From positions 1 through 64,000 of the IMG/VR virus record IMGVR_UViG_3300043449_001497: a DNA stretch of 64,000 bases. One strand, given 5' to 3'. Both the position numbers and the translations under genes were made by a program. Origin of the DNA: a virus. The notes beneath the pieces were generated by a model. It did no database searches. It was not told the origin of the DNA and saw only the letters and a list, made by a program, of their open reading frames with translations. Of the stretch, positions 1-64,000 are shown one piece after another. Numbering within the stretch: position 1 is the first letter of the stretch; the number at the start of each line of letters is the position of its first letter.

Positions 1-2
1 TC

Positions 3-1148
3 GGCAGCCAGGCGATCAACGTGGCGCAGGCCGAGGGCCGCCCTGTCATCACCGTTGGCGAGGAGGCAGTCGCTGAGCAGAAGGCTAAGGCCGACGCCGC
101 TCAGGGCAAGGCCGTGTACAACAAGTTGCTGGATCGGTTCGAGGCCGTGAACGCGCAAGTTGTGGAGCCGGAAGCCAAGGCCGAGACCAAGCCTGCCCCA
201 TCTGCGCTGCCGAAGGCTGGGGCCAAGACGCAGATCACTGCGCCGCCCGAGACCGAGCCCGAGATTGGGGCTCGCGGGGCTGCCGCGGTCGTCGTGCCTC
301 GGAAGGTGCCGAAGACGGAGCTCGACCTGGAAGAGGAGAAGCCCGGATTCAAGAAGGCCGTCGACGCTCGACGCGCGGAGCTGGCCGCGATGGTCGCAAA
401 GGGTGCAGAGGGTACCGAGGGCCCGTTCGTCCGGAAGCCCGTCGAGAAGGGCGAGTTCATGCCCGGCCAGACGACCGAGCCGCTCCCCGGTCTCGCGGCT
501 CCGTCGCGCCTTCCCGCAATGCTCTCCGTCCTGGACTCCGCCGACCTCAAGGAAGGTCGGTCGGGGATGACGGACGAAGAGATTGCCAAGCTCAAGGCGC
601 TCCGCGAGCGCTATGAGAAGGTGAAGGGTCTCGTGTCGCCTGTGGACCAGAAGGCTCCGATGGCACGGCCCGACCAGGTCGATGCCGCACGGTCTGCCAA
701 GCTCAAGGCGCAGCGTCTCGCGCTGGGCGAAATGGAGTCCGAGGCCAACGACATCCTCGAGAGTGCGAAGCAGCGCGGGGTCAGGGCTGCCGGGACAATC
801 AAGACGCCTACACCGGAGCCCGCACGTACCTCGGGGTCGACTAGTGTGCAGGCGCTGCGCGGGCAAGCGGCAGCTGACGCCAGCCGCCGGGTCACGCCTG
901 GCGGGTCGGGCATGGTGCAGACCCCGTACGAGGAAGCCATCAGCGCGGCGGAGTCTCGCCAGTACCCGCGGAAGCCCCTGTTCGACAAGGCGCCGACTCC
1001 AGAGCAGGCTCAGGCGCAAGCAGGTGGCACGCTTGCGAGCAACCGGGAGGCGCGGTTCGCTCCGCCCCCGAAGCCCAACCCGTTCAGCTTCTTCAAGCGG
1101 AAGCCCGGCGTGCGGCCCGTGTCCCCCGAACTCGACAACATGGAGTAG
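3..1148 (+). CDS. Ala/Pro/Glu-rich hypothetical protein, 5'-truncated; putative internal virion/ejection protein
   Basis: Frame open from the window start; coupled to the next ORF; lies upstream of the giant protein. Confidence 0.6.
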   Translation, partial: GSQAINVAQAEGRPVITVGEEAVAEQKAKADAAQGKAVYNKLLDRFEAVNAQVVEPEAKAETKPAPSALPKAGAKTQITAPPETEPEIGARGAAAVVVPRKVPKTELDLEEEKPGFKKAVDARRAELAAMVAKGAEGTEGPFVRKPVEKGEFMPGQTTEPLPGLAAPSRLPAMLSVLDSADLKEGRSGMTDEEIAKLKALRERYEKVKGLVSPVDQKAPMARPDQVDAARSAKLKAQRLALGEMESEANDILESAKQRGVRAAGTIKTPTPEPARTSGSTSVQALRGQAAADASRRVTPGGSGMVQTPYEEAISAAESRQYPRKPLFDKAPTPEQAQAQAGGTLASNREARFAPPPKPNPFSFFKRKPGVRPVSPELDNME

Positions 1149-1151
1149 CTC

Positions 1152-2099
1152 ATGGCTGGATTCAACCGCGCGATGCTGGGGGCACCCCAGGCAGCAGATA
1201 CCGTCTCCCGAGCCGCTGAGCCGAAGCCCGCTCCGAAGAAGGCCACGGCACCTCCTGCGGGTGGCGGCTCGGCTCCGCGTACCCCGGCCCCTCGTACTCC
1301 GGCTACGGGCAGCGTTGCGCCGCCTCGCCCCGGATCGACGAAGAAGCCCTCGTACGCCGAGCCTCCGCAGTCATTCCCTGAGGATGACGAGTTCGGTACC
1401 TCGGAGCAAGAGCCCTACTCGCCGGAGATGTCGACGTTGCTGGGCGAGCGCGAGTCCCGGTCACCCCTGAGCGACGCACAGCTTGCCGCAACCCAGGAAC
1501 GCATCGCCCGCGTCAAGGAACTGCGGTCCACGATGACACCCGCGGGTGTGCCCACGTGGATGCCCTACGGGTTCAAGCAGGACCAGTCCATGAGCTACGC
1601 CGAGCAGGCGAAGGCGCAGGGGTTCACGCAGGACAAGTCGGGTCGGTGGACCAAGGCGCCTGATCGCATGGAACGGACACTCGGAGCTGTGTTGCCTGGG
1701 AGTTCTCTGGCACGGCAGCCTCGAGTGGGCAGCGTGCCTGGCGCTTACGGCGGAACCACGGACACGGGAGCGGGAGTCACCTACCCGACATCGGCGGAGC
1801 TCGCGAACCCGACCGGGTTCAGAGACGCGGCGGTTCGTTACGCCGCCGCCTACAAGGCGGCCCAGCAGGCGACCGCGGGCGCACTCAGCAACCAGGACGA
1901 ACTGGTGAAGCAGTACATGGGCGGTCGCACCATGAACCCCGCAGACCCGGACTACGACGCGCGTGAAGTGGCGGACGCCCGAAAGCGCGCGGAACGTCGA
2001 CAGGCACTCGAGACCGCGCAGCGCGGCCGAGAGCTGCAAGGCATAAAGGACACGCTTCGGCAGTACGGGTACACCGACGAGGACATCGACAAGCTCTAG
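1152..2099 (+). CDS. Hypothetical protein (putative internal virion protein)
   Basis: 315-aa ORF, GGAG RBS, operon context. Confidence 0.65.
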   Translation: MAGFNRAMLGAPQAADTVSRAAEPKPAPKKATAPPAGGGSAPRTPAPRTPATGSVAPPRPGSTKKPSYAEPPQSFPEDDEFGTSEQEPYSPEMSTLLGERESRSPLSDAQLAATQERIARVKELRSTMTPAGVPTWMPYGFKQDQSMSYAEQAKAQGFTQDKSGRWTKAPDRMERTLGAVLPGSSLARQPRVGSVPGAYGGTTDTGAGVTYPTSAELANPTGFRDAAVRYAAAYKAAQQATAGALSNQDELVKQYMGGRTMNPADPDYDAREVADARKRAERRQALETAQRGRELQGIKDTLRQYGYTDEDIDKL

Positions 2100-2149
2100 C
2101 AGCCAGCCAGGACTGAGCCCCAGGTGACGCAGGTCATCGGGGCCGAGTC

Positions 2150-5100
2150 ATGTCTGTACCACCGCGGCCGCGACGAGTTATACTCGTGCGACCCGAGGGC
2201 GCGATGGATCCGAAGACCTACGAACAGGTGAAGGCAATCAACGAGAGCCTCAAGATCCAGCAGGAAGCTGAGGCCAAGGCTCTCGAAGCTGCCCGCAAGC
2301 CTGCTCCCCGTGCCGAGGCGCGTCCGTCTGCTCCCCGCGCCCAGGCTCCGGCAAAGCCCGCTGCCCCGAAGGTTGTGGCTCCTGTCCAGGTAGGCGCTCC
2401 AGTCAAGCAGACTAAGGCCAGTGCTGCTTCCGTCGTAACCCCTCCTGTGACGGATGCAACCCGAAAGTCCAAGGTTGATGACGATCTTCGCCAGGATCTG
2501 AAGCTCGAGGACCTCTACCGGAACGTTGGGATGTTGCCGCCCACCCTCGAGGCCAAGGAGCGTGTCAACGCTTCCATCCGCGCGCTCTCCGCGAAGACGG
2601 GACTTGAGCCCCAGCGCTACAAGGAACTCGCGGCCATCCAGGGGGTCGACCTCAACGACCTTGACCAGAAGGCGCGCGAGGGCATGCCTTTCGAGAACTA
2701 CCGCAAGGCGAAGGAAGGAGCCATCGGCTTTGTGCCCGCGGACAAGCGCGTGGCGATGTTCGAGGACCTCGCGAAGGACTACGAGACCGCGGAGCAGGGC
2801 AAGATTCGCACGGACAAGCGCATCGACCTTGCCGCCGCGAAGGAAGCGCGCGGCACTGTCCCTGGGCTCACCACGGGGTACGTCGTCGGCGGTACTACGT
2901 CCGAGGAGACCCCTGAGGTCGCGAAGAGCGGCGAGCACTACTACGCAGTTGCCGAGGCGTACCTCAAGGCGGTCGACAAGGACCCCGAGGTCGTGAGGTT
3001 GGTCAACCTCTACGGCAACTCCCTCGCCAGCGGGGCGACCCAGAAGTACATCAACGACCGAGCCCAGCAGCTCCTCAAGAACAAGGGCATCACGCCCTCG
3101 TCCCCGGATGCGGAGCGTCTCGCGTCGCTCGCCCGGCGCCAGGCCCTGTACGAGGTTCTCGCGCGCAAGACCGTGGGTCAGTGGACGCCCGGCATCTTCG
3201 TGAAGGATGTCCAGGTCACGGACGACGCCGCCGCGCCGGGCCTCTTCGCGGCGATGGCCCCAAACATCGAGCTCATCGGGTTCAACAGCAAGGGCGATGC
3301 GGTCTTCCGCCAGGAGAGCGCTGCGGGCATGGGCCTGCGTCTGCTCGACGTCGTGGGTGTCGTGCCGATCCCCGGCAAGAAGCTGCCCGTGCCCATCCCC
3401 GGCCAGTCCCTTCTCGCGGGCATGCTCACCAAGGGTGAGAACGAGACCTACTACGAGGCCGCGTCGCGCGGCGCGCAGACGGGCGCCAACTGGCTCGAGG
3501 TCGCGCTGGACGCCACGGAGGGGCAGAGCCTCCCGATGCGAGGAGCGGCAGGGCTCGTGGGCCTCGCAGGCTCGATGGTGCACCCCGACGTGACCGCGGC
3601 TGCGGGCGCTCTCGGGAAGGCGGGCAAGGCGTATCGTGTCGCTCGCATCAACAAGGCCATCGCCCGTGAAGCGGAGCCCATCCTCAAGGAACTCGTCACC
3701 GCGTACCAGGCGCGCAACTTCGACAAGGCGGCGGAGCTCGAGAAGAAGCTGGCGACGAGCCCGACGCTCGGACCCCGCGGTGCCAAGGGGCACGGTGTCG
3801 TCAAGGCGTACAACCGCGGCGACATCGCGTTCGCCCAGGCGCTGGCCTCGATCAACCCCGCGCTCAAGCACCTCGACCCTTTCCTGGTCGACAACCTGGT
3901 GGCTATGGTGGGCCGTCGGGGTGACGACGCGTTGACCGAGTTTGTCTACGAGGCTGCGGGCAAGGGTTCTCCGCACATGCACTTCGGCGCGGCAGCGCCC
4001 GAGATCGCAGAGCGCACCAAGGAGGGTGTGGGTACCTCGTTCGAGACCTACCTCAACTCGGGTAACTTCGACCGTCGCATCGAGCGCATCAAGATGGCGC
4101 GCGATGCCTACGCGAAGACCATCCCCAAGACGGCGGACGAAGCGCTTGCGAAGACGTTCAACGACGCCGTTGAGCGCGTCAAGGGCCGCCTGGTCGACGC
4201 TCGCCTCGCGCAGATCCCCGAAAGCGAGCTGCAAAAGGAGATCCGCCTCCTCCAGCTGATGGAAGAGCATCGTGCTGCGCTCATGGCCGACCCGAAGAGC
4301 TGGATGGACAAGGACGGGCTGTTCCACACTGCGCTCCGCAACGACCCCATCACCGGGGGTGACGCCAACTCGACGTGGCGCCAGCGGACGTACCTCATGG
4401 ACGTCGACAACACGGCTCGGCGCGTCAACGACCTGAAGAGCCGCGACTTCGAGGCGCTCAAGGCTCGTGACCTCCAGATGTTCGACGACGCGCTCGAGGC
4501 GGTCGAGACGAACATCCAGAGTCGCATGATGTCGGCCGAGTCGCTGCGACGCAACCTGGCAGACAAGGCCGAGCTCCGCATCACGCCCATCGACATCCTC
4601 GACAAGGAGATGGCGCCTGGGACGGAACGCCTCTCGCCTTACGCGCAGGCGTCGTTCCTCGTGACGGCGCGTCAGTTCTCGCAGCAAGAGATGGACCGCA
4701 AGTCTCTCTTGCAGGCGTACCAGATGCTGGACAAGGCGTTCGAGGGTGTTGCCTCGCGGCACGACATGTCCCTGGAAGACGTCTGGCGCGACTTCTTCGT
4801 CAAGGTTGAGCAGGGCAAGGTCGAGATGCCGGGCGCGGGTGCGGCCAAGGCTGCGGGTAAGCCCCCGCCGAAGCCCCCGGCCAAGCTGCCCGCTGCACCG
4901 TCGGATGTGCCGAAGCTGGCCAACGTGCCCAACACGCCGGAGGTCAAGGCTGCCGTCGAGAAGGCCGCGAAGAAGGGTGGACGGGCGCGGGCTCCCGCGG
5001 CGATGCATCCTCGCACGGCGGATGTCGTCGCTGGGATTCCCGACGAGTTCAAGACGGACAAGCTGACCCCCGAGGCTGCCTCGAAGGTCATGAGCTTCTT

Positions 5101-8100
5101 CAGCAAGCTCGGGCTCGACGCCAAGTTCCCCGAGAAGCTTGGTGGTGTCGACCAGGAGGCGTTTGACGCGGTCCGTGCCTACCTCATGGCGACGGGAGAG
5201 CTAGAGCTCAAGGGCAAGAAGCTGGTCAAGGTCTTCGAGGAAGTCCCGGCCGCTCCGACCACGCTCGCGGGCCAGGCGGCCAAGGTCGCGCCCGAGGCCC
5301 CGCGAGTCACGATGCAGGGCCTCCAGGACGAACTTGACGACATCAGTGACGACCTCGCCCAGGTCGAGGCCGACCTCGCGACGGCCAGGGAAGACGGAGA
5401 TGACGCGGCTCTAGCGGAGTTGGCGCGCGCCGAGGAGAACCTGCTCGACCGCCGTGACGAGCTCGCGGCGCAGCTCGAGCAGGCGAAGGCAGCTCCGGCC
5501 GAGGCACCCGTGCCCGCGACTGCCCCTACCCTGCCCGACACGGAGATCCAGCAGGCGGTGACCGAGGCCAAGGCCGTCGAGGCCGTGGCGGCCAAGGTGG
5601 ACGAAGTCGCCCAGGAGGTCGCGCCCGCCGAAGCAGTTGTCGAAGCTCCGGCTCCGGCGGCTGTCGAGGCTCCGGTGAAGGCTGCCAAGCCGCCGCGAGG
5701 CAAGAAGGCAAAGGCTGCCGCTGTTCCGGCCACCGCAACCCCCGTCGAGACCGCGACGGTCGACGAGCTCCAGGCTGCCATCAACAACGTCGACGAGAGC
5801 CTGGACGAGGTAGCCGAGACCATCCAGCGCGCCGAGGACGACGCCAACGAGGCCCAGGTGACGTGGCTCCGCGGGGTGGTGGAGAAGAACCTGCGCGAGA
5901 GGAAGGCGGGACTTGAGGCACGCCTCACACGGCTCCAAGCGGCGGCCCCGCGCGATCTACGCGAGCTGCCTCCAGAGGTCCAGGCAAAGGTCGAGGACCT
6001 GGCTGGCGGTGTCTATCAGAACGTCGTCCAAGCTCTGAAGCAGCCGGATGCAGTCCGAAAGTCCCCCCAGGCGTACGCAGACTCGTACAAGGACGTTCTC
6101 GCTGAGATGTGGGACAGTCCGTACGACTTCGAGCGAGCATGGCCCGCCATGCGCGACCGCGTCGAGCTTTCGGCCGCCAACGCCCTGGACGCGGTTGAAG
6201 TCCCCGCGACGATGGAGAACCTGGGCAACCGCGCACTCTGGAAGAACGTCAAGGCCAAGGGCCGCATCGGCGCGTCGACTGGGATGCTCGAGGCTCGGGT
6301 AGGGACCGTAGAGTTCCGCATTTCGACTGTCCCCGCCGCGAAGGAAGGCAATCCGCCCGTCTTCCAAGTCATGGCGCGCGTCGGAGATGAGTTCGAGAAT
6401 CTCGGACCGAAGGCGGGCTACGCCACGCTCGAGGATGCGCTGCGCGCACTGACCCCCGCGGGCGGCAAGCCTGCCCCGCTCCGCTCGAAGATTGACTCCG
6501 TTATCAGCAGCGGCGTTCGTAAGGCGAGTATCCCGAAGAAGGGAGCTAAGCAAGCCAAGGTCGTCGAAGAAGTTGCGGAGGAAGCGCTTGACGAGGCCGT
6601 GCCAGAGCAGGTCGCGCGTCTCGAGGAAGCTGCTCCTGGCGCAGAGGAAGCGCCCGCGGTTGTGCCTGCACCGACGATGACAGGCGAGCAGTATCGTGCC
6701 AAGGCCGTGGAAGAGCTGGGCAAGATCACGCACTCTGTCGTGAAGGCCGACGGCACCAAGGTCTACGGTGTGGTCGAGGGCGACAACTTCGTGCCCAAGT
6801 ACACGCTCTCGACGTCCGAGATGCGCGACCCCACGGACGCTCTCTACTTCAAGGCGTCTCGCGGCAGCACGGCGATTGACGAGCCCGTTGCTCTGGCCAA
6901 GTCCGGCGCGCGTCCTGAGTCGCTCCAGGCGACGGTCAAGAAGATTGAGAAGCTCCCGGAAAACGCGCTCTACCAGCGTGGAGAGGTCCTCGTCGAAGCC
7001 GACAAGCTTGTGGGTCGCTTGGTCGAGGTAGAGAAGGGGAAGATCGAGTTCCTGACTCCTGAGCAGATCAAGGACCTCAAGAACCAGAACGACCCGACGG
7101 CCATCGTCACGCTCTTCCGCGGCGTGGCTGACCCCACGACGCTGCTCCACGAGGGCGCGCACTACATCCGTCGCATGGGCCTGGCTGCCGAGGACATGGA
7201 CGCCGTCACGAAGTGGATCCGTTCGCAGGGTGTCGACGTCACGCACAAGTTCGGTAACTTCGACGGTACGGCCGAAGCGGTCGAGCAGGCGGAGGAGCTG
7301 TTTGCCAGGGCATTCGAGCAGTACCTGCTCAAGGGCGAGGCCCCGGAACCCCAGCTCACCTCTCTCTTCCAGAAGGTGAAGGAGGTCTTCGAGAAGGTCT
7401 ACCGCACCATCTCGACCAGCCCGCTGGGCAAGGACATCGACCCTGATGTGAAGGCCGTCTTCGACCGCCTGTTCAAGTCCGTGCCGCAGAAGAAGCCGGA
7501 GTCGACCTTCGACCTCCTCATGCGCCACACCTTCAACAACAAGGGCATGGAGCAAGAGGGCAGCCTCACGGCGCTTGCTCGCGAGGCGAAGCGCCGTGGC
7601 ATTCCAGGTGCCACGGTGGAAGACCTCACCAAGCTCATGGTGGACGCGGGCAACAAGTACGGAGAGGGCTTCCTCGAGCAGAACGTCATCGAGTTCCCCG
7701 TCCCCGTGCTCGGCAAGGAGAAGTGGACAGGAGCCGACGTTCTCGAGCTCGACCGTCGCATCCAGATGCGCCGTAACGACTTGGAGCTGGCTCCTCTGAA
7801 GCAGGCGCTCTTCGGAGAGCCGGAAGAGGAGAAGGCGACCGAGGCAATCTTCGCGGCGCTTGAGAAGCCCAAGGGTGTGGAAGAGGGGGCGTTCTCGGCA
7901 ACGAGCCGCACGCTGGCGCGTGGGCTCACGCACACGGTCATCGGTGGTGATCTTACGGCTGAGCGCGTGATGCGGAACCTGCCTCCGGAGGTGCGCCGCA
8001 GCATCAACACCGCCTCGAACGTCATCGAGAACGGCATCGGTGACGCCATCACCGTGCTCAGCCAGGCGATCCGTGACGGCGACATGGACTTCATGTACCG

Positions 8101-11100
8101 CTACCTCTCGGGCGAGACGGGGATGGCCTACAAGACGGGCCGCCGTGTCATCTCCTCGGGTCATGAGTTCATCGGCGGGTTCCTCGACCTGTACAAGAAC
8201 GCGGGCCTCTCGCTCACAGGGGAGCAGCGAGCGCTGCTTCAGAAGTTCGCTCAGGCGGTCAACACCCGCCCGAACATCAACAATCTGAGGCTGCCCCAGA
8301 CCCGCTCCGAGGCCCTCGCAAGCCTCGTCTTCCCGGACCTGGATGCGATCCGCGAAGCGCAGGCCGCGGAAGACCTGGGGAAGGCGCCGATCCGTGCGGC
8401 GATGCAACAGGAAGCCAAGTCTATGGCCGAGGCACTCGAAAAGTTCCGCGAGCTGAAGGGCAGCGATGACCAGGGCGTTGGCAGCATGCTCGCCAAGGCC
8501 ATGCGTGGTGCGACGGAAGAGGGATCTGAGATCAGCATCAACGAGTTCCGGTTCACGGAGACCCTGCTCTACTTGGCGGGCATCACCCAGCGCGACGGGA
8601 AGTTCTTCGTCGAGGTGGGAGAGGACTACTCCAAGGCCGGACTCAAGAACGCCGCCGAGATCCTGCTTCGGGAGGCCCAGGACATCTACGGCACCGCGGA
8701 AGACCAGCTCTTCGCTCGGCGCGTCGCCATCCTGGTGGGCGCCTACGGTTCCGCGTCTCGCGCCAAGGCTGAGCTCGCGGAGCTGGGCCTGGTGCTCACG
8801 GCGGAAGAGAGGACTGCGTACAATAACTGGGCGCTAGGCTACGGGGTCACTCCTGAGATGCGGCCCCGCATCGAGCAAGTGATGCGGAAGCTCGGTGCGA
8901 ACACCACGTTCGAGCCCGACACCATCCTCGGAGCCGACGTCTACATTCCGAAGCAGGCCCGCGAGCGCATTGCGGACGCACTCAAGAAGGCTCAGTTCAG
9001 CGAGCAGAAGCTCACGAAGATGGGCGACATCTACCAGTCCATCTTCGCCTTCATGAAGAAGCGCATGACCCGCGGCAACTTCCTACTGCGCCAGCGCTAC
9101 TTCATGGTCAACACCATCGACCACTTCTTCCAGATGTCCCTCGTCGTCGGGTACGCGCCCGCGTTCCAGTCGATGTCGCGCATCGCTCTCCAGAACGCGC
9201 TTACGTCTCCGTTCACGGGGCAAGCTCTCGAGATGGGCGTGCGCGCGGTCAATCGTCTCGTTCCAGGCGCAAAGATCCCGCCCGACGTTGTGGAGAAGAT
9301 CCGCGACTTCTTCAGCCGGGGCGGCGACAAGACGGCCGGGTTCCTTCGCGAGATGATGGGAGGCTCGAAGTACCGCGTCGAGGTCAACCATGTCCTGGAG
9401 GGTCGCAACACCCCCATCGTGATCGGCGGACGAGTCACCACGGGCAAGCGGCTCCGCGAGATCTTCGTCGCAGAAGGCATCCTCGAGAGCTACAACACCC
9501 GACGCCTCGGCGCGGTTCTCCGCAAGGAAGGTACGGCGTTCATCAGCGACGGTGACGGCATCATCGAGGCGGGCATCAATGACCGCTCGCTGGGCGGCAA
9601 CGTGACCACTGCCTGGGCGCGGGTGAAGGACGCTGCAATCGACCTCTCGACCGACGTGGTCGACGACATCGGAGACGCCTGGGCCGAGCGCGAGCGCGTG
9701 GGCGCTGCCGTGACCCTCATCGAGAACGGCTACGAGCCGCGCGTGGCGTGCCGCCTCACCATCGACGCCCTCTACGACTACGCCCAGTCGATGACGAAGA
9801 TGGACCGCAACTGGTTCGTCGGCCTGCTGTTCCCCTTCTGGGCCTTCCAGAAGAACGCGAACCAGCAGTTCATCAACGTCATCGCGACCCCCTACGGCGC
9901 GTACCGGATGATGGTCATGAAGCGGTTCCGGGACCGTAGCTCTGAGCTTCTCACGGAGCTCTACTACGACGAGGTCGGCGGCGAGTTGGGCCTCGACGTG
10001 AACTCGATGCCCCAGGACATGCAGGACATGTACTACGCGGTCATGACCAAGGCGCACGAGGTGTACGGGGACGAGATCCCCGAAAACGCCAAGATGGCGC
10101 TCCGCATGGGGCTAACGGGCCGCGCTTCCGAGGTGCTCGACGGCAAGTACTACGAGCTCGATGCTGACCTGATCCGCATGCTGCGGTCGGGTGGTATCGG
10201 CGGTGTCGGCGGTGCAGGCATGAGCGACTACCTGATGCCGACCCCCAGCAAGTCCATCTTGCCTTCGTACATGCGCGAGCGACCCGGTGTGTTCCTGGCA
10301 CCCCGCCGTGACGCCGCGGTTCGTCTCTACTCGGGTCTTCGCGCGAAGAACGACGAGATGTTCTACCTCATGCTGCCCCCGGCGAGCTTCGAGGATGCGT
10401 TCAAGCACACGGCGACGGTCATGTCGACGGCGCTCCTCATGGGGGCCAACCTGACTGCGATGACCCCGGCGGGCCCGCTCCTGGGTCTCGAGGCGCGCGG
10501 TCTCGAGGGCACCAAGATCGCGGCAGCCATCCGGCCTGTTCTCGACCTGGAGCGCTCCCCCATCGCCGGGCCTGTCATCGGCATGTACGCGGAGCGAGGC
10601 TACCCCCAGAAGCTCCACCCGCTCGTGGCGTCGTTCATCATGAACACCACCGATGCTCCCATCTTGCGCGTTCCCGCGGTCAACGACCCGTTTGAAGGTG
10701 ACAACTTCATGCTCGAGATGCAGAAGCTCACCGAGGAAGGGAAGGAGGCTGACATCGCGCAGATCCTTGGCGCCGACTATGTCCGCACGGTACAGGAGCT
10801 CAACAGCAAGGAGCTGGATCCCAACGAGATCTCGACGGTCCGCGACGAGCACTTCTACCTGCCGCCGGGTGGATACTCCATCGCCTTCGAGAACGCGCCG
10901 CTGCTCGGAGAGCTCAACAAGGAGCTCCTGCTCAAGTACGGAAAGACCGCACAGGAGAAGGCCGCTTCCTCGGATACGGCGAGCCTGGGCAACCTGCTCT
11001 ACATTCTCCGCAACGCCACCGGACTCGAGGTTGCATCGGTCTCTGCTTCTCGGACGGCTCAACAGGAAGAGCCTGTCTTCTACACCAAGTCTCGCAAGCC

Positions 11101-11107
11101 CTTCTAG
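2150..11107 (+). CDS. Giant 2985-aa putative ejection/polyvalent protein with a zincin-like metallopeptidase motif
   Basis: Strong codon bias; PTTLLHEGAH (HExxH at 7148-7162) with downstream EELFARAFE; coiled-coil and Ala/Pro linkers. Confidence 0.75.
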   Translation: MSVPPRPRRVILVRPEGAMDPKTYEQVKAINESLKIQQEAEAKALEAARKPAPRAEARPSAPRAQAPAKPAAPKVVAPVQVGAPVKQTKASAASVVTPPVTDATRKSKVDDDLRQDLKLEDLYRNVGMLPPTLEAKERVNASIRALSAKTGLEPQRYKELAAIQGVDLNDLDQKAREGMPFENYRKAKEGAIGFVPADKRVAMFEDLAKDYETAEQGKIRTDKRIDLAAAKEARGTVPGLTTGYVVGGTTSEETPEVAKSGEHYYAVAEAYLKAVDKDPEVVRLVNLYGNSLASGATQKYINDRAQQLLKNKGITPSSPDAERLASLARRQALYEVLARKTVGQWTPGIFVKDVQVTDDAAAPGLFAAMAPNIELIGFNSKGDAVFRQESAAGMGLRLLDVVGVVPIPGKKLPVPIPGQSLLAGMLTKGENETYYEAASRGAQTGANWLEVALDATEGQSLPMRGAAGLVGLAGSMVHPDVTAAAGALGKAGKAYRVARINKAIAREAEPILKELVTAYQARNFDKAAELEKKLATSPTLGPRGAKGHGVVKAYNRGDIAFAQALASINPALKHLDPFLVDNLVAMVGRRGDDALTEFVYEAAGKGSPHMHFGAAAPEIAERTKEGVGTSFETYLNSGNFDRRIERIKMARDAYAKTIPKTADEALAKTFNDAVERVKGRLVDARLAQIPESELQKEIRLLQLMEEHRAALMADPKSWMDKDGLFHTALRNDPITGGDANSTWRQRTYLMDVDNTARRVNDLKSRDFEALKARDLQMFDDALEAVETNIQSRMMSAESLRRNLADKAELRITPIDILDKEMAPGTERLSPYAQASFLVTARQFSQQEMDRKSLLQAYQMLDKAFEGVASRHDMSLEDVWRDFFVKVEQGKVEMPGAGAAKAAGKPPPKPPAKLPAAPSDVPKLANVPNTPEVKAAVEKAAKKGGRARAPAAMHPRTADVVAGIPDEFKTDKLTPEAASKVMSFFSKLGLDAKFPEKLGGVDQEAFDAVRAYLMATGELELKGKKLVKVFEEVPAAPTTLAGQAAKVAPEAPRVTMQGLQDELDDISDDLAQVEADLATAREDGDDAALAELARAEENLLDRRDELAAQLEQAKAAPAEAPVPATAPTLPDTEIQQAVTEAKAVEAVAAKVDEVAQEVAPAEAVVEAPAPAAVEAPVKAAKPPRGKKAKAAAVPATATPVETATVDELQAAINNVDESLDEVAETIQRAEDDANEAQVTWLRGVVEKNLRERKAGLEARLTRLQAAAPRDLRELPPEVQAKVEDLAGGVYQNVVQALKQPDAVRKSPQAYADSYKDVLAEMWDSPYDFERAWPAMRDRVELSAANALDAVEVPATMENLGNRALWKNVKAKGRIGASTGMLEARVGTVEFRISTVPAAKEGNPPVFQVMARVGDEFENLGPKAGYATLEDALRALTPAGGKPAPLRSKIDSVISSGVRKASIPKKGAKQAKVVEEVAEEALDEAVPEQVARLEEAAPGAEEAPAVVPAPTMTGEQYRAKAVEELGKITHSVVKADGTKVYGVVEGDNFVPKYTLSTSEMRDPTDALYFKASRGSTAIDEPVALAKSGARPESLQATVKKIEKLPENALYQRGEVLVEADKLVGRLVEVEKGKIEFLTPEQIKDLKNQNDPTAIVTLFRGVADPTTLLHEGAHYIRRMGLAAEDMDAVTKWIRSQGVDVTHKFGNFDGTAEAVEQAEELFARAFEQYLLKGEAPEPQLTSLFQKVKEVFEKVYRTISTSPLGKDIDPDVKAVFDRLFKSVPQKKPESTFDLLMRHTFNNKGMEQEGSLTALAREAKRRGIPGATVEDLTKLMVDAGNKYGEGFLEQNVIEFPVPVLGKEKWTGADVLELDRRIQMRRNDLELAPLKQALFGEPEEEKATEAIFAALEKPKGVEEGAFSATSRTLARGLTHTVIGGDLTAERVMRNLPPEVRRSINTASNVIENGIGDAITVLSQAIRDGDMDFMYRYLSGETGMAYKTGRRVISSGHEFIGGFLDLYKNAGLSLTGEQRALLQKFAQAVNTRPNINNLRLPQTRSEALASLVFPDLDAIREAQAAEDLGKAPIRAAMQQEAKSMAEALEKFRELKGSDDQGVGSMLAKAMRGATEEGSEISINEFRFTETLLYLAGITQRDGKFFVEVGEDYSKAGLKNAAEILLREAQDIYGTAEDQLFARRVAILVGAYGSASRAKAELAELGLVLTAEERTAYNNWALGYGVTPEMRPRIEQVMRKLGANTTFEPDTILGADVYIPKQARERIADALKKAQFSEQKLTKMGDIYQSIFAFMKKRMTRGNFLLRQRYFMVNTIDHFFQMSLVVGYAPAFQSMSRIALQNALTSPFTGQALEMGVRAVNRLVPGAKIPPDVVEKIRDFFSRGGDKTAGFLREMMGGSKYRVEVNHVLEGRNTPIVIGGRVTTGKRLREIFVAEGILESYNTRRLGAVLRKEGTAFISDGDGIIEAGINDRSLGGNVTTAWARVKDAAIDLSTDVVDDIGDAWAERERVGAAVTLIENGYEPRVACRLTIDALYDYAQSMTKMDRNWFVGLLFPFWAFQKNANQQFINVIATPYGAYRMMVMKRFRDRSSELLTELYYDEVGGELGLDVNSMPQDMQDMYYAVMTKAHEVYGDEIPENAKMALRMGLTGRASEVLDGKYYELDADLIRMLRSGGIGGVGGAGMSDYLMPTPSKSILPSYMRERPGVFLAPRRDAAVRLYSGLRAKNDEMFYLMLPPASFEDAFKHTATVMSTALLMGANLTAMTPAGPLLGLEARGLEGTKIAAAIRPVLDLERSPIAGPVIGMYAERGYPQKLHPLVASFIMNTTDAPILRVPAVNDPFEGDNFMLEMQKLTEEGKEADIAQILGADYVRTVQELNSKELDPNEISTVRDEHFYLPPGGYSIAFENAPLLGELNKELLLKYGKTAQEKAASSDTASLGNLLYILRNATGLEVASVSASRTAQQEEPVFYTKSRKPF

Positions 11108-11116
11108 GAGGTCATC

Positions 11117-11545
11117 ATGAACGCACGGTACGGCGGGTTCAACCACGCAGGCTTCAGCTACAAGCACCAGGCGGCGCTCACCACGACGCCCCAGGTCTTC
11201 CCCCTCACCCAGGACGCCACGAACAGCCCCTGCTCGTCGGCGATCCCCACGTTCGCAGAGCTCAAGCAGGTCGTTGCCCAGGTCGACACCATCGCCTCGG
11301 GCGCGTCCTCGGTGACGTACTACATCGCGTCCGACGCGGCAGGCGACATCCCGCTCACGACCCAGGGGACGATGAGCATCCTGACCGGGAAGACGACGGC
11401 GACCAAGGGCTCGGCCATCGACTGCGTCGACGTCGACTACCACTACCAGCGGCTCACGGCGGAGACGCTCGGCACGGTGTACATCGTGGCCTGGCTGAAT
11501 GCGGGCACGGCGAACGCCAACATCCGCTTGCAGTGGCGGGCGTAG
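11117..11545 (+). CDS. Small beta-rich virion structural protein
   Basis: AGGAGG RBS; Thr/Ala-rich 142 aa in the structural block. Confidence 0.6.
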   Translation: MNARYGGFNHAGFSYKHQAALTTTPQVFPLTQDATNSPCSSAIPTFAELKQVVAQVDTIASGASSVTYYIASDAAGDIPLTTQGTMSILTGKTTATKGSAIDCVDVDYHYQRLTAETLGTVYIVAWLNAGTANANIRLQWRA

Positions 11546-11597
11546 TCTTCTAGCGTCACCTCCCGCGTCGTGATACGGTTACGGCGCGGGAGGCCCC

Positions 11598-11996
11598 ATG
11601 TCCTGTTGTGGTTCATCGAGTACGAGCACAGGTGCGTCGTTCGGCAACGTGAGGGTTGCCGCGAGCAGCGTCACCAACTTCGGGACAAGCACCCGGCAGA
11701 ACATCGGTGTGGGCGGCGGCTTCACCTTCGTGAACATCATCCGCATCAAGCTGAAGCGGACGGCGGGCACGGCGGCCTCGTTCACGCCCCGTCTCTACGA
11801 CGCTGTCGCGGCCCTCTCGGGTAGCATCGACCAGCAGTTCGTCGGCTCGGTGACCGCGGTGGCCGATCTGTTCGACGTGGCCTGCGTGGGCTGCGTGTTC
11901 CGCACCGACGCGACTGGCCAGTTCTACCTCGAGCCAGGTCCCAACGCCGGGGCGGACAACGCCTTCGACTACGAGATCTACTACGAGGTGCTGTGA
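11598..11996 (+). CDS. Small virion structural protein
   Basis: GGGAGG RBS; 132 aa, beta-rich. Confidence 0.6.
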   Translation: MSCCGSSSTSTGASFGNVRVAASSVTNFGTSTRQNIGVGGGFTFVNIIRIKLKRTAGTAASFTPRLYDAVAALSGSIDQQFVGSVTAVADLFDVACVGCVFRTDATGQFYLEPGPNAGADNAFDYEIYYEVL

Positions 11997-12880
11997 TGGC
12001 AGGCTCGCAAGTCTTCCCGTCCACTTCTGGGGGGCTGTCCTCGAACTACGGCCTCGGCATGTTCGGCGACGGGGCGGATGGGGACGCGACCATCGTTGGG
12101 TCCGTCACTCCGACCAAGGAGATGTACTACAACAACCTCACGGTCAGCTCGACTGGCGTGCTGAAGCCGTCGGGCTTTCGCATCTACGTGAAGGGGACGT
12201 TGACCGTCGACGCTGGTGGGTCCATCAACGACGACGGTAACGGCGGAACGGGCGGAACGGGCGGCCTCATCATCAGCGCACGCCAGACCCTCGGCTTCGG
12301 TGGCGGCAACGGCGGCAACGGCGGCGTTAACGCCGTCGGCACCGCTGGTGCGGGCCCTGGCGGCAACAGCTCGCTGAACGCAGCGGGCCTCGCACCCACG
12401 GGCGGAGCGGGCGGCACGGGCGGTGTCAACGCGGGTGGTGCGGGCGGCGCTGCGGCTCAACCCACGCAGAACCAGCGCTGGCATGGCGTGGCCTGGATGT
12501 ACCAGGGGCGGCTGAGCTCCGGCACCACGCTGGCCCTCTGGAACGGCGGCTCGGGTGGTGGCGGCGGCGGGTCCGACAACGCGCTCGCAACGGGCGGCGG
12601 CGGCGGTGGCGGAGCTGGCGGCGTGTGGCTCGCGGCGAAGACCGTGGTCAACAACGGCACCATCAGCGCGAACGGCGGCAAGGGCGCCAACGGCACGGGC
12701 ACGGCGGGCAACGCTGGTGGCGGTGGTGGTGGCGGCGGCGGCCTGGTGTGCATCGCCACGCTGAGCTCCACCGTCGGTACGGTCCAGGCACTGGGCGGTT
12801 CCGGCGGCACGGGCTTCGGCACCGGGGCCACGGGGTCTGTTGGCCGTGATGGGTCTACTCTCACTGTGGTGCTCGCATGA
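11996..12880 (+). CDS. Glycine-rich tail fibre/spike-like protein
   Basis: GGxGG/GGGGGG tracts and 'ISANGGKG' segment typical of phage Gly-rich tail proteins. Confidence 0.7.
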   Translation: MAGSQVFPSTSGGLSSNYGLGMFGDGADGDATIVGSVTPTKEMYYNNLTVSSTGVLKPSGFRIYVKGTLTVDAGGSINDDGNGGTGGTGGLIISARQTLGFGGGNGGNGGVNAVGTAGAGPGGNSSLNAAGLAPTGGAGGTGGVNAGGAGGAAAQPTQNQRWHGVAWMYQGRLSSGTTLALWNGGSGGGGGGSDNALATGGGGGGGAGGVWLAAKTVVNNGTISANGGKGANGTGTAGNAGGGGGGGGGLVCIATLSSTVGTVQALGGSGGTGFGTGATGSVGRDGSTLTVVLA

Positions 12881-13077
12881 CGCAGACCTGGCTCGTGTTC
12901 CCTGTCCCGGCTCCGGCCGACGCAGTCGCAATCACCGTGGCGAACGGTGCCGTCGGCTTCTACTCTGGGGTTCCCCCGGCGTGGTCCGGCGTCGCGGAAG
13001 AGCAGGGCTGGACCCTGCCCTGCAAGGTCGTCGAGGGTGAAGGCGGTGTCATCGAGTCCTGGACCCCGGTGGTCTAG
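12877..13077 (+). CDS. Small hypothetical protein (possible fibre chaperone)
   Basis: ATGA overlap with the upstream gene. Confidence 0.5.
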   Translation: MTQTWLVFPVPAPADAVAITVANGAVGFYSGVPPAWSGVAEEQGWTLPCKVVEGEGGVIESWTPVV

Positions 13078-13835
13078 TGTCGACGAACTACCGCTACGTC
13101 CTCCACCGCACCGTGCGGACGGCTCGACTCATCGAAGGGTCGAACGTCACGATCACGGAGACGCCGAACGGCGACTTCCTCGACGTGGTCATCGCGTCGA
13201 CGGGCGGTGGAGGTGGCGGCGGTGCGCCGACGAACGCCAAGTACCTGACCCTGGGCACCGACGCGACGTTGACCCAAGAGCGCGTGTTCAGCCCTTCCGC
13301 TCGGTTCTCGTACACCGACGGAGGAGCAGGCGCTTCCTACGCTCTCGACCTCAATGTCTCTGGGGTCAGCGCTGGTTCCTACACGTACGCTAGTATCACG
13401 GTCGACGCGTACGGTCGAGTCACGGCAGCCTCGAGCGGCACAGCCCCGGCGACACCTCCATCCCCGGCCACTACGGTCGTCACGGAGACGAGCTACGGCC
13501 AGACCCAGGCGGTCGGGACTGCGACGACCTACGCACGCGAGGACCACTCGCACGGCACGCCTGCGGTCCCGGCGCACAACACGCTGAGCAACCTCGCATG
13601 GATCAACGCAGGGCACACGGGGGCTGCGAACGCCGTGGCCGCCTGGAACGAGTTCGGCGTGTCGACCGTCTCCCAGGCTACGACCGACGAGACGATGCTG
13701 GTCCGGCGAGGCGGCACGCTCCAGTGGGTGCCCATCGTCGCAAGCGTCGTGTTCCTGCCGAGCAGTGACCTCATCATCGACGGCAAGACCTTCGAGATGA
13801 ACGGTGCCGTCGTCTTCCCTGGGAGTGTCCTGTGA
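13077..13835 (+). CDS. Tail fibre-like protein
   Basis: 'GSYTYASITVDAYGRVTAASSG' and 'YAREDHSH' fibre motifs. Confidence 0.75.
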   Translation: MSTNYRYVLHRTVRTARLIEGSNVTITETPNGDFLDVVIASTGGGGGGGAPTNAKYLTLGTDATLTQERVFSPSARFSYTDGGAGASYALDLNVSGVSAGSYTYASITVDAYGRVTAASSGTAPATPPSPATTVVTETSYGQTQAVGTATTYAREDHSHGTPAVPAHNTLSNLAWINAGHTGAANAVAAWNEFGVSTVSQATTDETMLVRRGGTLQWVPIVASVVFLPSSDLIIDGKTFEMNGAVVFPGSVL

Positions 13836-14818
13836 GCCTCGTCGCACTGAAGCATCGTCGCCTTGCCACGGTGAACGCGTCTGCGTCGACCATCGCTGCG
13901 GTGCTCGATGCCTTCTGGGCAGCGGTCGACCCGACGGTCACTACTTACTCGGACGGTTCAACGCGTTCGTTCTCCGGGGCAGGCGCGACCGGGTGGACCT
14001 GGACTCGCTACCAGAACGCGGGTGTGACCGAGGCCCTCTACGCCACGCCTCCCGGCGGGACGATGGACCAGCGGGTCATCATTGCTGGAAGGTCGGCTGC
14101 ACCAACGCCGTCGCCGACGATGATTGCGCCCGACACATTCGCGTCGTCGTTGTCGCAGCTCCTCATCTCCCACCAGTTGCAGGCGGGCGCGTTCACAAGC
14201 TGGAACGCGGCGACTCCGTTCACGAACTCTCGCTTCATGGGCTACACCCGTGTCATCCCGAACGTAACGGGGTTCACCACGCTTGCGTGCTGCGTGTACG
14301 AGACGCAAGAGACGATCATCGTCGAGCTCCTCGTGAACGGAACCGCCGTCCACGTCGCGTTTGCCGGGGCTCTCTACGACCCGGAGACGACGGCCCCCGC
14401 CGCAGCAGAGACGGACGGGCGCCGCTATGGCGTCGTGGTGTGCGGTGGTCAGCTTGTGACCAACTTCCTCGGGTCAGCGGGTAACGGAACCATCTGGGTG
14501 CACGGAACGGGGGCGGGAGCGGGGCATACGTACATCTGGCGCCCTGGGGTGAACACCGTTGACACGGGTGCGCGTAACTGGCTGACCACAGGTGGGCAGA
14601 CCACCGCGCAGATGACGGACCTTGCGGGACAGTACCCCGGCCAACCCCTGTTCATCCCTGCGGCCAACGGATGGGCGGGCCGAGTTCGCGAGATGTTCTG
14701 GTCGCGGTCGATGCTCTACCACACGCGCGTCGAGTCGAGCCCCGGTGTCATCTCAGCCTACGGGTTGGGATGGTCCACGACCAGCGCAACGGGCGACTCC
14801 ATGTTCTTGAAGTACTGA
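13832..14818 (+). CDS. Putative tail/receptor-binding structural protein
   Basis: 328 aa, Thr/Gly-rich, GTGA overlap. Confidence 0.55.
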   Translation: MSLVALKHRRLATVNASASTIAAVLDAFWAAVDPTVTTYSDGSTRSFSGAGATGWTWTRYQNAGVTEALYATPPGGTMDQRVIIAGRSAAPTPSPTMIAPDTFASSLSQLLISHQLQAGAFTSWNAATPFTNSRFMGYTRVIPNVTGFTTLACCVYETQETIIVELLVNGTAVHVAFAGALYDPETTAPAAAETDGRRYGVVVCGGQLVTNFLGSAGNGTIWVHGTGAGAGHTYIWRPGVNTVDTGARNWLTTGGQTTAQMTDLAGQYPGQPLFIPAANGWAGRVREMFWSRSMLYHTRVESSPGVISAYGLGWSTTSATGDSMFLKY

Positions 14819-14825
14819 GGGAACC

Positions 14826-15020
14826 ATGAGCTACACCGACCAGATCGAGCAGTATGTCGCGGCCTACCCGCTCACGTCCCTGGTGTCCGTCCCCTCCTGG
14901 TGTGGCGTCGCTGCCCTGCCCGCGTTTCCGTCCGTCGTCATCCAACCGTGGGCGGAGGATTACTGCGAGCTCGAGGATAGCGAAGGCATTGAGATCGCAC
15001 GCTTCCGGCTGGTCGGTTAG
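14826..15020 (+). CDS. Hypothetical protein
   Basis: GAGG RBS, operon context. Confidence 0.5.
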   Translation: MSYTDQIEQYVAAYPLTSLVSVPSWCGVAALPAFPSVVIQPWAEDYCELEDSEGIEIARFRLVG

Positions 15021-15040
15021 GCCCGGCGAAGGAGAGCGCG

Positions 15041-15319
15041 ATGGAAGCCTTCATCACTGCGGTCACAGGACCCCTGGGTGCACTGGCGCTGTCCGTCGGC
15101 ATCCTCTACTGGCTCGCCTCGAAGATTGTCCCGGTGCTCCAAGCGTATCTCGAGAGCCAGTCGGCTCAGCTCAAGGACATGGTGCACGCGCTCCAGAAGA
15201 CCGTGGACGCCCATGAGATGGACCGGAAGACCTTCGAGGCCGCCCTGTCTCAGCTAGACTCGCGCCTCGACCGTGTGGAGACCGACATCCACGCGATCAA
15301 AAACAAGATCGTCGCATAG
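15041..15319 (+). CDS. Membrane protein, holin/antiholin candidate
   Basis: N-terminal hydrophobic helix followed by a coiled coil; near the endolysin. Confidence 0.5.
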   Translation: MEAFITAVTGPLGALALSVGILYWLASKIVPVLQAYLESQSAQLKDMVHALQKTVDAHEMDRKTFEAALSQLDSRLDRVETDIHAIKNKIVA

Positions 15320-15327
15320 GAGGTCCC

Positions 15328-15513
15328 ATGCCCATCAGCCCCCAGGAAGCCATTGCCCTCGGTCTCGAGGCCGCAGAGCTTGCTGAGTTCATCGTGAAGG
15401 CACTCAAGCCTGGTGCCGATGGGCACAAGCGGCTCGACAAGGCTGAGGTCGGCGAGCTCCTCCGCCGCCTGGGCAGCCTGTCCATGCACGTCGCGCGCGA
15501 CATGGTGGACTAG
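15328..15513 (+). CDS. Hypothetical protein
   Basis: AGGAGG RBS. Confidence 0.55.
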   Translation: MPISPQEAIALGLEAAELAEFIVKALKPGADGHKRLDKAEVGELLRRLGSLSMHVARDMVD

Positions 15514-15516
15514 CCC

Positions 15517-17010
15517 GTGGGCCAGCTCTACCCTGCGGTCCTGGGGCCCGCGGAGGTCGAAGTCGCCAGTCCGCTCAGCGGGTTTGGGGAACTCGAGGTC
15601 GTCTCTCCTGAGCCGACGTCCCAGGTCGCGTTCATCTACAACCTGAACCCGCTGCTGGTCACGACGCGGACCTACGGCGCGGGGTCGAGCGTCACGCTGG
15701 ACAACGGCGAGGCCGTCCTTGCGAGCGGGACGGCCACCGACAGCTACGCGCGCCTCATCTCGAAGAAGGTGGCGAAGTACAGGCCAGGCCAGGCGACGAT
15801 GTCGCAGTGGACCGACCGCTTCCCTGGCGGCGGGTTCGCAGGCAACCGCCGGATGGGCGGCCTCTACAACATCGAGGCGGGCTACCAGTTCGGGTACGAC
15901 GGGGCGACGTTCGGCATCCTCTACACGGAAGCCGCGACGTGCGAGATCCAGACCCTGACCATCTCGGTGAAGGCATCATCGGCTACGAACGTCACGGTGA
16001 CGCTGGACGGAGGGACGCCCGTCGTGGTGCCCGTGACCAACGGAGCCAACACCAGCGTGACGGCTGCGGAGATCGCGGCGGGCGACTACTCGCAGGCAGC
16101 GGGCGGCTGGGACGCCGCGGCCGTCGGCAATGTCGTCTACTTCGTGCGCCGCGTTGCAGGTCCCGCCGGGGCCTCGACGTTCTCGCCTGGGACGAGCGGC
16201 GCCGTGGGCACGTTCGCTACCCCTACGATGGGCGTGGCCCCCACCGAGACGTTCATCCCGCAGACGGCCTGGAACATCGACCGCATGGACGGTACGGGCC
16301 CGAGCGCGATGACGGCCGACTGGACGAAGGGCAACATCTTCAAGGTGCAGTTCCAGTACCTGGGCTACGGCGATGCGTTCTTCTCCATCGTGAACGCCTT
16401 CGACGGGAAGTCGCAGCTCGTCCACGTCATCCGCAACGCGAACGCTCGCACCAGCACGGTTCTCCGGAACCCCAACCTCTACGTGATGTGGGAGTCGAAG
16501 AACCTGGGCACAGGTACGTCGCGTGAGATGCGAGCCGTCTGCGGCTCAGCGTTCGTCGAGGGCAAGATCACCTTCCTGGGTGCGCAGTTCGGTGTGGTCG
16601 GAACCCGGACGCTAGGCGCTGGTGTAGAGACGGCGGTCCTCACCCTGCGAGGCAGCACGACGGTCAACAACAAGCGGTCCTCGGCGCAGATCCAGATCGA
16701 CCGATTCAGCGTGGCCTGCGACGGAACAAAGACCGTCGACTTCCGCATCTACAAGAACGCCACGCTCACAGCTCCGCAGTTCCAGCGCGTGAACGCCAGC
16801 ACATCGGCAGCAGACTACGACTCGGCGGCTACTGGTGTCACGGGTGGCACGCAGGTCTATGCCTTCTCGGTCGGCAAGACGGGCAACGTGACGGAAAGCG
16901 TCACCGACCTCGCGCTGTTCATGCAGGCAGGCGACACGCTCACCATCACGGCGACCAGCGTGAACGCCTCCGATGTGAGCGCGACCATCGTCTGGATCGA
17001 GGACGTCTAG
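15517..17010 (+). CDS. Putative tail structural protein
   Basis: 497 aa, beta/Thr-rich. Confidence 0.6.
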   Translation: MGQLYPAVLGPAEVEVASPLSGFGELEVVSPEPTSQVAFIYNLNPLLVTTRTYGAGSSVTLDNGEAVLASGTATDSYARLISKKVAKYRPGQATMSQWTDRFPGGGFAGNRRMGGLYNIEAGYQFGYDGATFGILYTEAATCEIQTLTISVKASSATNVTVTLDGGTPVVVPVTNGANTSVTAAEIAAGDYSQAAGGWDAAAVGNVVYFVRRVAGPAGASTFSPGTSGAVGTFATPTMGVAPTETFIPQTAWNIDRMDGTGPSAMTADWTKGNIFKVQFQYLGYGDAFFSIVNAFDGKSQLVHVIRNANARTSTVLRNPNLYVMWESKNLGTGTSREMRAVCGSAFVEGKITFLGAQFGVVGTRTLGAGVETAVLTLRGSTTVNNKRSSAQIQIDRFSVACDGTKTVDFRIYKNATLTAPQFQRVNASTSAADYDSAATGVTGGTQVYAFSVGKTGNVTESVTDLALFMQAGDTLTITATSVNASDVSATIVWIEDV

Positions 17011-17201
17011 TGGAGCCGGACGACCCCGAGCCACTACAGCGACCCGACTGCGCGCTAGACCAGGACGGCCGCATCTGGATCACTCTGGGTGCGGCCGAGC
17101 GCCTACGCGACTGCAACATCCCACCAGGAGCCATCCTGTCGCTCAGCTACGAAGCGGAGCGACCTCATCACAAGGCGCGCAAGCGCAAGGAGAAACGAAC
17201 G

Positions 17202-17756
17202 ATGGAACCTCTCAAGTCTTCTGAAACCGCGGCCCCGTCTGCCTCTTCGACTATCCCGGCGGAGACGCCTGTGCAAGCAACCCCCGAGAAAGAGGCGGTT
17301 GTGGCGCAGGTTGTCGACGACGGCGCGGCCACCCCTGTCGAGGTGATCGAAGTCGTCGAGCAGCCCGCTGCCCCCGCTGGGTTCGACCCGATGGCGATGG
17401 CCCAGGAGAACCCGATGCTCGCGTTCGCCCTGGCGGCGCTCGCGGTTGTCGGCGGCGGTGCCGGGTTCAAGCTCTGGACGAAGATGTCCGAGCAGCGTCA
17501 CGAGACGAAGATGAAGGAGCTCGAGCTCGAGGCGCAGAAGGCGGGCCTCAACGGCGCTCAGCCTCCGCCGTGCCAGGTCAAGCAGACCGAGACCGACGCC
17601 AAGCTCGCGTCGCTCGAGGCTCGCGTGAAGAAGGCGGAGAAGGCGGCGTCTGCGGTGCCCGCGGGCTTCGACGGCGAGGAGCTCGAGAAGCGCGTCGTGA
17701 AGCTCGAGGCCGCCATGAAGCGCATGGGCGTCAAGGCTCCTGGGGGTGACAAGTGA
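17202..17756 (+). CDS. Membrane-anchored coiled-coil protein (spanin/holin-like candidate)
   Basis: AAGGAG RBS before ATG 17202; one TM segment followed by a coiled coil; overlaps the endolysin start. Confidence 0.45.
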   Translation: MEPLKSSETAAPSASSTIPAETPVQATPEKEAVVAQVVDDGAATPVEVIEVVEQPAAPAGFDPMAMAQENPMLAFALAALAVVGGGAGFKLWTKMSEQRHETKMKELELEAQKAGLNGAQPPPCQVKQTETDAKLASLEARVKKAEKAASAVPAGFDGEELEKRVVKLEAAMKRMGVKAPGGDK

Positions 17757-18199
17757 CCCTCACCCCTCACTTCTCCTTCGAGGAGCTGACCCGCACGGGG
17801 CAGAAGGACCTCCAGGACGCCAACCGCAAGGAAGCGATGGCGTACATCAAGTCGCTGACGGCGCTCGCGGAGATGCTCGAGGTCATCCGCGCGAAGTTCG
17901 GGCCGATCTCCGTGACGAGCGCCTTCAGGGGCCCCTCTGTGAACGCTCGGGCAGGGGGCTCAAAAACCAGCCAACACCTCGTCGGTGAAGCCGCGGACAT
18001 CGGCTGCGGCGCTTCCGACGAGGAGCTGCACAAGTGGATCGTGACCGAGTCGGGGCTGAAGTTCGGCCAGTGCATCCTGGAGAAGCCGCCCGGCAAGTCC
18101 TGGGTCCACATCAGCTTGGGCGCTCCGTACCGTGACCCGAAGCGTTGCGGCGAGTCTCTGTACTTCGACGGGAAGTCCTACACGCCGAAGAAGTACTGA
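17753..18199 (+). CDS. Endolysin, peptidase M15 (Zn D-Ala-D-Ala peptidase fold)
   Basis: SAFR...N...GG, SQHLVGEAADI and WVHIS motifs. Confidence 0.9.
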   Translation: MTLTPHFSFEELTRTGQKDLQDANRKEAMAYIKSLTALAEMLEVIRAKFGPISVTSAFRGPSVNARAGGSKTSQHLVGEAADIGCGASDEELHKWIVTESGLKFGQCILEKPPGKSWVHISLGAPYRDPKRCGESLYFDGKSYTPKKY

Positions 18200-18284
18200 G
18201 ATAGGAAGTCCCTGCGGGGACAACGCAAGGCTCGCGGCCCTGGCGACTCCGGCATGGTGTCGGAACCGTCAGGGCCGCGCGTCT

Positions 18285-18557
18285 CTACTCCTCGTCGGCA
18301 GGCGACCTGAACTGGTCCTGCACGTAGACGGGCGTCATCGGTCCCAGGTAGGCACAGAACGTGTTGTAGTCGTGCCACTCCTCGGCGTCCTCGTACGTCA
18401 TCTCCTCATGGTCCACGCAGAGCTTGATGACCATGTCGGAGTCATAGACGGCTCGCCCGTCGAAGGTCATGCCGATGACTGCGCCATCGTACGTCTCGCG
18501 CGGCTCCAGCAGCAGAGCGCCGGGGATGAGCGTGTCGAGCTTCGCGTTGAGAGCCAT
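18285..18557 (-). CDS. Conserved phage hypothetical protein
   Basis: 'YDGAVIG...AVYD...AEEWHDYNT..AYLG..TP' pattern seen in many phages. Confidence 0.7.
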   Translation of the reverse strand: MALNAKLDTLIPGALLLEPRETYDGAVIGMTFDGRAVYDSDMVIKLCVDHEEMTYEDAEEWHDYNTFCAYLGPMTPVYVQDQFRSPADEE

Positions 18558-19054
18558 CAGAGCACCACGCTCTCGGTGATGGTGCGCGTGACGTGGAGGC
18601 CATCGACGTCGAGCGTGATGCTCGAGATGCCGCGGTCACGCATGAGCTTCTCGACGGGGCGGAGCAGCTCAGCGAGCGTCGGGGCCACGGGACCGTGGAA
18701 CACGTTGATGCGCTCGTTGCCCGTGAAGATCCCCGTGGTCGAAGCTAGCGCGGCGTTCAGGGACCGAGTGGTCTCCGCCTCGATGGCCTTCATCTTTGCT
18801 TCGGCGGCAGCCTTGCGCTCGAGGGTCGCCTTGTTCTTCGAGCCCTTGGGACGGCCCAGCGTGGGCACGATGCCCAGCTCGGAGCGAGCCTTGGTGAACA
18901 CGGAGTTGCTCATGCCCTCGCCGCGGAGAGGCGTGCCGAGGCGGGCCAGCTCCTGCTCAGCGAGACGTGCAAGCTCACCGTTGGGGGTCTTGGGTTCACG
19001 CTCGAGGATCTTCTTCGCGGCGTCGATCTGCTGCTGAAAGGTGGCGTAGCTCAT
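18557..19054 (-). CDS. Hypothetical, possible DNA-binding protein
   Basis: AAGGAG RBS before ATG 19054; AT-hook-like GRPKGSKNK. Confidence 0.6.
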   Translation of the reverse strand: MSYATFQQQIDAAKKILEREPKTPNGELARLAEQELARLGTPLRGEGMSNSVFTKARSELGIVPTLGRPKGSKNKATLERKAAAEAKMKAIEAETTRSLNAALASTTGIFTGNERINVFHGPVAPTLAELLRPVEKLMRDRGISSITLDVDGLHVTRTITESVVL

Positions 19055-19380
19055 TGGGTCTTGGTCTCCTTGGCGGCGCGTGCGTCGCGCCGGGTACGGT
19101 CCGCCAGGTCGATGAGGGCGGACACCCATTGGGTGTAGTCGGTCGGTTCATCAACAACGCCAGATGCTGCCTCCGAGAAGGCTTGCGCCAGGCCGCGGAC
19201 ATGTCGCATGGTGGGCATGCGGATGCCGTGGATGACGCGGCTGACCTCTGGCTGGGTCAGACCACCTCTGCGAGCCAGCTCCGCGAAGGACCAGTGACGG
19301 GCCTTGCGGTGTTGCTCGACGAGTAGGATGAAGGGATCGGTGGAAGGGTCCACGCTTGCTACTGGACCAGATTCGGTCAT
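19051..19380 (-). CDS. XRE/Cro-CI-type HTH transcriptional regulator
   Basis: 'RKARHWSFAELARRGGLTQPEVSRVIHGIRMP' HTH_3 pattern; AGGAGG RBS. Confidence 0.85.
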   Translation of the reverse strand: MTESGPVASVDPSTDPFILLVEQHRKARHWSFAELARRGGLTQPEVSRVIHGIRMPTMRHVRGLAQAFSEAASGVVDEPTDYTQWVSALIDLADRTRRDARAAKETKTQ

Positions 19381-19399
19381 GATGTCCTCCTGCCTGGAG

Positions 19400-19463
19400 A
19401 GCATACCTCGACTCTACCGCGCCGTCAAATGTTCTTGACGCGGTGGTTGACGCGGGGTACTCC
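19400..19463. promoter_or_regulatory. Back-to-back sigma70-like promoters
   Basis: Minus: TTGACG-17-TATGCT (19428-19400). Plus: TTGACG-17-TACTCC (19435-19463). Confidence 0.65.
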
Positions 19464-19485
19464 AATGACGCACCAAGGAGACACC

Positions 19486-21399
19486 ATGTGGGACCAGCCA
19501 CACTACCGCTACCTCATCGACCCCTCGCTCGCTCAGCACGCCATCGCCGTGGAGATGCACATCCCCGGCACGCTCGCCTGGGCCGTGCAGGGACGCCGCA
19601 AGTTCCGCCTGACGAAGAACCAGTGGCCCGAGCGCGGTGAGCCCAACGTCATTGAGATCTACGCTCCCGCGCACGCTGCGTTCGTGGTCGAGCACTTCTT
19701 CTCCGGATGGGGCGTCCCGTTCAGCGTCGAGCCTGTGAACGGCGCAGACCTCATCGAGCCGTGGCCCTCGACCCAGGAAGGGCTGGACCACCTCGAACGC
19801 AGCGGCGGCTCCCTGCTGGCCAGCGCCGTGAAGCGCGGCGAGTTGAAGCCCCACGTCGCCGACATGGCCACGCCCTACCAGAAGCGCAGTGCTGCGTGGG
19901 CGCGCAACCGCCCGTGGACGATGAACATCTGGCCGTGCGGCAGCGGGAAGACCGTCGGTGCCCTCATTGATGCGTTGACACGTCAAGGCACGGTGCTCGT
20001 CATCTGCCCCGCCAAGGCGCGGCACGTCTGGTGGACGCAGGTCCAGCAGTACACGAACATCCTACCCTGGCGCCTCACGCCCGTGTCCGAGCGCCGGAAG
20101 GGTGAGATGACCTGGCACCAGTACGTCGAGTACTGCGAGACCAACAACCAGCGCCGCTTCATCGTCGTGGGCGCGGAGAGCCTGAACGACCACCTCGAGT
20201 TCGTGGCGGGCTTGAACCCAGAGGTCCTCATCCTCGACGAGCTCCACATCCACGGGCAGTCCAAGCGTTGGAAGGCAGTGCAGGAGAAGGACGGCTCCGT
20301 GGGCTTCCAGCGCCGCCAGACGGCCTCTGGAGACAAGGACGCATGGGCGGTGGCCATCATGGACCTGAGCCGTCTGCCGAGCCTGTCGCTGCGTGTGGGG
20401 CTCACGGCGACGCCCCTGGACGACGGTCGTCCTCGTCGCCTCTGGGCGCAGCTGGACCTGCTCACTCCAGGCGGCTTCGCCCACAGCTACCGTCGCTTCG
20501 CAGAGCGGTACTGTGACGCCCAGGCCAACCCGTACGGCGGCCTCGACGACAAGGGCAGCAGCAACATCGACGAGCTTCGGATGCGGTGCGCCTACTTCAC
20601 GCACGAGGTGCCCTACAGTGAGAGCCACTCGAGCCTGCCTCCGACACGGGTTCAGGTCGTCTACCTACCCGTCGATGCCCAGGACAAGGCCGAGCGCTAC
20701 GATGACGCACAAACTTTCGATCAAGCCATCAAACAGCTTGCACGCCAAGCTCGAGGTGAGTATGAGGATGTGCCCGCGCGGGAACGTCTCATCGAGGCGC
20801 GTCTCGCGGAGGCTTGCAGTCGAAAGCGTGGCTACGTCGTTACGGAGGCTCTTGAAGGGCTGAAGGGGGGCGGCAAGGTCATCGTGTTCACTGCTCGCCG
20901 ACGGGAAGCTGAGCGCTGGGGTGAGGCTATCCGCAAGGCGGTCTCGACTGGTGACGAGGCGAAGGACGCGACGATCTGGGTTGGGCACGGCGGCGTAAGC
21001 GAGACCGAGCGCAACGACATGATCGACGGGTTCCGAAACAGTCCTGGCCCGTGCTGCCTGATCGGCACGGGCCAGGCGTTCGGGATCGCGGTGGACGGCA
21101 TGCAAACTGCCGACCTCGCCATCTTCGCCATGCTTCCCTGGAAGCCGGGCGACTTCCTTCAGTGGCGTGGTCGGTTCGACCGTCATGGCGGACGGGCCAC
21201 GCTGCTGAAGGTTGTCGTCGCCTCCGCGACCTACGATGAACGGGTCGTCGAGATCCTGACCGACAAGTTCGGACCCATCGAGCAGTTCCTCGCGGCAGAC
21301 GAGCTGACTGGCATGGGCGAGAAGCTGCTCGGCATGGAAGACCGTGGCGCTATCGTTGACGACGTGGTATCGAAGCTCGTCATCCTGGACGACGAATGA
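19486..21399 (+). CDS. SNF2-like superfamily 2 helicase
   Basis: CGSGKT, LILDELH, LTATP and QWRGRFDRHG motifs. Confidence 0.9.
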   Translation: MWDQPHYRYLIDPSLAQHAIAVEMHIPGTLAWAVQGRRKFRLTKNQWPERGEPNVIEIYAPAHAAFVVEHFFSGWGVPFSVEPVNGADLIEPWPSTQEGLDHLERSGGSLLASAVKRGELKPHVADMATPYQKRSAAWARNRPWTMNIWPCGSGKTVGALIDALTRQGTVLVICPAKARHVWWTQVQQYTNILPWRLTPVSERRKGEMTWHQYVEYCETNNQRRFIVVGAESLNDHLEFVAGLNPEVLILDELHIHGQSKRWKAVQEKDGSVGFQRRQTASGDKDAWAVAIMDLSRLPSLSLRVGLTATPLDDGRPRRLWAQLDLLTPGGFAHSYRRFAERYCDAQANPYGGLDDKGSSNIDELRMRCAYFTHEVPYSESHSSLPPTRVQVVYLPVDAQDKAERYDDAQTFDQAIKQLARQARGEYEDVPARERLIEARLAEACSRKRGYVVTEALEGLKGGGKVIVFTARRREAERWGEAIRKAVSTGDEAKDATIWVGHGGVSETERNDMIDGFRNSPGPCCLIGTGQAFGIAVDGMQTADLAIFAMLPWKPGDFLQWRGRFDRHGGRATLLKVVVASATYDERVVEILTDKFGPIEQFLAADELTGMGEKLLGMEDRGAIVDDVVSKLVILDDE

Positions 21400-22382
21400 A
21401 CAAGATCCTGATCGATGCAGGCAAGAGCTCTCGAGGCTGGAGCCGCATCGGCAACTACTTCCACTGCCCGCAGCTCTTCGCCTACCTCTGCCGCACCGAG
21501 CAGATGGCGGACGAGAGCGGGTACTTCCCCAACCTCGGACCGTCCATCGAGGCGCTCGCCAAGGGCAGCATCGGTCACACGATGCAGGCCCACCTCCACG
21601 CCATCTGGGGCGCAGCTCAGCCCCAGGGCGTCGTCGCTGACGAGACGCTCTACACCGACCCGTCGGTGTTCATGGACCCGGAAGACGCGGCGGATGCCTG
21701 GTGCGCCAAGTACGGCAGCGAGCATCTGCTCGACCAGATGAAGACGGTCTTCCGCGCCTACCGGGCGAGGTTCCCGGAGTCGCCTGGGGATGTCATCGCC
21801 GTCGAGGCTCCGGTCACCGCGGTGCTCGGGAACCTGAACGGGAACTGGGGTCTGTGGGTTGCCGAAGAGAGGGGCGGCGAGTGGCGCAGTCTCGATGGGA
21901 CCAGCATCGAAGTGACGCCCTTGAACATGCCCGACCACAAAGAGCACGGACGTCCGATCACGCTCACTCGCCGCATCGACCTGGTAACCCGCGATCAGTC
22001 AGGCCGCTACTACATCTGGGACCACAAGCACCAGGCGAATGTGAACGCCAAACACAGCGCCACTGCGTACGCCATCGACGGTGGCTTCGCGGCGTTCCGC
22101 ATCATGGGCAAGCAGCTCTACGGCGACGCCTTCGGCGGGGTGACCATCAACCTCATCTCGAGCACCGAGCCGGGGAAGGTGGCGCGCGCCCAGGTCCCGG
22201 CGACCCCTCATCGGGATGCCCAGTTCGCCCAGCAACTCTGGCAGGCCGAGCATGCCATCGCTCAGCTCGACATGACCACCGACCCGTGGGAATGGCCGAA
22301 GGCTCAGAACGAGCTCTCGTGTTACGGGCGGTACGGTCCCTGCGCCGGGATCAACTTGTGCTCCCTCGGCCGCGCAGGCTGA
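21396..22382 (+). CDS. PD-(D/E)XK exonuclease, Cas4/AddB-like with Fe-S cysteines
   Basis: N-terminal CP, RIDLV...WDHK, three C-terminal cysteines. Confidence 0.8.
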   Translation: MNKILIDAGKSSRGWSRIGNYFHCPQLFAYLCRTEQMADESGYFPNLGPSIEALAKGSIGHTMQAHLHAIWGAAQPQGVVADETLYTDPSVFMDPEDAADAWCAKYGSEHLLDQMKTVFRAYRARFPESPGDVIAVEAPVTAVLGNLNGNWGLWVAEERGGEWRSLDGTSIEVTPLNMPDHKEHGRPITLTRRIDLVTRDQSGRYYIWDHKHQANVNAKHSATAYAIDGGFAAFRIMGKQLYGDAFGGVTINLISSTEPGKVARAQVPATPHRDAQFAQQLWQAEHAIAQLDMTTDPWEWPKAQNELSCYGRYGPCAGINLCSLGRAG

Positions 22383-22449
22383 GCGGGGGTGCGTTTCGTC
22401 GTCTTCGGCCCTACGACGAGATGGTTTCACATGGGCCACCAGGACCAGC

Positions 22450-23439
22450 ATGACCACAGAGAACCCGACCGTCATGGTCGCCGTGTACGGCAAGCCGAAG
22501 AAGAAGAAGACCAGCGACGTGCTGGCCGCCTTCCCGACGGCCCTGTGCATCGGCGTCCCCAGCGCCATCACGCTCGTTGCCCAGAACGAGCTGGGCTTCA
22601 CCCCTGCCATCTACCCGACGCCGCCCCAGACGCTCCCTGAGCTCGTCGGGCTGCTCGAGTACCTGGGCCAGTCCGGCATGGCCGCGCAGTACGGCGCGGT
22701 CTTCATCGACGACGCCAGCCACATCTGCGACCGCAGCATCACGATGTGGCACGACGAGGCGCCCGTCGGCAAGAGCGGGAAGAAGGACAAGTTCTACGCC
22801 TACCAGCAGCTGAACAAGTACCTGCTCGCGCTCTCGGGCATGGCCCGCCACATGGGCATCCACCTCATCTTCACCTTCCACGAGCGCGCTCCCGGCACCG
22901 ACCAGGACGGGTTCTTCCAGCCGGGCGGTCCGTCGCTCGGCTCGAGGAAGCAGACCGAGTCCTTCCCCTCCTGGTGCGACATCAACGTCCGCGCCATGAT
23001 CGACTCGAGCTACCCCGACCCGTGGTTCCCCGGCGTCTACTTCTGCGACCCCACGTCGCCGGAGTGGGTCACGGGTGACCGCACGGGCGTGTGCTGGACG
23101 AAGACCCCCGGCAACCTGCGCGAGATCCTCCGTGCCTCCGCCGGGGGCTACAAGCTCGCGCGCGTCGCGGGGCTCGAGTGGCAGGACGACATCGCGGACG
23201 AGCTGGCGAAGATGATCGTGGAGACCGGGGACATCAACGGCTCCATCAAAAATCTTTCCCAGTCAAATCCGCGGTTTACGGACGGGACGGAACAAATCCA
23301 TCTCCGTTGGGCTTGCCAGGATGGTATTGCCCGCGCTACCTTCATGAAGCGCAAGGCGAGGAACCTCTTCGACCTCGCGCCCAAGGAAGAGCCCAAGAAG
23401 GGTGGCGGCGTTCCGCTTCCTCCCCCTCCCACGGCCTGA
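22450..23439 (+). CDS. AAA_24/Sak4-like ATPase (recombination)
   Basis: VYGKPKKKKTS deviant P-loop, VFIDD, IFTFHE; lies between the nuclease and the SSB candidate. Confidence 0.7.
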   Translation: MTTENPTVMVAVYGKPKKKKTSDVLAAFPTALCIGVPSAITLVAQNELGFTPAIYPTPPQTLPELVGLLEYLGQSGMAAQYGAVFIDDASHICDRSITMWHDEAPVGKSGKKDKFYAYQQLNKYLLALSGMARHMGIHLIFTFHERAPGTDQDGFFQPGGPSLGSRKQTESFPSWCDINVRAMIDSSYPDPWFPGVYFCDPTSPEWVTGDRTGVCWTKTPGNLREILRASAGGYKLARVAGLEWQDDIADELAKMIVETGDINGSIKNLSQSNPRFTDGTEQIHLRWACQDGIARATFMKRKARNLFDLAPKEEPKKGGGVPLPPPPTA

Positions 23440-23491
23440 CCCTGGTCTCTCAGGACCGACCACCCACCAACAGCAGTAGAGGTACATCAGC

Positions 23492-24115
23492 ATGTCTTTC
23501 TCCATCAACGGCGCTTCCTTCAAGGGCATCGGCACTCTCGGCGCGGGTCAGCCTGACGCTGGCTACTACGAGGTCGAGGGCCTCCAGGTCGAGTACAAGC
23601 AGGGCGACAAGGCCGACGCTCGCCGCCTGCACGTTCAGTTCGCGAACGGGTTCAAGATGTTCACGTTCATCCACCTCCCGGTCGAGGGCCTCCCCGAGAA
23701 GTCCTTCAAGGGTCGTCTCGCCGCGCTCAAGACCATCCTCGTGAGCTTCGGCTTCAGCGACGAGCAGATCGAGACGGGCGACATCAGCGACGCCTGGTTC
23801 GTCACGGGCAGCAACGGCGGTCGCAAGGCGTACGTCGAGTTCGTCCCCGGCCAGCAGGGCGTGCAGGGCAGCTACGCCGAGATCACCAAGTTCATGGACA
23901 AGGCGGGCTTCGAGAAGGCCGTGGCGTCCGGCGTGAAGCCCGCGGCTCGCCAGAACAACGGTGGCGGCGTTCCCAAGACGGGCGCTCCGGTTGTCCCCGG
24001 CGCGGTCCCCGCGGCTCCGTCCTCGACGGTCGGCGGTGTGGTTGGCACTGTGGCTCCGGCCCCGGCTGGCGGTCTCCGTCTCCCGCCCCCGCCCGCTGTC
24101 GGCGTCGCTCGCTGA
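23492..24115 (+). CDS. Putative single-stranded DNA-binding protein
   Basis: Follows the Sak4-like gene; 'PDAGYYEV' start, beta-rich core, flexible tail. Confidence 0.55.
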   Translation: MSFSINGASFKGIGTLGAGQPDAGYYEVEGLQVEYKQGDKADARRLHVQFANGFKMFTFIHLPVEGLPEKSFKGRLAALKTILVSFGFSDEQIETGDISDAWFVTGSNGGRKAYVEFVPGQQGVQGSYAEITKFMDKAGFEKAVASGVKPAARQNNGGGVPKTGAPVVPGAVPAAPSSTVGGVVGTVAPAPAGGLRLPPPPAVGVAR

Positions 24116-24130
24116 TCTAGCGTAGCGGTC

Positions 24131-24170
24131 GGGCACCCGTCCTGGTTCACGCCGGGGCGGGTGCCTTTCT
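24131..24170 (+). terminator. Intrinsic terminator
   Basis: GGCACCCG...CGGGTGCC hairpin followed by TTTCT. Confidence 0.75.
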
Positions 24171-24210
24171 GCGTTGAATGTGATATCGTCGGAGCGTCAC
24201 GAGGCTCACG

Positions 24211-24645
24211 ATGAACCCTCAACTCTCTGCCATGCTCCACCTCTGGGCGAAGCTCCGCATGGCACATCACCTGTACTGGACGCTGCACTGGCAGGCCAAG
24301 GGTCCGTCGTTCCAGGGCGACCACACGTTGTTCGGCGACCTGTACGAGGCCCGCATCCACGAGATTGACGGCCTGGCTGAGCTCATCGCGGGCCACTTCG
24401 GCTCGGCGCAGCTCGACCCGGTTCGCGCCTGGGCGATGGCCCAGGAGTGCATCACGTCTGCGGTCTCGGCTCCGACCCCGGTGGCCATTGCGGAAATGGT
24501 CCTCGAGGCGGTCGAGGAGGCGAACGAGGCGTGCATGGAGGGCAAGTTCCCCGCAGGCACGACCAACTTCATCTCTGACGTGGGGACGCACCACCTCAAG
24601 GACCTGTACAAGCTCCAGCAGCGCTTCGGCGCTCTTTCCAAGTAG
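24211..24645 (+). CDS. Dps/ferritin-like protein
   Basis: HW..KGPSF..DH.LF.DLYE...IDGLAE ferroxidase-type motif. Confidence 0.8.
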   Translation: MNPQLSAMLHLWAKLRMAHHLYWTLHWQAKGPSFQGDHTLFGDLYEARIHEIDGLAELIAGHFGSAQLDPVRAWAMAQECITSAVSAPTPVAIAEMVLEAVEEANEACMEGKFPAGTTNFISDVGTHHLKDLYKLQQRFGALSK

Positions 24646-24657
24646 GAGGAACGCCAC

Positions 24658-25299
24658 ATGGCCAGCTACGACGAGATGAAGGAAGCCGCCCGCCGCGAGG
24701 CGCTGGGCGAGCAGGCGAGCAAGTTCTACGAGATGGCCCGGCCCGCTCGTCTTCGCATGTCCGGCATGGACTCGGGCCCCGTCGAGACGCCCCCGTCGCG
24801 CGACCCGCTCGCGGGGCTGCCGACTGACCCGAGGTCCGCCGCCGAGCTCGACGCTCGGTACGCCCAGGTCGACCGTCACCTGGCTGCGGCGGAAGCTGCC
24901 CGTGCGCGTATCCCCGGTGGTGCGAAGCAGCACTACGGCATGAACAGCACCCCCGACTACGGCGACAAGTACGGCGTCGGCACCGCCAGTGCCTACACAC
25001 CGGGTGGGCTGACCAGCGACAGCCCGTACTCGCTTGATGACTCCTACAGTCAGCTGGAAGACCTGGAGCGGCGCGGTCTCATCTCGATCCAGCCCGGCAT
25101 GCGCTCCGAGATCTCTCGCGTCCGCGGACTCGCGAAGGGCGAGGTCAAGGCCCGGAACGAAGCCGCGCGTGAGGTCAGCGCCGCCCGCAAGGTGAGTCCG
25201 ATGCAAAGGTCTTATGGCCGAGACGGGCACTTTGATGAAGCGACGCTTCGTCGTCCGCCCGGCGTTGGTCCGTACTCCGAGCCGAAGAAGAAGAAGTAG
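24658..25299 (+). CDS. Hypothetical protein
   Basis: AGGAGG RBS, 213 aa. Confidence 0.65.
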   Translation: MASYDEMKEAARREALGEQASKFYEMARPARLRMSGMDSGPVETPPSRDPLAGLPTDPRSAAELDARYAQVDRHLAAAEAARARIPGGAKQHYGMNSTPDYGDKYGVGTASAYTPGGLTSDSPYSLDDSYSQLEDLERRGLISIQPGMRSEISRVRGLAKGEVKARNEAAREVSAARKVSPMQRSYGRDGHFDEATLRRPPGVGPYSEPKKKK

Positions 25300-25331
25300 C
25301 GTCTGTCGCGGTGGTATGATATGCCCCGTGC

Positions 25332-28166
25332 ATGACCTACGACCCTCGCAAGTGTGGCGCTCGCTGCGACGAGTGCCCCATCGGCCCGCACGGCAAGTTC
25401 CGTGACGGGCCGTGGATGCCTGTCCCGCCCGAGACGCACGACGGCGCGAAGATGCTGGCCGTGGCCGAGATCCCCCACATGGAGGATGCGAGCCACGGTC
25501 GTCCGATGTCGGGTCGTTCCGGCCAGGAGTGGAACAACGCGCTCATGGCGCTGGGCAAGAAGCGCACGGACATCGACCTGACGCACGTCGTCGCCTGCTC
25601 TGCCGGGACGCAGCAGAACGCCTGGGAGAAGCTGACCAAGTCCATCGACAAGGAGAACCGTCGAAGGATTGCTCTAGCGCAGCCCGTGATGCCCGATCCT
25701 ATCTCGTGCTGCCGTCCGAGGCTACTCAAGGAAGCAGATCGTTACGAGAACATCTTCGCTCTCGGACGGTCCGCGGCCAACGCCCTGACGGCGAAGACGC
25801 AGTCCATCTTCGCCCTGCGTGGCGGTCCGGTGTGGGTCGACGAGAACTACAACGCCCTGATGCAGACGCCCCTGGCGGGCGAGGAGCTGCCCCCTGGTGC
25901 GGTCCGCAAGGTGTTCCCCACCTTCCATCCGGGCTTCGTGCAGAAGAGCCCAGGCTGGCGCAGCTACTGGCACTCCGACATCTCGAAGGCGTTGCGCTGG
26001 TTCAACGGTGCCCTGCGCTGGACGGAGCCTGCCCGCACGTTCAACCCGACGCCGGATGAGCTCGAGGCGTTCCTCTCCCAGGCTGCTCCGTTCTACGCCT
26101 ACGACTTGGAGACGGACGGCATCATCGCCCTGACCTGCCAGGTGCGGTCCATCGCCATCGCCATCCCCGACCTCAACGAGAACGGTCGTGCGCTGCGTGA
26201 GGGACAGGTCGAGGCGAAGCGCTGCGAGGTCATGGGTCTGAACCTATTGAGCGGCGACGGTCATAGCAGGTTCTATAGCGCCGAGGACGAGGCTCGGATT
26301 CTCGAGGTTCTACGGACCTTCTTCCTCGACGAGTCTAAGACCAAGGTCGGTCATAACGCCGGGTACTATGACCGCCTTGTCGTTGAGCAGTGGCTCGGGG
26401 TCACACCGAAGCCGCTCATCGACACGCTCTTCGGTGCCCGGTTCCGCGCGCCGGACCTGCCCAAGGGGCTGAAGACGGTCGGCTCGGTCCTCACCGACGT
26501 GGACCGCTGGGAGACGACCGAGAAGGGCGAGAGCCTGGCGCACGGCAACGTCGATGACTGGGACCGCCTCGCGTACAACTGCACCGACTCGTCCGTGAAC
26601 GCGCGCATCGTCGTGCCGCTCATGGACTCGGCGGAGCAGGCGGGTGCGTTCCGCGACCTGCCCGAGGCGCTGCGTCCGAAGAGCTGGGCGAACCGTCGCT
26701 GGGACCTCCACGAGGTCGATCACGCCACGCAGGACATGTGCGTGAACATGCACAAGATGGGCGTCTACATCGACCAGGAAGCGCGCTGGAAGATGGAGAT
26801 CGACACCAAGGCCAGCGTGCTGAAGCGGGAGAAGAACCTCTCCGTGCTGGCCGCGGAGGTCGGCATCGCTCGTCTCGACCTCAAGTCGGCAGGCGCCAAC
26901 GACGAGAGCGATGAGACTGAGGGCATCAAGCCCGGCAGCGCCGACCAGATCCGAGACCTCTTCTACGAGAACTGGAAGCTGGGCATCCCGCCCAACATGG
27001 AGCCCCGTGACTTCTACACGATGTCGGGGATGCCCGGCACCGGGGACAAGGTTCTCCGCGGTCACCTCGCAGGCGGGCGTCTCACGGCCGAGCAGGCAGC
27101 GTTCATCAAGGAGCTGCGCCTGTATCGCCGGGAGAAGAACAAGATCCTGGGCACCGTGCTGCTGCCGTTGAACCTCACGGTGAACGACCCGAAGAAGGGC
27201 ATCGTCTGGGCGCCGGACGGGCGCGTGCGCTCGACCTGGAACGCTCACGTCACGGCTCCTGGGCGGCTCTCGAGCTCAGGCCCCAACCTCCAGAACATCG
27301 GCAGCCGCAAGGGACAGGGCAAGCTGAAGACCCTGTTTGCCGCGCAGCCCGGCAACCTGCTCGTCGGAGCGGACCTGGACCAGGCGCACCTCCGCATCAC
27401 GGCCTGCTACTGGCAGATCCCGCTGCTGCTCGAGTGCTTCAGCGAGGGCAAGGACCCGCACAACACGCTGGCCCTCCAGGTCTTCGGGGACAAGTTCCGG
27501 AACTCCGACGGCTGGGGACCGGACGGGTTCAGCCTCTACAAGAAGCCGCCGGGTGGAATGGCCAAGGCGATGCGTGACGTCATGAAGACGTTCCGCTACG
27601 CCTCCATCTACTGGGCCGACCCGATGACGGTCTGGCAGGTCCTCACCTCCACCGAGGCGGACAACGGCGAGATGCCCTACCTGCACATGACCTCGAAGGA
27701 GGTCCGTCACTTCCACGAGACGTGGCTGAAGACGGAGCCGGAGTGGATGACGGCATGGGAGACGATGCAGGCTCTCTTCCGCCACCAGGGGTACATGGAG
27801 GAGCCCGTGCTGGGCCGACGCTCCGGGAACCTGAGTGACGGGAAGAAGAACGAGGTCGTGAACTTCCCCATCCTCGCAGCCGAGACGAGCATCATGCGGA
27901 TCGCCGAGCAGGCGCTCATCGAGGCGTTCCCCTGGGACTTCGAGCGCAAGCACGGTCTCATCCACCAGTGCCACGACTCCATCGCCATCGAGTTCCCGGC
28001 ACCCCCAGGGCTCGAGAAGTGGGGGCCGAAGAAGGGCGAGCCGTTGCCCGCGGAGCTCGAGGCCATCCGCAAGCGGGTCGAGGAGCTCATGACCGTGCGC
28101 GTCCCTGGCTGGGAGGTCACGATGACGACCGAGGCATCCGTCGGAAGAAACCTCAAGGAAGCTTGA
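25332..28166 (+). CDS. Family A DNA polymerase with an N-terminal family-4 uracil-DNA glycosylase-like domain and a 3'-5' exonuclease domain
   Basis: CxxC...C...C and PTFHP (UDG4); YDLETD, GHN...D and YNCTD (Exo I-III); GRLSSSGPNLQN, motif A DLDQAHLR, motif B R...KTFRYASIY, motif C HDS. Confidence 0.92.
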   Translation: MTYDPRKCGARCDECPIGPHGKFRDGPWMPVPPETHDGAKMLAVAEIPHMEDASHGRPMSGRSGQEWNNALMALGKKRTDIDLTHVVACSAGTQQNAWEKLTKSIDKENRRRIALAQPVMPDPISCCRPRLLKEADRYENIFALGRSAANALTAKTQSIFALRGGPVWVDENYNALMQTPLAGEELPPGAVRKVFPTFHPGFVQKSPGWRSYWHSDISKALRWFNGALRWTEPARTFNPTPDELEAFLSQAAPFYAYDLETDGIIALTCQVRSIAIAIPDLNENGRALREGQVEAKRCEVMGLNLLSGDGHSRFYSAEDEARILEVLRTFFLDESKTKVGHNAGYYDRLVVEQWLGVTPKPLIDTLFGARFRAPDLPKGLKTVGSVLTDVDRWETTEKGESLAHGNVDDWDRLAYNCTDSSVNARIVVPLMDSAEQAGAFRDLPEALRPKSWANRRWDLHEVDHATQDMCVNMHKMGVYIDQEARWKMEIDTKASVLKREKNLSVLAAEVGIARLDLKSAGANDESDETEGIKPGSADQIRDLFYENWKLGIPPNMEPRDFYTMSGMPGTGDKVLRGHLAGGRLTAEQAAFIKELRLYRREKNKILGTVLLPLNLTVNDPKKGIVWAPDGRVRSTWNAHVTAPGRLSSSGPNLQNIGSRKGQGKLKTLFAAQPGNLLVGADLDQAHLRITACYWQIPLLLECFSEGKDPHNTLALQVFGDKFRNSDGWGPDGFSLYKKPPGGMAKAMRDVMKTFRYASIYWADPMTVWQVLTSTEADNGEMPYLHMTSKEVRHFHETWLKTEPEWMTAWETMQALFRHQGYMEEPVLGRRSGNLSDGKKNEVVNFPILAAETSIMRIAEQALIEAFPWDFERKHGLIHQCHDSIAIEFPAPPGLEKWGPKKGEPLPAELEAIRKRVEELMTVRVPGWEVTMTTEASVGRNLKEA

Positions 28167-28191
28167 CGTGGTGGTAAGGTAGTGGTATGGT
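28163..28191 (+). promoter_or_regulatory. sigma70-like promoter
   Basis: TTGACG-17-TATGGT with TG extension, upstream of the mini-gene array. Confidence 0.65.
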
Positions 28192-28214
28192 TCTCTCGAC
28201 CAAGGAGAGACCAC

Positions 28215-28295
28215 ATGACCGAGATGATCGACCTGACGATGTGGCTGCTGGACCGCTTCGCCGACCTGGCGCGGTGGGTCGGGAGGTGGCCGTGA
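28215..28295 (+). CDS. 26-aa peptide
   Basis: AAGGAG RBS; GTGA overlap with the next gene. Confidence 0.4.
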   Translation: MTEMIDLTMWLLDRFADLARWVGRWP

Positions 28296-28591
28296 GCACG
28301 AACCCAGACGCGGCGCAGGCGTACCTGAACATGCACCTCGCCTTGGCCATCGGGAAGGGCGTGCAACTCGACGCGACGCAGACCGCCGCCATCTTCGCGC
28401 TCATCACAGACCACCGCCACGAGATTGAGGAGCTTCGCGACCGTCTCCGCGACGCACAGAAGGAGCGCGCCGCCGTGGTGGCGTGGCTGCGCGAGCAAGC
28501 CGAGACAGGTGACCCGATGCGGGCCACGGGTCGTCGGCGCATGGCAGACCACATCGAGCGCGGCGAGCATCGCCGCGAGGAGGGGGCATGA
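28292..28591 (+). CDS. Array mini-gene 1 (ERAAVVAWLR...GEHRREE)
   Basis: GGAGG RBS; shared C-terminal motif. Confidence 0.7.
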   Translation: MSTNPDAAQAYLNMHLALAIGKGVQLDATQTAAIFALITDHRHEIEELRDRLRDAQKERAAVVAWLREQAETGDPMRATGRRRMADHIERGEHRREEGA

Positions 28592-28803
28592 AGGAAGTCG
28601 GAGACCGCCCGGAAGGCGTGCTGCGGACGGTACGCGATGTGTCGCGATGCATGACAAGCGTGTACCTGAACGACGAACTCATCGGCGTCGTTTCAGATCT
28701 TCAGTTGATGCTCATGCCGCGCGACGGCGTGTCTATCGACTGGAGCGCGTGGCGTGCTGCGAAACTGACTGATGGCGAGCACCGCCGCGAGGAGGAGAAG
28801 TGA
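28588..28803 (+). CDS. Array mini-gene 2
   Basis: Ends in GEHRREEEK. Confidence 0.65.
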   Translation: MKEVGDRPEGVLRTVRDVSRCMTSVYLNDELIGVVSDLQLMLMPRDGVSIDWSAWRAAKLTDGEHRREEEK

Positions 28804-29042
28804 GCCAGATTTCTGAAGATGCCGTCCGTCTCGCCCTCGCGACCGTAAGGGAGCAGTTGGCAGCAGAGGTCACCGAGGCCATCGAGAAGGCCGTCCGCGA
28901 GGAGCGCAAAGCGACGGTGGCGTACTTGAGTGAGTGCGCGCAGGGCGGCGACACGTTCGGGCCGCGCGGTAGCGGCGACCACTTGCGGCTGCTCGCGACC
29001 AACATTCAGCGCGGCCAGCACCGCCGCGAGGAGGAAGAATGA
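28800..29042 (+). CDS. Array mini-gene 3
   Basis: ERKATVAYL...GQHRREEE. Confidence 0.7.
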   Translation: MSQISEDAVRLALATVREQLAAEVTEAIEKAVREERKATVAYLSECAQGGDTFGPRGSGDHLRLLATNIQRGQHRREEEE

Positions 29043-29332
29043 CCGTGAACGAAGGTTGTCCCATCTGCCAAGGCCGATGCTGCGAGTACGGCCTTGACGA
29101 CTACCGGGGCGCACACCGGAGCGAAGCCTTCCACACCTGCCCCTACTGCACGAACGGGACGAAGCCGACCGTGTGGACTGCCGAACAAGAGCGCGCCGCC
29201 GTCGTGGCGTACCTGCGTGACTGTGCTCACAGGGATGCGTACCGAAACCACAACCGCAACCGCGCCGAAGCGTTGTGGGACGCTGCGAACATCGTAGAGA
29301 GCGGCGAGCACCGCCGCGAGGAGGAGAAGTGA
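29039..29332 (+). CDS. Array mini-gene 4, Zn-ribbon
   Basis: CPIC...CPYC, then ERAAVVAYLR...GEHRREE. Confidence 0.7.
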   Translation: MTVNEGCPICQGRCCEYGLDDYRGAHRSEAFHTCPYCTNGTKPTVWTAEQERAAVVAYLRDCAHRDAYRNHNRNRAEALWDAANIVESGEHRREEEK

Positions 29333-29658
29333 GTGCGTATGGATACTGCCCCCGTTGCGGGGGTCTTGGAATGAGCCGCGAACGTCGGCAAAACGGCAAC
29401 GACCGTTGCGAGAACGGGCATGGCTACCCGTCCGTGTCTGCCGTCGCTAACCCCCTGCTGCCCGTGTCTGCCGACATCACCGCGCTCGTCGCGGAGGAGG
29501 AGCGTCTGCGCGAGGAAGGGGGCAGGGAGGAGCGCAAGGCGACGGTGGCGTGGTTGCGCGACGCCGCAGATACGCCCGACAATCACGCACGGAGCCTCCT
29601 GCTTCGTATCGTTGATGGTCTTGAACGCGGCGAGCACCGCCGCGAGGAGGAGCGATGA
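29329..29658 (+). CDS. Array mini-gene 5, Zn-finger
   Basis: CPRC...CENGH, then ERKATVAWLR...GEHRREE. Confidence 0.7.
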   Translation: MSAYGYCPRCGGLGMSRERRQNGNDRCENGHGYPSVSAVANPLLPVSADITALVAEEERLREEGGREERKATVAWLRDAADTPDNHARSLLLRIVDGLERGEHRREEER

Positions 29659-29891
29659 ACGTGTGGGCGGCAACCTTCGCGCTGTTGGCGTGCGGGCTTG
29701 TGGCGTGGGTCTGGTGGACGGTCAAGCTCGACACGCAGCGCATGATCGAGGACTTCCAGCGCATGTTTCCGGGACGCTGCGCGGTATGCGCGTTCCACCG
29801 CTGTGGCGTGATGGAGGGGCACGCGCGCGGCCCCGTTGAACCGCACAACTGCATCGAACGCGGAGACCACCACCGCGAGGAGGAGCCATGA
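29655..29891 (+). CDS. Array mini-gene 6, TM segment plus Cys/His
   Basis: N-terminal hydrophobic helix; ends in IERGDHHREEEP. Confidence 0.65.
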   Translation: MNVWAATFALLACGLVAWVWWTVKLDTQRMIEDFQRMFPGRCAVCAFHRCGVMEGHARGPVEPHNCIERGDHHREEEP

Positions 29892-30223
29892 CCGAGGAAC
29901 AGATCGAGCTCGGGCGGCGCGCCGTGGCGTGCAAGGGCTGGAGGTGGATGGACGGTATGCTGACGGATGAGGGATGGCGTGTGCGTCCGTCGGATCTCCC
30001 GCTCGGATGCGTTGCGCTCCCCGACCTCACCGACCCCGCCACGCTGGGGTGCCTGCTCGCGCTGGTGCGTGAGGCGCACGGGCAGACGACGCTGTCTCCC
30101 GTGTCTCGCGGGCGGCGTCTATGGTGCCTCGCGGACTTCGGTACGACGGCGTTGCAAGGGGAAACAGAAGCCGAACTGCTCGTCGCCGCGCTGGAGGCTG
30201 CGCCATGCACGACAACACCGTAA
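29888..30223 (+). CDS. Phage hypothetical protein
   Basis: 'PDLTDPATLGCLLALVREA' motif; ATGA coupling. Confidence 0.65.
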   Translation: MTEEQIELGRRAVACKGWRWMDGMLTDEGWRVRPSDLPLGCVALPDLTDPATLGCLLALVREAHGQTTLSPVSRGRRLWCLADFGTTALQGETEAELLVAALEAAPCTTTP

Positions 30224-30396
30224 GCGCGATCTTCTTCGGGTTCGTTGTCCTCTTCCTCATCGGCCTCGGCATCTGGGCGGGGTCGAGTTCGTACCACAAG
30301 GACACCTTCAAGTGTACGAACGCTTGCGCCGGGGCGCACAGCATCGAGTTCAACAACGACTGCTACTGCCAGTTGGAGCCTCGTCATGAACCGTGA
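30205..30396 (+). CDS. Small membrane protein
   Basis: GGAGG RBS, TM helix, Cys-rich tail. Confidence 0.5.
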   Translation: MHDNTVSAIFFGFVVLFLIGLGIWAGSSSYHKDTFKCTNACAGAHSIEFNNDCYCQLEPRHEP

Positions 30397-31231
30397 AGAA
30401 CTGCTGGCCAAGCACGGCCAGCCTGTCCAGGTGCTCGACCACGGTCACGTTCGCCTCGTCGACGTGATGGGCGACGACGAGCGCGTGGAACAGGTCGCTC
30501 GACTTTCCTACCAGCAGGGAACCCGCAAGGTGTCCGAAACCCGGAGCTTGCTGCGTTACCTCATCAGGCACCGCCACACGTCTCCGCTGGAACAGGCCGT
30601 CATCACGCTCGACATGAAGATGCCGATCTTCGTGGCGAGGCAGCTGGTGCGCCACAGGACGCAGAGCATCAACGAGCTGAGCGGTCGGTACTCCGAGATG
30701 CCGGAGGAGTTCTACGTCCCGGACGAGTTCTACTCGCAGTCGACGACGAACAAGCAGGGCCGGGGCGAAGAGCTGGACCCACGCGTCTCGGTGTACTCGC
30801 GCCAGGACGCGCGCCAGTGTGCGGAGAACGCCTTCGACGCCTACCGAGAGATGCGCGCACGCAACGTCGCCAGGGAGACGGCTCGCATGGTCCTGCCTCT
30901 CTCGACGTACACGCAGTGGTGCACGACGATGAACCTGCACAACCTGCTCCACATGCTGGAGCTGCGCCTCGACCACCACGCCCAGTGGGAGTGCCGCATG
31001 TACGCGAATGCCATCGCGCTCATCGTGGCGGACTGGTGCCCCCTCATCTGGGAAGCGTTCATCGACTACCGCCTGGACGCGTGCACCTTCTCCCGTGAGG
31101 AGGTGAAGTACATCCGCGAGCGCATCGCGATGGACGGGCTGGACCTGCCCAACGACGACGATCTGACCGCGAAGACGAACCTCTCCTACCGCGAACGCGG
31201 GGAGTTCCTACTCAAGCTGGGGGTAATATGA
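30386..31231 (+). CDS. thyX: Flavin-dependent thymidylate synthase
   Basis: HTSPLEQ, RQLVRHR...NELSGRY, ETARMVLP and HAQWE motifs. Confidence 0.95.
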   Translation: MNREELLAKHGQPVQVLDHGHVRLVDVMGDDERVEQVARLSYQQGTRKVSETRSLLRYLIRHRHTSPLEQAVITLDMKMPIFVARQLVRHRTQSINELSGRYSEMPEEFYVPDEFYSQSTTNKQGRGEELDPRVSVYSRQDARQCAENAFDAYREMRARNVARETARMVLPLSTYTQWCTTMNLHNLLHMLELRLDHHAQWECRMYANAIALIVADWCPLIWEAFIDYRLDACTFSREEVKYIRERIAMDGLDLPNDDDLTAKTNLSYRERGEFLLKLGVI

Positions 31232-31374
31232 CGCCGAAGCCGTGGACGACGAAGGAGCTCGCCAAGCTCCATGAGATGAAGGCAGCTGGTGCCTCGCACG
31301 CCGAGGTCGCTGCCGCGCTGAACCGCACGCTGAAGTCGGTGAAGCACATGTACCTCAAGACGAAACCGGAATGA
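31228..31374 (+). CDS. Small HTH protein (GcrA N-terminal/Myb-like)
   Basis: Translated by eye: PWTTKELAKLHEMKAAGASHAEVAAALNRT. Confidence 0.55.
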   Translation: MTPKPWTTKELAKLHEMKAAGASHAEVAAALNRTLKSVKHMYLKTKPE

Positions 31375-31844
31375 AGACCAAGCACATCGAGGTCCGCATC
31401 GAGCAATGCATCGCCCTGGCCAAGCTGTCGCCGTGTCCGCGGCGGCAGTTCGGCGCCATGCTCATCGACCCGAAGACCAACTCCATCCTGGCAGACGGCT
31501 ACAACGGCACGTCCAGGGGCAGCCCGCATCCCCTGTGCGGCGGGCAGACCTGCGAGCGGGAGGGCATCGTCTCGGGCACCCGGCTCGAGCTTGGCTGCCA
31601 CCATGCCGAGAGCAACGCCCTGGCGAACGCCGCACGCCGCGGTGCCTCGACCGAGGGTGCGTGGCTCATCGTGTCGGGAGAGCCTTGTCTGATGTGCGCC
31701 AAGCAGCTATACCACGCTGGCATCGTCCGGGTATACTGCGTGAGAAACGGGTATGCCGGGGGCGGTGCAGGGCCAGACTTCTTGCTCTCGCAGAACGTCA
31801 GCCTCGTCTACATCAATGGACCCACAGACCCGAGACTCACATGA
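31371..31844 (+). CDS. dCMP deaminase
   Basis: C.RRQFGA, GYNG, HAESNA and PCLMC motifs. Confidence 0.92.
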   Translation: MKTKHIEVRIEQCIALAKLSPCPRRQFGAMLIDPKTNSILADGYNGTSRGSPHPLCGGQTCEREGIVSGTRLELGCHHAESNALANAARRGASTEGAWLIVSGEPCLMCAKQLYHAGIVRVYCVRNGYAGGGAGPDFLLSQNVSLVYINGPTDPRLT

Positions 31845-32284
31845 CCAGCCGCTGGTTCTTGGCGCACGCCAAGACGACTGAAGACGCCGACATCGATGCG
31901 TGGAAGGCGCAGCTCGAGGCCCGCATGGGCTACGACAGTGTCCCTGCCGAGGTGACCCCTGGGCGTGACGACTACAAGAAGCGCAGCCGTGCGCTCGGTG
32001 GTTGGCATGCCTGGTCCCGTGACGTGCCCGTCGCCGAGAACTGGGAGAGCGAGCCGCTCTTCCACGGCATCGTCGTGCCCGTCGGACACCTCGACGAGCC
32101 CAGCGTGGGCAGGGCAACCTCTGACCTCGTGACGGGGTTCCTGCGCCGGGGCAAGTACGCCTACGCCTGGGATGTTACGACGAGTGAGCTGGCCCGCATC
32201 GCTGACGTCCGCACCCTGGATAGCGACTCGTGGACCATGACGGCCACCCTTCTCCTGGAGCGCCAGCCTGTCCATGCCGCTTGA
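31841..32284 (+). CDS. Hypothetical protein
   Basis: ATGA coupling, codon bias. Confidence 0.6.
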   Translation: MTSRWFLAHAKTTEDADIDAWKAQLEARMGYDSVPAEVTPGRDDYKKRSRALGGWHAWSRDVPVAENWESEPLFHGIVVPVGHLDEPSVGRATSDLVTGFLRRGKYAYAWDVTTSELARIADVRTLDSDSWTMTATLLLERQPVHAA

Positions 32285-32555
32285 TATCGACGACCTTGAA
32301 CGCTGCGCCGAGAAGGCTGGCGTGTGGCGTGCTGCCATCCTCTCCCTGGTGGCGGAGGTCCGTGACCTGCGGATGGTGAAGGACGAGCATCAGATGGACA
32401 ACACGCACGCCTACGACGAAGGTGTGTGCGACGGCATCCTGATGGAGCGGCGCGGGGTCGTGGCGTACCTTCGCCGGATGGAGGAGGGCTACTACGACAT
32501 CCACATGACGGCAGGGTTCATCGAGAAGGGCGACCATCACGAGAGCTTGACGTGA
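32274..32555 (+). CDS. Degenerate member of the GEHRREE mini-gene family
   Basis: ERRGVVAYLR...IEKGDHHE. Confidence 0.6.
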   Translation: MPLDIDDLERCAEKAGVWRAAILSLVAEVRDLRMVKDEHQMDNTHAYDEGVCDGILMERRGVVAYLRRMEEGYYDIHMTAGFIEKGDHHESLT

Positions 32556-32833
32556 GCCTCGAGGGCTACGACATCCTCGAGGTAGACCGCCACCGCTGGA
32601 CCGTGGCGGGCTGGTGCACCTATGTCCGCATCCACCGGATGGACATGGCGACGATGGGCTACCGCGAGCTCTGGACCGTGGTGCAGCAGCTCTACCCAGG
32701 CAAGTGGGCCATCCAGTCCTTCCCGCCTGCGGACGCGCTCATCGACCAGGCGAACAAGTACCACATGCTCGTCTTCGACCAGGAGCCTGACGGCTTCGAC
32801 CTGTGGCCACCGAAGAAGCGACGCCACACTTGA
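32552..32833 (+). CDS. Phage hypothetical protein
   Basis: GTGA coupling; 'FPPADALIDQANKYH' pattern. Confidence 0.55.
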   Translation: MSLEGYDILEVDRHRWTVAGWCTYVRIHRMDMATMGYRELWTVVQQLYPGKWAIQSFPPADALIDQANKYHMLVFDQEPDGFDLWPPKKRRHT

Positions 32834-32885
32834 CACCGTGGTCATGGTACACTACATGTGGAGGGCAACCCCACAGGAGTGCATC

Positions 32886-34667
32886 ATGGCAAAGAAGACC
32901 ACGGCTCGTCCCTACGTCGAGCAGCTGACCACCAACCTCAAGTCCCCCGACGGCAAGTCCCGCACCGTCACCCTCGGCCCGAAGACGATCATCGTCGGCC
33001 CCAACGGCAGCGGCAAGAGCTCCGTCCAGCAGAGCCTCCAGCTCGCGCTGGTGGGTTCTGCCGACGACCTCTTCGGCCGCATGGGCGTGCGCGACAGTGG
33101 CCTGCTCATGAGCATGGTGAGCGACGACCGCCTCGCGGTGAACGCCAAGCTCAACACGGGCAGCGACTACACCTTCCTCGCGAAGGAAGGTGGCCGCCCC
33201 GTGCACGACAGTGGTACGACCGCCAGCCTCCCCCTGCACCAGGTCCGTGAGGTCCTCGAGGGCAGCCCCGCCACCGCTCGCAAGGCGTTCCTTGGCTGGG
33301 CCGCATCCGACGTCACCGCGAACGACGTGGCTGACCAGGTGCCCGCCATCTACCGCGCCAAGTACCGCGACATCGCGGATGCGATGGGCCGTGGGAAGAA
33401 CCCGGTCGACGCCCTGCTCACCGTCATCGAGTACGTCAGCAAGCGCCAGCGTGACGCGGCCAAGGAGGCCACGGGTGCCGAGACGCTGCTCACCAGCATG
33501 ACCGATGACCTCGAGCCCTGCCCCACCGAGGAGCAGATGAAGGAAGCCGCGGCCCATGCGCTGAGGGCGGCAGCCGCCGCACAGTCCGCGAAGCGCCTCT
33601 CCGATGATCGGCAGTCCATGCTCGCGCAGGTCATGCACATCCAGGCGCTGCTCGCGAAGCCCGAGGTCTCCCCGGTCGACCCGACCGAGGTGGACTTCTA
33701 CAAGGGCATGTCGTTCGCTGCGACGGTTGCCGTGGACCGCGGTCTCGAGTCGTGCCCCCTCTGCTCCAGCAACGTCGGAGCAGGGCACCTCGTCGCCTGC
33801 CGCAACTTCTACACCCAGGCGGCCAAGGAGCTCTCGACCCAGAGCGGCCCGGCCATCAACCGTCCGCTCCTGAAGCAGCAGCTCCAGGACATCAACACCC
33901 GGCTGGACCTCATCGGCCCCGTCGACCCTGACATGGTCGAGTGGACTGCGAAGAAGGCCGAGTCCGCGCAGGAGGAGAGCCTCCGGCTGCGCGTGCTGGC
34001 CGAGCGCTGGGGCAACCTCACCCGTGCGCGCGACACTGCGGCTGAGATGAGCCGCGAGAGCGAGACCTACAAGGGCATGAAGAAGGAACTCGAGATGGTC
34101 GTCGGCGGCCTGCTCAAGCGCGTGGCTGGCGGGTTCTGCGAGCGCGTCCAGGCGTACCTGCCCAAGGATTGGACCTTCAAGATGCAGCTCGAGGAGAACG
34201 GCAAGGAGGTCTTCCGCCTGGGTCTCATGCGCGACGGCAAGCTGCGCGCTGCTCTGTCCGGTGCCGAGTGGGCGACGGTGACCTGCGCCATCGCGATGGT
34301 CATCACCTCGACGCTCAAGCCCGAGCAGCCCGTGCTCGTCATGCCCGAGGACCGCGGCTGGGATGCCGTGACGCTGGGCAAGATCCTCAACTCCTGGTCG
34401 AGCTTCGACGGGCAGGTCGTCATCGGCACGACGACGAAGCCGAAGAAGGTCCCCGCTGGTTGGACGCTCATCGAGCTCTCGGTCAAGGCGGAGGTCGAGG
34501 TCGAAGCTGCACCTGTGGTCGAGGAGGCCGCGCCGTCTCCGCTCTCGACGACGCTGGTCACCATGCTGAAGACCCTCGGCTACCCGGAGGCGATGGTCCA
34601 GAACCTCACGGCTGAACAGGCCATTGACATCGTGCAGAACAACCGCGTCTTCCTGGGGGGTGAGTGA
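32886..34667 (+). CDS. Rad50/SbcC-like ABC ATPase with zinc hook
   Basis: GPNGSGKSS Walker A, coiled coils around CPLC, LSGAE signature. Confidence 0.85.
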   Translation: MAKKTTARPYVEQLTTNLKSPDGKSRTVTLGPKTIIVGPNGSGKSSVQQSLQLALVGSADDLFGRMGVRDSGLLMSMVSDDRLAVNAKLNTGSDYTFLAKEGGRPVHDSGTTASLPLHQVREVLEGSPATARKAFLGWAASDVTANDVADQVPAIYRAKYRDIADAMGRGKNPVDALLTVIEYVSKRQRDAAKEATGAETLLTSMTDDLEPCPTEEQMKEAAAHALRAAAAAQSAKRLSDDRQSMLAQVMHIQALLAKPEVSPVDPTEVDFYKGMSFAATVAVDRGLESCPLCSSNVGAGHLVACRNFYTQAAKELSTQSGPAINRPLLKQQLQDINTRLDLIGPVDPDMVEWTAKKAESAQEESLRLRVLAERWGNLTRARDTAAEMSRESETYKGMKKELEMVVGGLLKRVAGGFCERVQAYLPKDWTFKMQLEENGKEVFRLGLMRDGKLRAALSGAEWATVTCAIAMVITSTLKPEQPVLVMPEDRGWDAVTLGKILNSWSSFDGQVVIGTTTKPKKVPAGWTLIELSVKAEVEVEAAPVVEEAAPSPLSTTLVTMLKTLGYPEAMVQNLTAEQAIDIVQNNRVFLGGE

Positions 34668-34951
34668 TGGAGCCGTTCGTCTGGACGGAGGAGGACTACC
34701 TCCGCAACGAAGCTGAGACTGAGAACTGCATCGACCTCATCGAGGCCGTGCTCAAGGACCGCACGTTGAGCGACTGGGTGAAGAGCAACGAGGCGGCTCG
34801 CTACTCCCCTGACATCGCGGCGGGTATCCAGGCAGTCATCATCGCGGGCGTCGAGGCCAACCTCCAGCAGGCGCTCCTTGCGCTCCGCAACCTCGCGGCT
34901 CTGGCCGAGGAGGCGCGGGTCGCAGCCAGCAATGGCATGGTGGACAAGTGA
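34664..34951 (+). CDS. Hypothetical protein
   Basis: Coupled ORF. Confidence 0.55.
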   Translation: MMEPFVWTEEDYLRNEAETENCIDLIEAVLKDRTLSDWVKSNEAARYSPDIAAGIQAVIIAGVEANLQQALLALRNLAALAEEARVAASNGMVDK

Positions 34952-35763
34952 GGAAGCCAGGTGAGCATGGTCCTGCCTGGACCAGGAAGCGGTTCGATGC
35001 CGTGTGGAAGCGCGTGCGGTCCGGCGTACCTGTGAAGGTCGTCGCGGGCGAGAACGGCTGCACGACGTCGAACATCTACAAGCGCCTGCGGAAGGTCGGC
35101 TACGACCTCGAGAAGGAGGCGAAGAAGGACAGTCGGCTCGAGCTCCAGGCGTCGCGCATCTACACCCTGCGGAAGCAGGGCAAGGAGTTCGGCGCCATCG
35201 CCAAGGCGCTGGGCATGGAGCCGTCGGACGCCACGACGCGCAAGCTCTACATGCGCCTGGTGAACTACTGCAAGCGGGCAGGCGTGCCGTACCCCTACGC
35301 TCCGAAGAAGCGGAAGGGTCCGTCGCGCCGCATCACCGCGGGCTGGCGTCCGTCAGACGCAGATGTGCTGAGAGCCATCTCGGTTCTCAAATCACACGCA
35401 GCCCTGGGACGCCCGACCAGTAACACGGACTTGGCGAGCGCGCTAGGTGTTTCTCTTCGAGTGGCGATGGGTATCGCGTCGGTGCTTCGCAAGCGTCGCA
35501 TCGTTGGAGACGGACTCGTTCCATCCGTCGATGGAATAACTGCTGCACAAAACATGCAGTCGAGTTACTGTGCTGACCAGGTGCTCGCCCTCGTGGTGGA
35601 TGCTTGGCTCACGGGCAGGTCGTGCGAGACGTTAGGTTCGCTCGACGGCTCAATGGCGCTGGACTTCTGCCGCTCTTCCATCAACGTCGCCATCATCGCC
35701 TTGCGTGAGAAGGGTCTCATCCTTCCTCGAGGCCACCTCTACCTTCGACCGGAGTTCGCATGA
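34948..35763 (+). CDS. Multi-HTH DNA-binding protein
   Basis: Several HTH-like segments (VKVVAGENGCTTSNIYKRL; FGAIAKALGM; TDLASALGVS). Confidence 0.6.
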   Translation: MRKPGEHGPAWTRKRFDAVWKRVRSGVPVKVVAGENGCTTSNIYKRLRKVGYDLEKEAKKDSRLELQASRIYTLRKQGKEFGAIAKALGMEPSDATTRKLYMRLVNYCKRAGVPYPYAPKKRKGPSRRITAGWRPSDADVLRAISVLKSHAALGRPTSNTDLASALGVSLRVAMGIASVLRKRRIVGDGLVPSVDGITAAQNMQSSYCADQVLALVVDAWLTGRSCETLGSLDGSMALDFCRSSINVAIIALREKGLILPRGHLYLRPEFA

Positions 35764-37934
35764 CCGACCCCAACGACGACGGCGTCGACAGCTACAGTGA
35801 GGAGTTTCAGGCTGAGGACACCGTATCCACGGGCCTCGACCATCTCCGCACGCTGGTGAACCAGCTGGCGTCTGCCGAGAAGACCAACCACCTTGCAGCC
35901 TGGGCAGCCATCCAGCGGCCTGAAGCCCTCTCCGCCATCGCGGATGCGTGGGTGAAGGACGAGGCCCAGGTCTCTGCGCTGCTCGCTTCGGCGGAGACGA
36001 TGCCGGGCCAGGTCGTGCGTACCCGTGCGCTCCGCTCTGCGCTCAAGCGTCTCGTCGCAGAGCGTCGTCGTGCTGCGCTGGACCGGGTCATCGGTGTGGC
36101 CCAGGACCCGTCGCTGCCCTCGCTGGGCATGTGCCTGGGTGTCGGTGCCCCTCCGGCTGAGCTCATCGACCCCAACCTGCTGGACCAGCTGCGGGTCCCC
36201 CGCGGCTACGCCATCGACCCGACCGGGGTGTTCAAGCTCTCGGTTACCCAGGATGGCAGCGCCAGCAGCACGCGCATCGCCACGGCTCCCATCTTCATCG
36301 TGGGCCGGACGCACGACGTGCTCACCGGGACGGCGAAGCGACAGGTCATGTGGCGCACGCCCGCCGGGTGGACGACGCGAGCCATCGACCGTGGCATCGT
36401 GATGAACAGTCAGAAGCTGGTCGGGCTCTCCGACCTCGAGGTCCCGGTCACCAGCAACACGGCGAGCACCCTCGTCGAGTGGCTCTCTGAGTTCGAGGCG
36501 GAGAACATGCACCGCTTCCGTGCGTCCCAGGCAGCCAGCCGGATGGGCTGGATCAAGCAGGGCGCAGTGAAGGGGTTCCTCCTGCCTGACGGGTTCTACA
36601 CTCTCTCCCAGGAGATGTCCGAGGAGAGCAGCGTGGAGCTCATCCCGCCGACCGGGATGGAGAACGTGCTCGAGGGCTGGCGTCCTGGTGGGGAGTGGGA
36701 AGAGTGGTTGCGGGCGATGGAGATCATGCGCCCCTTCACCCCGATGTGGATTGCCCTGTACGCCAGCGCGGCTGCCCCGCTGCTGGACATCCTGGGTACG
36801 CCCAGCTTCATCGTGGACTTCAACGGTGAGACGAGCAGCGGGAAGACGACTGCGCTGCGCGCCGGGGCTTCGGTGTGGGGTCGTCCCGGCGACAACCACC
36901 CGACGGCGATGTACTCCTGGGACACAACCAAGGTCTATGTCGAGCGCATCTGCGGGTTCCTCTGCAACCTCCCGGTCATCCTCGACGAGACGAAGCGGGC
37001 GAAGGACCAGAAGACCGTGCGCGATGTCATCTACGACTTCGCCAACGGACAGGGCAAGGGTCGCGGCTCTCCGGACGGGACGCGCGTCACGGCCAGCTGG
37101 CGCAGCGTCATGCTCACCTCAGGTGAGGCAGCAGCGACCAGCTTCAGCCAGGACGGAGGCACCCGTGCGCGTGTGCTCTCCATCACGGGCAAGCCGATGG
37201 GCAACGACCCGAAGGCTGGAGGTCCGACGGCCGAAGAGCTCATCGCCCTGCTGACGGCGAACTACGGGCACCTCGGGCGCAAGATCATCCACTACCTTGC
37301 GAGCGTGGCGGACCAGCACGACCAGCTGCGGGACATCTGGAAGCAGACGAGGGAGCACTACGCGACCATCGCCCGCACCCCGGTGACCCGTCGTCACGCT
37401 GCCAACCTGGCAGCCTTGCACATCGCCGCGTCCATCATCCACGACCTGGGCGTCCCTCTCCCGGAAGAGGACCCGATGGGCTACTGCATCGAAGCCATCG
37501 GCCGTCTCGAGGAAGAGCACGACCGTCCGCTCGCTGCGCTCATCGAGACTGTGTCCTGGTGCAGCGCGAACCAGAACCGCTTCTGGGGTCGACACGAGGT
37601 CCGCACGGACATGAACTCGTCGAGGCCCGTCATCCCCGGCAAGGGTTGGGCTGGAGCGTGGGACCAGGACGAGGACTGGAAATACCTGGCCATCCTCCCC
37701 AACGTGCTCCGCGAGATCCTGGACCCCCAGGGCTTCCACGCTGACGAGATCATCGACCGCTGGGCGGAGCGCGGCTGGCTCATCGTGAGCGAGCGGCGCA
37801 GCCACAACAAGACCGTGAAGAGCAAGACCACGTCGGCACGCATCTACGGTGCACCGATGCGCGTGTACCTCATCAGTCGCTCCGCCGTCGACATCAACGT
37901 GGAGGCAGACGACCTCGAGGAAGACATCGAATGA
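35760..37934 (+). CDS. DUF927-family (Cch-like) replicative helicase/ATPase
   Basis: SRMGW, GETSSGKTT, VILDE, GQGKGRG, TSGE and NYGH motifs. Confidence 0.85.
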   Translation: MTDPNDDGVDSYSEEFQAEDTVSTGLDHLRTLVNQLASAEKTNHLAAWAAIQRPEALSAIADAWVKDEAQVSALLASAETMPGQVVRTRALRSALKRLVAERRRAALDRVIGVAQDPSLPSLGMCLGVGAPPAELIDPNLLDQLRVPRGYAIDPTGVFKLSVTQDGSASSTRIATAPIFIVGRTHDVLTGTAKRQVMWRTPAGWTTRAIDRGIVMNSQKLVGLSDLEVPVTSNTASTLVEWLSEFEAENMHRFRASQAASRMGWIKQGAVKGFLLPDGFYTLSQEMSEESSVELIPPTGMENVLEGWRPGGEWEEWLRAMEIMRPFTPMWIALYASAAAPLLDILGTPSFIVDFNGETSSGKTTALRAGASVWGRPGDNHPTAMYSWDTTKVYVERICGFLCNLPVILDETKRAKDQKTVRDVIYDFANGQGKGRGSPDGTRVTASWRSVMLTSGEAAATSFSQDGGTRARVLSITGKPMGNDPKAGGPTAEELIALLTANYGHLGRKIIHYLASVADQHDQLRDIWKQTREHYATIARTPVTRRHAANLAALHIAASIIHDLGVPLPEEDPMGYCIEAIGRLEEEHDRPLAALIETVSWCSANQNRFWGRHEVRTDMNSSRPVIPGKGWAGAWDQDEDWKYLAILPNVLREILDPQGFHADEIIDRWAERGWLIVSERRSHNKTVKSKTTSARIYGAPMRVYLISRSAVDINVEADDLEEDIE

Positions 37935-38461
37935 GCTCGACGCCTCCGAAGAAGGGGGATATGACAGCTAGCACAAGTGGGGAACTATGCCCTGCTGATG
38001 TCGCTTTGAAGAGGTTCCGCCTCTCACTGCGGCTCGGCCAGCTCTGCGGGTTCTGGAGTCGAGACGTCGAGGACGCCTTGACCCGGACTGCGGAGCTGGT
38101 CGCAGCGGGCTTCGATGTCCCTGGTCGCCTGGTCTACGAGTCGGTCGCCCTCCTCCGTGCGAACGGGGAGATGGGCGCGCTCCGCCTGGGCGGTCACCTG
38201 ATGAAGGCAGTGCGCGAGCAGCTCGAGGTCCCTGTCGTCCTCCGCGAGTTCCCGGAGGAGATGACCCCGCGCCTGGGGAAGAACGTCCACCTCTGCGCCT
38301 ACATCATCGAGCCGTTCGGCAAGCTCCGGTGCCGCAACCGCGGCACGTACAATGTGGCTGGCCGCCAGGGATGCTACTGCGACCTGCACGCTCGTCGCGT
38401 CATCAAGGCAGACTCCTGGAAGGCTGAGCTCAAGTCGAGGCGCGCGGCGAAGCGCAAGTAG
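37931..38461 (+). CDS. Hypothetical protein with a C-terminal Zn-finger
   Basis: C...C...YCDLH. Confidence 0.55.
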   Translation: MSSTPPKKGDMTASTSGELCPADVALKRFRLSLRLGQLCGFWSRDVEDALTRTAELVAAGFDVPGRLVYESVALLRANGEMGALRLGGHLMKAVREQLEVPVVLREFPEEMTPRLGKNVHLCAYIIEPFGKLRCRNRGTYNVAGRQGCYCDLHARRVIKADSWKAELKSRRAAKRK

Positions 38462-38493
38462 CGGAAGCGAGGGGCTGAGGTTACCGTCCTGGC

Positions 38494-39081
38494 ATGCCTC
38501 ACGAAGACAAGCCTGTACAACCCGGCCCCTCGTTCAACGCAGTCCAGCTTCCCGGCATGGCGAAGACCGACCATGCCGTCGCCCCCTCGACACCGACGAC
38601 GACCGTTGCTCCCGTCATCCGGGTGGAGGCGTCGACGGAGGCGGAGGTTGTGGCCATGCTGGCCGACTCGACCCGCTTCTCCAGCGACCCGGAGCTACGC
38701 ATGGTCGCCGGACAGTTGCTGGCAGCGGGCTACACCGTGCGCGAGGTGTGCCGGAAGCTGAAGCTCCGGCCGCACGTCGTGTGGTCTTGGGCGGAAGACC
38801 CGAACGTGAAGACCGCCATCGAGAAGGGCAAGGACCTGCGCCGGAAGAGCCTGGGCCAGGAGCTCGAGCACGCGGCGGAGAACGCCCTGGCCACGCTGGT
38901 GGACCTCATGGGCGACGAGGCCACGACCCCGAAGGACAGGCTGAAGGCGGCGGAGTTGATCCTCGACCGCTGCGGCCTGGTCGACATCAAGCAGGTCGCC
39001 CCGGTCGAGACGGCCATCAAGGTCGACGTGGACTTTGACGAGCGGCTCGCGCGCATCGTCGCGGGCAGTCGGACGGGCTGA
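38494..39081 (+). CDS. HTH protein, terminase small subunit-like
   Basis: N-terminal HTH, then 'ALATLVDLM...DRLKAAELILDR' helices typical of TerS-like proteins. Confidence 0.6.
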   Translation: MPHEDKPVQPGPSFNAVQLPGMAKTDHAVAPSTPTTTVAPVIRVEASTEAEVVAMLADSTRFSSDPELRMVAGQLLAAGYTVREVCRKLKLRPHVVWSWAEDPNVKTAIEKGKDLRRKSLGQELEHAAENALATLVDLMGDEATTPKDRLKAAELILDRCGLVDIKQVAPVETAIKVDVDFDERLARIVAGSRTG

Positions 39082-39087
39082 ACGCAC

Positions 39088-39128
39088 GAAAGCCCCGGAG
39101 GGGGTTAGCCTCCGGGGCGGGGTGTTTC
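39088..39128. terminator. Terminator between convergent operons
   Basis: AAA-GCCCCGGAGG...CCTCCGGGGC hairpin. Confidence 0.7.
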
Positions 39129-39196
39129 GTGGAAGAGCGACCGACGCTGCTTCACTTTGTGGCGGTCCTGTTGACCATCCTGGTGCTGCTCTACCT

Positions 39197-39538
39197 CTAG
39201 AGCTTGCGCTCGGCGTAGTAGCGGATGTCGCGGATGACCTGCTCGAGCTCGAGAACACGCCGCTCCAGGGTGCGGATGCGGTTCTGGTACTCGGTCTCCC
39301 GGCTGAACCGCTCGTTGTTCTCGGCGTCGAGCCTGTCAGCGCGAGCATGGGCCTCGGCCAGCAGCTTCGGCACGGACGGGTCACACTTGATCCAGCCCCG
39401 TGGGTTGGACGGCGGCGGCTCGCAGGTGGTCCGGCACTCGCAGATGTAGCCCGCCTCGTGGTGGAGGCAGCCATCGGAGCCGTGCAGCATCCAGTTGTGT
39501 CCGCAGCGCTGGCATTCGGAGAAGGGGTCAGGGGTCAT
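39197..39538 (-). CDS. Cys/His-rich coiled-coil hypothetical protein
   Basis: GGAGG RBS; CQRCGH...H...C...CEC. Confidence 0.6.
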   Translation of the reverse strand: MTPDPFSECQRCGHNWMLHGSDGCLHHEAGYICECRTTCEPPPSNPRGWIKCDPSVPKLLAEAHARADRLDAENNERFSRETEYQNRIRTLERRVLELEQVIRDIRYYAERKL

Positions 39539-39786
39539 TGTTCCTCCAGGGTCCAGCCGCAGCGGTGGATGCCGCTCATGGCGAAGTCGCGCATGAACGT
39601 GTCTTCCCGGTCCAAGTCGAACGCGCGGATGAACCACTGCTCCCCGTCATGGAACTCGGAGACGCCGTACCAGATGGACAACGGCTGGATGCGACGCACG
39701 CGGCGTTCCCCGCGCCAGTTGGTGTAGTCGACCAGGAGCGGGACAACCACCTCGGTCTTCTCGACCTTGTCTTCCTCAGGCTTCAT
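39535..39786 (-). CDS. Standalone WYL-like domain protein
   Basis: DYTNWRGERRVRRIQP...WFIRAFDLDR...RDF. Confidence 0.75.
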   Translation of the reverse strand: MKPEEDKVEKTEVVVPLLVDYTNWRGERRVRRIQPLSIWYGVSEFHDGEQWFIRAFDLDREDTFMRDFAMSGIHRCGWTLEEQ

Positions 39787-40204
39787 CGAAGTCCTCGCAG
39801 TCGTCCCGGAGGGACCAGCTGAAGGACTGGAACTCGCGACTGTCGTTGTCGTCCAGCGCGGCGCGCAGCCAGTCAGTCGAGAGGTCGAGGAGCTCCACGC
39901 CAGCGGCGCGGTTGCCTTCCATGACCTTCTCCTCGAGGGCGACGGCGCGGTCGGCTTCAGCCTGGGGGACCTTGACGTCCACGTCCATCGAGACGCGGAC
40001 CCAGGTCGTCTCGACGTTCTTCCTGGTCGTGTCCCGCCGACGACTGTCGATGAGGTCAGCGAGGGCACGGAGGGTGGAGGCGAGTGCCTCCCGGTCGTCC
40101 TTCCCGTGGCGGGTGACGAGTGCCCCGGAGATGCCAGGGACCGTGAGCGCGGCGACGGCGCGGTTATCGGTGAGGGTCAGGTCGATCTTGGCGTTTGCCT
40201 TCAT
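39776..40204 (-). CDS. Hypothetical protein
   Basis: GGAG RBS, codon bias. Confidence 0.6.
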   Translation of the reverse strand: MKANAKIDLTLTDNRAVAALTVPGISGALVTRHGKDDREALASTLRALADLIDSRRRDTTRKNVETTWVRVSMDVDVKVPQAEADRAVALEEKVMEGNRAAGVELLDLSTDWLRAALDDNDSREFQSFSWSLRDDCEDFDEA

Positions 40205-40206
40205 GG

Positions 40207-40308
40207 CTACTCCGGTGGAGAGAGGTGAGCCCACAGGCCAAGGAGGCCGGGGATGACGATGCACTTGACTGCCATCGCGCAGAGAAACATGGCGAAGCCT
40301 TCTTCCAT
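40207..40308 (-). CDS. Small hydrophobic peptide
   Basis: Fills the operon gap; 33 aa, hydrophobic. Confidence 0.35.
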   Translation of the reverse strand: MEEGFAMFLCAMAVKCIVIPGLLGLWAHLSPPE

Positions 40309-40309
40309 G

Positions 40310-40762
40310 TCAGTCCCCGCTATCGTGGGAGTCGAGGCGTCCGCAGTCAGGGCACTGCGCGGTGCGGTAGGTCGAGGAGTGCTCGGTCCACTGCATGTTG
40401 CGGTGCTCGCAGCGAGACACGTCGACGCGCCGGAACAGTGCGTGGCAGGGGCCGGGAGGGTCCATGACACCGGGGCGCGGCGTGCGCGCCGCCCAGCCGC
40501 CAAGGTCGCTGGTCCAGTACAGGGTCCAGAAACCCATGTCCCCGTTACCCCGGTGCTCGATGAGCATGGGCAGCTTGCCCTGGACGTACGCCAGGTCGGC
40601 GAGCTTGCCCGGCTTCGAGTCAGGACCGACCAACTCCCACTGCTGCGGGAAGATGCCCTGGCGGTTGCGGGGCTTGTCCAGTCCAGGAGGGCGGGTGCGG
40701 TCGACGAGCGCGGCGTCCACGTTGTCGGCGGCGGACGCGACGTGAGGGATGTAGATGGCCAT
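40310..40762 (-). CDS. Hypothetical protein, C-terminal Zn-ribbon
   Basis: CEH...CPDCG. Confidence 0.6.
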   Translation of the reverse strand: MAIYIPHVASAADNVDAALVDRTRPPGLDKPRNRQGIFPQQWELVGPDSKPGKLADLAYVQGKLPMLIEHRGNGDMGFWTLYWTSDLGGWAARTPRPGVMDPPGPCHALFRRVDVSRCEHRNMQWTEHSSTYRTAQCPDCGRLDSHDSGD

Positions 40763-40763
40763 C

Positions 40764-41159
40764 TCAGGACTCCTTGATGTTGCGGGCGTCGTGACGGTCG
40801 AAGGCGGCGACGAACTCGGGCCAACGCTGGCTGCTGGGGTGGTAGCCCGTGTCGCAGCTATCGAGCTCCGACCACAGGTCCTGGGGGATGTCGGCGACCG
40901 CCAGCTCGATGCGACGGGCGAGGTCGCGAGCCTGGGCGGGCTTGCCGGAGTCGACACGCCACGCCTTGCCGCCGACCACGACGGCGACCACGACCTCACG
41001 GGCGTTGCCCGTGCCGCGGTGGAGCACGATGCGCCCCGACAGGTGAACCCAGCCGTTGAAGCTGGGCAGAGAGGTGAACGTCCACGCGGGGTAGACGAGC
41101 CGCCCACTGTACGCGAGCGAGGGGCGCGCGGACATGGGCGGGAGCTTGGTGTTGTACAT
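40764..41159 (-). CDS. Hypothetical protein
   Basis: GGAG RBS. Confidence 0.55.
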   Translation of the reverse strand: MYNTKLPPMSARPSLAYSGRLVYPAWTFTSLPSFNGWVHLSGRIVLHRGTGNAREVVVAVVVGGKAWRVDSGKPAQARDLARRIELAVADIPQDLWSELDSCDTGYHPSSQRWPEFVAAFDRHDARNIKES

Positions 41160-41554
41160 CAGGACTCCAGGTTGAGGCGCGCTTCGTCGAGGGCTTCGTC
41201 GCCGTCGTCGAACCAGCCAAGGTGGACGTGAGGGAAGCGGGGCTTGCCGCGCTTGAACATCTCCGCCCGTGGGATGAAGTTGTTGGAGCCGACCAGGGTC
41301 AGGCCGCGCAGCTTGGCGGCCCAACGCTGGCGCGTCTCGAGGTCGACCCCTTCCTCGAACTCGAGGACGGTGTCGAGCTTGTCGACGTAGGTGAGGACCG
41401 GAGGGGTCTCGAACAGACCTCCCGTGTTCGTCAGGACGAGCTTCACGTCGGGCGTCACGATGACGCGCTCGACGATGCGCGAAGGACGCACCGTCTCGTC
41501 CAGGAGGCGCGCGTGTTCGGTGACGTCGCACGTCACCATGTAGTAGCTGTTCAT
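41159..41554 (-). CDS. Hypothetical protein
   Basis: GGGAG RBS. Confidence 0.6.
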   Translation of the reverse strand: MNSYYMVTCDVTEHARLLDETVRPSRIVERVIVTPDVKLVLTNTGGLFETPPVLTYVDKLDTVLEFEEGVDLETRQRWAAKLRGLTLVGSNNFIPRAEMFKRGKPRFPHVHLGWFDDGDEALDEARLNLES

Positions 41555-41555
41555 G

Positions 41556-41861
41556 TCAGGACTCCCACGGCCAGCCGTCGCGGTCGACGGGCTCGAGGCC
41601 AGCGGCGCGGGCCTGCTCGCGCGCCTCGAACTCGTCCTCGGTGTGCGACGGACTGTCTTCCACGTCGGCGTCACCGACGGCTGCGAGGGCGATGCGCTCG
41701 GCCACGATGTCGGCCGCCTTGTCGAACGCAGCAGCGTGGCCGCGGACGAAGTCGACGCCGACGCCAGCGCCGGGGCCTGACGACCATTCGGTGGCGAGGC
41801 GGCGTTGGTCCTCGGCGATCTTGCGGAACAGGGTTTCGAGGAAGGTGAGGTCGTCGTTCAT
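41556..41861 (-). CDS. Acidic hypothetical protein
   Basis: GAGGA RBS. Confidence 0.6.
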   Translation of the reverse strand: MNDDLTFLETLFRKIAEDQRRLATEWSSGPGAGVGVDFVRGHAAAFDKAADIVAERIALAAVGDADVEDSPSHTEDEFEAREQARAAGLEPVDRDGWPWES

Positions 41862-42072
41862 GTTGTTGGTCCTCGGGGTGACGTGGCAGTCTTACCACGG
41901 TGGTTGACGGAGTCAAGGGCAGCCCGACGGATTGTCGGCAGCCTGCGAAGAGAGCGGTCCCGCTGCAACCCGGAGTGGGGAGAAGCATGAAGAAGAGCCA
42001 CGCCAAGGAGCGGGACCGCCAAGGGAAAGGGGGCCAGCCCATTATCCGGGGCTGGCGGCGGAGCGCGACCGT

Positions 42073-43506
42073 CTAGTTGACGGCGCGGCTGGCGAGGACC
42101 GGGAGCAGCGCACCAGCGGCACGCTCGACGCGCCAACGCTGGATGTCGTCGAGCATGCCTTCGTGGGCAGCCCGCGTCACGGCGTTGAACACGTCGGCGA
42201 GCGTCTCGCCCTGCTCCGCATCGAAGCCGCGGAGGAGCGACTCGACCATGACGTCGCGAGCGATGTCGGCGTCAAGGTCACCCGACGAGACGAGCGCACG
42301 GAGCATGGCACGCGGGTCGGTGTACCGCTTGCCGCCGACCGTGACCTTGTTGATGGGCGTCTCACGGAGCACGCTCCAGGAGTCCAGGAAGAACTTGGCC
42401 GCGTCGCCGGACTGCACGACGAGGGTCTGCACATCCTGGCGGATGCGCTCGAGCCCCTGGGCGGTCAGGTCTTCCTTGCGGCTGCCCTTGTGGACACGCC
42501 GCATCGAGTCGCCGCCGAACGTGCCCGTCGTGCAGTTGATGCAGATGACACGGGTGAAGGACTGTCCGCCCATGTGCGAACCCAGCCCTGCGTCGTTCGT
42601 CTTTCCGGTGATACCTGACTCGAAGACGTCGCCAACCGACGGCCGGAAGGTTACAGGCGCATGCCACGACGCCCGAATGGTGACGTCGGTGGTCTCGCCG
42701 TTGTAGGCAATCGCTCCGCGGGGGTCCGGCAGACCCAAGCGGTCGAACGCCTCGACGTAGGTGCTCAACACCTTGTCGGCGTCCATCGGCATGTAGCTGG
42801 GGGACACGGCTGCGAACGCCTGCCACGTGCCGTTCAGCTGGCGGCACCGCAGCCGCAGGTTGCGCTCGTCGTCCCCGTAGAACTCATGCAGCCGGGAGAG
42901 CTGGGCGTTGACCACCTCAGCACGGTCGTCGGCGTGGAGCAGCGACAGGAACTGCCAAGCTCCGGGGAACGCCTTGGGGAAGCGGGAGACGAGGCCCTTG
43001 AGGGCGTTCGGCTCCAGCCACAGTGCGCCACTGCCACGGCTCAGGGTGCCGTCAGGCAGAAGGCGGAGAGCCTTCGCGTCGCCGACCTGCGCGTCGGTGC
43101 GCTGCTCTGCGCGGATGGTACGGACCACCTCGCGCGCGGCCTCGCGGAAGGAGGGGAGCTCGTCGTGCCGCTTGGCGAGCGAGCCGAACTTGGCCCGCCC
43201 TTCAGGCAGCATCTCCGTGCCCGCCGCGAACCAGGGAGGGGGAGCGGCGAAACCACGGGCAGCCAGGAATGCCTCGGCCGCCTTGATGCGACGCTCGGCT
43301 TCCGGGTCCATGTCCACCCCAGGACGAAGCTCGGGCTTCGCCACGGGAGCGGGAGCGGTGTCGACGGGAACGAGCGAACCCGTGAACCCAGCGGCAGCGT
43401 ACTGCCGCATGATGGACTCACGGTCGCCCTCGACAGGGTCCCCGTCGGTGCGCCGCCACAGAAGGCGAGCGGGGAGAGCGGGGGTGTTGTCGTTGTCGGT
43501 ATTCAT
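42073..43506 (-). CDS. DUF932-like protein
   Basis: VSPSY.PMD, 'TND.G.GS...F.RVICINC', RRVH and TLADVFNAVT motifs. Confidence 0.65.
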   Translation of the reverse strand: MNTDNDNTPALPARLLWRRTDGDPVEGDRESIMRQYAAAGFTGSLVPVDTAPAPVAKPELRPGVDMDPEAERRIKAAEAFLAARGFAAPPPWFAAGTEMLPEGRAKFGSLAKRHDELPSFREAAREVVRTIRAEQRTDAQVGDAKALRLLPDGTLSRGSGALWLEPNALKGLVSRFPKAFPGAWQFLSLLHADDRAEVVNAQLSRLHEFYGDDERNLRLRCRQLNGTWQAFAAVSPSYMPMDADKVLSTYVEAFDRLGLPDPRGAIAYNGETTDVTIRASWHAPVTFRPSVGDVFESGITGKTNDAGLGSHMGGQSFTRVICINCTTGTFGGDSMRRVHKGSRKEDLTAQGLERIRQDVQTLVVQSGDAAKFFLDSWSVLRETPINKVTVGGKRYTDPRAMLRALVSSGDLDADIARDVMVESLLRGFDAEQGETLADVFNAVTRAAHEGMLDDIQRWRVERAAGALLPVLASRAVN

Positions 43507-43587
43507 GTCTTCCTCTCGATGTTGACGGGTGACTCGGTACTAGACCGACTCAGACGCACCGTCGTTGAACGATGCGCCTGCGGCGAG

Positions 43588-43848
43588 CTAGCGTTGGTTG
43601 AGGTTGGCCTCGTCGAGCTCGAAGGCTCGAACGAGGGCGGCGGCTACAAGGTCCGCCTGCAAGTTGCGGAGGTCTGCTGCCTGCGTGTCGCGGGAGCTGA
43701 AGTAGACAGCCTGCCCGTCCATGACGACGGTGTGGAAGTCCACGTCGAGGGCTTCCAGCGCACGCCACACGGCAGTCCGCTGGATGTGCGTGAGGTTGTC
43801 GAACACGATCACGGTGTCGCCCGTGGGACCAGGAATGACTGCGGACAT
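43588..43848 (-). CDS. Hypothetical protein
   Basis: GAGG RBS. Confidence 0.55.
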   Translation of the reverse strand: MSAVIPGPTGDTVIVFDNLTHIQRTAVWRALEALDVDFHTVVMDGQAVYFSSRDTQAADLRNLQADLVAAALVRAFELDEANLNQR

Positions 43849-43858
43849 GGTGTGCCTC

Positions 43859-44161
43859 TCAGTAGATGGTGATGCGGGCGTCCCGCAGCTTGAACCGGAC
43901 GGGCTCACCCTTGAAGTCGGTGACCCAGCTTTCCTCTTCGTAGCGGTGGCCCGTGACGTAGACCGGGAAGTCGTTGTACGGGTCGTCGGGGCACTCGAAG
44001 CCAGCGATGATGGCGTCCCCGGTGAAGTCGACGCTCTCGACGTGGACGGTCCACCCGACGAGCCGGGAGAGCGTCGCACGCACGGTGTCGAGGTCGGGCC
44101 CGTCGACGGCGAACCCAAGGTTGAACCCGAACCAGCGGGCGGGCGCGGTGTTGTCGGTCAT
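43859..44161 (-). CDS. Hypothetical protein
   Basis: GGAGGCAAGCATG start. Confidence 0.6.
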   Translation of the reverse strand: MTDNTAPARWFGFNLGFAVDGPDLDTVRATLSRLVGWTVHVESVDFTGDAIIAGFECPDDPYNDFPVYVTGHRYEEESWVTDFKGEPVRFKLRDARITIY

Positions 44162-44376
44162 GCTTGCCTCCTAGCTGGCTGGCTGCCAGCCATGTTGATG
44201 TAGTCTGAGGTTGACACGGTGTCAAGACCCTGCGCGTCGAGGTTCCGGGCAGCCTGGTACATGATGGCTGCGTGCGGGTTCCCCAACAGGTCGACGACGA
44301 GGACGAAGTCCACGTCGCGGATGGTCATGCCCCGGCACTGCTCGAAGATGCGTTCCAGCGCGTCCTCGTAGGTCAT
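44158..44376 (-). CDS. Hypothetical protein
   Basis: ATGA coupling. Confidence 0.5.
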   Translation of the reverse strand: MTYEDALERIFEQCRGMTIRDVDFVLVVDLLGNPHAAIMYQAARNLDAQGLDTVSTSDYINMAGSQPARRQA

Positions 44377-44657
44377 GCCACACCCCCACGCATCACTGCG
44401 ACGAGGTCGAGGGTCGCGGGGTCCGCTGCCAGCGCGGCGAGCCGCTTGGCGTTGAACCGGGTCGCCTTCTCGAGGCTCTTCCACTCTGCTGCCCCCAAGG
44501 GGTAGCCTCGCACGCCGCCGCCAAGGTCGCGGTACGGGGCCACGAACACCGCGTACACACCGTGACGGTAGGTCAGGTAGGCGTGGACGTGAGTCGTGTC
44601 GTGCTGGTCGTTGACCTGCTCTTCGTCGAGCAGGTTGATGGATCGATTGTCGTTCAT
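44373..44657 (-). CDS. Hypothetical protein
   Basis: AAGGAGG RBS. Confidence 0.6.
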   Translation of the reverse strand: MNDNRSINLLDEEQVNDQHDTTHVHAYLTYRHGVYAVFVAPYRDLGGGVRGYPLGAAEWKSLEKATRFNAKRLAALAADPATLDLVAVMRGGVA

Positions 44658-44728
44658 ACTTGCCTCCTTCGGTCTAGACCGACTCTGATGCCGCGAGAGA
44701 GGCTGTCCCTCGCGGCACCAGCGGCGAA

Positions 44729-44932
44729 CTAGCCCAGCACGTCGCGGAGGATGGGGTCTTCCTCCGCGCGGCGGTTGCTCTCAGTGTCGAGGTCGCGGGC
44801 TGCCTGAAGCAACCGCGCGAGGTTCCCATCCATGCCCGCCTCGTCGGCGAGGTCGGGGTCCACCTTGTGGAAGGTGGAGTAGCTGGCGGCGCGCTCCACG
44901 ATGCGCCCCAGCGTCTTCAGGTGTCGGCTCAT
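44729..44932 (-). CDS. Hypothetical protein
   Basis: GGAGG RBS, ATGA coupling. Confidence 0.55.
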   Translation of the reverse strand: MSRHLKTLGRIVERAASYSTFHKVDPDLADEAGMDGNLARLLQAARDLDTESNRRAEEDPILRDVLG

Positions 44933-45300
44933 GCTGCACCTCCCGGAAGGGCGGCGACAATCGCACGAACCGCGGCGACGACTACGGGGACGTCGTCGTG
45001 AACGTCGGCACGAAGCTCGCCTAGGCTCACGGCGTGGAGCGGGTCGAACCACAGTCGGCGCTCCCCGTTGTAGGGGTCCAGCTCCAGCTTGCGGTCGAGG
45101 ACGAGGTCCACGACTACGGGACTCTCGTCGAGCTCTGCGCCGGACCCACGGGGCCACACGCGAAGCTCCCAGCCCTCGTCCCCGTAGACGGAGACGACGC
45201 CGTCGGAGTCGTCGCTTGCGTCGATGCCCGCTGCGTTGAGGGCGTGGGCGATGACCTCACCCGCTGCCAAGATGGCGGCGTCCAAGTCTTCCGCGCTCAC
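44929..45300 (-). CDS. Acidic hypothetical protein
   Basis: GTG start overlapping the upstream stop. Confidence 0.55.
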   Translation of the reverse strand: MSAEDLDAAILAAGEVIAHALNAAGIDASDDSDGVVSVYGDEGWELRVWPRGSGAELDESPVVVDLVLDRKLELDPYNGERRLWFDPLHAVSLGELRADVHDDVPVVVAAVRAIVAALPGGAA

Positions 45301-45440
45301 GGGGTCACCCCCACCAGCGTCCAATCGAGAGCCAGGAGGAAGAGACCCCCCGCCACGATGAACACCCAGGCTACCACCTCGACGAGAGGCCAATCGATGG
45401 GGGACGGCCGCCCCATCCGGGTTACTCTGTACTTTGCCAT
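45297..45440 (-). CDS. Small membrane peptide (47 aa)
   Basis: GGAGG RBS; hydrophobic stretch VVAWVFIVAGGLFLLAL. Confidence 0.5.
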   Translation of the reverse strand: MAKYRVTRMGRPSPIDWPLVEVVAWVFIVAGGLFLLALDWTLVGVTP

Positions 45441-45519
45441 GTTGTCCTCCGGGTTGTTGATGTTCTAGGTCGACTCAGATGCAGCGAGAGGTGTTGCCCC
45501 TCGCTGCACCTGCGGCGGT

Positions 45520-45825
45520 CTAGTACAGTCCAGCCTCTGCCAGCTTGGCAGCCAGCTTCTCGAGCCGCTCCATGGTGCGGACCGGGATGGGCCGCTCCCA
45601 AGGGTCGCTAAACGTGCCCTCGTTCAGGGCGAGCGTGAGGCTCGCGCTGAAGCAGTGCACCTCGCTTCCGTCGCGCAGGTCTGCGCTCACGAACCAATCC
45701 TGTCGCCAGCCGGGCTGGCCCTCAGGACCCACGTCTCGACCGTCGGGCAGGGGCCCGTCGGGCTCGACGTTGTACACCCCGATGCGATGCACCTTGACCA
45801 GCGGGTGCGGATGCTCGCCCGTCAT
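45520..45825 (-). CDS. Hypothetical protein
   Basis: Coupled ORF. Confidence 0.55.
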   Translation of the reverse strand: MTGEHPHPLVKVHRIGVYNVEPDGPLPDGRDVGPEGQPGWRQDWFVSADLRDGSEVHCFSASLTLALNEGTFSDPWERPIPVRTMERLEKLAAKLAEAGLY

Positions 45826-46058
45826 GCGACCACCACGACGGACTCGCCGTCCACGGTGTAGTCGCCCGCCGCCAGCTTCCTCACTGCCTTCTCAGGCAGC
45901 GAGGGAAACATGGCGAGGATGAAGTGCCGCTTCGCTCCAAGGTCGGAGCGCGCGCCCTTCACGTCACTGCGGCGCAGATGCCGGACCCAACTGACCACAC
46001 CCGGAGTGTAAACCATCGGGTTGCTGGCCAGCGTGTAGGTCGTCTTCTCGCTCTTCAT
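45822..46058 (-). CDS. Hypothetical protein
   Basis: GAGG RBS. Confidence 0.55.
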   Translation of the reverse strand: MKSEKTTYTLASNPMVYTPGVVSWVRHLRRSDVKGARSDLGAKRHFILAMFPSLPEKAVRKLAAGDYTVDGESVVVVA

Positions 46059-46065
46059 GTGAACC

Positions 46066-46287
46066 TCAGTCGTTGAAGGTGGTGAGCTTGGCGGCGCGCT
46101 CTTCAGCTTCCGCCACCTGTGCGGACGTGAGCGTCTCCCGGATGTCGCATGCGAGCATCCCGAAGCAGCACCACTCCTCGATGCTCTCGAACTGCTTCTC
46201 CGCGCAGATGTTCGCGGTGAGCACCTCCTGAGCGATGCGGACGAGCCGCTCGTACAGGTCACGGTTCACGGTGATTGTGTCTTCCAT
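46066..46287 (-). CDS. Hypothetical protein
   Basis: GGAGGACAAGCATG start. Confidence 0.55.
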   Translation of the reverse strand: MEDTITVNRDLYERLVRIAQEVLTANICAEKQFESIEEWCCFGMLACDIRETLTSAQVAEAEERAAKLTTFND

Positions 46288-46425
46288 GCTTGTCCTCCAG
46301 CGGGGCAGCGTTCCGTTCGCCCCTGTGCCCATCCATGCAGGACACGACGTCCCAAGCGCGCTGCGCGCCGGGATGGGGGCCACTCAGGGCTGGCCGCTTC
46401 ACCCAGGGGGAGACGGCTCCCCCGT

Positions 46426-47028
46426 TCACTCGTCGTGCGCCGCCTTGAGAATGCCGCGCACCCTGTCCACGACCTCGCTCAGGGGGAGGTCGAGGGCCAA
46501 CTCGTCGACGTACTCGTACGCTCCGCCATCGTACCGCAGGGTCACGATGTCAGCGGTGAGCGCGTTGCGCTCGTCGAGGTCGATGCTCACCCGCAGTTCG
46601 CAGGTCTCGAACCCCCACAGGACGCGCACCCGACCGTCACCGTAGTGCGTGCAGGGGATGCCCGCACGCTGCATCTCCACGGCCAGCGTGGCACCCGCAC
46701 TGTGACAGAGCACGTCGTGCTTCTCCGCCTCGCTGATGGCCTCACGGAGGGCCGCGGCGGGCTCGAGTTCCGGGATGGGGAACTCACGCAGGTAGCGGGC
46801 GAGGAACACCTCGACCTCTTCCATCCAATCGTGCGTCTCGCCCCACTCGACGTCGGCGTACACCCGCTGGAAGGCGAGCGTGCACCCGACCACGTAGTCG
46901 GCGAACTCCACGACCGGGAGGTCGACGCCCGATGCGCTCAGCATCCCCCACAGTTCGCGGGAGAACGCCGCCGCCGTCGCGCCATCCACGGGACGCACCC
47001 ACGCCGGGGTGATGTCGTTCGTCTTCAT
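46426..47028 (-). CDS. Acidic hypothetical protein
   Basis: GGAGGCAAGCATG start. Confidence 0.6.
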   Translation of the reverse strand: MKTNDITPAWVRPVDGATAAAFSRELWGMLSASGVDLPVVEFADYVVGCTLAFQRVYADVEWGETHDWMEEVEVFLARYLREFPIPELEPAAALREAISEAEKHDVLCHSAGATLAVEMQRAGIPCTHYGDGRVRVLWGFETCELRVSIDLDERNALTADIVTLRYDGGAYEYVDELALDLPLSEVVDRVRGILKAAHDE

Positions 47029-47107
47029 GCTTGCCTCCGTGGCAGACTCTGAGCGCTCGCCGCCGGGCCTGCCAGCCGGACGGCACGCCGCACCACCGGG
47101 GTACAGG

Positions 47108-47137
47108 ATTGTACCACCGTGGCACGCAATGAAGCAA
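47108..47137 (-). promoter_or_regulatory. sigma70-like promoter
   Basis: TTGCTT-18-TACAAT with TG extension. Confidence 0.6.
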
Positions 47138-47492
47138 ACATACCATGCACTCACGACGTTTCGCTTAGTCCCACCGAACCGGGCTTTCGCAGTCACGGCA
47201 CGGGTTTACGCGGCAACTAGGCGTATCGCACTGTCGCACATGGTAGACCCCCTTTACATGTAGATGCACTTACATGTAGGGGCTACACGAGGGAGATGCA
47301 GGTAGGGTATATGCACTAGGTGGATACAACCGTATGTCTCTCTATGCTCTCGTCATCGTTCAGCTTTCGCCGAACGGTGGGTCTAGCGATAGCTGGAGGC
47401 TATCGCAGAGGCGGGACCCATAGGCCCAGCCTATCGAACGGTCGACCCATACCGACCCACCGCGTGAACGGTGAGCCGGGATTGAACGGCCG

Positions 47493-48314
47493 TCACACGA
47501 CGGGCGCACCCGTCTGAGCGTCGCGGACGAACCCGCTACGGTCCGTGCGCGCCTTGCCCTTGGCACGGAGCAACACCACGTGACCGGGAGGGTCAAGGTG
47601 GCGCAGGTCCGTCTCGTCGCCATCCACAGTCGGATAGCCCATGAACGTCGACGGCACAGGCTTGCCCGCCTTCACGTTCACGACGACGGCGACGTTGCCG
47701 CCAGCCGCCAGCACGCTGCGAGCGATGGCCTCGCGACCCGTGCCGCGGTCGAGGCTGTACGTGTACCGCACGCCGTCGACCGTGCCCGCACGCCCACGTG
47801 CCGGGTCTTTCGTGTAGTCGTACCGCACGGCCTGAGACGGCACGCGCAAGCCGGGGAACACGGACTCCCAATGAACGTCGCTCGTACCGTTGAGCCGGAA
47901 CGAGACCGATAGCTCGAGGCTATCGGCCCACGCTGCGACGTGCGCCATGTCCCGTTCGAGGTGAGCGCGGAAGGCTTCCGGCTCGCGGTCGAACATGCGC
48001 GTCCGCTTGTAGCGGCCGTGCTGCACGTTGTTGGCGAACGCGCGGCCTGCGTAGCTGGACATCGGGATGCCCCCACGGCCAGCCGTGTTGAGACACGACG
48101 CAGCGCACGCACCAGCCCACGGGCACAGGTTGCCCAGCCCAGGCACCTCGCCGTTCAACACGGCGAGCCGGGCGTACTCACGCGCCGGGAGCAGATGCAG
48201 GACCGCCGTCACCTCGCCGCGCTTCCCACCCTTGGCAACCTTGGGGTTGTCCAGCGTGAGCAGCTTGAGCTTGGACTTACAGGCGTTGAACCCTGCGAAC
48301 TCGTACGTCTTCAT
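47493..48314 (-). CDS. Phage Gp88-family protein (Cys cluster, radical-SAM-like)
   Basis: LCPWAGACAASCL, FRLNGTSD, YDYTK and VDGDETDLRHLD motifs. Confidence 0.75.
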   Translation of the reverse strand: MKTYEFAGFNACKSKLKLLTLDNPKVAKGGKRGEVTAVLHLLPAREYARLAVLNGEVPGLGNLCPWAGACAASCLNTAGRGGIPMSSYAGRAFANNVQHGRYKRTRMFDREPEAFRAHLERDMAHVAAWADSLELSVSFRLNGTSDVHWESVFPGLRVPSQAVRYDYTKDPARGRAGTVDGVRYTYSLDRGTGREAIARSVLAAGGNVAVVVNVKAGKPVPSTFMGYPTVDGDETDLRHLDPPGHVVLLRAKGKARTDRSGFVRDAQTGAPVV

Positions 48315-48796
48315 GCTTTCCTCCTGAGATGCTGGCAGCCCAGCGTATTGCTGGCTGCCCCGGATATCCGGGCTCAACCCAACGACGCGGTAGCCCCGCT
48401 GGGTTGAACGCGAATATCCGCGCGTACACGGACCGTGGCTGTGCTCACACGGGCGGGCACCACATGCCCGCGGGGGCAACGGTGCGGCTTTCGCTAAGCG
48501 GCTGCGAGGATGCCACGCATACAGGCGTACGCGCTGATATTCGGGGAGGTGTGGAGCCTATCGGCACGGGGTCCGCATTGCCATGTCCGGGCAACCGGGC
48601 GGCCTTCTTCCCGACGGTTTCAGTCGGGGGCTAGGTGTCCACTGCCTAGCTGCGAGGGATGCGCGCGTCTCACGACGTGACGCGCTCGCAGCTAGTGCTA
48701 CCATCTGTATGCGAATGTGAAAGACACGGGCGACACGCTGCCTTGAAACCGACCTTGCAGCCGGGGCACCGTGCCGGGTTTCCCCGTCACACTGCT

Positions 48797-48825
48797 AGCA
48801 TACCATGACGGTATGAACCCGTCAA
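48797..48825 (-). promoter_or_regulatory. sigma70-like promoter
   Basis: TTGACG-17-TATGCT. Confidence 0.7.
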
Positions 48826-48847
48826 GGGACGCTAGCGGTCTAAGCTC

Positions 48848-48946
48848 TGAAAGAGCGGGGCCGGGGCCCCTGAGGGCCTGAGCCCCCGTGGTCGGCGTTT
48901 CCGCTTCCCACGCTTTCAATATGCCCCGTTCCTACCACGGCGTCAA
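48848..48946 (-). promoter_or_regulatory. sigma70 promoter plus boxA-like element
   Basis: TTGACG-17-CATATT (48946-48918); CGCTCTTTCA at 48857-48848. Confidence 0.7.
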
Positions 48947-49256
48947 GGTCTCACGGGCTGCCCGTCACACGGGCGCGCGACGCACGCCTGACCCGGCCGC
49001 GGGCCCGCTGGCGGCCGCTGCCCCTCAGGCGGCGGGCCGCCCTCTGGAGCCGCCGCACTCCACCCCTCCCTCCTCCACCCTCTCCGGCTGTTCCACCCTC
49101 TCCGGCTATACAGGGTCCCCTGACGGGGACCATTGAAGAGACGCACTGAGAAGCCCCAGGAGCTCGACGCCAGGGGGAGGGGCTACCTGGGTAGCACCCT
49201 GTCCTAGATCGTTGCTCCTGGGGCTTCCCAGTGCGGTTCCTGCGGGGTCCAATGGA

Positions 49257-49287
49257 AAGGCCCCCGAGGAGAGGTTCCTCGGGGGCC
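49257..49287 (-). terminator. Intrinsic terminator
   Basis: GCCCCCGAGG...CCTCGGGGGC hairpin followed by CTTT. Confidence 0.65.
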
Positions 49288-49295
49288 GGGATGAG

Positions 49296-49493
49296 TCAGA
49301 GACTGTGGAACTTGGCTTCGGATTCGACCAGCTGGTTGAACCGAGCCCGGTCGGGCTCGGCTGCGCCCTCGAGGAAGAGTTCCCCGGTGACGACACCGCG
49401 GTCGCGGGTCAGGGTGGCGGCGATGATGAAGTAGCCCTTGCTCTTGTAGTTGTAGACGAGGTAAGCCCCGTCGTCGAACCGATGAATGAACAT
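49296..49493 (-). CDS. Small early protein
   Basis: GGAGACAAGCATG start. Confidence 0.6.
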   Translation of the reverse strand: MFIHRFDDGAYLVYNYKSKGYFIIAATLTRDRGVVTGELFLEGAAEPDRARFNQLVESEAKFHSL

Positions 49494-49554
49494 GCTTGTC
49501 TCCAGAGAGTGGGAGACGGGCCAGGCCGAGGGCACCTGACCCGTCTCGAGTGGG

Positions 49555-49779
49555 CTAGCTGATGTAGCGGATGACCACGATGCGGGTACCATCTGCGCGG
49601 CGAATCACGAGGCGCTTCTTGTAGCCGCGACCGATGTTGATCGCGCTGTAGTAGAACCCTGCCTGTTGCGGCGTGTCGAGCGTGAAGCGGGGCTTGTATG
49701 CACCGCGGTAGCGTCCGACCTCGACGTGATAGGTGTCGCCGTCTTCCCACTTGGTGATCTTGCCATCGATGTTGAACAT
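49555..49779 (-). CDS. Small early protein
   Basis: GGAG RBS; 'AINIGRGYKKRL'. Confidence 0.65.
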   Translation of the reverse strand: MFNIDGKITKWEDGDTYHVEVGRYRGAYKPRFTLDTPQQAGFYYSAINIGRGYKKRLVIRRADGTRIVVIRYIS

Positions 49780-49828
49780 GCCTGTCTCCGATTGAAAGCG
49801 GGGGCCACGGGCACCCCCATTGATTGAA

Positions 49829-50044
49829 CTAGACCGAACCGTAGGTGCTGTGAATCAGCGTGCCGCAGTCGCATTCGATGGGATCGCCTTCCGCGAACTC
49901 ACCGCACCGCACGGTCTCGCCGTTGCGGAAAGCGTCCTTAGCGCAGGCCACGCAGACCGGGGCGTGCCGCACGATATGCAGGACGTTGACGATACCGTAG
50001 TGGACATTCTTAATGTGCTGAATGTCCGTGATAACTTCGAGCAT
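49829..50044 (-). CDS. Small Zn-binding early protein
   Basis: VCVACA...ECDCG. Confidence 0.6.
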   Translation of the reverse strand: MLEVITDIQHIKNVHYGIVNVLHIVRHAPVCVACAKDAFRNGETVRCGEFAEGDPIECDCGTLIHSTYGSV

Positions 50045-50126
50045 GCTTGACTCCACTAGAGTGAGGGGGAGACACGCTAGGCGACGCTTGCCGCACGCGG
50101 GGCGTCGTCACTACCATGCTATGGGG

Positions 50127-50216
50127 TTGTGAAAGAGCGGCGGGACCGAGGCCCCCCGTCAGGTCCGCTTCCGTTCCTGACATCTACAGTATGCCCCGTC
50201 TAGTGCATGGTGTCAA
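50127..50216 (-). promoter_or_regulatory. sigma70 promoter plus boxA-like element
   Basis: TTGACA-17-CATACT (50216-50188); CGCTCTTTCACAA at 50139-50127. Confidence 0.8.
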
Positions 50217-50422
50217 GGTGGGAACGCTACAGGCCCGGATAGGGCGCGTGACGGCCCGGCGCACGGGTCCGGCCCCGCTTGCGCGCGGGCTCGCTCATGC
50301 GACGCCCCGCCCTCCAGCCGTGTCGCCACCCTCTCCGGTACTACCACCCTCTCCGGCATACAGAGCCCCCTGACGGGGGCTGCTAGAAGAAGAGCTCGAG
50401 ACCAGGACCGAGCGGACATGAG

Positions 50423-50456
50423 AAAGCCCCCGAGATCCTGGGGGGACCTCGGGGGC
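50423..50456 (-). terminator. Intrinsic terminator
   Basis: GCCCCCGAG...CTCGGGGGC hairpin followed by TTTC. Confidence 0.65.
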
Positions 50457-50464
50457 GGGATGAT

Positions 50465-50668
50465 CTAGCCGACGATGAACTCGTCGCGGCCACGGTAGAC
50501 GAAGCCGGAGAGGAACTCAGGGCTGACGAGCTTGTAGAGCGGGGTCGTCTCGTCGGGGACAGCCCCGACCGTGCAGACCATGTCGAACTCGTTCTTCTTG
50601 AACGCCGTGCTGTAGGTGCGGACCTTGCGACCGACCGTGACGCGGCAGAGAGGCGGGTAGAACCGCAT
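50465..50668 (-). CDS. Small early protein
   Basis: GGAG RBS. Confidence 0.55.
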   Translation of the reverse strand: MRFYPPLCRVTVGRKVRTYSTAFKKNEFDMVCTVGAVPDETTPLYKLVSPEFLSGFVYRGRDEFIVG

Positions 50669-50730
50669 GTGAACTCCGAAGAGAAGAGAGACGGGCCGGG
50701 CCAGAGGGCGCCCGACCCGTCTCGTGTTGG

Positions 50731-51009
50731 TCAGCTGAAGTCGAGGATGTACGTGAGGAACGCGAGCAGGATCATGGCGCCGATGTTGAGCATCACGATG
50801 CACTGCGTGATGGCGGTGCGAAGTTCACGGCGGCGGCGACCGGGGCGACGAGCCGTGTAGGTCTGAGGGCCGACGATGGGGGCGAACACGAGGGCTTCCA
50901 GTTCCGCGTCGTACTTGCGAACGTAGCGGTAACCTTCGACCATGATGCCGGGCTCAGTGGGACGGTCGGCGTTGAGGCAGATTCCGTCGCGGCAGTTGTT
51001 GCAGTCCAT
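50731..51009 (-). CDS. Small early protein with a C-terminal TM helix
   Basis: GGAGTAGAAGCATG start. Confidence 0.6.
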   Translation of the reverse strand: MDCNNCRDGICLNADRPTEPGIMVEGYRYVRKYDAELEALVFAPIVGPQTYTARRPGRRRRELRTAITQCIVMLNIGAMILLAFLTYILDFS

Positions 51010-51057
51010 GCTTCTACTCCGAGTGAAAGTGGGGCCACGGGCGCCCCTTGAGGTTGA

Positions 51058-51243
51058 CTAGTTACCAGCCTTGACGCTGAGCTTGTGAAGCTTCCGGGCG
51101 AGCCGGAAAGCGTGCCGGGTTGCGGCCTTGAGCGCCACGCGCTTAGCGTTAGCGCGGTTGCCCCACGCCTCGTCGAGGGTCGGGCCCACGGTGAGCCCGA
51201 CGACGAGAGCGACGAGGTACAGGTACATCAGAGTATCGAACAT
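51058..51243 (-). CDS. Small early membrane protein
   Basis: N-terminal hydrophobic helix. Confidence 0.55.
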   Translation of the reverse strand: MFDTLMYLYLVALVVGLTVGPTLDEAWGNRANAKRVALKAATRHAFRLARKLHKLSVKAGN

Positions 51244-51324
51244 GCTTCATCTCCGAGAGTAGGGTGAGGGTCGCACGGCGTACCTGCTAGGGCAGGGGCC
51301 GGGTGACCGAACCAGCGTATGGGG

Positions 51325-51407
51325 TTGTCAGAGAGCGGGGCGGGGAGGGCGTTTCCGTCGTTCCCTTTCCGTGCATACAGTATGCCCTGTCTAGTGACAG
51401 GTGTCAA
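51325..51407 (-). promoter_or_regulatory. sigma70 promoter plus boxA-like element
   Basis: TTGACA-17-CATACT (51407-51379); CGCTCTCTGACAA at 51337-51325. Confidence 0.8.
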
Positions 51408-51745
51408 GCGTCAATGCGATAGCCCCCGAATAGACATGGCTCGCGGGCGCGACGCCCTTCCGACGACGCCGACGCCCCCGTGCGACCGCGCTTCTCGCTG
51501 GCGACGCCCCGCCCTATAGTAGTGGCGCCACCAACATCATCAACAACCCCCTACACCCCAACAACAACCATCATGGGACCCAACTCCCCCTGTCCTCTTC
51601 CTGGCGAGTAAAAAATCCCAAATCCCCATACCACCGGGGTACGCCCACTACGTGGCCGCACCATGCGTGGATGACGCGAGGTCCGCGATGGCGTGGCCAC
51701 TCACAGGGACCGACGTTATACCCCCTTGGTCTACCAGGAGCCCCC

Positions 51746-52804
51746 ATGAACAACGACACGAAGACCCAGGACCTCCCACTTGCCCTCCGAACCCGCAACG
51801 CCCTCCTCAAGGCGGGCCTCACGACCTGGGGACAGGTCAAGAGCATCGAGCTCACGAACGTGGAGGGCCTCGGTGCCCGAAGCATCGACGCCATCCAGGC
51901 CCTCTGGAGCGAGGAAGAAGGCCTTCCGCGACTGGTGCCGATGCCGGAGGAGGCGGAAACGCCCGAGGAGACCATCGCTCGAGGCCAGAAGCGGCACGAA
52001 GTCACGTCGATGATCGACCACGCGATGCGCGGCGGGCTCGACCGGATGACCGGAGACGTCGAGAGCCTCGAGGAACGGCGTCACCTGGACGAGGTGAAGG
52101 CCATCCACAAGCGCCAGTTCGACGCCGCGGCCGAGAAGGAGCTCAGTCGGAGCTTCGCGATGGCCGGAACGGGCAGTTTTGGGGACCCGGACGCCGAAAT
52201 CCGTCGTCGCGGCGAGGCGTTTCGCGCCCAGGGCGGCTCGGTTGTGGCCGGAGACGGTCGCGGACTGCTTGCTCTTCGGCTCGAAGCCGATGTACAGGCA
52301 CGAGTCTCGGCTCTTATACCCCTTATCAAGGCCCTCCCGCATGTCAAGGAGTTGGGCGTAGATGTTTCAGCGGAGATCGTGGGTCGAATGGCGCTGATTC
52401 GGGGCCTGGATGCCCTCGAGAGGGCCCACGGAGGGTCGAAATCGACCTCCAAGACCTCGGAAAACGGCGAAAACCGCGCAACCGCACCCGAAAACGCCGA
52501 CGCGCCGCTCCCGACGGGCGATGAAGAGGTCTACGACACCCCTGAAGGGTGGACGAAGGTCGGTTTGGGCGAGACGATCCCGGTTCCGGAGGCCGTTTTG
52601 CACGATTACTACACCCAGAACGGCTGGGTGCGGTACTGGGGCAAGGCCAACGACCAGGTGATCTACTTCTACTGGTCTCCGGAGCGCCGTTTGCAGGACC
52701 TCAAGCCCTTCCCAGGCACCGACAAGAGCGGTCGGTCGGTCGCAGTGCAGGAAACGCCCTGGGGACCGGGCCATGTGGTCCCCTCGAGGTGGGCGAACAG
52801 CTGA
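51746..52804 (+). CDS. Protein with an N-terminal RNA polymerase alpha-CTD-like domain
   Basis: LPLALRTRNALLKAGLTTWGQV...ELTNVEGLGARSIDAI matches the alpha-CTD HhH pattern. Confidence 0.7.
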   Translation: MNNDTKTQDLPLALRTRNALLKAGLTTWGQVKSIELTNVEGLGARSIDAIQALWSEEEGLPRLVPMPEEAETPEETIARGQKRHEVTSMIDHAMRGGLDRMTGDVESLEERRHLDEVKAIHKRQFDAAAEKELSRSFAMAGTGSFGDPDAEIRRRGEAFRAQGGSVVAGDGRGLLALRLEADVQARVSALIPLIKALPHVKELGVDVSAEIVGRMALIRGLDALERAHGGSKSTSKTSENGENRATAPENADAPLPTGDEEVYDTPEGWTKVGLGETIPVPEAVLHDYYTQNGWVRYWGKANDQVIYFYWSPERRLQDLKPFPGTDKSGRSVAVQETPWGPGHVVPSRWANS

Positions 52805-52810
52805 ACGACG

Positions 52811-52846
52811 AGGGCCAGGAGTGAGGCGAACCCCGCTCCTGGCCCT
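52811..52846. terminator. Hairpin between convergent genes
   Basis: AGGGCCAGGAG...CTCCTGGCCCT. Confidence 0.6.
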
Positions 52847-52866
52847 GTCCGGCCTGTCAGTCTAGA

Positions 52867-53370
52867 TCAGTCGGCCTTCGCGAGCTGAAGGTAGAGGCGG
52901 AACGGAGCCACGTTCGCCGCCGTCGCCTTCAGGACCGTGATGGTCAGACTCTCGACGTCCGCCGCGAGCGGGTTGATGGTCTCCGCCTCGGGGACGTGCG
53001 TCGCGAAGACGCGCGGGGTGTTGTCCGTGTTCACCGCAGCCGAGGTCGCCTGGATGGCGGTCGCGCCAGCGATGGGAGCCGACTTGCCGATGGTCACGGT
53101 GACGTTGCCAGCGGTCGTCTCGGTCGGCACGATGCGCGTGTCGGGGAGAACGCGCATCTTGTACGGCAGCTTGATCGTGTAGACGGTGCTCGCCACGTTC
53201 AGGTTGTCGGGGACGCTGAACACAGCGCTGACGTACGCCGTGGAGTCAGCCGTGGCGAGCGTGGGCGAGACCCCGACCACGAGCGGCTGCACCGCCTGGC
53301 CAGAGAAGTGCTCCGGGATGACTTCCCCGTAGCGAATGAACTTCCGAACGATGTATCCGTACGCAGCCAT
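52867..53370 (-). CDS. Putative virion structural/decoration protein
   Basis: AGGAGG RBS; Thr/Ala/Val-rich, beta-rich. Confidence 0.55.
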   Translation of the reverse strand: MAAYGYIVRKFIRYGEVIPEHFSGQAVQPLVVGVSPTLATADSTAYVSAVFSVPDNLNVASTVYTIKLPYKMRVLPDTRIVPTETTAGNVTVTIGKSAPIAGATAIQATSAAVNTDNTPRVFATHVPEAETINPLAADVESLTITVLKATAANVAPFRLYLQLAKAD

Positions 53371-53450
53371 GCCTACCTCCTATCTCAGGCCAGGCGAGAT
53401 TGCCTGGACCTCATGGCGGTGCTATCATAGCACAACCTCTGGGGTTCCTC

Positions 53451-53843
53451 ATGCACGGAAGCATCCTCGTCATCGCGAAGAAGAAGGCCGCCGGGCCTGG
53501 TGGCTACTTCGACCCCATGATGGGTCACCCTGGCATGGCCCAGGGTCCCATGATGTTCGAGATGGCGAACGAGGAGGAGTGCTGCGAGGAGCCTCCGATG
53601 CACGAGCCGATGATGCACGGCGACATGGGCAACCGTGACGTGCGCGACATCATCGCCGACCTCCGTGCAGCGGCTCAGCGCCTCGAGGACCTCCACGGCA
53701 TGGGCGCCGAGGACGAGGACACCGAAGAGGAAGAGCCCGAGGAAGAGGAGGCCCCCGAAGAGGAGCCCGCCGAGGAAGAGCCCAAGGCCAAGACCAAGAA
53801 GCCCTTCCCAGGCTTCGGCCCCAAGAAGGAGATGAAGTACTGA
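53451..53843 (+). CDS. Highly acidic hypothetical protein
   Basis: Glu/Pro-rich tail. Confidence 0.55.
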   Translation: MHGSILVIAKKKAAGPGGYFDPMMGHPGMAQGPMMFEMANEEECCEEPPMHEPMMHGDMGNRDVRDIIADLRAAAQRLEDLHGMGAEDEDTEEEEPEEEEAPEEEPAEEEPKAKTKKPFPGFGPKKEMKY

Positions 53844-54019
53844 TGGCCACCTACCGCAGCGGCTACTACAGCCACCTCGATGCGATGAAGAAGAAGGCCG
53901 AGATGGAAGACGCGGAAGCCCGCGGCGAGAAGCTCAAGAAGGAGGGCAAGGTCGCGGACGTGTCCGCCCTCATCAAGAAGCCCGTCGTGAAGGTCGCCGT
54001 CAAGATCGGCAAGCACTAG
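53843..54019 (+). CDS. Small basic protein (58 aa)
   Basis: AAGGAG upstream; TGATG overlap. Confidence 0.5.
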   Translation: MATYRSGYYSHLDAMKKKAEMEDAEARGEKLKKEGKVADVSALIKKPVVKVAVKIGKH

Positions 54020-54125
54020 AGCATCTACGCATCACGACGCGGCCGTGAACGCCTGCCCCGTCGTGTGAGCCCCGGCGGCATGGTGTCGTCGGGGCTCTTC
54101 TATGCCTGGCCGGATAGCCGCGCAT

Positions 54126-54244
54126 AGAAAACGCCGGGGCAGATTGCTCCACCCCGGCGCCGACCAAGCACACACGCACCCGTAACAGCAGGCAGCACCG
54201 ACCCTGCTACACGGGAGTGTACACCACCCCCGTGGCAGAGTCAA
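54126..54244 (-). ncRNA. Candidate small RNA (about 85 nt) with its own promoter and terminator
   Basis: TTGACT-17-TACACT (54244-54216), hairpin GTAGCAGG/CCTGCTGT, terminator CGCCGGGG/CCCCGGCG-TTTT. Confidence 0.5.
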
Positions 54245-54247
54245 CAG

Positions 54248-55120
54248 CTATCGACGCGGGTTGTAGAACTGCGCCTCGTCCGACTGCGCCAGGCGGCGCA
54301 TCGAGTCCATGATCTCCTTGTAGGAGCGGTTGTCCGTCGCGTTGGTCGTCGCCGTGCGTCCAGGGCCCATGTTCATGAGCTCCATCGCGTCGGGGACGGG
54401 CTCCGCCTGGGGAGGCGTAGGCGGAGCGAACTTCGCGCGCACCATCGAGACGGCGTCTTCAGGGTCGATGCCACCCGTGAGGAGCACCGAGAAGGCGTAG
54501 AAGGCGTCGTCGTTGCTGTAGATGTCGTTCGCCTCCGACTTCATCCAGTTCTCGACCTCGTCCACGGCAGCCTCGAGCTGACGCGCCTCGGCCTGCTGGG
54601 ACTCGTACTCGAACGCCTCGAGGCGCTGACGAAGCTCGTCACGCTCGCGCTCGGCCGTTCCGTACTTGCCCGTCCACTCGTCAGCCGCCCGGCGCTGGGC
54701 CTGCTCGAACTCGTCACGAAGAGCCGAGAGGGCTGCGTCGTGCATCGTCTTCAGGCGGTCGATCTCCGCCTGCTTCTCGGCCATCGGGTCCGCGTCACCC
54801 GTGAGCCACTTCTGGATCTTGAGCTCCTGCTCTCGAAGCGCGGCTTCCTTCCGGTCCAGGTCGCGCTTGCGGCCAGCGGTGTCCTGGAAAGCCTTCGTGA
54901 AGCCGCGCTCGAAGTTCTTGTACTTGTTCTCCACACCACGGACGAGCGTGTTGCGGGTCGGCTCGTCGATGCGGCTGAACCAGTCAGCCTTCGACAGGGC
55001 GTCCAGCTCTCCGTTCCAGTCGAAGACTTGCGGTGGCGCGTCTTCCGCGGGAGCAGCCTCTTCAGAGGCCACTTCCTCGTTGGTCTGGGGGTTCTCTTCT
55101 TCCGTGGTGGGGTCGAACAT
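54248..55120 (-). CDS. Putative capsid scaffolding protein
   Basis: Acidic N-terminus, 'FERGFTKAFQD' motif, long coiled coil; downstream of the portal. Confidence 0.65.
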   Translation of the reverse strand: MFDPTTEEENPQTNEEVASEEAAPAEDAPPQVFDWNGELDALSKADWFSRIDEPTRNTLVRGVENKYKNFERGFTKAFQDTAGRKRDLDRKEAALREQELKIQKWLTGDADPMAEKQAEIDRLKTMHDAALSALRDEFEQAQRRAADEWTGKYGTAERERDELRQRLEAFEYESQQAEARQLEAAVDEVENWMKSEANDIYSNDDAFYAFSVLLTGGIDPEDAVSMVRAKFAPPTPPQAEPVPDAMELMNMGPGRTATTNATDNRSYKEIMDSMRRLAQSDEAQFYNPRR

Positions 55121-55138
55121 GTTGGCTCCTGGGGTTGA

Positions 55139-55573
55139 CTAGGGCATCGGAGGAGGAACGGGCTTGGCCATCTCCTCCTTCATCTTCATGTCCTCGCCTG
55201 CGCCCATGTTCTTCTCGAGCTGCATGCGGAGGTTCATGTCTTTGCTGAGCATGTCGGCGATCTCGGCGGCCGACTTGTCGGCGAACCGGGGCATCGCCTT
55301 GGCCGCGTCGAGAAGCTGCTGGGCCTTCTCGACGGAGACGCCGAGGACGTCAGCGACCATCTGCGCGTCGCCTTCACCACCCGCCGTGCCCTCGGCACCG
55401 ACGGAGGCGCCAGCCTCGTTGGGCTTGGGGCCCACGCCGGGACCACCCTCGCCGCCACCAGCCATCATGGCCTGGATCTCTTCGACCAGGGGCTTGATGT
55501 CCTGATCGACGGAGATGGGCTGTCCAGGCTGCTTGGGGGCGGGCATGCCACCCGGCTTCATCATTTCGGCCAT
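55139..55573 (-). CDS. Hypothetical protein (head module)
   Basis: AGGAGG RBS. Confidence 0.6.
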   Translation of the reverse strand: MAEMMKPGGMPAPKQPGQPISVDQDIKPLVEEIQAMMAGGGEGGPGVGPKPNEAGASVGAEGTAGGEGDAQMVADVLGVSVEKAQQLLDAAKAMPRFADKSAAEIADMLSKDMNLRMQLEKNMGAGEDMKMKEEMAKPVPPPMP

Positions 55574-55636
55574 GTTGACCTCCTAACGTGGTTGAACAGA
55601 ACCGGGAGGGTAGAAGAAGAGTGACGGCCCGGCCCG

Positions 55637-55876
55637 CTACTCTTCATCGAGATCAGGTTGCTCATCCGCGAAGGTAGGGTCCGCGGGTGCGAGCTCGAAC
55701 GCGACTGCGGGGTCACTGTTCGCGAACAGCATGAACTTGTTGGGCACTCGTCGGCGCTCGCCCGTGTTCCGGTTCTCGAGAACCGTGATGTCGTAGGACG
55801 GGAGCGTGCCGACGACGCGGATGCTCGCTGCCCGCTTCCGCGCCATGCGCTTGGCCTGGGCGATGTCGACGCTCAT
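55637..55876 (-). CDS. Hypothetical protein
   Basis: ATGA coupling. Confidence 0.55.
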   Translation of the reverse strand: MSVDIAQAKRMARKRAASIRVVGTLPSYDITVLENRNTGERRRVPNKFMLFANSDPAVAFELAPADPTFADEQPDLDEE

Positions 55877-56364
55877 ACGTCCACCGACTGCCCTGGAGTC
55901 TTCATCTTCGGCGGCGTCGGGTCGAGGTTCTTCTTCTCCCGGAACGCCGCGACCTCGGCCTTCTTCACCTTGTCCTCGGTGCGAAGCTCGCCGACGATCT
56001 TCTCGTCGACGCCGTGTGCCCGCTTGGTGAGGTAGTTCTTGTGCTTCAACTCCTCGACTCGCTGGGTCTTCTTCTCCTTCGTCTCGCTCTCCAGCTCGAT
56101 GTGGTGGCCGGGGAAGCGCTGCTCGATGATGCCCTTCATGCGGTCGAAGTCTTCCTTCGTCTCCGCCTTGCCGAGCACACCCATGTCGATGGGCACGAAG
56201 GAGCCATAGCCCTGTCCGCGAACGGACGGGGCCTGGCCGCTGCTCCAGTCAGCGACACGGGCACCGCCGCACACGGCACACGGGGGCTTCTCCCCGTTCA
56301 TGCTGATGAACACGTTCGCTTCGGTCACGGCGCACGACGGGCACCGCAGGTCAAGGATCGCCAT
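55873..56364 (-). CDS. FmdB-like zinc-ribbon protein
   Basis: N-terminal CPSC...CAVCG, directly after the portal. Confidence 0.7.
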   Translation of the reverse strand: MAILDLRCPSCAVTEANVFISMNGEKPPCAVCGGARVADWSSGQAPSVRGQGYGSFVPIDMGVLGKAETKEDFDRMKGIIEQRFPGHHIELESETKEKKTQRVEELKHKNYLTKRAHGVDEKIVGELRTEDKVKKAEVAAFREKKNLDPTPPKMKTPGQSVDV

Positions 56365-56378
56365 GTGGTCTACTCCAG

Positions 56379-58094
56379 TCAGACTCGAACGGGGGAAGGT
56401 CCACCAGCCGCCAGGCTGGCCTCAGCGGGCTGCTGTTCGCCAGCAGTCGTGGTCTCGGTGCCAGGGACGCCGCCCTGGGCCAAAGCCGCAAGCTCAGGAG
56501 GCAGACCACCAGGAGCCGCGGGGGCTGCCCCCTGAGCCGCGGCCATCTGCTCCATCATCGCCTGCTTCTGAGCGTCGACTTCCTCCTGCGGGATGACGAG
56601 CTTCGCCGGGAGACCCGCACCGTTGACGAGCTCCTCGTCGAGGAGGCGCTTGTTGATGTTCTCGCTCTGCGCGAACACCGGGTACAGCTTGAGCAGCGTC
56701 TCGGCCATGACCGAGGGGTTCTGACGGATGGGGTTGTAGGAGACCATCGAGAAGTTGACGTCCACCCCGTGGATGTCGGGGAGGCTCACTTCCTCCCAGC
56801 CCTCGTGCCCAGAGACCTGGACGAGCTTGGGCTGCTGCATGTACTTCTTCGAGAGGTAGAAGCACTTCTCGGCGACGGACTCGAGAGCGGTGTTGATGTG
56901 CCCTTCGCGGGTGGCGAGACGGGTCCGCATCTGGGCGTCGATGATGGCCATCTCGGTGGCGGTGCGGGCGCCAGCGACCTGACCACGGGCAGCCTCTGCG
57001 AGAGCGCTGATGAACGCCGCGTCGGCCTCCTGGCGGGCGATGAAGTTCTCCACGCCGACCGGGACCTGGGGCATCGGCATCTCGTAGAAGAGGGCCGCCA
57101 GGGTGCGGAGACCCTCGGCGTTGGTCGGGCTGATACCGACGAACGCGCCCGTCGCAGCCTCAACTGCCTTGTTGAGGTCTTCTTCGGTGATGAGCTCGCT
57201 GTTGTACAGGATGCGCGGGATCATCAGGTAGACGATCTGCTTCATGTGCGTGAGCAGGTCGTTCATCGTCTCCTGCTGGTTCAGGACCAGCTGGACCTCG
57301 GAGAGACCGAGGCAGTCGACGGCGCTCTGGTTGAGCGAGAACATCGAGTAGGGGATGAAGTCCAGGGGACCCTGGAACACCACGGCGTCAGCCTGCCGGA
57401 CGTAGTGCGTGACCGTCCCGGAGTCGACGTCGTAGTACTCCCACACCGTCACCCACTCGAACGCATCGCGGAGGGGGCCCGCATCGTTGGTCTTGTAGGT
57501 GTCCGAGATCCACTTCGGGTAGCGGTCGGGGGTGACGTCGGCGATCTTGTCGCTCTTGTAGCGACCCGACTTCACTCGGCGCTGAAACTCACCCCAGGGG
57601 ATGACGGAAGCCTCGAGCCAGTAGCGGATGTCGTCCGGGTCACGGACGGTCTGGTCGAAGAACACGGCACCCGGCTCGAGGACACGCACCATCGGGCGGT
57701 CCTCCTTCGCGTTCCAGCCGACCTTGAACACGCCACGCTTGCAGAGGACCGCATCGATGAGAGCGGTCGCCGCACGACGGCGCATGTTGTTGGAGTCGAA
57801 GACGTACTCCATCAGGCCGTTGACCAGGGGGACAGCAGCCTGGCTTTCCTTGTTGCGCGGGTTGGCCGCGACCTGCGGGTTGGGGCCCAGGAGCGCGCTG
57901 ACCGCCGTGTCGGCGATGGCGTAGATCATGTTCTTCGAGCAGAGGAAGCTGGGGATGGCTCCGTCCGCCAGGTTCACGTCGTTGCGGCTCGTGTAGAACT
58001 CGCCACGGTAGTACCGCCGCGCCTTGTCGAAGTTCTTCTTCTCGACCCGCTCGTAGTAGCGACGATGGCGGTCGATGAGGTTGGCGAGGTTCAT
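56379..58094 (-). CDS. Portal protein
   Basis: About 570 aa after TerL; GVFKVGW, RTATE motif, Gln/Ala/Pro-rich tail. Confidence 0.85.
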   Translation of the reverse strand: MNLANLIDRHRRYYERVEKKNFDKARRYYRGEFYTSRNDVNLADGAIPSFLCSKNMIYAIADTAVSALLGPNPQVAANPRNKESQAAVPLVNGLMEYVFDSNNMRRRAATALIDAVLCKRGVFKVGWNAKEDRPMVRVLEPGAVFFDQTVRDPDDIRYWLEASVIPWGEFQRRVKSGRYKSDKIADVTPDRYPKWISDTYKTNDAGPLRDAFEWVTVWEYYDVDSGTVTHYVRQADAVVFQGPLDFIPYSMFSLNQSAVDCLGLSEVQLVLNQQETMNDLLTHMKQIVYLMIPRILYNSELITEEDLNKAVEAATGAFVGISPTNAEGLRTLAALFYEMPMPQVPVGVENFIARQEADAAFISALAEAARGQVAGARTATEMAIIDAQMRTRLATREGHINTALESVAEKCFYLSKKYMQQPKLVQVSGHEGWEEVSLPDIHGVDVNFSMVSYNPIRQNPSVMAETLLKLYPVFAQSENINKRLLDEELVNGAGLPAKLVIPQEEVDAQKQAMMEQMAAAQGAAPAAPGGLPPELAALAQGGVPGTETTTAGEQQPAEASLAAGGPSPVRV

Positions 58095-59746
58095 GTCCAC
58101 TCCCTGGCAACGGGCTTGAAGGGGTTCCGCGACGAGGCGCGCTCTTGATTCTTGAAGCGGTCGAGGTCCGCTATGGTAACCCGCGGACCGTCTCCCTGCG
58201 TGTAGTCGGACGCCTGCACCTGTACTTGCGGTTCATCGGAAGTGAAGCGCCGTCGACTCAGGATGTCGGCGGCCATGACCGCAGTGCGGGCAAGGTCGAA
58301 GTGGTGCGTCGTTCCGTCGCTGTTCGACGCGCGCTTGGTGCGGCTGCCGTCGTAGTTCTTCAGCTGGTGGAGCAGCGTCTTCGACTTGATGGTGATGTCC
58401 CGGTCGCGAAGCATGCGAACGAGTCGAGCTTCGCCCTCCTGGACACGCTTCTCCGTCGCGTACCAACCAGGGTGGTTGCGGTCCGTCCACAGGAGGTTCT
58501 TCGCACCCTTGTCCTTCAGCATGGCGATGCACGCTGCGGCGTTGGACTCGACTGCCAGGAGGGCGTTGTTGAAGAAGCGCTGGAGCTTCAGCAGGCGCTC
58601 GGCGAACTTGCCTGGGTCCTCTCGACCTTCCCAGACTGCGACCTCTCGGCGCTCGACAGCGTCCCACACCGTCACGGCGCTGTTGTCACCGACAGAGCCA
58701 AAGCCAGCGGGGTCACCGCAGATGAGGTAGCTCCGGCCTTGGACCGGACGCTCGAGCAGTGACGCGCCGCCAGGGACAGGTTCGGGCGGTGCGACGGACG
58801 AGAGCAGGCAACGCTCCAACGCCTCAAGCGGCATGACCGGACTGCCGCCACCAAGCCAGCCGTCGAGCTCATGGGACGGGTACTTCGAGGTGAAGAGACG
58901 CTCGTCCTCGCCCATTTCCGTCTGGAGAGACAGGCGGCGGAACGCCAGGTTGTGGAGGTCCATCCCAGGATGGCGGCTCATGTACTCGAGCTCGACCTCC
59001 GTCGGCTTCACCCCAGCCGGGTCAGCTCGACAGCTCGGGTCCAGCCACCACTCGAGGAACACAGGATGGAAGCGGCCCTTTCCCTCGAGAGCGTTCTGCC
59101 ACATCGTCTCGTGGTGGCTACCCGCCGAACCAGGCGTCGACTCGAGGATGACACGAGCGTTCACACGCTTGTTGACCGCGGGGAAGATGTTCGCGGCAGC
59201 CTTGCGCTGCCACTGTGCTTCACCGAACTCGGTGATGAGCAGGCGGTCGATGGAACGACCGACGGCCGGAGACTTGCCGCCCGCGGTGAGGACCTTGATG
59301 CCCCCGCCGTGGATGAAGTGGATCTGGGTCGTGCCCGGCTTGCGGCCCACCTCGGTCGGAACCTTCACGTCATCGGGCAGGTTCTTGTAGGCGAACAGGA
59401 TGCGCTCGAAGATGTCTTCGGCCGTGTCCTGGCGCTCGGCGATGAGCACGCCCTTCACGCCCTCCAGGTACATGCAGTCCCGCAGGAGCAGCATGACCGA
59501 CGGCGTGGTGATCTTCGCCTGGCGGAACTTGTCGCACAGGACCCAGCGGTGGTCGGCACACGCCTGGAGGAACTTCATCTGGATGTTGGTCGGTTCGAGG
59601 TAGCCGATGGACTCGTCCTCGCGGACGATCTGGCACATCGACACGAAGGCCCAGGGCGTGCTGAACATCGCCTCGACCTTCCGCATGTTCATGCCTGGGA
59701 AGACTGCGAGCTTCGCACCTCCCGGTAGACTTGCAGGCGCACTCAC
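58091..59746 (-). CDS. terL: Terminase large subunit
   Basis: KFRQAKITT (Walker A-like), LLITEF, ILESTP; RNase H motifs ICGDPA...DNS and AVESN. Confidence 0.9.
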   Translation of the reverse strand: MSAPASLPGGAKLAVFPGMNMRKVEAMFSTPWAFVSMCQIVREDESIGYLEPTNIQMKFLQACADHRWVLCDKFRQAKITTPSVMLLLRDCMYLEGVKGVLIAERQDTAEDIFERILFAYKNLPDDVKVPTEVGRKPGTTQIHFIHGGGIKVLTAGGKSPAVGRSIDRLLITEFGEAQWQRKAAANIFPAVNKRVNARVILESTPGSAGSHHETMWQNALEGKGRFHPVFLEWWLDPSCRADPAGVKPTEVELEYMSRHPGMDLHNLAFRRLSLQTEMGEDERLFTSKYPSHELDGWLGGGSPVMPLEALERCLLSSVAPPEPVPGGASLLERPVQGRSYLICGDPAGFGSVGDNSAVTVWDAVERREVAVWEGREDPGKFAERLLKLQRFFNNALLAVESNAAACIAMLKDKGAKNLLWTDRNHPGWYATEKRVQEGEARLVRMLRDRDITIKSKTLLHQLKNYDGSRTKRASNSDGTTHHFDLARTAVMAADILSRRRFTSDEPQVQVQASDYTQGDGPRVTIADLDRFKNQERASSRNPFKPVAREWT

Positions 59747-59797
59747 GATAGGATGGTCCTCGAGCCTATGCTATCACGGTATGGGTCGGGAGGACAC

Positions 59798-60022
59798 ATG
59801 GCCGAGAAGTGGATCCAGGGCGCGATCAAGAACCCAGGCGCGCTTCACGAGAAGCTGGGCGTGAAGAAGGGCGAGAAGATCCCCGAAGGTCAGATCGCCT
59901 CGAAGATCTCGCAGCTCCAGGGCGAGGCCGAAGGGGACAAGAAGCTCTCCGCGGCCAAGCGCACGCTCCTGAAGGAGCTCGTCCTCGCTCGTACTCTCGG
60001 CAAGATGAACAAGGGGAAGTGA
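59798..60022 (+). CDS. Small basic phage protein
   Basis: 'KWIQGAIKNPGALHEKLGV..GEKIP...LARTL' widespread phage motif. Confidence 0.75.
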   Translation: MAEKWIQGAIKNPGALHEKLGVKKGEKIPEGQIASKISQLQGEAEGDKKLSAAKRTLLKELVLARTLGKMNKGK

Positions 60023-60023
60023 C

Positions 60024-60191
60024 ATGATCGGCAACGACGTGAAGAACACCACCCGCTCCGACCTCCGCGGCGGCAACGCCGGGATGAAGCAGACGGCGAA
60101 GCAGGCTCCGACGGGCGAGAACTTCAGCCGCGACATGCGCCGCGAGATGCTGAAGCAGCTCATCGTCGACCGCATGTCGAAGAAGGGCTGA
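60024..60191 (+). CDS. Small basic protein (55 aa)
   Basis: Fills the gap with an in-frame ATG...TGA. Confidence 0.5.
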   Translation: MIGNDVKNTTRSDLRGGNAGMKQTAKQAPTGENFSRDMRREMLKQLIVDRMSKKG

Positions 60192-60192
60192 C

Positions 60193-60564
60193 ATGGCCGA
60201 CACCAGCTTCAAGCCACCTCCGTCCGTCGCGTCGGCCGCAGCTCGTGGCCTGGAGCTGCGTCAGCAGCAGGCGCCGAGCCAGAAGGCAGGACTCGACACC
60301 AAGCAGGCCGCGGCCCAGGGCATCGGCTCGGGTGTCCAACGCGCGTCGAACCTGAAGTCGGGCGCCGCGTTGAGTGAGTCCACGGTGCGTCGCATGAAGA
60401 ACTACTTCACGCGGCATGCCAGCAACTACAAGCTCGACCCCGGCAAGTCCCCCAAGGAAGACAAGGGGTACGTAGCGGGCCTCTTGTGGGGCGGAGAAGC
60501 CGGGAAGTCCTGGGCTACGAGCCTCGTTGCACGCCTCGATGCGAGGCGAAAGGCAGGCAAGTGA
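60193..60564 (+). CDS. Conserved phage head-region protein
   Basis: 'AARGLELR...GVQRA...TVRRM..YF.RH...LLWGG' motif. Confidence 0.7.
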   Translation: MADTSFKPPPSVASAAARGLELRQQQAPSQKAGLDTKQAAAQGIGSGVQRASNLKSGAALSESTVRRMKNYFTRHASNYKLDPGKSPKEDKGYVAGLLWGGEAGKSWATSLVARLDARRKAGK

Positions 60565-60986
60565 TGGACAAGCGCGAGACCCTCAAGCAGGTCTACTCGG
60601 ACCCTGAGCTCCGGGAGAGCATCAAGGACCGCATCATGGCGGGGAGCAAGGGCGGTGCGCCTGGACAGTGGTCCGCGCGCAAGGCCCAGATGGTCGCCCA
60701 GGAGTACAAGGCCAAGGGCGGCGGCTATGAGGGCGGTCCGTCGAAGCAGCAGACGAGCCTCAAGCGCTGGACCAAGCAGGACTGGACCACGCCCTCGGGA
60801 AAGCCCAGCACCCAGGGACCGAAGGCCACGGGCGAGGTCTACGCGCCGCGTCGTGCCATCGAGAAGCTCCGCTCGAGCCCTGGCGGGATGGCGAAGTTGG
60901 CCGCCGCTACCCAGAAGAAGCGCGAGGCTAGCCGCCAGGGCAAGCAGTTCGCTCGTCACGGTCTGCACGAGGGCAAGGATCGCTAG
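60564..60986 (+). CDS. Basic protein, DUF5872-like
   Basis: GSKGG.PGQWSARKAQ...EYK..GGGY; SLKRWTKQDW. Confidence 0.7.
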   Translation: MDKRETLKQVYSDPELRESIKDRIMAGSKGGAPGQWSARKAQMVAQEYKAKGGGYEGGPSKQQTSLKRWTKQDWTTPSGKPSTQGPKATGEVYAPRRAIEKLRSSPGGMAKLAAATQKKREASRQGKQFARHGLHEGKDR

Positions 60987-61173
60987 ACCGCGCATCGAGC
61001 TGACGCAGCCGCCGCCGAGCGAGGCGGCGTGTCTTCTGCTTGTCCGAGAGGACGGCGCAGCATGGGCAGGTCTGGCCGCCCTTGTGCCATCCTGTGATGC
61101 CACGCTTGAAGTCATCCATACGTGGACCCTCTCACACCCGTTCCCTAACCTGAAAAAATCTTCGTGCAACCCC

Positions 61174-61202
61174 TTGCACCGAGATAACCACAGCGGTATC
61201 TA
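61174..61202 (+). promoter_or_regulatory. Putative promoter of the capsid operon
   Basis: TTGCAC-17-TATCTA with an upstream A-tract; inverted repeat GTGCAA-cccc-TTGCAC over the -35. Confidence 0.5.
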
Positions 61203-61352
61203 GACCGTGCACCCCTCCAAGTGCATCGGGTAGCCCGCAAGGGTCCGTAGCTACGAAGAGCGGGCAGGCGCAGCCCCAGAACCTCAACCGTTCCTTCGAC
61301 CCCGCCGGGTTGGAGTCGCTAGCGCGTCTGCCCCCCGGCTACGGAGTGCCCA

Positions 61353-62408
61353 ATGGCTATCTCTACCGAAATCCTGAACACCACGTTCGCGGACCTCCGC
61401 GGCCCCCTGATCAACTCGTTCATCCGCTCGAACGAGCTCCTCGACGCGCTCATGAGCAAGGCCCGCATGCCCTCCGAGGGCGGCAGCCTCATCGAGCGTT
61501 CCTTCGCTGGTGGCGCCCCCGCCCGCGGCGTTGGCGTGTTCGTTGGCGATGAGCTCCTCAACATGACGCGCCGTCAGCAGACCAAGCGCTTCCAGGTTGA
61601 GCCGCACCGCATCGTCGCGGCGATCAACATCCCGAAGAAGGAACTCCTCTTCAACAGCGGCAAGCTCGCTGTCATCCGCCTCATCGAGGAGTACCCCCAG
61701 ACCACGCTCGAGGGCGCGAAGGCCGACCTCAACGCCTTCCTCCTCACCGGGCAGAGCCGCGGTCTCGTCTTCCAGACGGCCGACCTCGCGGGCTTCCTGA
61801 GCCTCAACGGCGACTTCGCCGCGGGCTCCGGCACGGGCGTCACCAACGGTCTTCTCGACTTCCAGGCGATTGGTTCCCAGAACCAGGTCGTCCAGAACGT
61901 CCAGAAGAGCTCGGCGTACTACCACTTCAACCAGTACAACAACATCACCAGCTGGGCCACGGACGGTCTCCCCACCCTCCGCAAGACCTACCGCCAGTGC
62001 GCCCACTACGCGGGCGGCATGGGCAAGGGTCCGGACCTGGTGATCATGGACGACGACACCTACACGAACTTCGAGGACAGCCGTCTCTCGCTCGTTCGCG
62101 TGACGCTCGTCGAGGACAAGACCGAGAAGAGCAACACCCTCGGCCTCGACCTCGGCGTCGCCAAGGTGTACAGCTCCATCGACCTCAACCGCGCTGGCGG
62201 CGGGTTCGGTGTGGCGGCTCAGCAGGGCGTCACCTACATCCTCAACACGGACTTCCTCGAGATGCCCCTCATGGAGGCCCCGAGCATCACCCCGTTCACC
62301 GAGCGCGTCGGCGACCAGGACGTGGTCACGGCCATCTTCTCGATGCAGGGCAACCTCATCTGCACGAAGACCCCGGCCCAGGGCTGCGTCTCCGGCGGCG
62401 CGTCCTGA
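61353..62408 (+). CDS. Major capsid protein
   Basis: 351 aa, extreme codon bias; 'NTT...L.D/N', 'NSG...VIRLI' and C-terminal 'GNLIC..P.QG' HK97-fold pattern. Confidence 0.85.
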   Translation: MAISTEILNTTFADLRGPLINSFIRSNELLDALMSKARMPSEGGSLIERSFAGGAPARGVGVFVGDELLNMTRRQQTKRFQVEPHRIVAAINIPKKELLFNSGKLAVIRLIEEYPQTTLEGAKADLNAFLLTGQSRGLVFQTADLAGFLSLNGDFAAGSGTGVTNGLLDFQAIGSQNQVVQNVQKSSAYYHFNQYNNITSWATDGLPTLRKTYRQCAHYAGGMGKGPDLVIMDDDTYTNFEDSRLSLVRVTLVEDKTEKSNTLGLDLGVAKVYSSIDLNRAGGGFGVAAQQGVTYILNTDFLEMPLMEAPSITPFTERVGDQDVVTAIFSMQGNLICTKTPAQGCVSGGAS

Positions 62409-62449
62409 TCCAGGTCGCTCGGTAACCTCAACCTCTAGGAGATTCTCAC

Positions 62450-62992
62450 ATGTCTTCCGCAAACAACATGGTCTTCGGCAACGACGTCACCGTTGTCGAC
62501 GCCACTCAGGTCTACCCCCTCGGCACCGAGCGCCTCGTCCTCGCGTCGCAGTCCGGCACGGGCAGCGACCAGGTCTGGCGCTACGTCCTCAACAACACCG
62601 GGTCCGCGTTCACGCAGGGCCAGGTGGTGATGGCGACCGTGGCGACGCAGTCCGCGGGCAGCGGCGTCCTCGCGACGCAGGACGTCCCCAAGCTCCGCGT
62701 TCTCGGTGTGGCGCAGACCTACACCACGGCGGGCAGCGCCCTCACCACGTTCGGCGCTGGCGCCTACGGCTGGGTTCTCGCCCACGGCTACGGCTCGGTG
62801 CTCACCGCGGCTGCTGGTGTGGCTGCTGACTCCACCATCGCGGTCAGCGCGACGGCGGGTTCGGTCTACGCCAGCCCGGCTCCCGGCTCGGCCGCTGCGG
62901 CGCAGGCGAACGCCCTCGCGGTCATCGGCTACAACCACGTCGCGACTGCGGCGGCGGCTGTCGTCACGACCGCCTGGATCGACTGCCGCTGA
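62450..62992 (+). CDS. Capsid decoration/cement-like protein
   Basis: Directly follows the MCP; 'YPLGT...WRYV...YGWV...G'. Confidence 0.65.
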   Translation: MSSANNMVFGNDVTVVDATQVYPLGTERLVLASQSGTGSDQVWRYVLNNTGSAFTQGQVVMATVATQSAGSGVLATQDVPKLRVLGVAQTYTTAGSALTTFGAGAYGWVLAHGYGSVLTAAAGVAADSTIAVSATAGSVYASPAPGSAAAAQANALAVIGYNHVATAAAAVVTTAWIDCR

Positions 62993-63028
62993 TGTAGCGA
63001 GTCCGGCGTAACCGGATAGGAGGCGGGC

Positions 63029-64000
63029 ATGGACACTTCTCGTGGGGCGCTCCGTGCCCGCCTCTTCAGCTTCCGCTCGTGGGACTCGACTGGGTCCACG
63101 CTGAACGCCAGGGTCGACCAGGCGATCAACTCAGCGCTCGAGCGCATCTCCGGTGATGTGCCGGAGGCCGTCGTCCCCGACGACGAGCACATCGTCCTCC
63201 AGAAGGACGCTATCGGGTCGGATGCCAGTGTCGCGGCGCGCATCAGCACGACCTCCGACGACCGGGTGCTGGAGTTCACGGACGAGAGCAACAACCCGCT
63301 CACGTCGTCCAGCCCCTGGGTGCCCGAGACGGACGGGACCTACGACGGCATCATGCACCTCGAGCTGACCGACTCCAAGGGTGAGCGCCATCGGCGCCAG
63401 TGCCTGGAGTTCTGGATCGCCAAGGCCAGCGGCTCGCCTGATCGCTACTACGTCTCCATCGACCGCCCCTGGGAATGGGGCACGGACGTGGGGATGACCT
63501 TCCGGCTCTACCAGCCGGAGTTCTTCGTTACCGACGACGTGACGAAGGTGCTCGAGCCTGCGCGCATCTACGACGAGACGCGCCAGCAGGTCTGGGCCAT
63601 CGACACGGGCGGTGCCTACCGCCAGGACATGATCGACTGGAACGGCGAGAACGTCGCGCGCCCCTACCGCTTCTGGCGTGGACGTCACTTCCAGATTCCG
63701 GCTCCGTCGACCGCACCGACTGTGGCTGCTGCTGAGCAGGCGGCCTGGGCGGGTCCTGAGCAGGAAGGCACGTTCACCTTCGTCTACACCTACGTCTGGG
63801 GTCGCAAGGACCTGGAGTGGCAGTCCGCTCCAGGCGGCATCCGCGACCCGCAGTGGGAGAGTGCCCCGTCCCCGGTCAGCGCGACCTTCTCCCACACGAC
63901 GAACCCCGGTGATGCCATCGTTCTCACGGGCACCAACATCGATGCGATGATGGGCTTCGGCGAGTCGGCGACGCTCCGCTACAGCCGCAGCGGCATGCGT
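63029..64000 (+). CDS. Putative head-tail adaptor/tail protein, 3'-truncated
   Basis: AGGAGG RBS; N-terminal 'LRARL...VDQAINSALERI' adaptor-like helices; frame open to the window end. Confidence 0.6.
   Translation, partial: MDTSRGALRARLFSFRSWDSTGSTLNARVDQAINSALERISGDVPEAVVPDDEHIVLQKDAIGSDASVAARISTTSDDRVLEFTDESNNPLTSSSPWVPETDGTYDGIMHLELTDSKGERHRRQCLEFWIAKASGSPDRYYVSIDRPWEWGTDVGMTFRLYQPEFFVTDDVTKVLEPARIYDETRQQVWAIDTGGAYRQDMIDWNGENVARPYRFWRGRHFQIPAPSTAPTVAAAEQAAWAGPEQEGTFTFVYTYVWGRKDLEWQSAPGGIRDPQWESAPSPVSATFSHTTNPGDAIVLTGTNIDAMMGFGESATLRYSRSGMR

Follow-up and report, generated by a model that had tools for sequence, protein, structure and literature searches.

The question raised by the locus analyzed here is how a row of tiny, seemingly unrelated genes can come to end in nearly the same DNA sequence. 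The locus belongs to an uncultured freshwater phage (IMG/VR record IMGVR_UViG_3300043449_001497, 72,743 bp), of which positions 1 to 64,000 constitute the window, that is, the whole stretch of DNA analyzed in this work. Within it, six consecutive genes on the + strand (28292-29891) end in a 24-nt block (hereinafter block B), CGCGGCGAGCACCGCCGCGAGGAG or a variant with at most 3 changes, which encodes RGEHRREE, carries the Shine-Dalgarno sequence of the next gene and is followed, after one or two codons, by an ATGA or GTGA stop/start overlap. The initial annotation, which noted this shared junction, interpreted the array as an integrase-free cassette system in which recombination at the junction adds or shuffles translationally coupled genes and/or as a set of proteins with a common C-terminal docking tag. 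The observation is confirmed by our analysis and the recombination interpretation is supported, with two corrections: there is a second, intragenic junction (block A, GAGCGCGCCGCCGTGGTGGCG, encoding ERAAVVA), such that parts of genes are shuffled as well as whole genes, and the recombination is inferred from comparative mosaicism rather than seen in progress, with no dedicated system shown. The relevant features are the following.

22450-23439, + strand: Sak4-like single-strand annealing protein, the candidate recombinase (its role here is inferred)
25332-28166, + strand: DNA polymerase, the conserved anchor gene used to find relatives
28163-28191, + strand: sigma-70-like promoter in front of the array (TTGACG-17-TATGGT, TG-extended -10)
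28215-28295, + strand: g0, a 26-aa ORF conserved in relatives, the first gene after the promoter, overlapping g1 by GTGA
28292-28591, + strand: g1, helical N-terminus plus module; block A at 28463-28486, block B core at 28559-28582 with a CAT variant
28588-28803, + strand: g2, no block A, ending in KLTDGEHRREEEK; block B core at 28771-28794
28800-29042, + strand: g3, coiled-coil-like N-terminus; block A variant (ERKATVAY) at 28902-28925, block B core at 29010-29033 (GQHRREE)
29039-29332, + strand: g4, Cys-rich (zinc-ribbon-like) N-terminus; block A at 29189-29212, block B core at 29300-29323
29329-29658, + strand: g5, CxxC zinc-ribbon-like N-terminus; block A variant (ERKATVAW) at 29530-29553, block B core at 29626-29649
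29655-29891, + strand: g6, N-terminal hydrophobic helix and Cys/His-rich middle, ending in CIERGDHHREEEP; block B core at 29859-29882 with 3 changes
29888-30223, + strand: g7, a frequent downstream neighbor of the last block B (MTEEQ... start), with its own nucleotide-conserved block at 30017-30076

The 24-mer GGCGAGCACCGCCGCGAGGAGGAG occurs 6 times with at most 3 mismatches, in all cases on the + strand (at 28562, 28774, 29013, 29303, 29629 and 29862), whereas shuffled sequences gave 0 matches and no further copies were detected in the whole virus record. Each copy lies at the 3' end of one of the six ORFs and encodes GEHRREE, GQHRREE or GDHHREE. Four of the six genes (g1, g3, g4 and g5) additionally carry the upstream helix ER(A/K)A(V/T)VA(W/Y)L, which includes block A. 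The N-termini are unrelated to each other, and no Pfam or PHROG family above noise was found for any of the eight proteins; scanning 34 modules likewise yielded no match above the curated cut-offs (best E 0.05), and the homologs are all unnamed or annotated as hypothetical proteins. A search of the ESM Atlas produced best scores of 0.83-0.84 to unnamed clusters, which is below a meaningful level. The promoter-like site is the only one in 27500-31500 (mean of 0.4 in shuffles), and its -35 element, CTTG[AC]CG, is invariant in 8 of 8 aligned relatives; no terminator-like site was detected on the + strand, and the window has no tRNA genes. Searches of 50,697 phage records gave no DNA match for the 2.2-kb region, no protein match for g1 at E 0.01 and no match for the polymerase at E 1e-20, so that neither host nor taxon could be assigned. 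The 10 hits in genome contigs are to MAG bins labelled with about eight different phyla, which we interpret as phage contigs swept into bins rather than as a host signal.

To determine whether the blocks are conserved at the protein or at the DNA level, we examined codon usage in 63 non-redundant modules from loci found by peptide-level or polymerase searches, which are therefore unbiased for codons. Block A codons are near-fixed (Val GTG in 62 of 63 against 34% genome usage, Ala GCC in 50 of 55 against 35%, with P ranging from 2e-7 to 4e-28), as are block B codons (Gly GGC in 61 of 63 against 52%, Arg CGC in 57 of 61 against 53%), and 27 of 37 GEHRREE peptides use the exact 21-mer, against 5.4% expected (P 1e-26). 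Given that the modules are not phylogenetically independent, these binomial P values overstate significance, and the codon baseline comes from this phage only; the real argument is the internal control, namely that adjacent conserved residues use codons freely. Thus, the Ala three codons before IER is GCC in 18 of 53 (P 0.6), the Arg after block A is CGC in 28 of 48, and the Glu of IER is GAA in 37 and GAG in 24 of 61.

These observations bear on the possibility that this is an ordinary paralogous family in which the C-terminal helical hairpin and its tail form a docking or oligomerization domain that brings variable N-domains to one partner, with the mosaicism being a by-product of the usual phage recombination wherever sequences happen to be alike. 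In favor of this view, the AlphaFold model of the module predicts a confident two-helix hairpin (residues 2-17 and 20-35, mean pLDDT 90.1), and a profile of the module identifies 1764 cluster representatives at E of 0.001 or better, with the module being, by our reading, C-terminal in all but 4 of the 150 listed. Furthermore, the Ala before IER is conserved with free codons, so protein-level selection does act, and distant members retain IERGEH but have other tails (loci L131, L140, L152 and L014; here and below, L numbers denote related loci on uncultured phage contigs). However, protein-level selection alone does not explain near-fixed synonymous codons that end sharply at the block edges. 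The residue before Gly varies as R/S/C, which are the NGC codons, and the residue after Gly varies as E/G/W/K/L/Q/D. The GEHRREE tail is the only low-confidence part of the model (pLDDT averaging about 55) and is attached to at least ten unrelated protein families that lack block A, and no partner is known; a homodimer prediction for the 44-aa module (score 0.22 against a mark of 0.42) is not evidence either way. We therefore consider this explanation unlikely, although a docking role for the tail remains possible.

If the blocks are recombination joints, content and order of the genes are expected to differ between relatives, and this is indeed the case. Among the 15 loci with 79-96% identical polymerases, g0 is conserved in 12 (60-87% identity in tblastn searches). 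Nevertheless, the closest relative, L084 (polymerase 96% aa identity), has one module gene between g0 and thyX where the window has six plus g7, and in L029 the cassettes lie in the order g5-linker, g3, g6, g2. Orthologs of g2 in L059, L025, L047 and L029 carry the same tail, whereas in L040 the same type of zinc ribbon as in g5 is joined directly to the tail, without block A. Across 1.42 Mb of loci, there are 152 unique-context copies of block B with at most 4 mismatches, compared with 0 in a reversed-sequence control; all 152 lie in open frames, 140 have a stop 1-2 codons later, and 139 have ATGA/GTGA. The polymerase relatives at 56-58% identity (19 loci) have no copy of block B with 4 or fewer mismatches, and L068 and L073 have no comparable junction repeat.

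We then compared 90 unique modules with 90-nt flanks in 4005 pairs, calling a zone similar at 0.75 or more; only the similar calls are reported because unrelated GC-rich 90-mers align at 0.55-0.65. Of the 97 pairs that are similar in at least one zone, only 2 are similar in all three, whereas 23 share only the upstream flank, 22 only the linker between the blocks and 39 only the downstream flank; 4 share both flanks but not the linker. Of the 16 multi-member linker clusters, 15 are joined to at least 2 different upstream clusters and all 16 to at least 2 different downstream clusters. Thus, the sequence upstream of block A, the linker and the gene downstream of block B assort almost independently. 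Explicit junctions are also apparent: L017 and L038 are 96% identical upstream and 100% downstream, with the linker replaced (81 nt against 39 nt), whereas L056 and g4 of the window have identical linkers (81 of 81 nt) and unrelated flanks. The stretch of g4 from block A through the linker to block B is 97.8% identical over 136 nt to L056, whose polymerase+g0 is 79.5% identical; L096 shares 29301-29892 at 97.0% but g0 at 79%; and L044/L126 share 28784-29333 at 92.9% but the polymerase at 76%. Of the 35 HSP ends inside the array, 27 lie within 6 nt of a block, against 26% expected (P 3e-10).

Because all relatives are metagenomic contigs, and Logan unitigs of the likely source run break at every block, the mosaic could in principle result from assemblers switching between co-occurring phages at the repeats. 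This appears highly improbable given that the blocks, at 21-33 nt, should be shorter than reads and than the large k-mers of final assemblies, that identical arrays recur in independent assemblies of different samples (L059/L062/L015, L061/L087 and L065/L089), that all window cassettes have similar depth in the likely source run (14.7-20.7), and that codon fixation does not depend on assembly. In freshwater and drinking-water metagenome contigs, the blocks are 10-30 times deeper than the flanking sequence. In these contigs, which do not resolve individual reads, the joints between block A of g1 and block B of g5 carried other letters between the two sides and hence represent other family members rather than deletions of this phage; no recombination event was observed directly.

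An alternative reason for codon fixation would be an RNA-level translation element in block B, either a GC-rich 7-bp hairpin (CGCGGCG/CGCCGCG, loop AGCAC) abutting the Shine-Dalgarno sequence or a binding site for a factor that controls termination-reinitiation at the ATGA overlap, analogous to the start-associated sequences (SAS) of Cluster K mycobacteriophages (PMC3203893). The block holds GGAGG at the right distance from the start, 89.8% of stem cells can pair, the hairpin is the predicted minimum-energy feature in 6 of 6 window copies, and it folds better than all but 2.8% of shuffles. However, there is no covariation (0 of 7 pairs change on both sides, and 439 of 500 shuffles pair at least as well), the fold z-scores of the six 56-nt contexts run from 0.0 to -1.9, and the common R-to-K variants (CGC AAG) break the stem. 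Block A self-folding and a duplex of block A with block B are no better than shuffles (14% for the duplex). Moreover, block A is equally codon-fixed but lies 100-170 nt from any start, so that this doubtful reading leaves half of the phenomenon unexplained.

What, then, could carry out the exchange? The record, rated 100% complete, has no match to PF00589 (the control was detected in 14 of 14 genomes), PF00239 or PF00078, that is, no integrase, resolvase or reverse transcriptase was found. In contrast, a Sak4-like annealing protein is encoded 5 kb upstream (Pfam AAA_24 at 30.2 bits with a cut-off of 27; phrog_124, 'Sak4-like ssDNA annealing protein', E 2.4e-10). An integron-like, site-specific system, in which an unrecognized recombinase acts on the block B hairpin, would be compatible with the alignment of promoterless cassettes behind one conserved promoter-like site, with the inverted repeat in the junction and with the many ORFs of this genome that have no family assignment. 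We nevertheless consider such a system very unlikely because, in addition to the lack of a detectable tyrosine or serine recombinase, the junction is 24 nt of coding sequence with only a 7+7 nt inverted repeat, as opposed to an attC site, typically a non-coding imperfect palindrome of tens of bases, and because a second, non-palindromic junction (block A) behaves in the same way.

Taken together, these findings suggest, with a probability of about 0.7, that the locus is a hyperplastic early-gene region in which small genes are assembled from interchangeable segments joined at two short, in-frame DNA junctions with near-fixed nucleotides. Block A encodes the start of the first helix of the predicted C-terminal helical hairpin, and block B encodes the tail, predicted to be unstructured. 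The comparisons indicate that homologous exchange at these blocks has repeatedly recombined, among related phages, the piece from a gene start to block A (the N-terminal domain), the linker between A and B, and whatever gene follows B. Because both joints are in frame, and B carries the ribosome-binding site and the stop/start overlap, every recombinant stays translatable and coupled to the single upstream promoter-like site. We infer that the exchange is carried out by general annealing-type recombination, probably by the Sak4-like protein of the phage itself, and that the synonymous sites stay fixed because cassettes with perfect blocks are the ones that keep being exchanged, much as the ends of a mobile element are conserved, with the Shine-Dalgarno constraint adding to this on the last 6 nt; codon fixation as a cause and as a consequence of recombination cannot, however, be separated with these data.

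The closest analogy appears to be the PeSL 'mobile regulatory cassettes' of T4-type phages (PMC2839356; PMC4122927), in which short motifs repeated at the borders of small non-essential ORFs in hyperplastic regions recombine, without a dedicated recombinase, to cause the insertions, deletions and replacements that distinguish close relatives. The array described here resembles PeSL shuffling but does not belong to that class: PeSLs are intergenic promoter-plus-terminator units, whereas these repeats lie inside coding sequence and in frame, carry a ribosome-binding site and a stop/start overlap instead of a promoter, include no transcription-terminating stem-loop (the 7-bp hairpin has no T-run), and form two nested junctions, one of them intragenic. 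The SAS/ESAS elements, the function of which is unknown, similarly are asymmetric, contain the Shine-Dalgarno core, lie a few bases upstream of start codons in one orientation among non-structural genes and sometimes overlap the end of the upstream gene. However, their 13-bp consensus, GGGATAGGAGCCC, has 0 matches with up to 2 mismatches in the window, they number 11-19 and are spread over half a genome, as opposed to six copies in 1.6 kb that encode a shared tail, and no shared peptide or recombination role is reported for them. In the gp38 adhesins of T-even phages (PMC3157838), conserved motifs within one protein (GRM) delimit hypervariable segments (HVS) that are 'easily interchanged'; this is a likeness of design only, because gp38 is a virion adhesin with glycine-rich motifs and has no sequence relation to these small early proteins, in which one junction is also a gene-to-gene joint. 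Finally, phage-encoded Rad52-like or Sak4-like proteins recombine short or diverged homologies (PMC3945230; PMC5928155; PMC5499656), but those studies concern exchange at whatever homology exists, whereas here specific short sequences are kept near-identical at synonymous sites and recur as the breakpoints.

A more far-reaching possibility, which we put forward only tentatively, is that the two blocks are a community-wide 'adaptor standard', shared by many otherwise unrelated freshwater phages, including contigs of 130-160 kb, through which N-domains, specificity linkers and whole translationally coupled genes circulate as selfish cassettes; these would ride on general annealing recombination, with ends conserved for mobility in the way transposon ends are but without any element-encoded enzyme.

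How phage mosaicism arises, by homologous exchange at short conserved 'linker' sequences or by random illegitimate joining followed by selection, is a long-standing question, and this locus offers a sharply defined natural case for the first route, with two junctions of 21-24 nt with near-fixed synonymous sites, breakpoints that fall on those junctions, and a design that keeps the reading frame and translational coupling intact. It extends the PeSL idea from intergenic regulatory cassettes to in-frame, intragenic domain shuffling. It also defines a large uncharacterized family of small early phage proteins (1764 representatives at 50% identity), the biochemical role of which is unknown; the combination of a conserved, predicted two-helix scaffold with a variable middle and a variable N-domain, expressed early next to replication genes, suggests a family of variable-specificity binders of host or phage targets and makes these proteins candidates for variable-specificity host-interaction factors.

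The stretch represents the first 64 kb of a 72,743-bp IMG/VR virus record that is rated 100% complete and has 64-68% G+C. Downstream of the gene for a 944-aa DNA polymerase, there is a sigma-70-like promoter site that is followed by eight small genes, each overlapping the next by ATGA or GTGA:

25332-28166, DNA polymerase (944 aa)
28163-28191, sigma-70-like site
28215-28295, + strand, g0
28292-28591, + strand, g1
28588-28803, + strand, g2
28800-29042, + strand, g3
29039-29332, + strand, g4
29329-29658, + strand, g5
29655-29891, + strand, g6
29888-30223, + strand, g7

The genes g1 to g6 each end in the repeat described in the initial annotation, with 6 matches at no more than 3 mismatches compared to 0 in shuffled sequences and no further copy in the whole record; g1, g3, g4 and g5 additionally share the motif ER(A/K)A(V/T)VA(W/Y)L. 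The observation is confirmed as it was originally described. None of the eight encoded proteins has a Pfam or PHROG family. The first gene, g0, is a 26-aa ORF (MTEMIDLTMWLLDRFADLARWVGRWP) located directly behind the conserved promoter, the -35 element of which is invariant in 8 of 8 relatives; g0 is retained at 60-87% identity in relatives whose downstream arrays differ completely, and could encode a leader peptide or a small membrane peptide. Within g5, an exact 12-nt direct repeat, CCGTGTCTGCCG (29432-29443 and 29462-29473), with the copies 30 nt apart, gives rise to ...PSVSAVANPLLPVSAD... and is probably a small internal duplication. Elsewhere in the window, a single 2985-aa ORF with GC3 of 0.84 occupies positions 2150-11107 on the + strand.

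The same junction is widespread. The exact 21-mer occurs in 51 stretches of IMG/VR contigs, and in every one of these it is read as GEHRREE at the 3' end of an ORF. All fetched loci (hereinafter denoted by L numbers), 1.42 Mb in total, were scanned for the 24-nt core CGCGGCGAGCACCGCCGCGAGGAG with at most 4 mismatches, which yielded 152 copies in unique contexts, compared to 0 in a reversed-sequence control. All 152 copies lie in open frames, 140 of the 152 have the stop codon 1-2 codons later, and 139 of the 152 have an ATGA/GTGA overlap. In a few cases (L024:6646-6678 and L043, with the same tail, and L107:4106-4138), the block is read through, such that the ORF continues 5-12 codons past the usual stop (e.g., ...GEHRREEETRLRAEDRCLP); these look like recent losses of the stop/start overlap. 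A search with a profile of the C-terminal module identified 1764 cluster representatives at E of 0.001 or better among 1.84 billion. All named homologs are annotated as 'hypothetical protein', the strings GEHRREE and AAVVAWL occur in no paper of the searched library, and no cultured phage matches the region, g1 or even the polymerase. Contigs carrying the module (L090-L099) are filed in MAG bins labeled Myxococcaceae, Pirellulales, Chloroflexota, Phycisphaerales, Opitutaceae, Actinomyces, Pseudomonadota and Sericytochromatia, and one of these, L090, a 70-kb contig, also contains a polymerase+g0 stretch that is 79.9% identical in DNA. These look like phage genomes swept into bins, so the labels say nothing about the host.

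Most members of the family share the layout ERAAVVAWLR (which includes block A), a variable linker of about 10-40 aa, and then (A)xxIERGEHRREE, which includes block B. To assess conservation at the nucleotide level, we took 63 non-redundant modules (module proteins less than 80% alike) that came only from loci found by peptide-level patterns or through the polymerase, so that the sample is unbiased for codons. In block A, Ala is encoded by GCC in 50 of 55 cases (genome usage, 35%), Val by GTG in 62 of 63 (34%) and another Ala by GCG in 54 of 58 (40%); in block B, Gly is encoded by GGC in 61 of 63 cases (52%) and Arg by CGC in 57 of 61 and 49 of 54 (53%). Of the 37 GEHRREE peptides, 27 use the exact 21-mer, whereas codon usage predicts 5.4%. 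The edges of the blocks are sharp: the Leu and Arg right after block A use five and four codons, respectively, the Glu of IER is GAA in 37 and GAG in 24 of 61 modules, and the conserved Ala three codons before IER shows ordinary usage, with GCC in 18 of 53. These neighboring residues serve as an internal control because shared descent or protein-level selection would have kept their codons too. Furthermore, amino acid changes inside block B are often non-conservative but keep bases: the residue before Gly is R, S or C (CGC, AGC and TGC), and the residue after Gly is E, G, W, K, L, Q or D.

The blocks are also mosaic junctions. We compared the upstream flank, the linker and the downstream flank in all 4005 pairs of 90 unique modules with 90-nt flanks, after collapsing exact duplicates of the whole context. 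Of the 97 pairs that are similar (0.75 or more) in at least one zone, 23 share only the upstream flank, 22 only the linker, 39 only the downstream flank, 4 both flanks but not the linker, 4 the upstream flank and the linker, 3 the linker and the downstream flank, and 2 all three zones. Of the 16 linker clusters with at least 2 members, 15 are joined to at least 2 different upstream clusters and all 16 to at least 2 different downstream clusters. Explicit alignments show the breaks at the blocks. Between L017 and L038, the sequences are 96% identical upstream and 100% identical downstream, but an 81-nt linker is replaced by an unrelated 39-nt one, and between L011 and L114, there is 98% identity on both sides, with the linker replaced. 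Conversely, L009 and L010 have linkers that are 94% identical and unrelated flanks, and the linker of L056 is identical to that of g4 at 81 of 81 nt, again with unrelated flanks.

Comparison with the array itself reveals a similar patchwork. L096 shares 29301-29892 (block B of g4 through g5 and g6) at 97.0% but g0 at 79%; L044/L126 share 28784-29333 (g3 and g4) at 92.9% but the polymerase at 76%; and L056 shares 29189-29324 at 97.8% but polymerase+g0 at 79.5%. Of the 35 HSP ends inside the array, 27 lie within 6 nt of a block, against 26% expected; most of the rest lie 7-8 nt away, and one sits at a locus end. A comparable plan might extend to g7, which has its own nucleotide-conserved block (30017-30076) encoding about LPDLTDPATLGCLLALVREA. 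This block is 88-97% identical over 60-64 nt in L086, L112, L128, L138, L147 and L096, where the rest of g7 is not alignable; depth in metagenome contigs is 10-30 times higher there (bins 29984-30074 and 30166-30256), and joints replace the stretch between 30076 and 30179. It may be a second family built of a fixed block and a variable segment.

The content and order of the cassettes are not fixed. The closest relative, L084, with a polymerase 96% identical in protein and polymerase+g0 91% identical in DNA, goes from g0 through a single module gene to thyX and the dCMP deaminase. Relatives with polymerases about 80% identical carry different sets of one to a few module genes, and in L029, the recognizable cassettes lie in the order g5-type linker, g3, g6, g2, with other genes between them. 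The polymerase relatives at 56-58% identity (19 loci) have no block B copy, and the two of these that were examined, L068 and L073, have no comparable repeats. In some relatives (L065:6126-7054, also L064 and L089), the polymerase carries an in-frame insert of about 310 aa, at the site equivalent to window 27601/27602, that starts with Cys, ends with ...VHN followed by Cys and has an HNH-like motif, and is therefore intein-like, whereas L081 has a different insert of about 1.1 kb at the site equivalent to window 26357/26360. The polymerase in the window lacks the intein-like insert.

At least ten families without block A end in the same DNA-encoded tail. Examples include the g2 family (...AKLTDGEHRREE), Ala/Trp/Asp-repeat proteins (...RMLACGEHRREE), the g6 family, a Cys-rich family (...WVPEHQRGDHRREE) and a zinc ribbon like that of g5, which in L040 is joined directly to ...KRGEHRREE. 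Acquisition of a tail by unrelated genes is what recombination at block B predicts.

We further considered whether the conservation of the blocks could be explained at the protein or RNA level. An AlphaFold2 model built from the module alignment contains two helices (residues 2-17 and 20-35) at mean pLDDT of 90.1, whereas the GEHRREE tail averages about 55. The hairpin is therefore probably a real fold, and distant members keep IERGEH with other tails, but the tail itself looks unstructured. At the RNA level, block B can form a perfect 7-bp hairpin, CGCGGCG/CGCCGCG with the loop AGCAC, abutting the SD, which had not been noted in the initial annotation. On 125 distinct copies, 89.8% of cells pair; however, 0 of 7 pairs show a change on both sides, 439 of 500 shuffles pair at least as well, the fold z-scores of the six window contexts run from 0.0 to -1.9, and the common R-to-K variants break the stem. 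We therefore regard the hairpin as a property of the sequence rather than a demonstrated structure. Pairing between blocks A and B is no better than in shuffles. Given that block A is as codon-fixed as block B but lies far from any start codon, a purely translational explanation covers only half of the facts.

The record has no tyrosine integrase, no serine recombinase and no reverse transcriptase. It does encode an SNF2-type helicase, a Sak4-like annealing protein (Pfam AAA_24 above the cut-off; phrog_124, E 2.4e-10), a Rad50/SbcC-like ATPase with weak matches, and a DUF927 primase-helicase, which surround the array. Phage annealing proteins are reported to recombine short or diverged homologies and to generate mosaicism (PMC3945230, PMC5928155, PMC5499656). 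Parts of the stretch are present in 24 runs from 21 studies, all of which are freshwater, drinking-water or aquatic metagenomes represented by contigs. In the 4 of these 24 runs that were compared with the window, depth jumps 10-30-fold at block A (bin 28437-28527) and at block B (bin 29620-29710). The unitigs of the likely source run break at each block, but their depths are uniform at 14.7-20.7, which fits one genome. The joints between blocks carry other letters between the two sides, so they are other family members.

The nearest described mechanism is the PeSL-mediated modular shuffling in T4-type phages (PMC2839356), although the promoter and terminator that define PeSLs are absent here. 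The SAS elements (PMC3203893) share position and orientation with the junction but not sequence, whereas the GRM/HVS design of gp38 (PMC3157838) shares the logic of a scaffold with variable segments. The array does not qualify as an integron with respect to either the integrase or attC. In contrast to the intergenic PeSLs, the junctions here are two in-frame blocks with near-fixed synonymous sites in a tandem array of translationally coupled mini-genes. Based on these comparisons of contigs, without read-level evidence for or against ongoing exchange, we infer that exchange occurs by annealing-type homologous recombination, probably through the Sak4-like protein, and that the nucleotides of the blocks are kept because exchangeability depends on them, with the SD constraint added on the last 6 nt. 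The proteins encoded in the array are likewise only inferred to be variable-specificity early factors.

Follow-up and report, generated by a model that had tools for sequence, protein, structure and literature searches.

Conserved CTAG hairpins that start at TAG stop codons between early genes of an uncultured freshwater phage

The source phage is an uncultured freshwater virus with a genome of 72,743 nt, and a 64,000-nt stretch of it (hereafter the window) was analysed. Three hairpins, A to C, lie between small genes of its leftward early operon, all on the minus strand. Hairpin A (43591-43540, 52 nt) stands between an 86-aa gene (43588-43848), whose TAG stop (43588..43590) falls within the 5' CTAG of the hairpin, and a 477-aa gene, whose ATG (43504..43506) follows the 3' CTAG by 33 nt. 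The same arrangement is found at hairpin B (44732-44674, 59 nt), where the 5' CTAG holds the TAG (44729..44731) of a 67-aa gene (44729-44932) and the ATG of a 94-aa gene (44655..44657) lies 16 nt downstream, and at hairpin C (45523-45465, 59 nt), which holds the TAG (45520..45522) of a 101-aa gene (45520-45825) and precedes the ATG of a 47-aa membrane-like gene (45438..45440) by 24 nt. A first-pass annotation of this DNA had placed three hairpins here, each starting at the upstream TAG and ending before the next ribosome-binding site; they are real, with the positions and sequences it gave.

For the 10 ORFs around the hairpins we found no Pfam or PHROG family, except a weak match of the 477-aa protein to a PHROG of unknown function; the 477-aa gene is kept in nine related loci. 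Searches for cultured relatives by megablast with the hairpin region and by tblastn with the portal protein returned none, and the DNA polymerase gave matches at 20-25% identity only. The promoter scan listed four promoter-like sites, every one on the minus strand, against 0.8 expected. These sigma-70-like early promoters lie at 48.8-51.4 kb, all 5' of the hairpins, and the nearest two occupy 48946-48918 and 48825-48797 (minus strand). On the minus strand between 43.5 and 48.7 kb, the scans found neither a promoter nor a canonical terminator; we infer from this layout that the promoters at 48797-48946 drive the hairpin-bearing operon.

Each hairpin is built from a lower stem, an internal loop and an upper stem, and all three are GC-rich. 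Hairpin A, of type I, has the lower stem CUAGCUCG/CGGUCUAG, the internal loop CCG/AGU, an upper stem of 12-13 bp and the apical loop UCAA. Hairpin B is also of type I, with the same base as A and an upper stem of 16 bp. Hairpin C (CUAGACCG.../...CGACCUAG) is of type II, defined below by the missing downstream complement. ViennaRNA reads the 3x3 loop as a C.U mismatch, a C-G pair and a G.A mismatch. Folded as sense-strand RNA, the copies reach -27.2 (A), -36.6 (B) and -36.0 kcal/mol (C), with z scores of -4.4, -5.4 and -6.2 and 0 of 200 shuffles as stable; the antisense strands reach -17.4, -28.2 and -31.7 kcal/mol, which leaves the sense strand more stable by 4.3-9.8 kcal/mol. Covariance-model scores were 64, 79.1 and 78.3 bits for A, B and C. 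Without mismatches, the 12-base motif CTAGNNCGCCGC occurs only in these hairpins within the window, and its 18-base form only there in the 72,743-nt genome. The annotation had also suspected a weak partial copy at about 47045; this proved to be just CAGAGTC with a similar ribosome-binding site, and the covariance model gave no match there at E<=1.

Relatives were sought by pattern scans and, as the first-pass annotation had proposed, with a covariance model, and 36 distinct sequences were obtained, all from phage and metagenome contigs. The element is absent from 185,579 species' genomes save for one chance-like match, and a search of viral contigs for a free-standing 3' block returned three unrelated chance matches and otherwise known copies. 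Against Rfam, the whole window gave no match at gathering thresholds, and a permissive scan of 43300-45700 gave mir-3926 as its best (19.4 bits versus a threshold of 82; E 3.2). The copies are 51-67 nt long, and all end in CTAGnnCG / CGnnCTAG. Their foot, CTAGnnCG.CGC.GG / C.GAGTCGnnCTAG, is almost invariant among the relatives, partly because the search patterns fixed CTAG, CG, CGC, GG, GAGTCG and CTAG; the one copy found by the model alone kept all of these bases but one. The lower stem (P1) spans 8 positions and is weak and imperfect, and the upper stem (P2) has 12-17 bp, of which the first four pairs are fixed (C-G, N-N, G-C, G.U) and the top is freely variable. The 3x3 internal loop, described in the first-pass annotation as fixed, is so within the window, whereas in the relatives its first base is C, U or A.

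The alignment carries a strong covariation signal. Of 789 cells at paired positions, 96.5% are paired, as opposed to 29-38.5% with slid partners and 80.7% in shuffles (0 of 500 reached 96.5%), a control that overstates significance because the alignment was fitted to the covariance model and many of its rows are close relatives. Among the 36 distinct sequences, 12 of the 16 upper-stem pairs are altered on both sides. Pair 15:59 is G-U in 34 of the 36 and G-C in the remaining two. The transcribed strand is favoured, with 95 G-U/U-G cells versus 15 A.C/C.A cells, although the bias is modest without the two fixed wobble pairs (29 versus 11), and in each of the 44 contexts that extend far enough upstream the hairpin is oriented like the upstream gene. 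Both the covariation and the bias would equally be expected of a hairpin in single-stranded DNA of that polarity. The compensatory changes, the G-U pair, the variable apical loops and the missing U tract described at first sight were all borne out, and the proposal of a new structured RNA element held up on three counts: no Rfam match, strong covariation in 36 distinct homologues and preference for the transcribed strand. Judged by their sequences, the conserved CTAG hairpins are a new family of structured elements common to several phages.

The link to the stop codon is strict. In all 44 testable contexts the upstream ORF ends in TAG, 0-5 nt from the start of the hairpin: 34 of these stops lie inside the CTAG, six directly before it and four two bases before it. 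A crude ORF count in the early region gave 17 TGA versus 7 TAG stops. On the other side, the next start codon lies 16-47 nt 3' of the hairpin in 40 of 43 contexts.

Type I copies are followed by a short complement to their own 3' foot. Downstream of hairpin A, (U)ACCGAGUC (43531..43539, minus strand) can form seven of eight pairs with the foot GAGUCGGU, giving a mini-hairpin that we term P1'. After hairpin B, ACCGA (44669..44673, minus strand), directly before the ribosome-binding site AAGGAGG, is complementary to UCGGU, and this P1' is formed in the minimum-free-energy fold of the 83-nt stretch. The tetramer RCYG, complement of CGGY, is found no more than 9 nt downstream in all 36 distinct type I contexts, compared with 0, 4, 4 and 1 of 36 in control windows. 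The type II contexts (4 of 43, copy C among them) have the complement in none of the four. P1 and P1' are mutually exclusive; the P1' state lies on average 2.2 kcal/mol above the P1 state, and by 2 kcal/mol or less in 25 of 38. Compensation within P1' amounts to one possible event, in which CGGC accompanies GCUG in two related contexts, set against three contexts where CGGC faces an unchanged ACCG. Neither state pairs the ribosome-binding site in the folds, apart from a weak contact of 3 bp in copy B.

Among the functions first suggested (RNase III-like processing site, protein-binding motif or attC-like cassette boundary), an RNase III-like or protein-bound RNA would fit best, because the stems span two turns, the loop is conserved, the base is invariant and the sites are intercistronic and 3' of sigma-70-like promoters. 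We therefore tentatively favour, at somewhat less than even confidence, a hairpin of the early mRNA that is recognised sequence-specifically, either a processing site of the T7 kind or one that stabilises 3' ends; a host factor would read it, and secondarily it would serve as a recombination linker. That the hairpins act as RNA, are cleaved and are read by a factor is what we infer from sequence comparison. No RNA run is listed for the stretch; the aligned contigs of four runs, probably all DNA, show no ends there. In such a scheme, hairpins A-C would be cis-acting structures in an early mRNA that spans several cistrons and is transcribed by host RNA polymerase from the promoters at 48.8-51.4 kb, with four parts: P1 (CUAGnUCG/CGGUCUAG), the internal loop (C.U, C-G, G.A), P2 and the variable top. 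The invariant base would be read sequence-specifically by a trans-acting factor, probably an RNase III-type endonuclease acting on double-stranded RNA, or else an RNA-binding protein. It would most likely be the host's, since the phage encodes no RNase III (none of 5 records has the domain). Cleavage at the internal loop or close to it would part the cistrons, as at the T7 early RNase III sites, and the upstream message would retain P2, a 3' hairpin flush with the stop codon that may shield it against 3' exonucleases. The 3' foot GAGUCGGUCUAG thus released in type I copies could then pair with the conserved downstream ACCGAG(UC) to form P1' at the 5' end of the downstream message. With the stop codon within P1, a ribosome that terminates there would open P1 and leave P2 intact, so that processing could be linked to translation of the upstream gene. 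The conserved 12-25-nt blocks may, as a by-product, act as crossover points, and gene-plus-hairpin units would therefore be reshuffled and passed between phages. Against this scheme count, among other things, the type II copies with no complement for P1' and the four near-complete close relatives that have none of the hairpins.

The closest parallel is provided by the T7 early RNase III sites (R0.3, R0.5, R1, R1.1 and R1.3). Like the CTAG hairpins, these lie between cistrons, have about two turns with an internal loop, and share a conserved foot and loop among several copies. Host polymerase makes the polycistronic early mRNA that contains them, as is predicted for the CTAG hairpins; the T7 sites leave a 3' hairpin on the upstream message, as by analogy may the hairpins described here. 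The CTAG hairpins differ in their small and symmetric (3x3) loop, in their start inside a stop codon, in the downstream complement to the 3' foot and in some 25 bases that are invariant across distant phages, and cleavage is only putative for them; similarity in sequence to the T7 sites would not be expected. RNase III is not known to require about 25 invariant bases; a foot so strictly conserved points to a more specific reader. The 8-position lower stem, the three loop positions and the 12-17-bp upper stem together make about two helical turns, with the 3x3 loop, whose effect on cleavage is a prediction, in all copies; on such a helix with an internal loop, the available portion of one account has RNase III cut one phosphodiester and leave a protective 3' hairpin (PMC1540722).

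A second parallel lies in the promoter-early stem-loop (PeSL) cassettes of T4-type phages. The portions of the PeSL literature available to us place them between an ORFan stop and the next ribosome-binding site in plastic early regions, with a stem-loop that contains G-T pairs, and as points of modular shuffling between phages (PMC2839356; PMC4122927). The CTAG hairpins share the position between an ORFan stop and the next ribosome-binding site and the occurrence at boundaries of indels and replacements. PeSLs are, however, defined by a strong sigma-70 promoter fused to the stem-loop, as far as the available description goes (PMC2839356), whereas the scan showed no promoter-like site at 43.5-45.6 kb, in or beside the hairpins, whose stems are longer and whose conservation resides in the hairpin foot and not in promoter boxes.

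The signature is unusually sharp, combining a stop inside the stem, an invariant foot with a fixed G-U and a built-in alternative helix. We know of conserved intercistronic hairpins from a few model phages (T7 and the T4-type PeSLs) and from hardly any uncultured high-GC environmental phages. Since the family crosses lineage boundaries in step with host-range genes, the CTAG hairpins offer a testable handle on the processing or metering of early mRNA and on the exchange of ORFan genes between phages. Should a host factor read the foot, the motif could mark host linkage in metagenomes, and if cleavage is precise, it could be a compact intercistronic insulator for synthetic operons in high-GC hosts.

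The distribution of the element also bears on a reading at the level of DNA, in which single-stranded folds or cruciforms would be the sites of a recombination or mobility system that moves gene-plus-hairpin cassettes in the manner of attC or REP; we regard this as unlikely. Its spread is patchy, as mobility would have it: the element occurs in two distant phages (portals 37-39% identical) and is absent from four near-complete close relatives (portals 78-83% identical). In the distant phage G001, a homologue of the 67-aa gene stands directly 5' of a hairpin, and the sole nucleotide match between the two phages is an 80-nt patch that ends near that hairpin. Indels flush with hairpin edges join 43589 to 43861 and 44226 to 44669 in other samples. 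The enrichment of hairpins at mosaic junctions is real: 234 of 311 hairpin comparisons (75%) show a break in homology, versus 496 of 1052 at hairpin-free gene ends (47%) and 708 of 1879 at arbitrary positions (38%), although these pairs are non-independent and variable upper stems by themselves break BLAST alignments. The phage moreover encodes a Sak4-like annealing protein and an exonuclease. Against mobility, the tyrosine recombinase (PF00589) was found in 0 of 5 records, one of them complete, with the control positive in 14 of 14 genomes, and the Y1 transposase (PF01797) likewise in 0 of 5. Three to four genes lie between successive hairpins in the window, and the presence or absence of the 86-aa gene involves no hairpin of its own. 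No target duplication shows when the filled site is set beside the empty one of L021, co-orientation with transcription and the TAG link are not required by DNA mobility, and the element's near-absence from the species' genomes speaks against it too.

The likeness to attC is one of form only. attC sites vary in length and form imperfect hairpins whose conserved ends pair, whose centre is unpaired and whose top varies, and they follow promoterless ORFs directly, in a single orientation and strand-specifically, with the inverse-core/core RYYYAAC / GTTRRRY. The CTAG hairpins, too, have conserved pairing ends, an unpaired centre and a variable top within 51-67 nt, and sit flush with the ORF stop, in one orientation, in arrays of promoterless small ORFan genes. 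The suggestion of attC-like cassette boundaries thus stands as far as form and enrichment at mosaic junctions are concerned, and fails on membership: the ends are CTAG..CG instead of RYYYAAC/GTTRRRY, no integrase of the tyrosine recombinase family was found in the five records, and the spacing is not one site per gene, several genes lying between hairpins and the 86-aa gene being an indel without its own. We think it very doubtful that the hairpins are integron-like cassette recombination sites served by a recombinase or nuclease of unrecognised family (an ORFan early gene or host-supplied), in which the folded single strand would be recognised and gene-plus-hairpin units would move within and between unrelated phages that share a host. 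REP elements of enterobacteria are also imperfect palindromes with a conserved foot tetranucleotide just after stop codons, and they act on mRNA stability and on translation of the upstream gene; they are, however, high-copy, chromosomal and mobilised by RAYT transposases, unlike hairpins that are nearly absent from 185,579 species' genomes, with one chance-like match, and come without a Y1 transposase. A MITE with CTAG target duplication was rejected as well: the empty site of L021 has one CTAG, but the filled site differs in its leader as well, so that a simple insertion does not account for it.

Another RNA-level reading, which we hold to be distinctly unlikely, makes the hairpins attenuators, pause sites or terminators without a U tract that would produce a stepwise drop along the early operon or be read through by an antitermination-modified polymerase. 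The strong, GC-rich hairpins directly after genes suit it, as does a BoxA-like CGCTCTYT about 60-70 nt 3' of three early promoters. Relative L025 has a hairpin like a canonical terminator at the corresponding position ahead of its homologue of the 477-aa gene, and the stem-loop of a T4-type PeSL alone terminated as well as rrnB T1 in the data accessible from that report (PMC2839356). The U tract is missing, however, in 43 of 43 contexts, with a mean of 0.7 and a maximum of two T among the first 10 nt past the hairpin; three canonical terminators with hairpin and T tract do occur in this early region, and the terminator scan does not list hairpins A-C. For mycobacterial polymerase the U tract was required for termination, according to the available part of that study (PMC3993855), which weighs further against termination here. 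Nor does a terminator need an invariant 25-base foot, an internal loop, a stop in the stem or a downstream complement, and large downstream genes such as the 477-aa gene with its nine related loci must still be expressed.

We consider rather improbable, too, a translation-coupled two-state switch, in which a ribosome at the UAG would melt P1 and the 3' foot would flip into P1', with the outcome that upstream translation is coupled to initiation or ribosome hand-over at the next gene, with stop and start brought near each other, or that stalling throttles the upstream gene, as has been reported for REP elements near stop codons. The invariable TAG 0-5 nt from the hairpin start (44 of 44), the exclusive pair P1/P1' in 36 of 36 type I contexts, the small mean energy gap of 2.2 kcal/mol and the nearby next start codon in 40 of 43 contexts all agree with it. 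A terminating ribosome covers about 11 nt downstream of its A site, and P1 plus the loop measure 11 nt, which would roughly match that cover. However, no clear output is visible, because the ribosome-binding site is unpaired in both states. The four type II copies have no P1', compensation is limited to the one possible event beside three contexts in which CGGC keeps ACCG, and switching alone does not account for the invariant foot sequence.

Weakest is a double-stranded operator whose outer blocks would be half-sites of a dimeric DNA-binding regulator, to which we give hardly any weight: the outer blocks are nearly palindromic, and CGGTCTAGACCG is a perfect 12-bp palindrome in some copies, but the block distance varies over 51-67 nt and the spacing in the 3' palindrome by 0-4 nt, helix covariation between blocks is meaningless for a duplex site, and the arms differ in a fixed way (CCG versus AGT), with a conserved G-T that would be a normal duplex pair. 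Repeats of a comparable kind are known from Cluster K mycobacteriophages, where, in the accessible sections of their description, the SAS/ESAS are conserved imperfect inverted repeats with variable spacer that precede a subset of genes in a single orientation, are well conserved among related phages and have no known function, the ESAS consisting of 17-bp repeats, 4-13 bp apart, that accompany a 13-bp start-associated motif (PMC3203893). In architecture the CTAG repeats differ from this description: they form the base of a long hairpin that covaries and is linked to the stop codon upstream.

A 2985-aa ORF prompted the idea of an N4-like virion RNA polymerase with hairpin promoters, which found too little support and was dropped: the protein showed no Pfam match or PDB relative and matched only a PHROG of unknown function, and N4 hairpin promoters are much shorter than hairpins A-C. 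Stop-codon read-through or bypass coding was dismissed, as the lengths of 51-67 nt show no three-nucleotide periodicity and the two TAGs share a frame in copy A alone. A methylation or restriction motif was set aside as well, the counts giving no information: CTAG is moderately depleted (59 sites versus 99 expected), and GANTC, with 129 sites, is not depleted. A crude palindrome scan, which also missed known plus-strand copies, found no other hairpin family in the hairpin-less relatives. In phages that are otherwise far apart, the element goes together with a shared M15 endolysin and tail module, which fits a host factor as its reader. In a presence/absence table, in which G001-G004 are fragments, the genes confined to hairpin-bearing phages were structural and lysis genes only (the M15 endolysin and small neighbours), with no nuclease or RNA-binding candidate among them.

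We identified three hairpins on the minus strand of the window, A (43591–43540, 52 nt), B (44732–44674, 59 nt) and C (45523–45465, 59 nt), and the sequences that the first-pass annotation gave for them are exact at these positions. Each opens with a 5′ CTAG, the TAG of which is the stop codon of a small upstream gene, and closes with a 3′ CTAG located 33, 16 and 24 nt, respectively, before the next ATG. Without mismatch, the motif CTAGNNCGCCGC is present in the window only at the three hairpin sites, and a longer form of the motif is likewise confined to them across all 72,743 nt of the virus record, which is rated complete by CheckV and of which the window covers bases 1–64000. RNA of the sense strand has folding energies of −27.2 (A), −36.6 (B) and −36.0 kcal/mol (C), with z from −4.4 to −6.2, and the antisense folds are 4.3–9.8 kcal/mol weaker.

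The G+C content of the window is approximately 65%. The plus-strand genes (0 to 39 kb) encode an SNF2 helicase, a family A polymerase fused to a UDG domain, a DUF927 helicase and a 2985-aa ORF (2150–11107). The latter has no Pfam family and no PDB relative, matches phrog_9880 (unknown function) among PHROGs, and is kept at 35–61% in related phages. The portal and terminase genes are located at 56–59.7 kb. The hairpins belong to a block of small ORFan genes on the minus strand (39.7 to 51.4 kb), in which we identified four promoter-like sites, all on the minus strand, versus 0.8 expected; these are sigma-70-like and map to 51407, 50216, 48946 and 48825. This strand carries the early promoter cassette (TTGACR-17-CATAYT) in three to four repeats between 48797 and 51407, and a boxA-like CGCTCTYT follows three early promoters by approximately 60–70 nt. 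We infer that the hairpins sit within a long early transcript made by the host polymerase. A search for a close cultured phage found none.

Beyond the window's phage, pattern scans of IMG/VR revealed genuine copies in four phage records. Nine copies were used to build a covariance model, as proposed in the first-pass annotation; the model recovered one further copy, in the related locus L019, and none in seven loci from phages encoding a homologue (69–74% identity) of the 477-aa protein encoded after hairpin A. Five of these seven phage records were then searched over their full length. Across whole records, G000, G001, G002, G003 and G004 contained 3, 3, 1, 2 and 1 copies, and G005–G009 (four of the five at least 94% complete) contained no accepted copy; a marginal match in G005 (17.4 bits, E 0.058) was discounted. 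One pattern scan of metagenome contigs returned 37 loci, and a set of one genome per species (185,579 species) gave a single, chance-like match. The distinct pattern matches totalled 38, among which two sequences (5 loci) fold differently and were set aside as chance. Rfam contains no family for the CTAG hairpin. Compared with the comparator systems in the literature, it is a phage intercistronic regulatory hairpin, which is a known kind of element, with an unusual combination of features.

Alignment A3 comprises 36 distinct rows, including the L019 copy found by the model alone; these are the sequences from the searched subset of loci that passed its score cut-off. In the model-fitted alignment (39 rows, 36 distinct), whose rows are mutually related and fitted to the structure, standard pairs occupy 96.5% of 789 pair cells versus 80.7% in shuffles, with none of 500 shuffles reaching this value; sliding the partner strand left 29–38.5% of cells paired. 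Changes on both sides were observed at 12 of the 16 upper-stem pairs, and by eye there are about 15–18 clearly different upper stems. Pair 13:61, flanked by invariant neighbours, is A-U in 23 rows, U-A in 7 and C-G in 6; G-U occupies pair 15:59 in 34 rows, the other 2 having G-C. Most of the invariant bases were fixed by the scan patterns, and only one of them differs in the copy that was recovered without a pattern. Cells of G-U type outnumber those of A.C type by 95 to 15 overall, and by 29 to 11 when the two fixed wobble positions are excluded.

The link to translation stops extends to all copies with enough upstream sequence: in each of these 44 contexts (of 46), TAG is the stop codon of a same-strand, GC3-rich ORF and lies inside the CTAG in 34, directly before it in 6 and two bases before it in 4. 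Among early-region ORFs, by contrast, a crude count of stop usage finds TGA 17 times and TAG 7 times, and we therefore consider the TAG part of the element. A start codon follows 16–47 nt past the hairpin in 40 of 43 contexts. Type I hairpins (...CGGYCTAG), which include A and B, account for 39 of the 43 contexts and carry, just downstream, a complement to the 3′ foot separated by a loop of variable length. Once duplicate contexts had been removed more strictly, RCYG was present within 9 nt downstream in 36/36 type I contexts; in four control windows it was seen in 0–4 of 36. The complement was found in none of the 4 contexts of type II hairpins (CTAGACCG...CGACCTAG), which include C. The state with the mini-hairpin that this complement allows (P1′) averages 2.2 kcal/mol above the state with the lower stem (P1); the two differ by no more than 2 kcal/mol in 25 of the 38 contexts, and the minimum-energy fold of copy B with its flank includes P1′.

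Three features, namely the bias between strands, the unvarying co-orientation with genes and the association with the stop codon, favour an RNA element that would be read by ribosome and nuclease. Within this class we place first, tentatively and at somewhat less than even chances, a T7-like processing or stabilising site, because the hairpin architecture matches that of singly nicked RNase III substrates. As described in part of PMC1540722, such substrates comprise two helical turns and an internal loop, and the single nick leaves a protective 3′ hairpin. The CTAG hairpins resemble them in the two helical turns, the internal loop and the conserved foot of several intercistronic copies. Because the sequence of the foot is so strictly kept, its reader is probably more specific than generic RNase III. 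In such a processing site, the alternative downstream mini-hairpin (P1′) would form a 5′ cap structure on the downstream message, and the stop codon inside the lower stem (P1) may tie the element to translation.

The gene junctions occupied by hairpins differ among close relatives. In the related locus L021, copy “a” stands upstream of the homologue of a gene (101 aa) that in the window lies directly before hairpin C, and no hairpin lies ahead of the 477-aa gene; in L029, L057 and L058, a hairpin directly follows a 100-aa gene. In contigs from other samples, 43589 is joined to 43861, with the 86-aa gene missing flush with hairpin A, or 44226 is joined to 44669, with genes missing right at the 3′ edge of hairpin B. 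Across 34 loci, 151 of 929 internal BLAST endpoints fell near hairpins versus 46.9 expected. Homology was broken or rearranged at hairpins in 234 of 311 comparisons (75%), at gene ends without a hairpin in 496 of 1052 (47%) and at arbitrary positions in 708 of 1879 (38%), comparisons that are not independent and in which variable stems alone break alignments. These patterns lend moderate support to the hairpins as preferred mosaic junctions. Whatever their primary function, the conserved hairpin blocks act as crossover points in the manner of the promoter-early stem-loop (PeSL) cassettes of T4-type phages (PMC2839356, PMC4122927); they do not belong to the PeSL family, because the CTAG hairpins have no promoter. 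A system of cassettes acting at the DNA level is a less likely alternative to the processing site. No tyrosine recombinase, Y1 transposase or RNase III domain was found in the five records that carry the hairpin; controls for these were positive in known genomes. The exonuclease-like gene and the neighbouring gene for a Sak4-like single-strand annealing protein (21396–23439, plus strand) could form a recombination module that exploits brief stretches of homology, among them the feet of the hairpins.

The element does not track relatedness: G001 and G002 carry it though distant from the window's phage (portal 37–39%, terminase 44–45% identical), and G005–G008 are without it though close (78–83% and 86–88%). 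The only clear genes common to G001–G003 and missing from G005–G008 are the M15-peptidase endolysin (17753–18199, plus strand; 61–92% identity with G001–G003, no match in G005–G008) and small neighbours, which suggests a shared host among hairpin-bearing phages, or a host switch.

An attenuator and a translation-coupled switch are slightly less likely than the DNA-level system, each to a similar degree. An ordinary intrinsic terminator is unlikely because the U tract is missing, as initially described (the 10 nt after the hairpin average 0.7 T, maximum 2, in 43 contexts), while canonical terminators stand nearby, with three hairpin-plus-T-tract terminators at 50.7–49.3 kb between early promoter cassettes. 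A plain duplex operator is ruled out by the covariation and by the variation in element length and loop size.

In L025, a relative without the CTAG hairpin, a canonical terminator-like hairpin (CCGGGGCGC...GCGCCCCGG then TT, approximately 5860–5920) lies upstream of the 477-aa homologue, in the place that hairpin A occupies in the window. The partial fourth copy suspected near 47045 proved not to be a copy, and the covariance model detects nothing there. Approximately 460 nt of non-coding sequence (47030–47490, minus strand) precede the gene at 46426–47028, whose true start is ATG 47028, and carry CTAGTTGCCGCG at about 47220–47209 and CAGAGTC at 47051–47045; this stretch, on which the covariance model is silent, may be a remnant of an expanded or decayed hairpin element. 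A 78-nt segment (44149–44226, minus strand) comprises the C-terminus of a 72-aa gene and the ribosome-binding site of the next gene, and contains a promoter-like TTGACACC...TACATC. It is 91–96% identical in the closest strain contigs (L059 and L043), with flanks at about 86–88%, and forms an indel boundary in several contigs. The linker AGGAGGCAAG(C/T)ATG, a ribosome-binding site and start codon repeated before three different genes (44151–44172, 44647–44668 and 47018–47039), constitutes a second class of sequence conserved at gene junctions.
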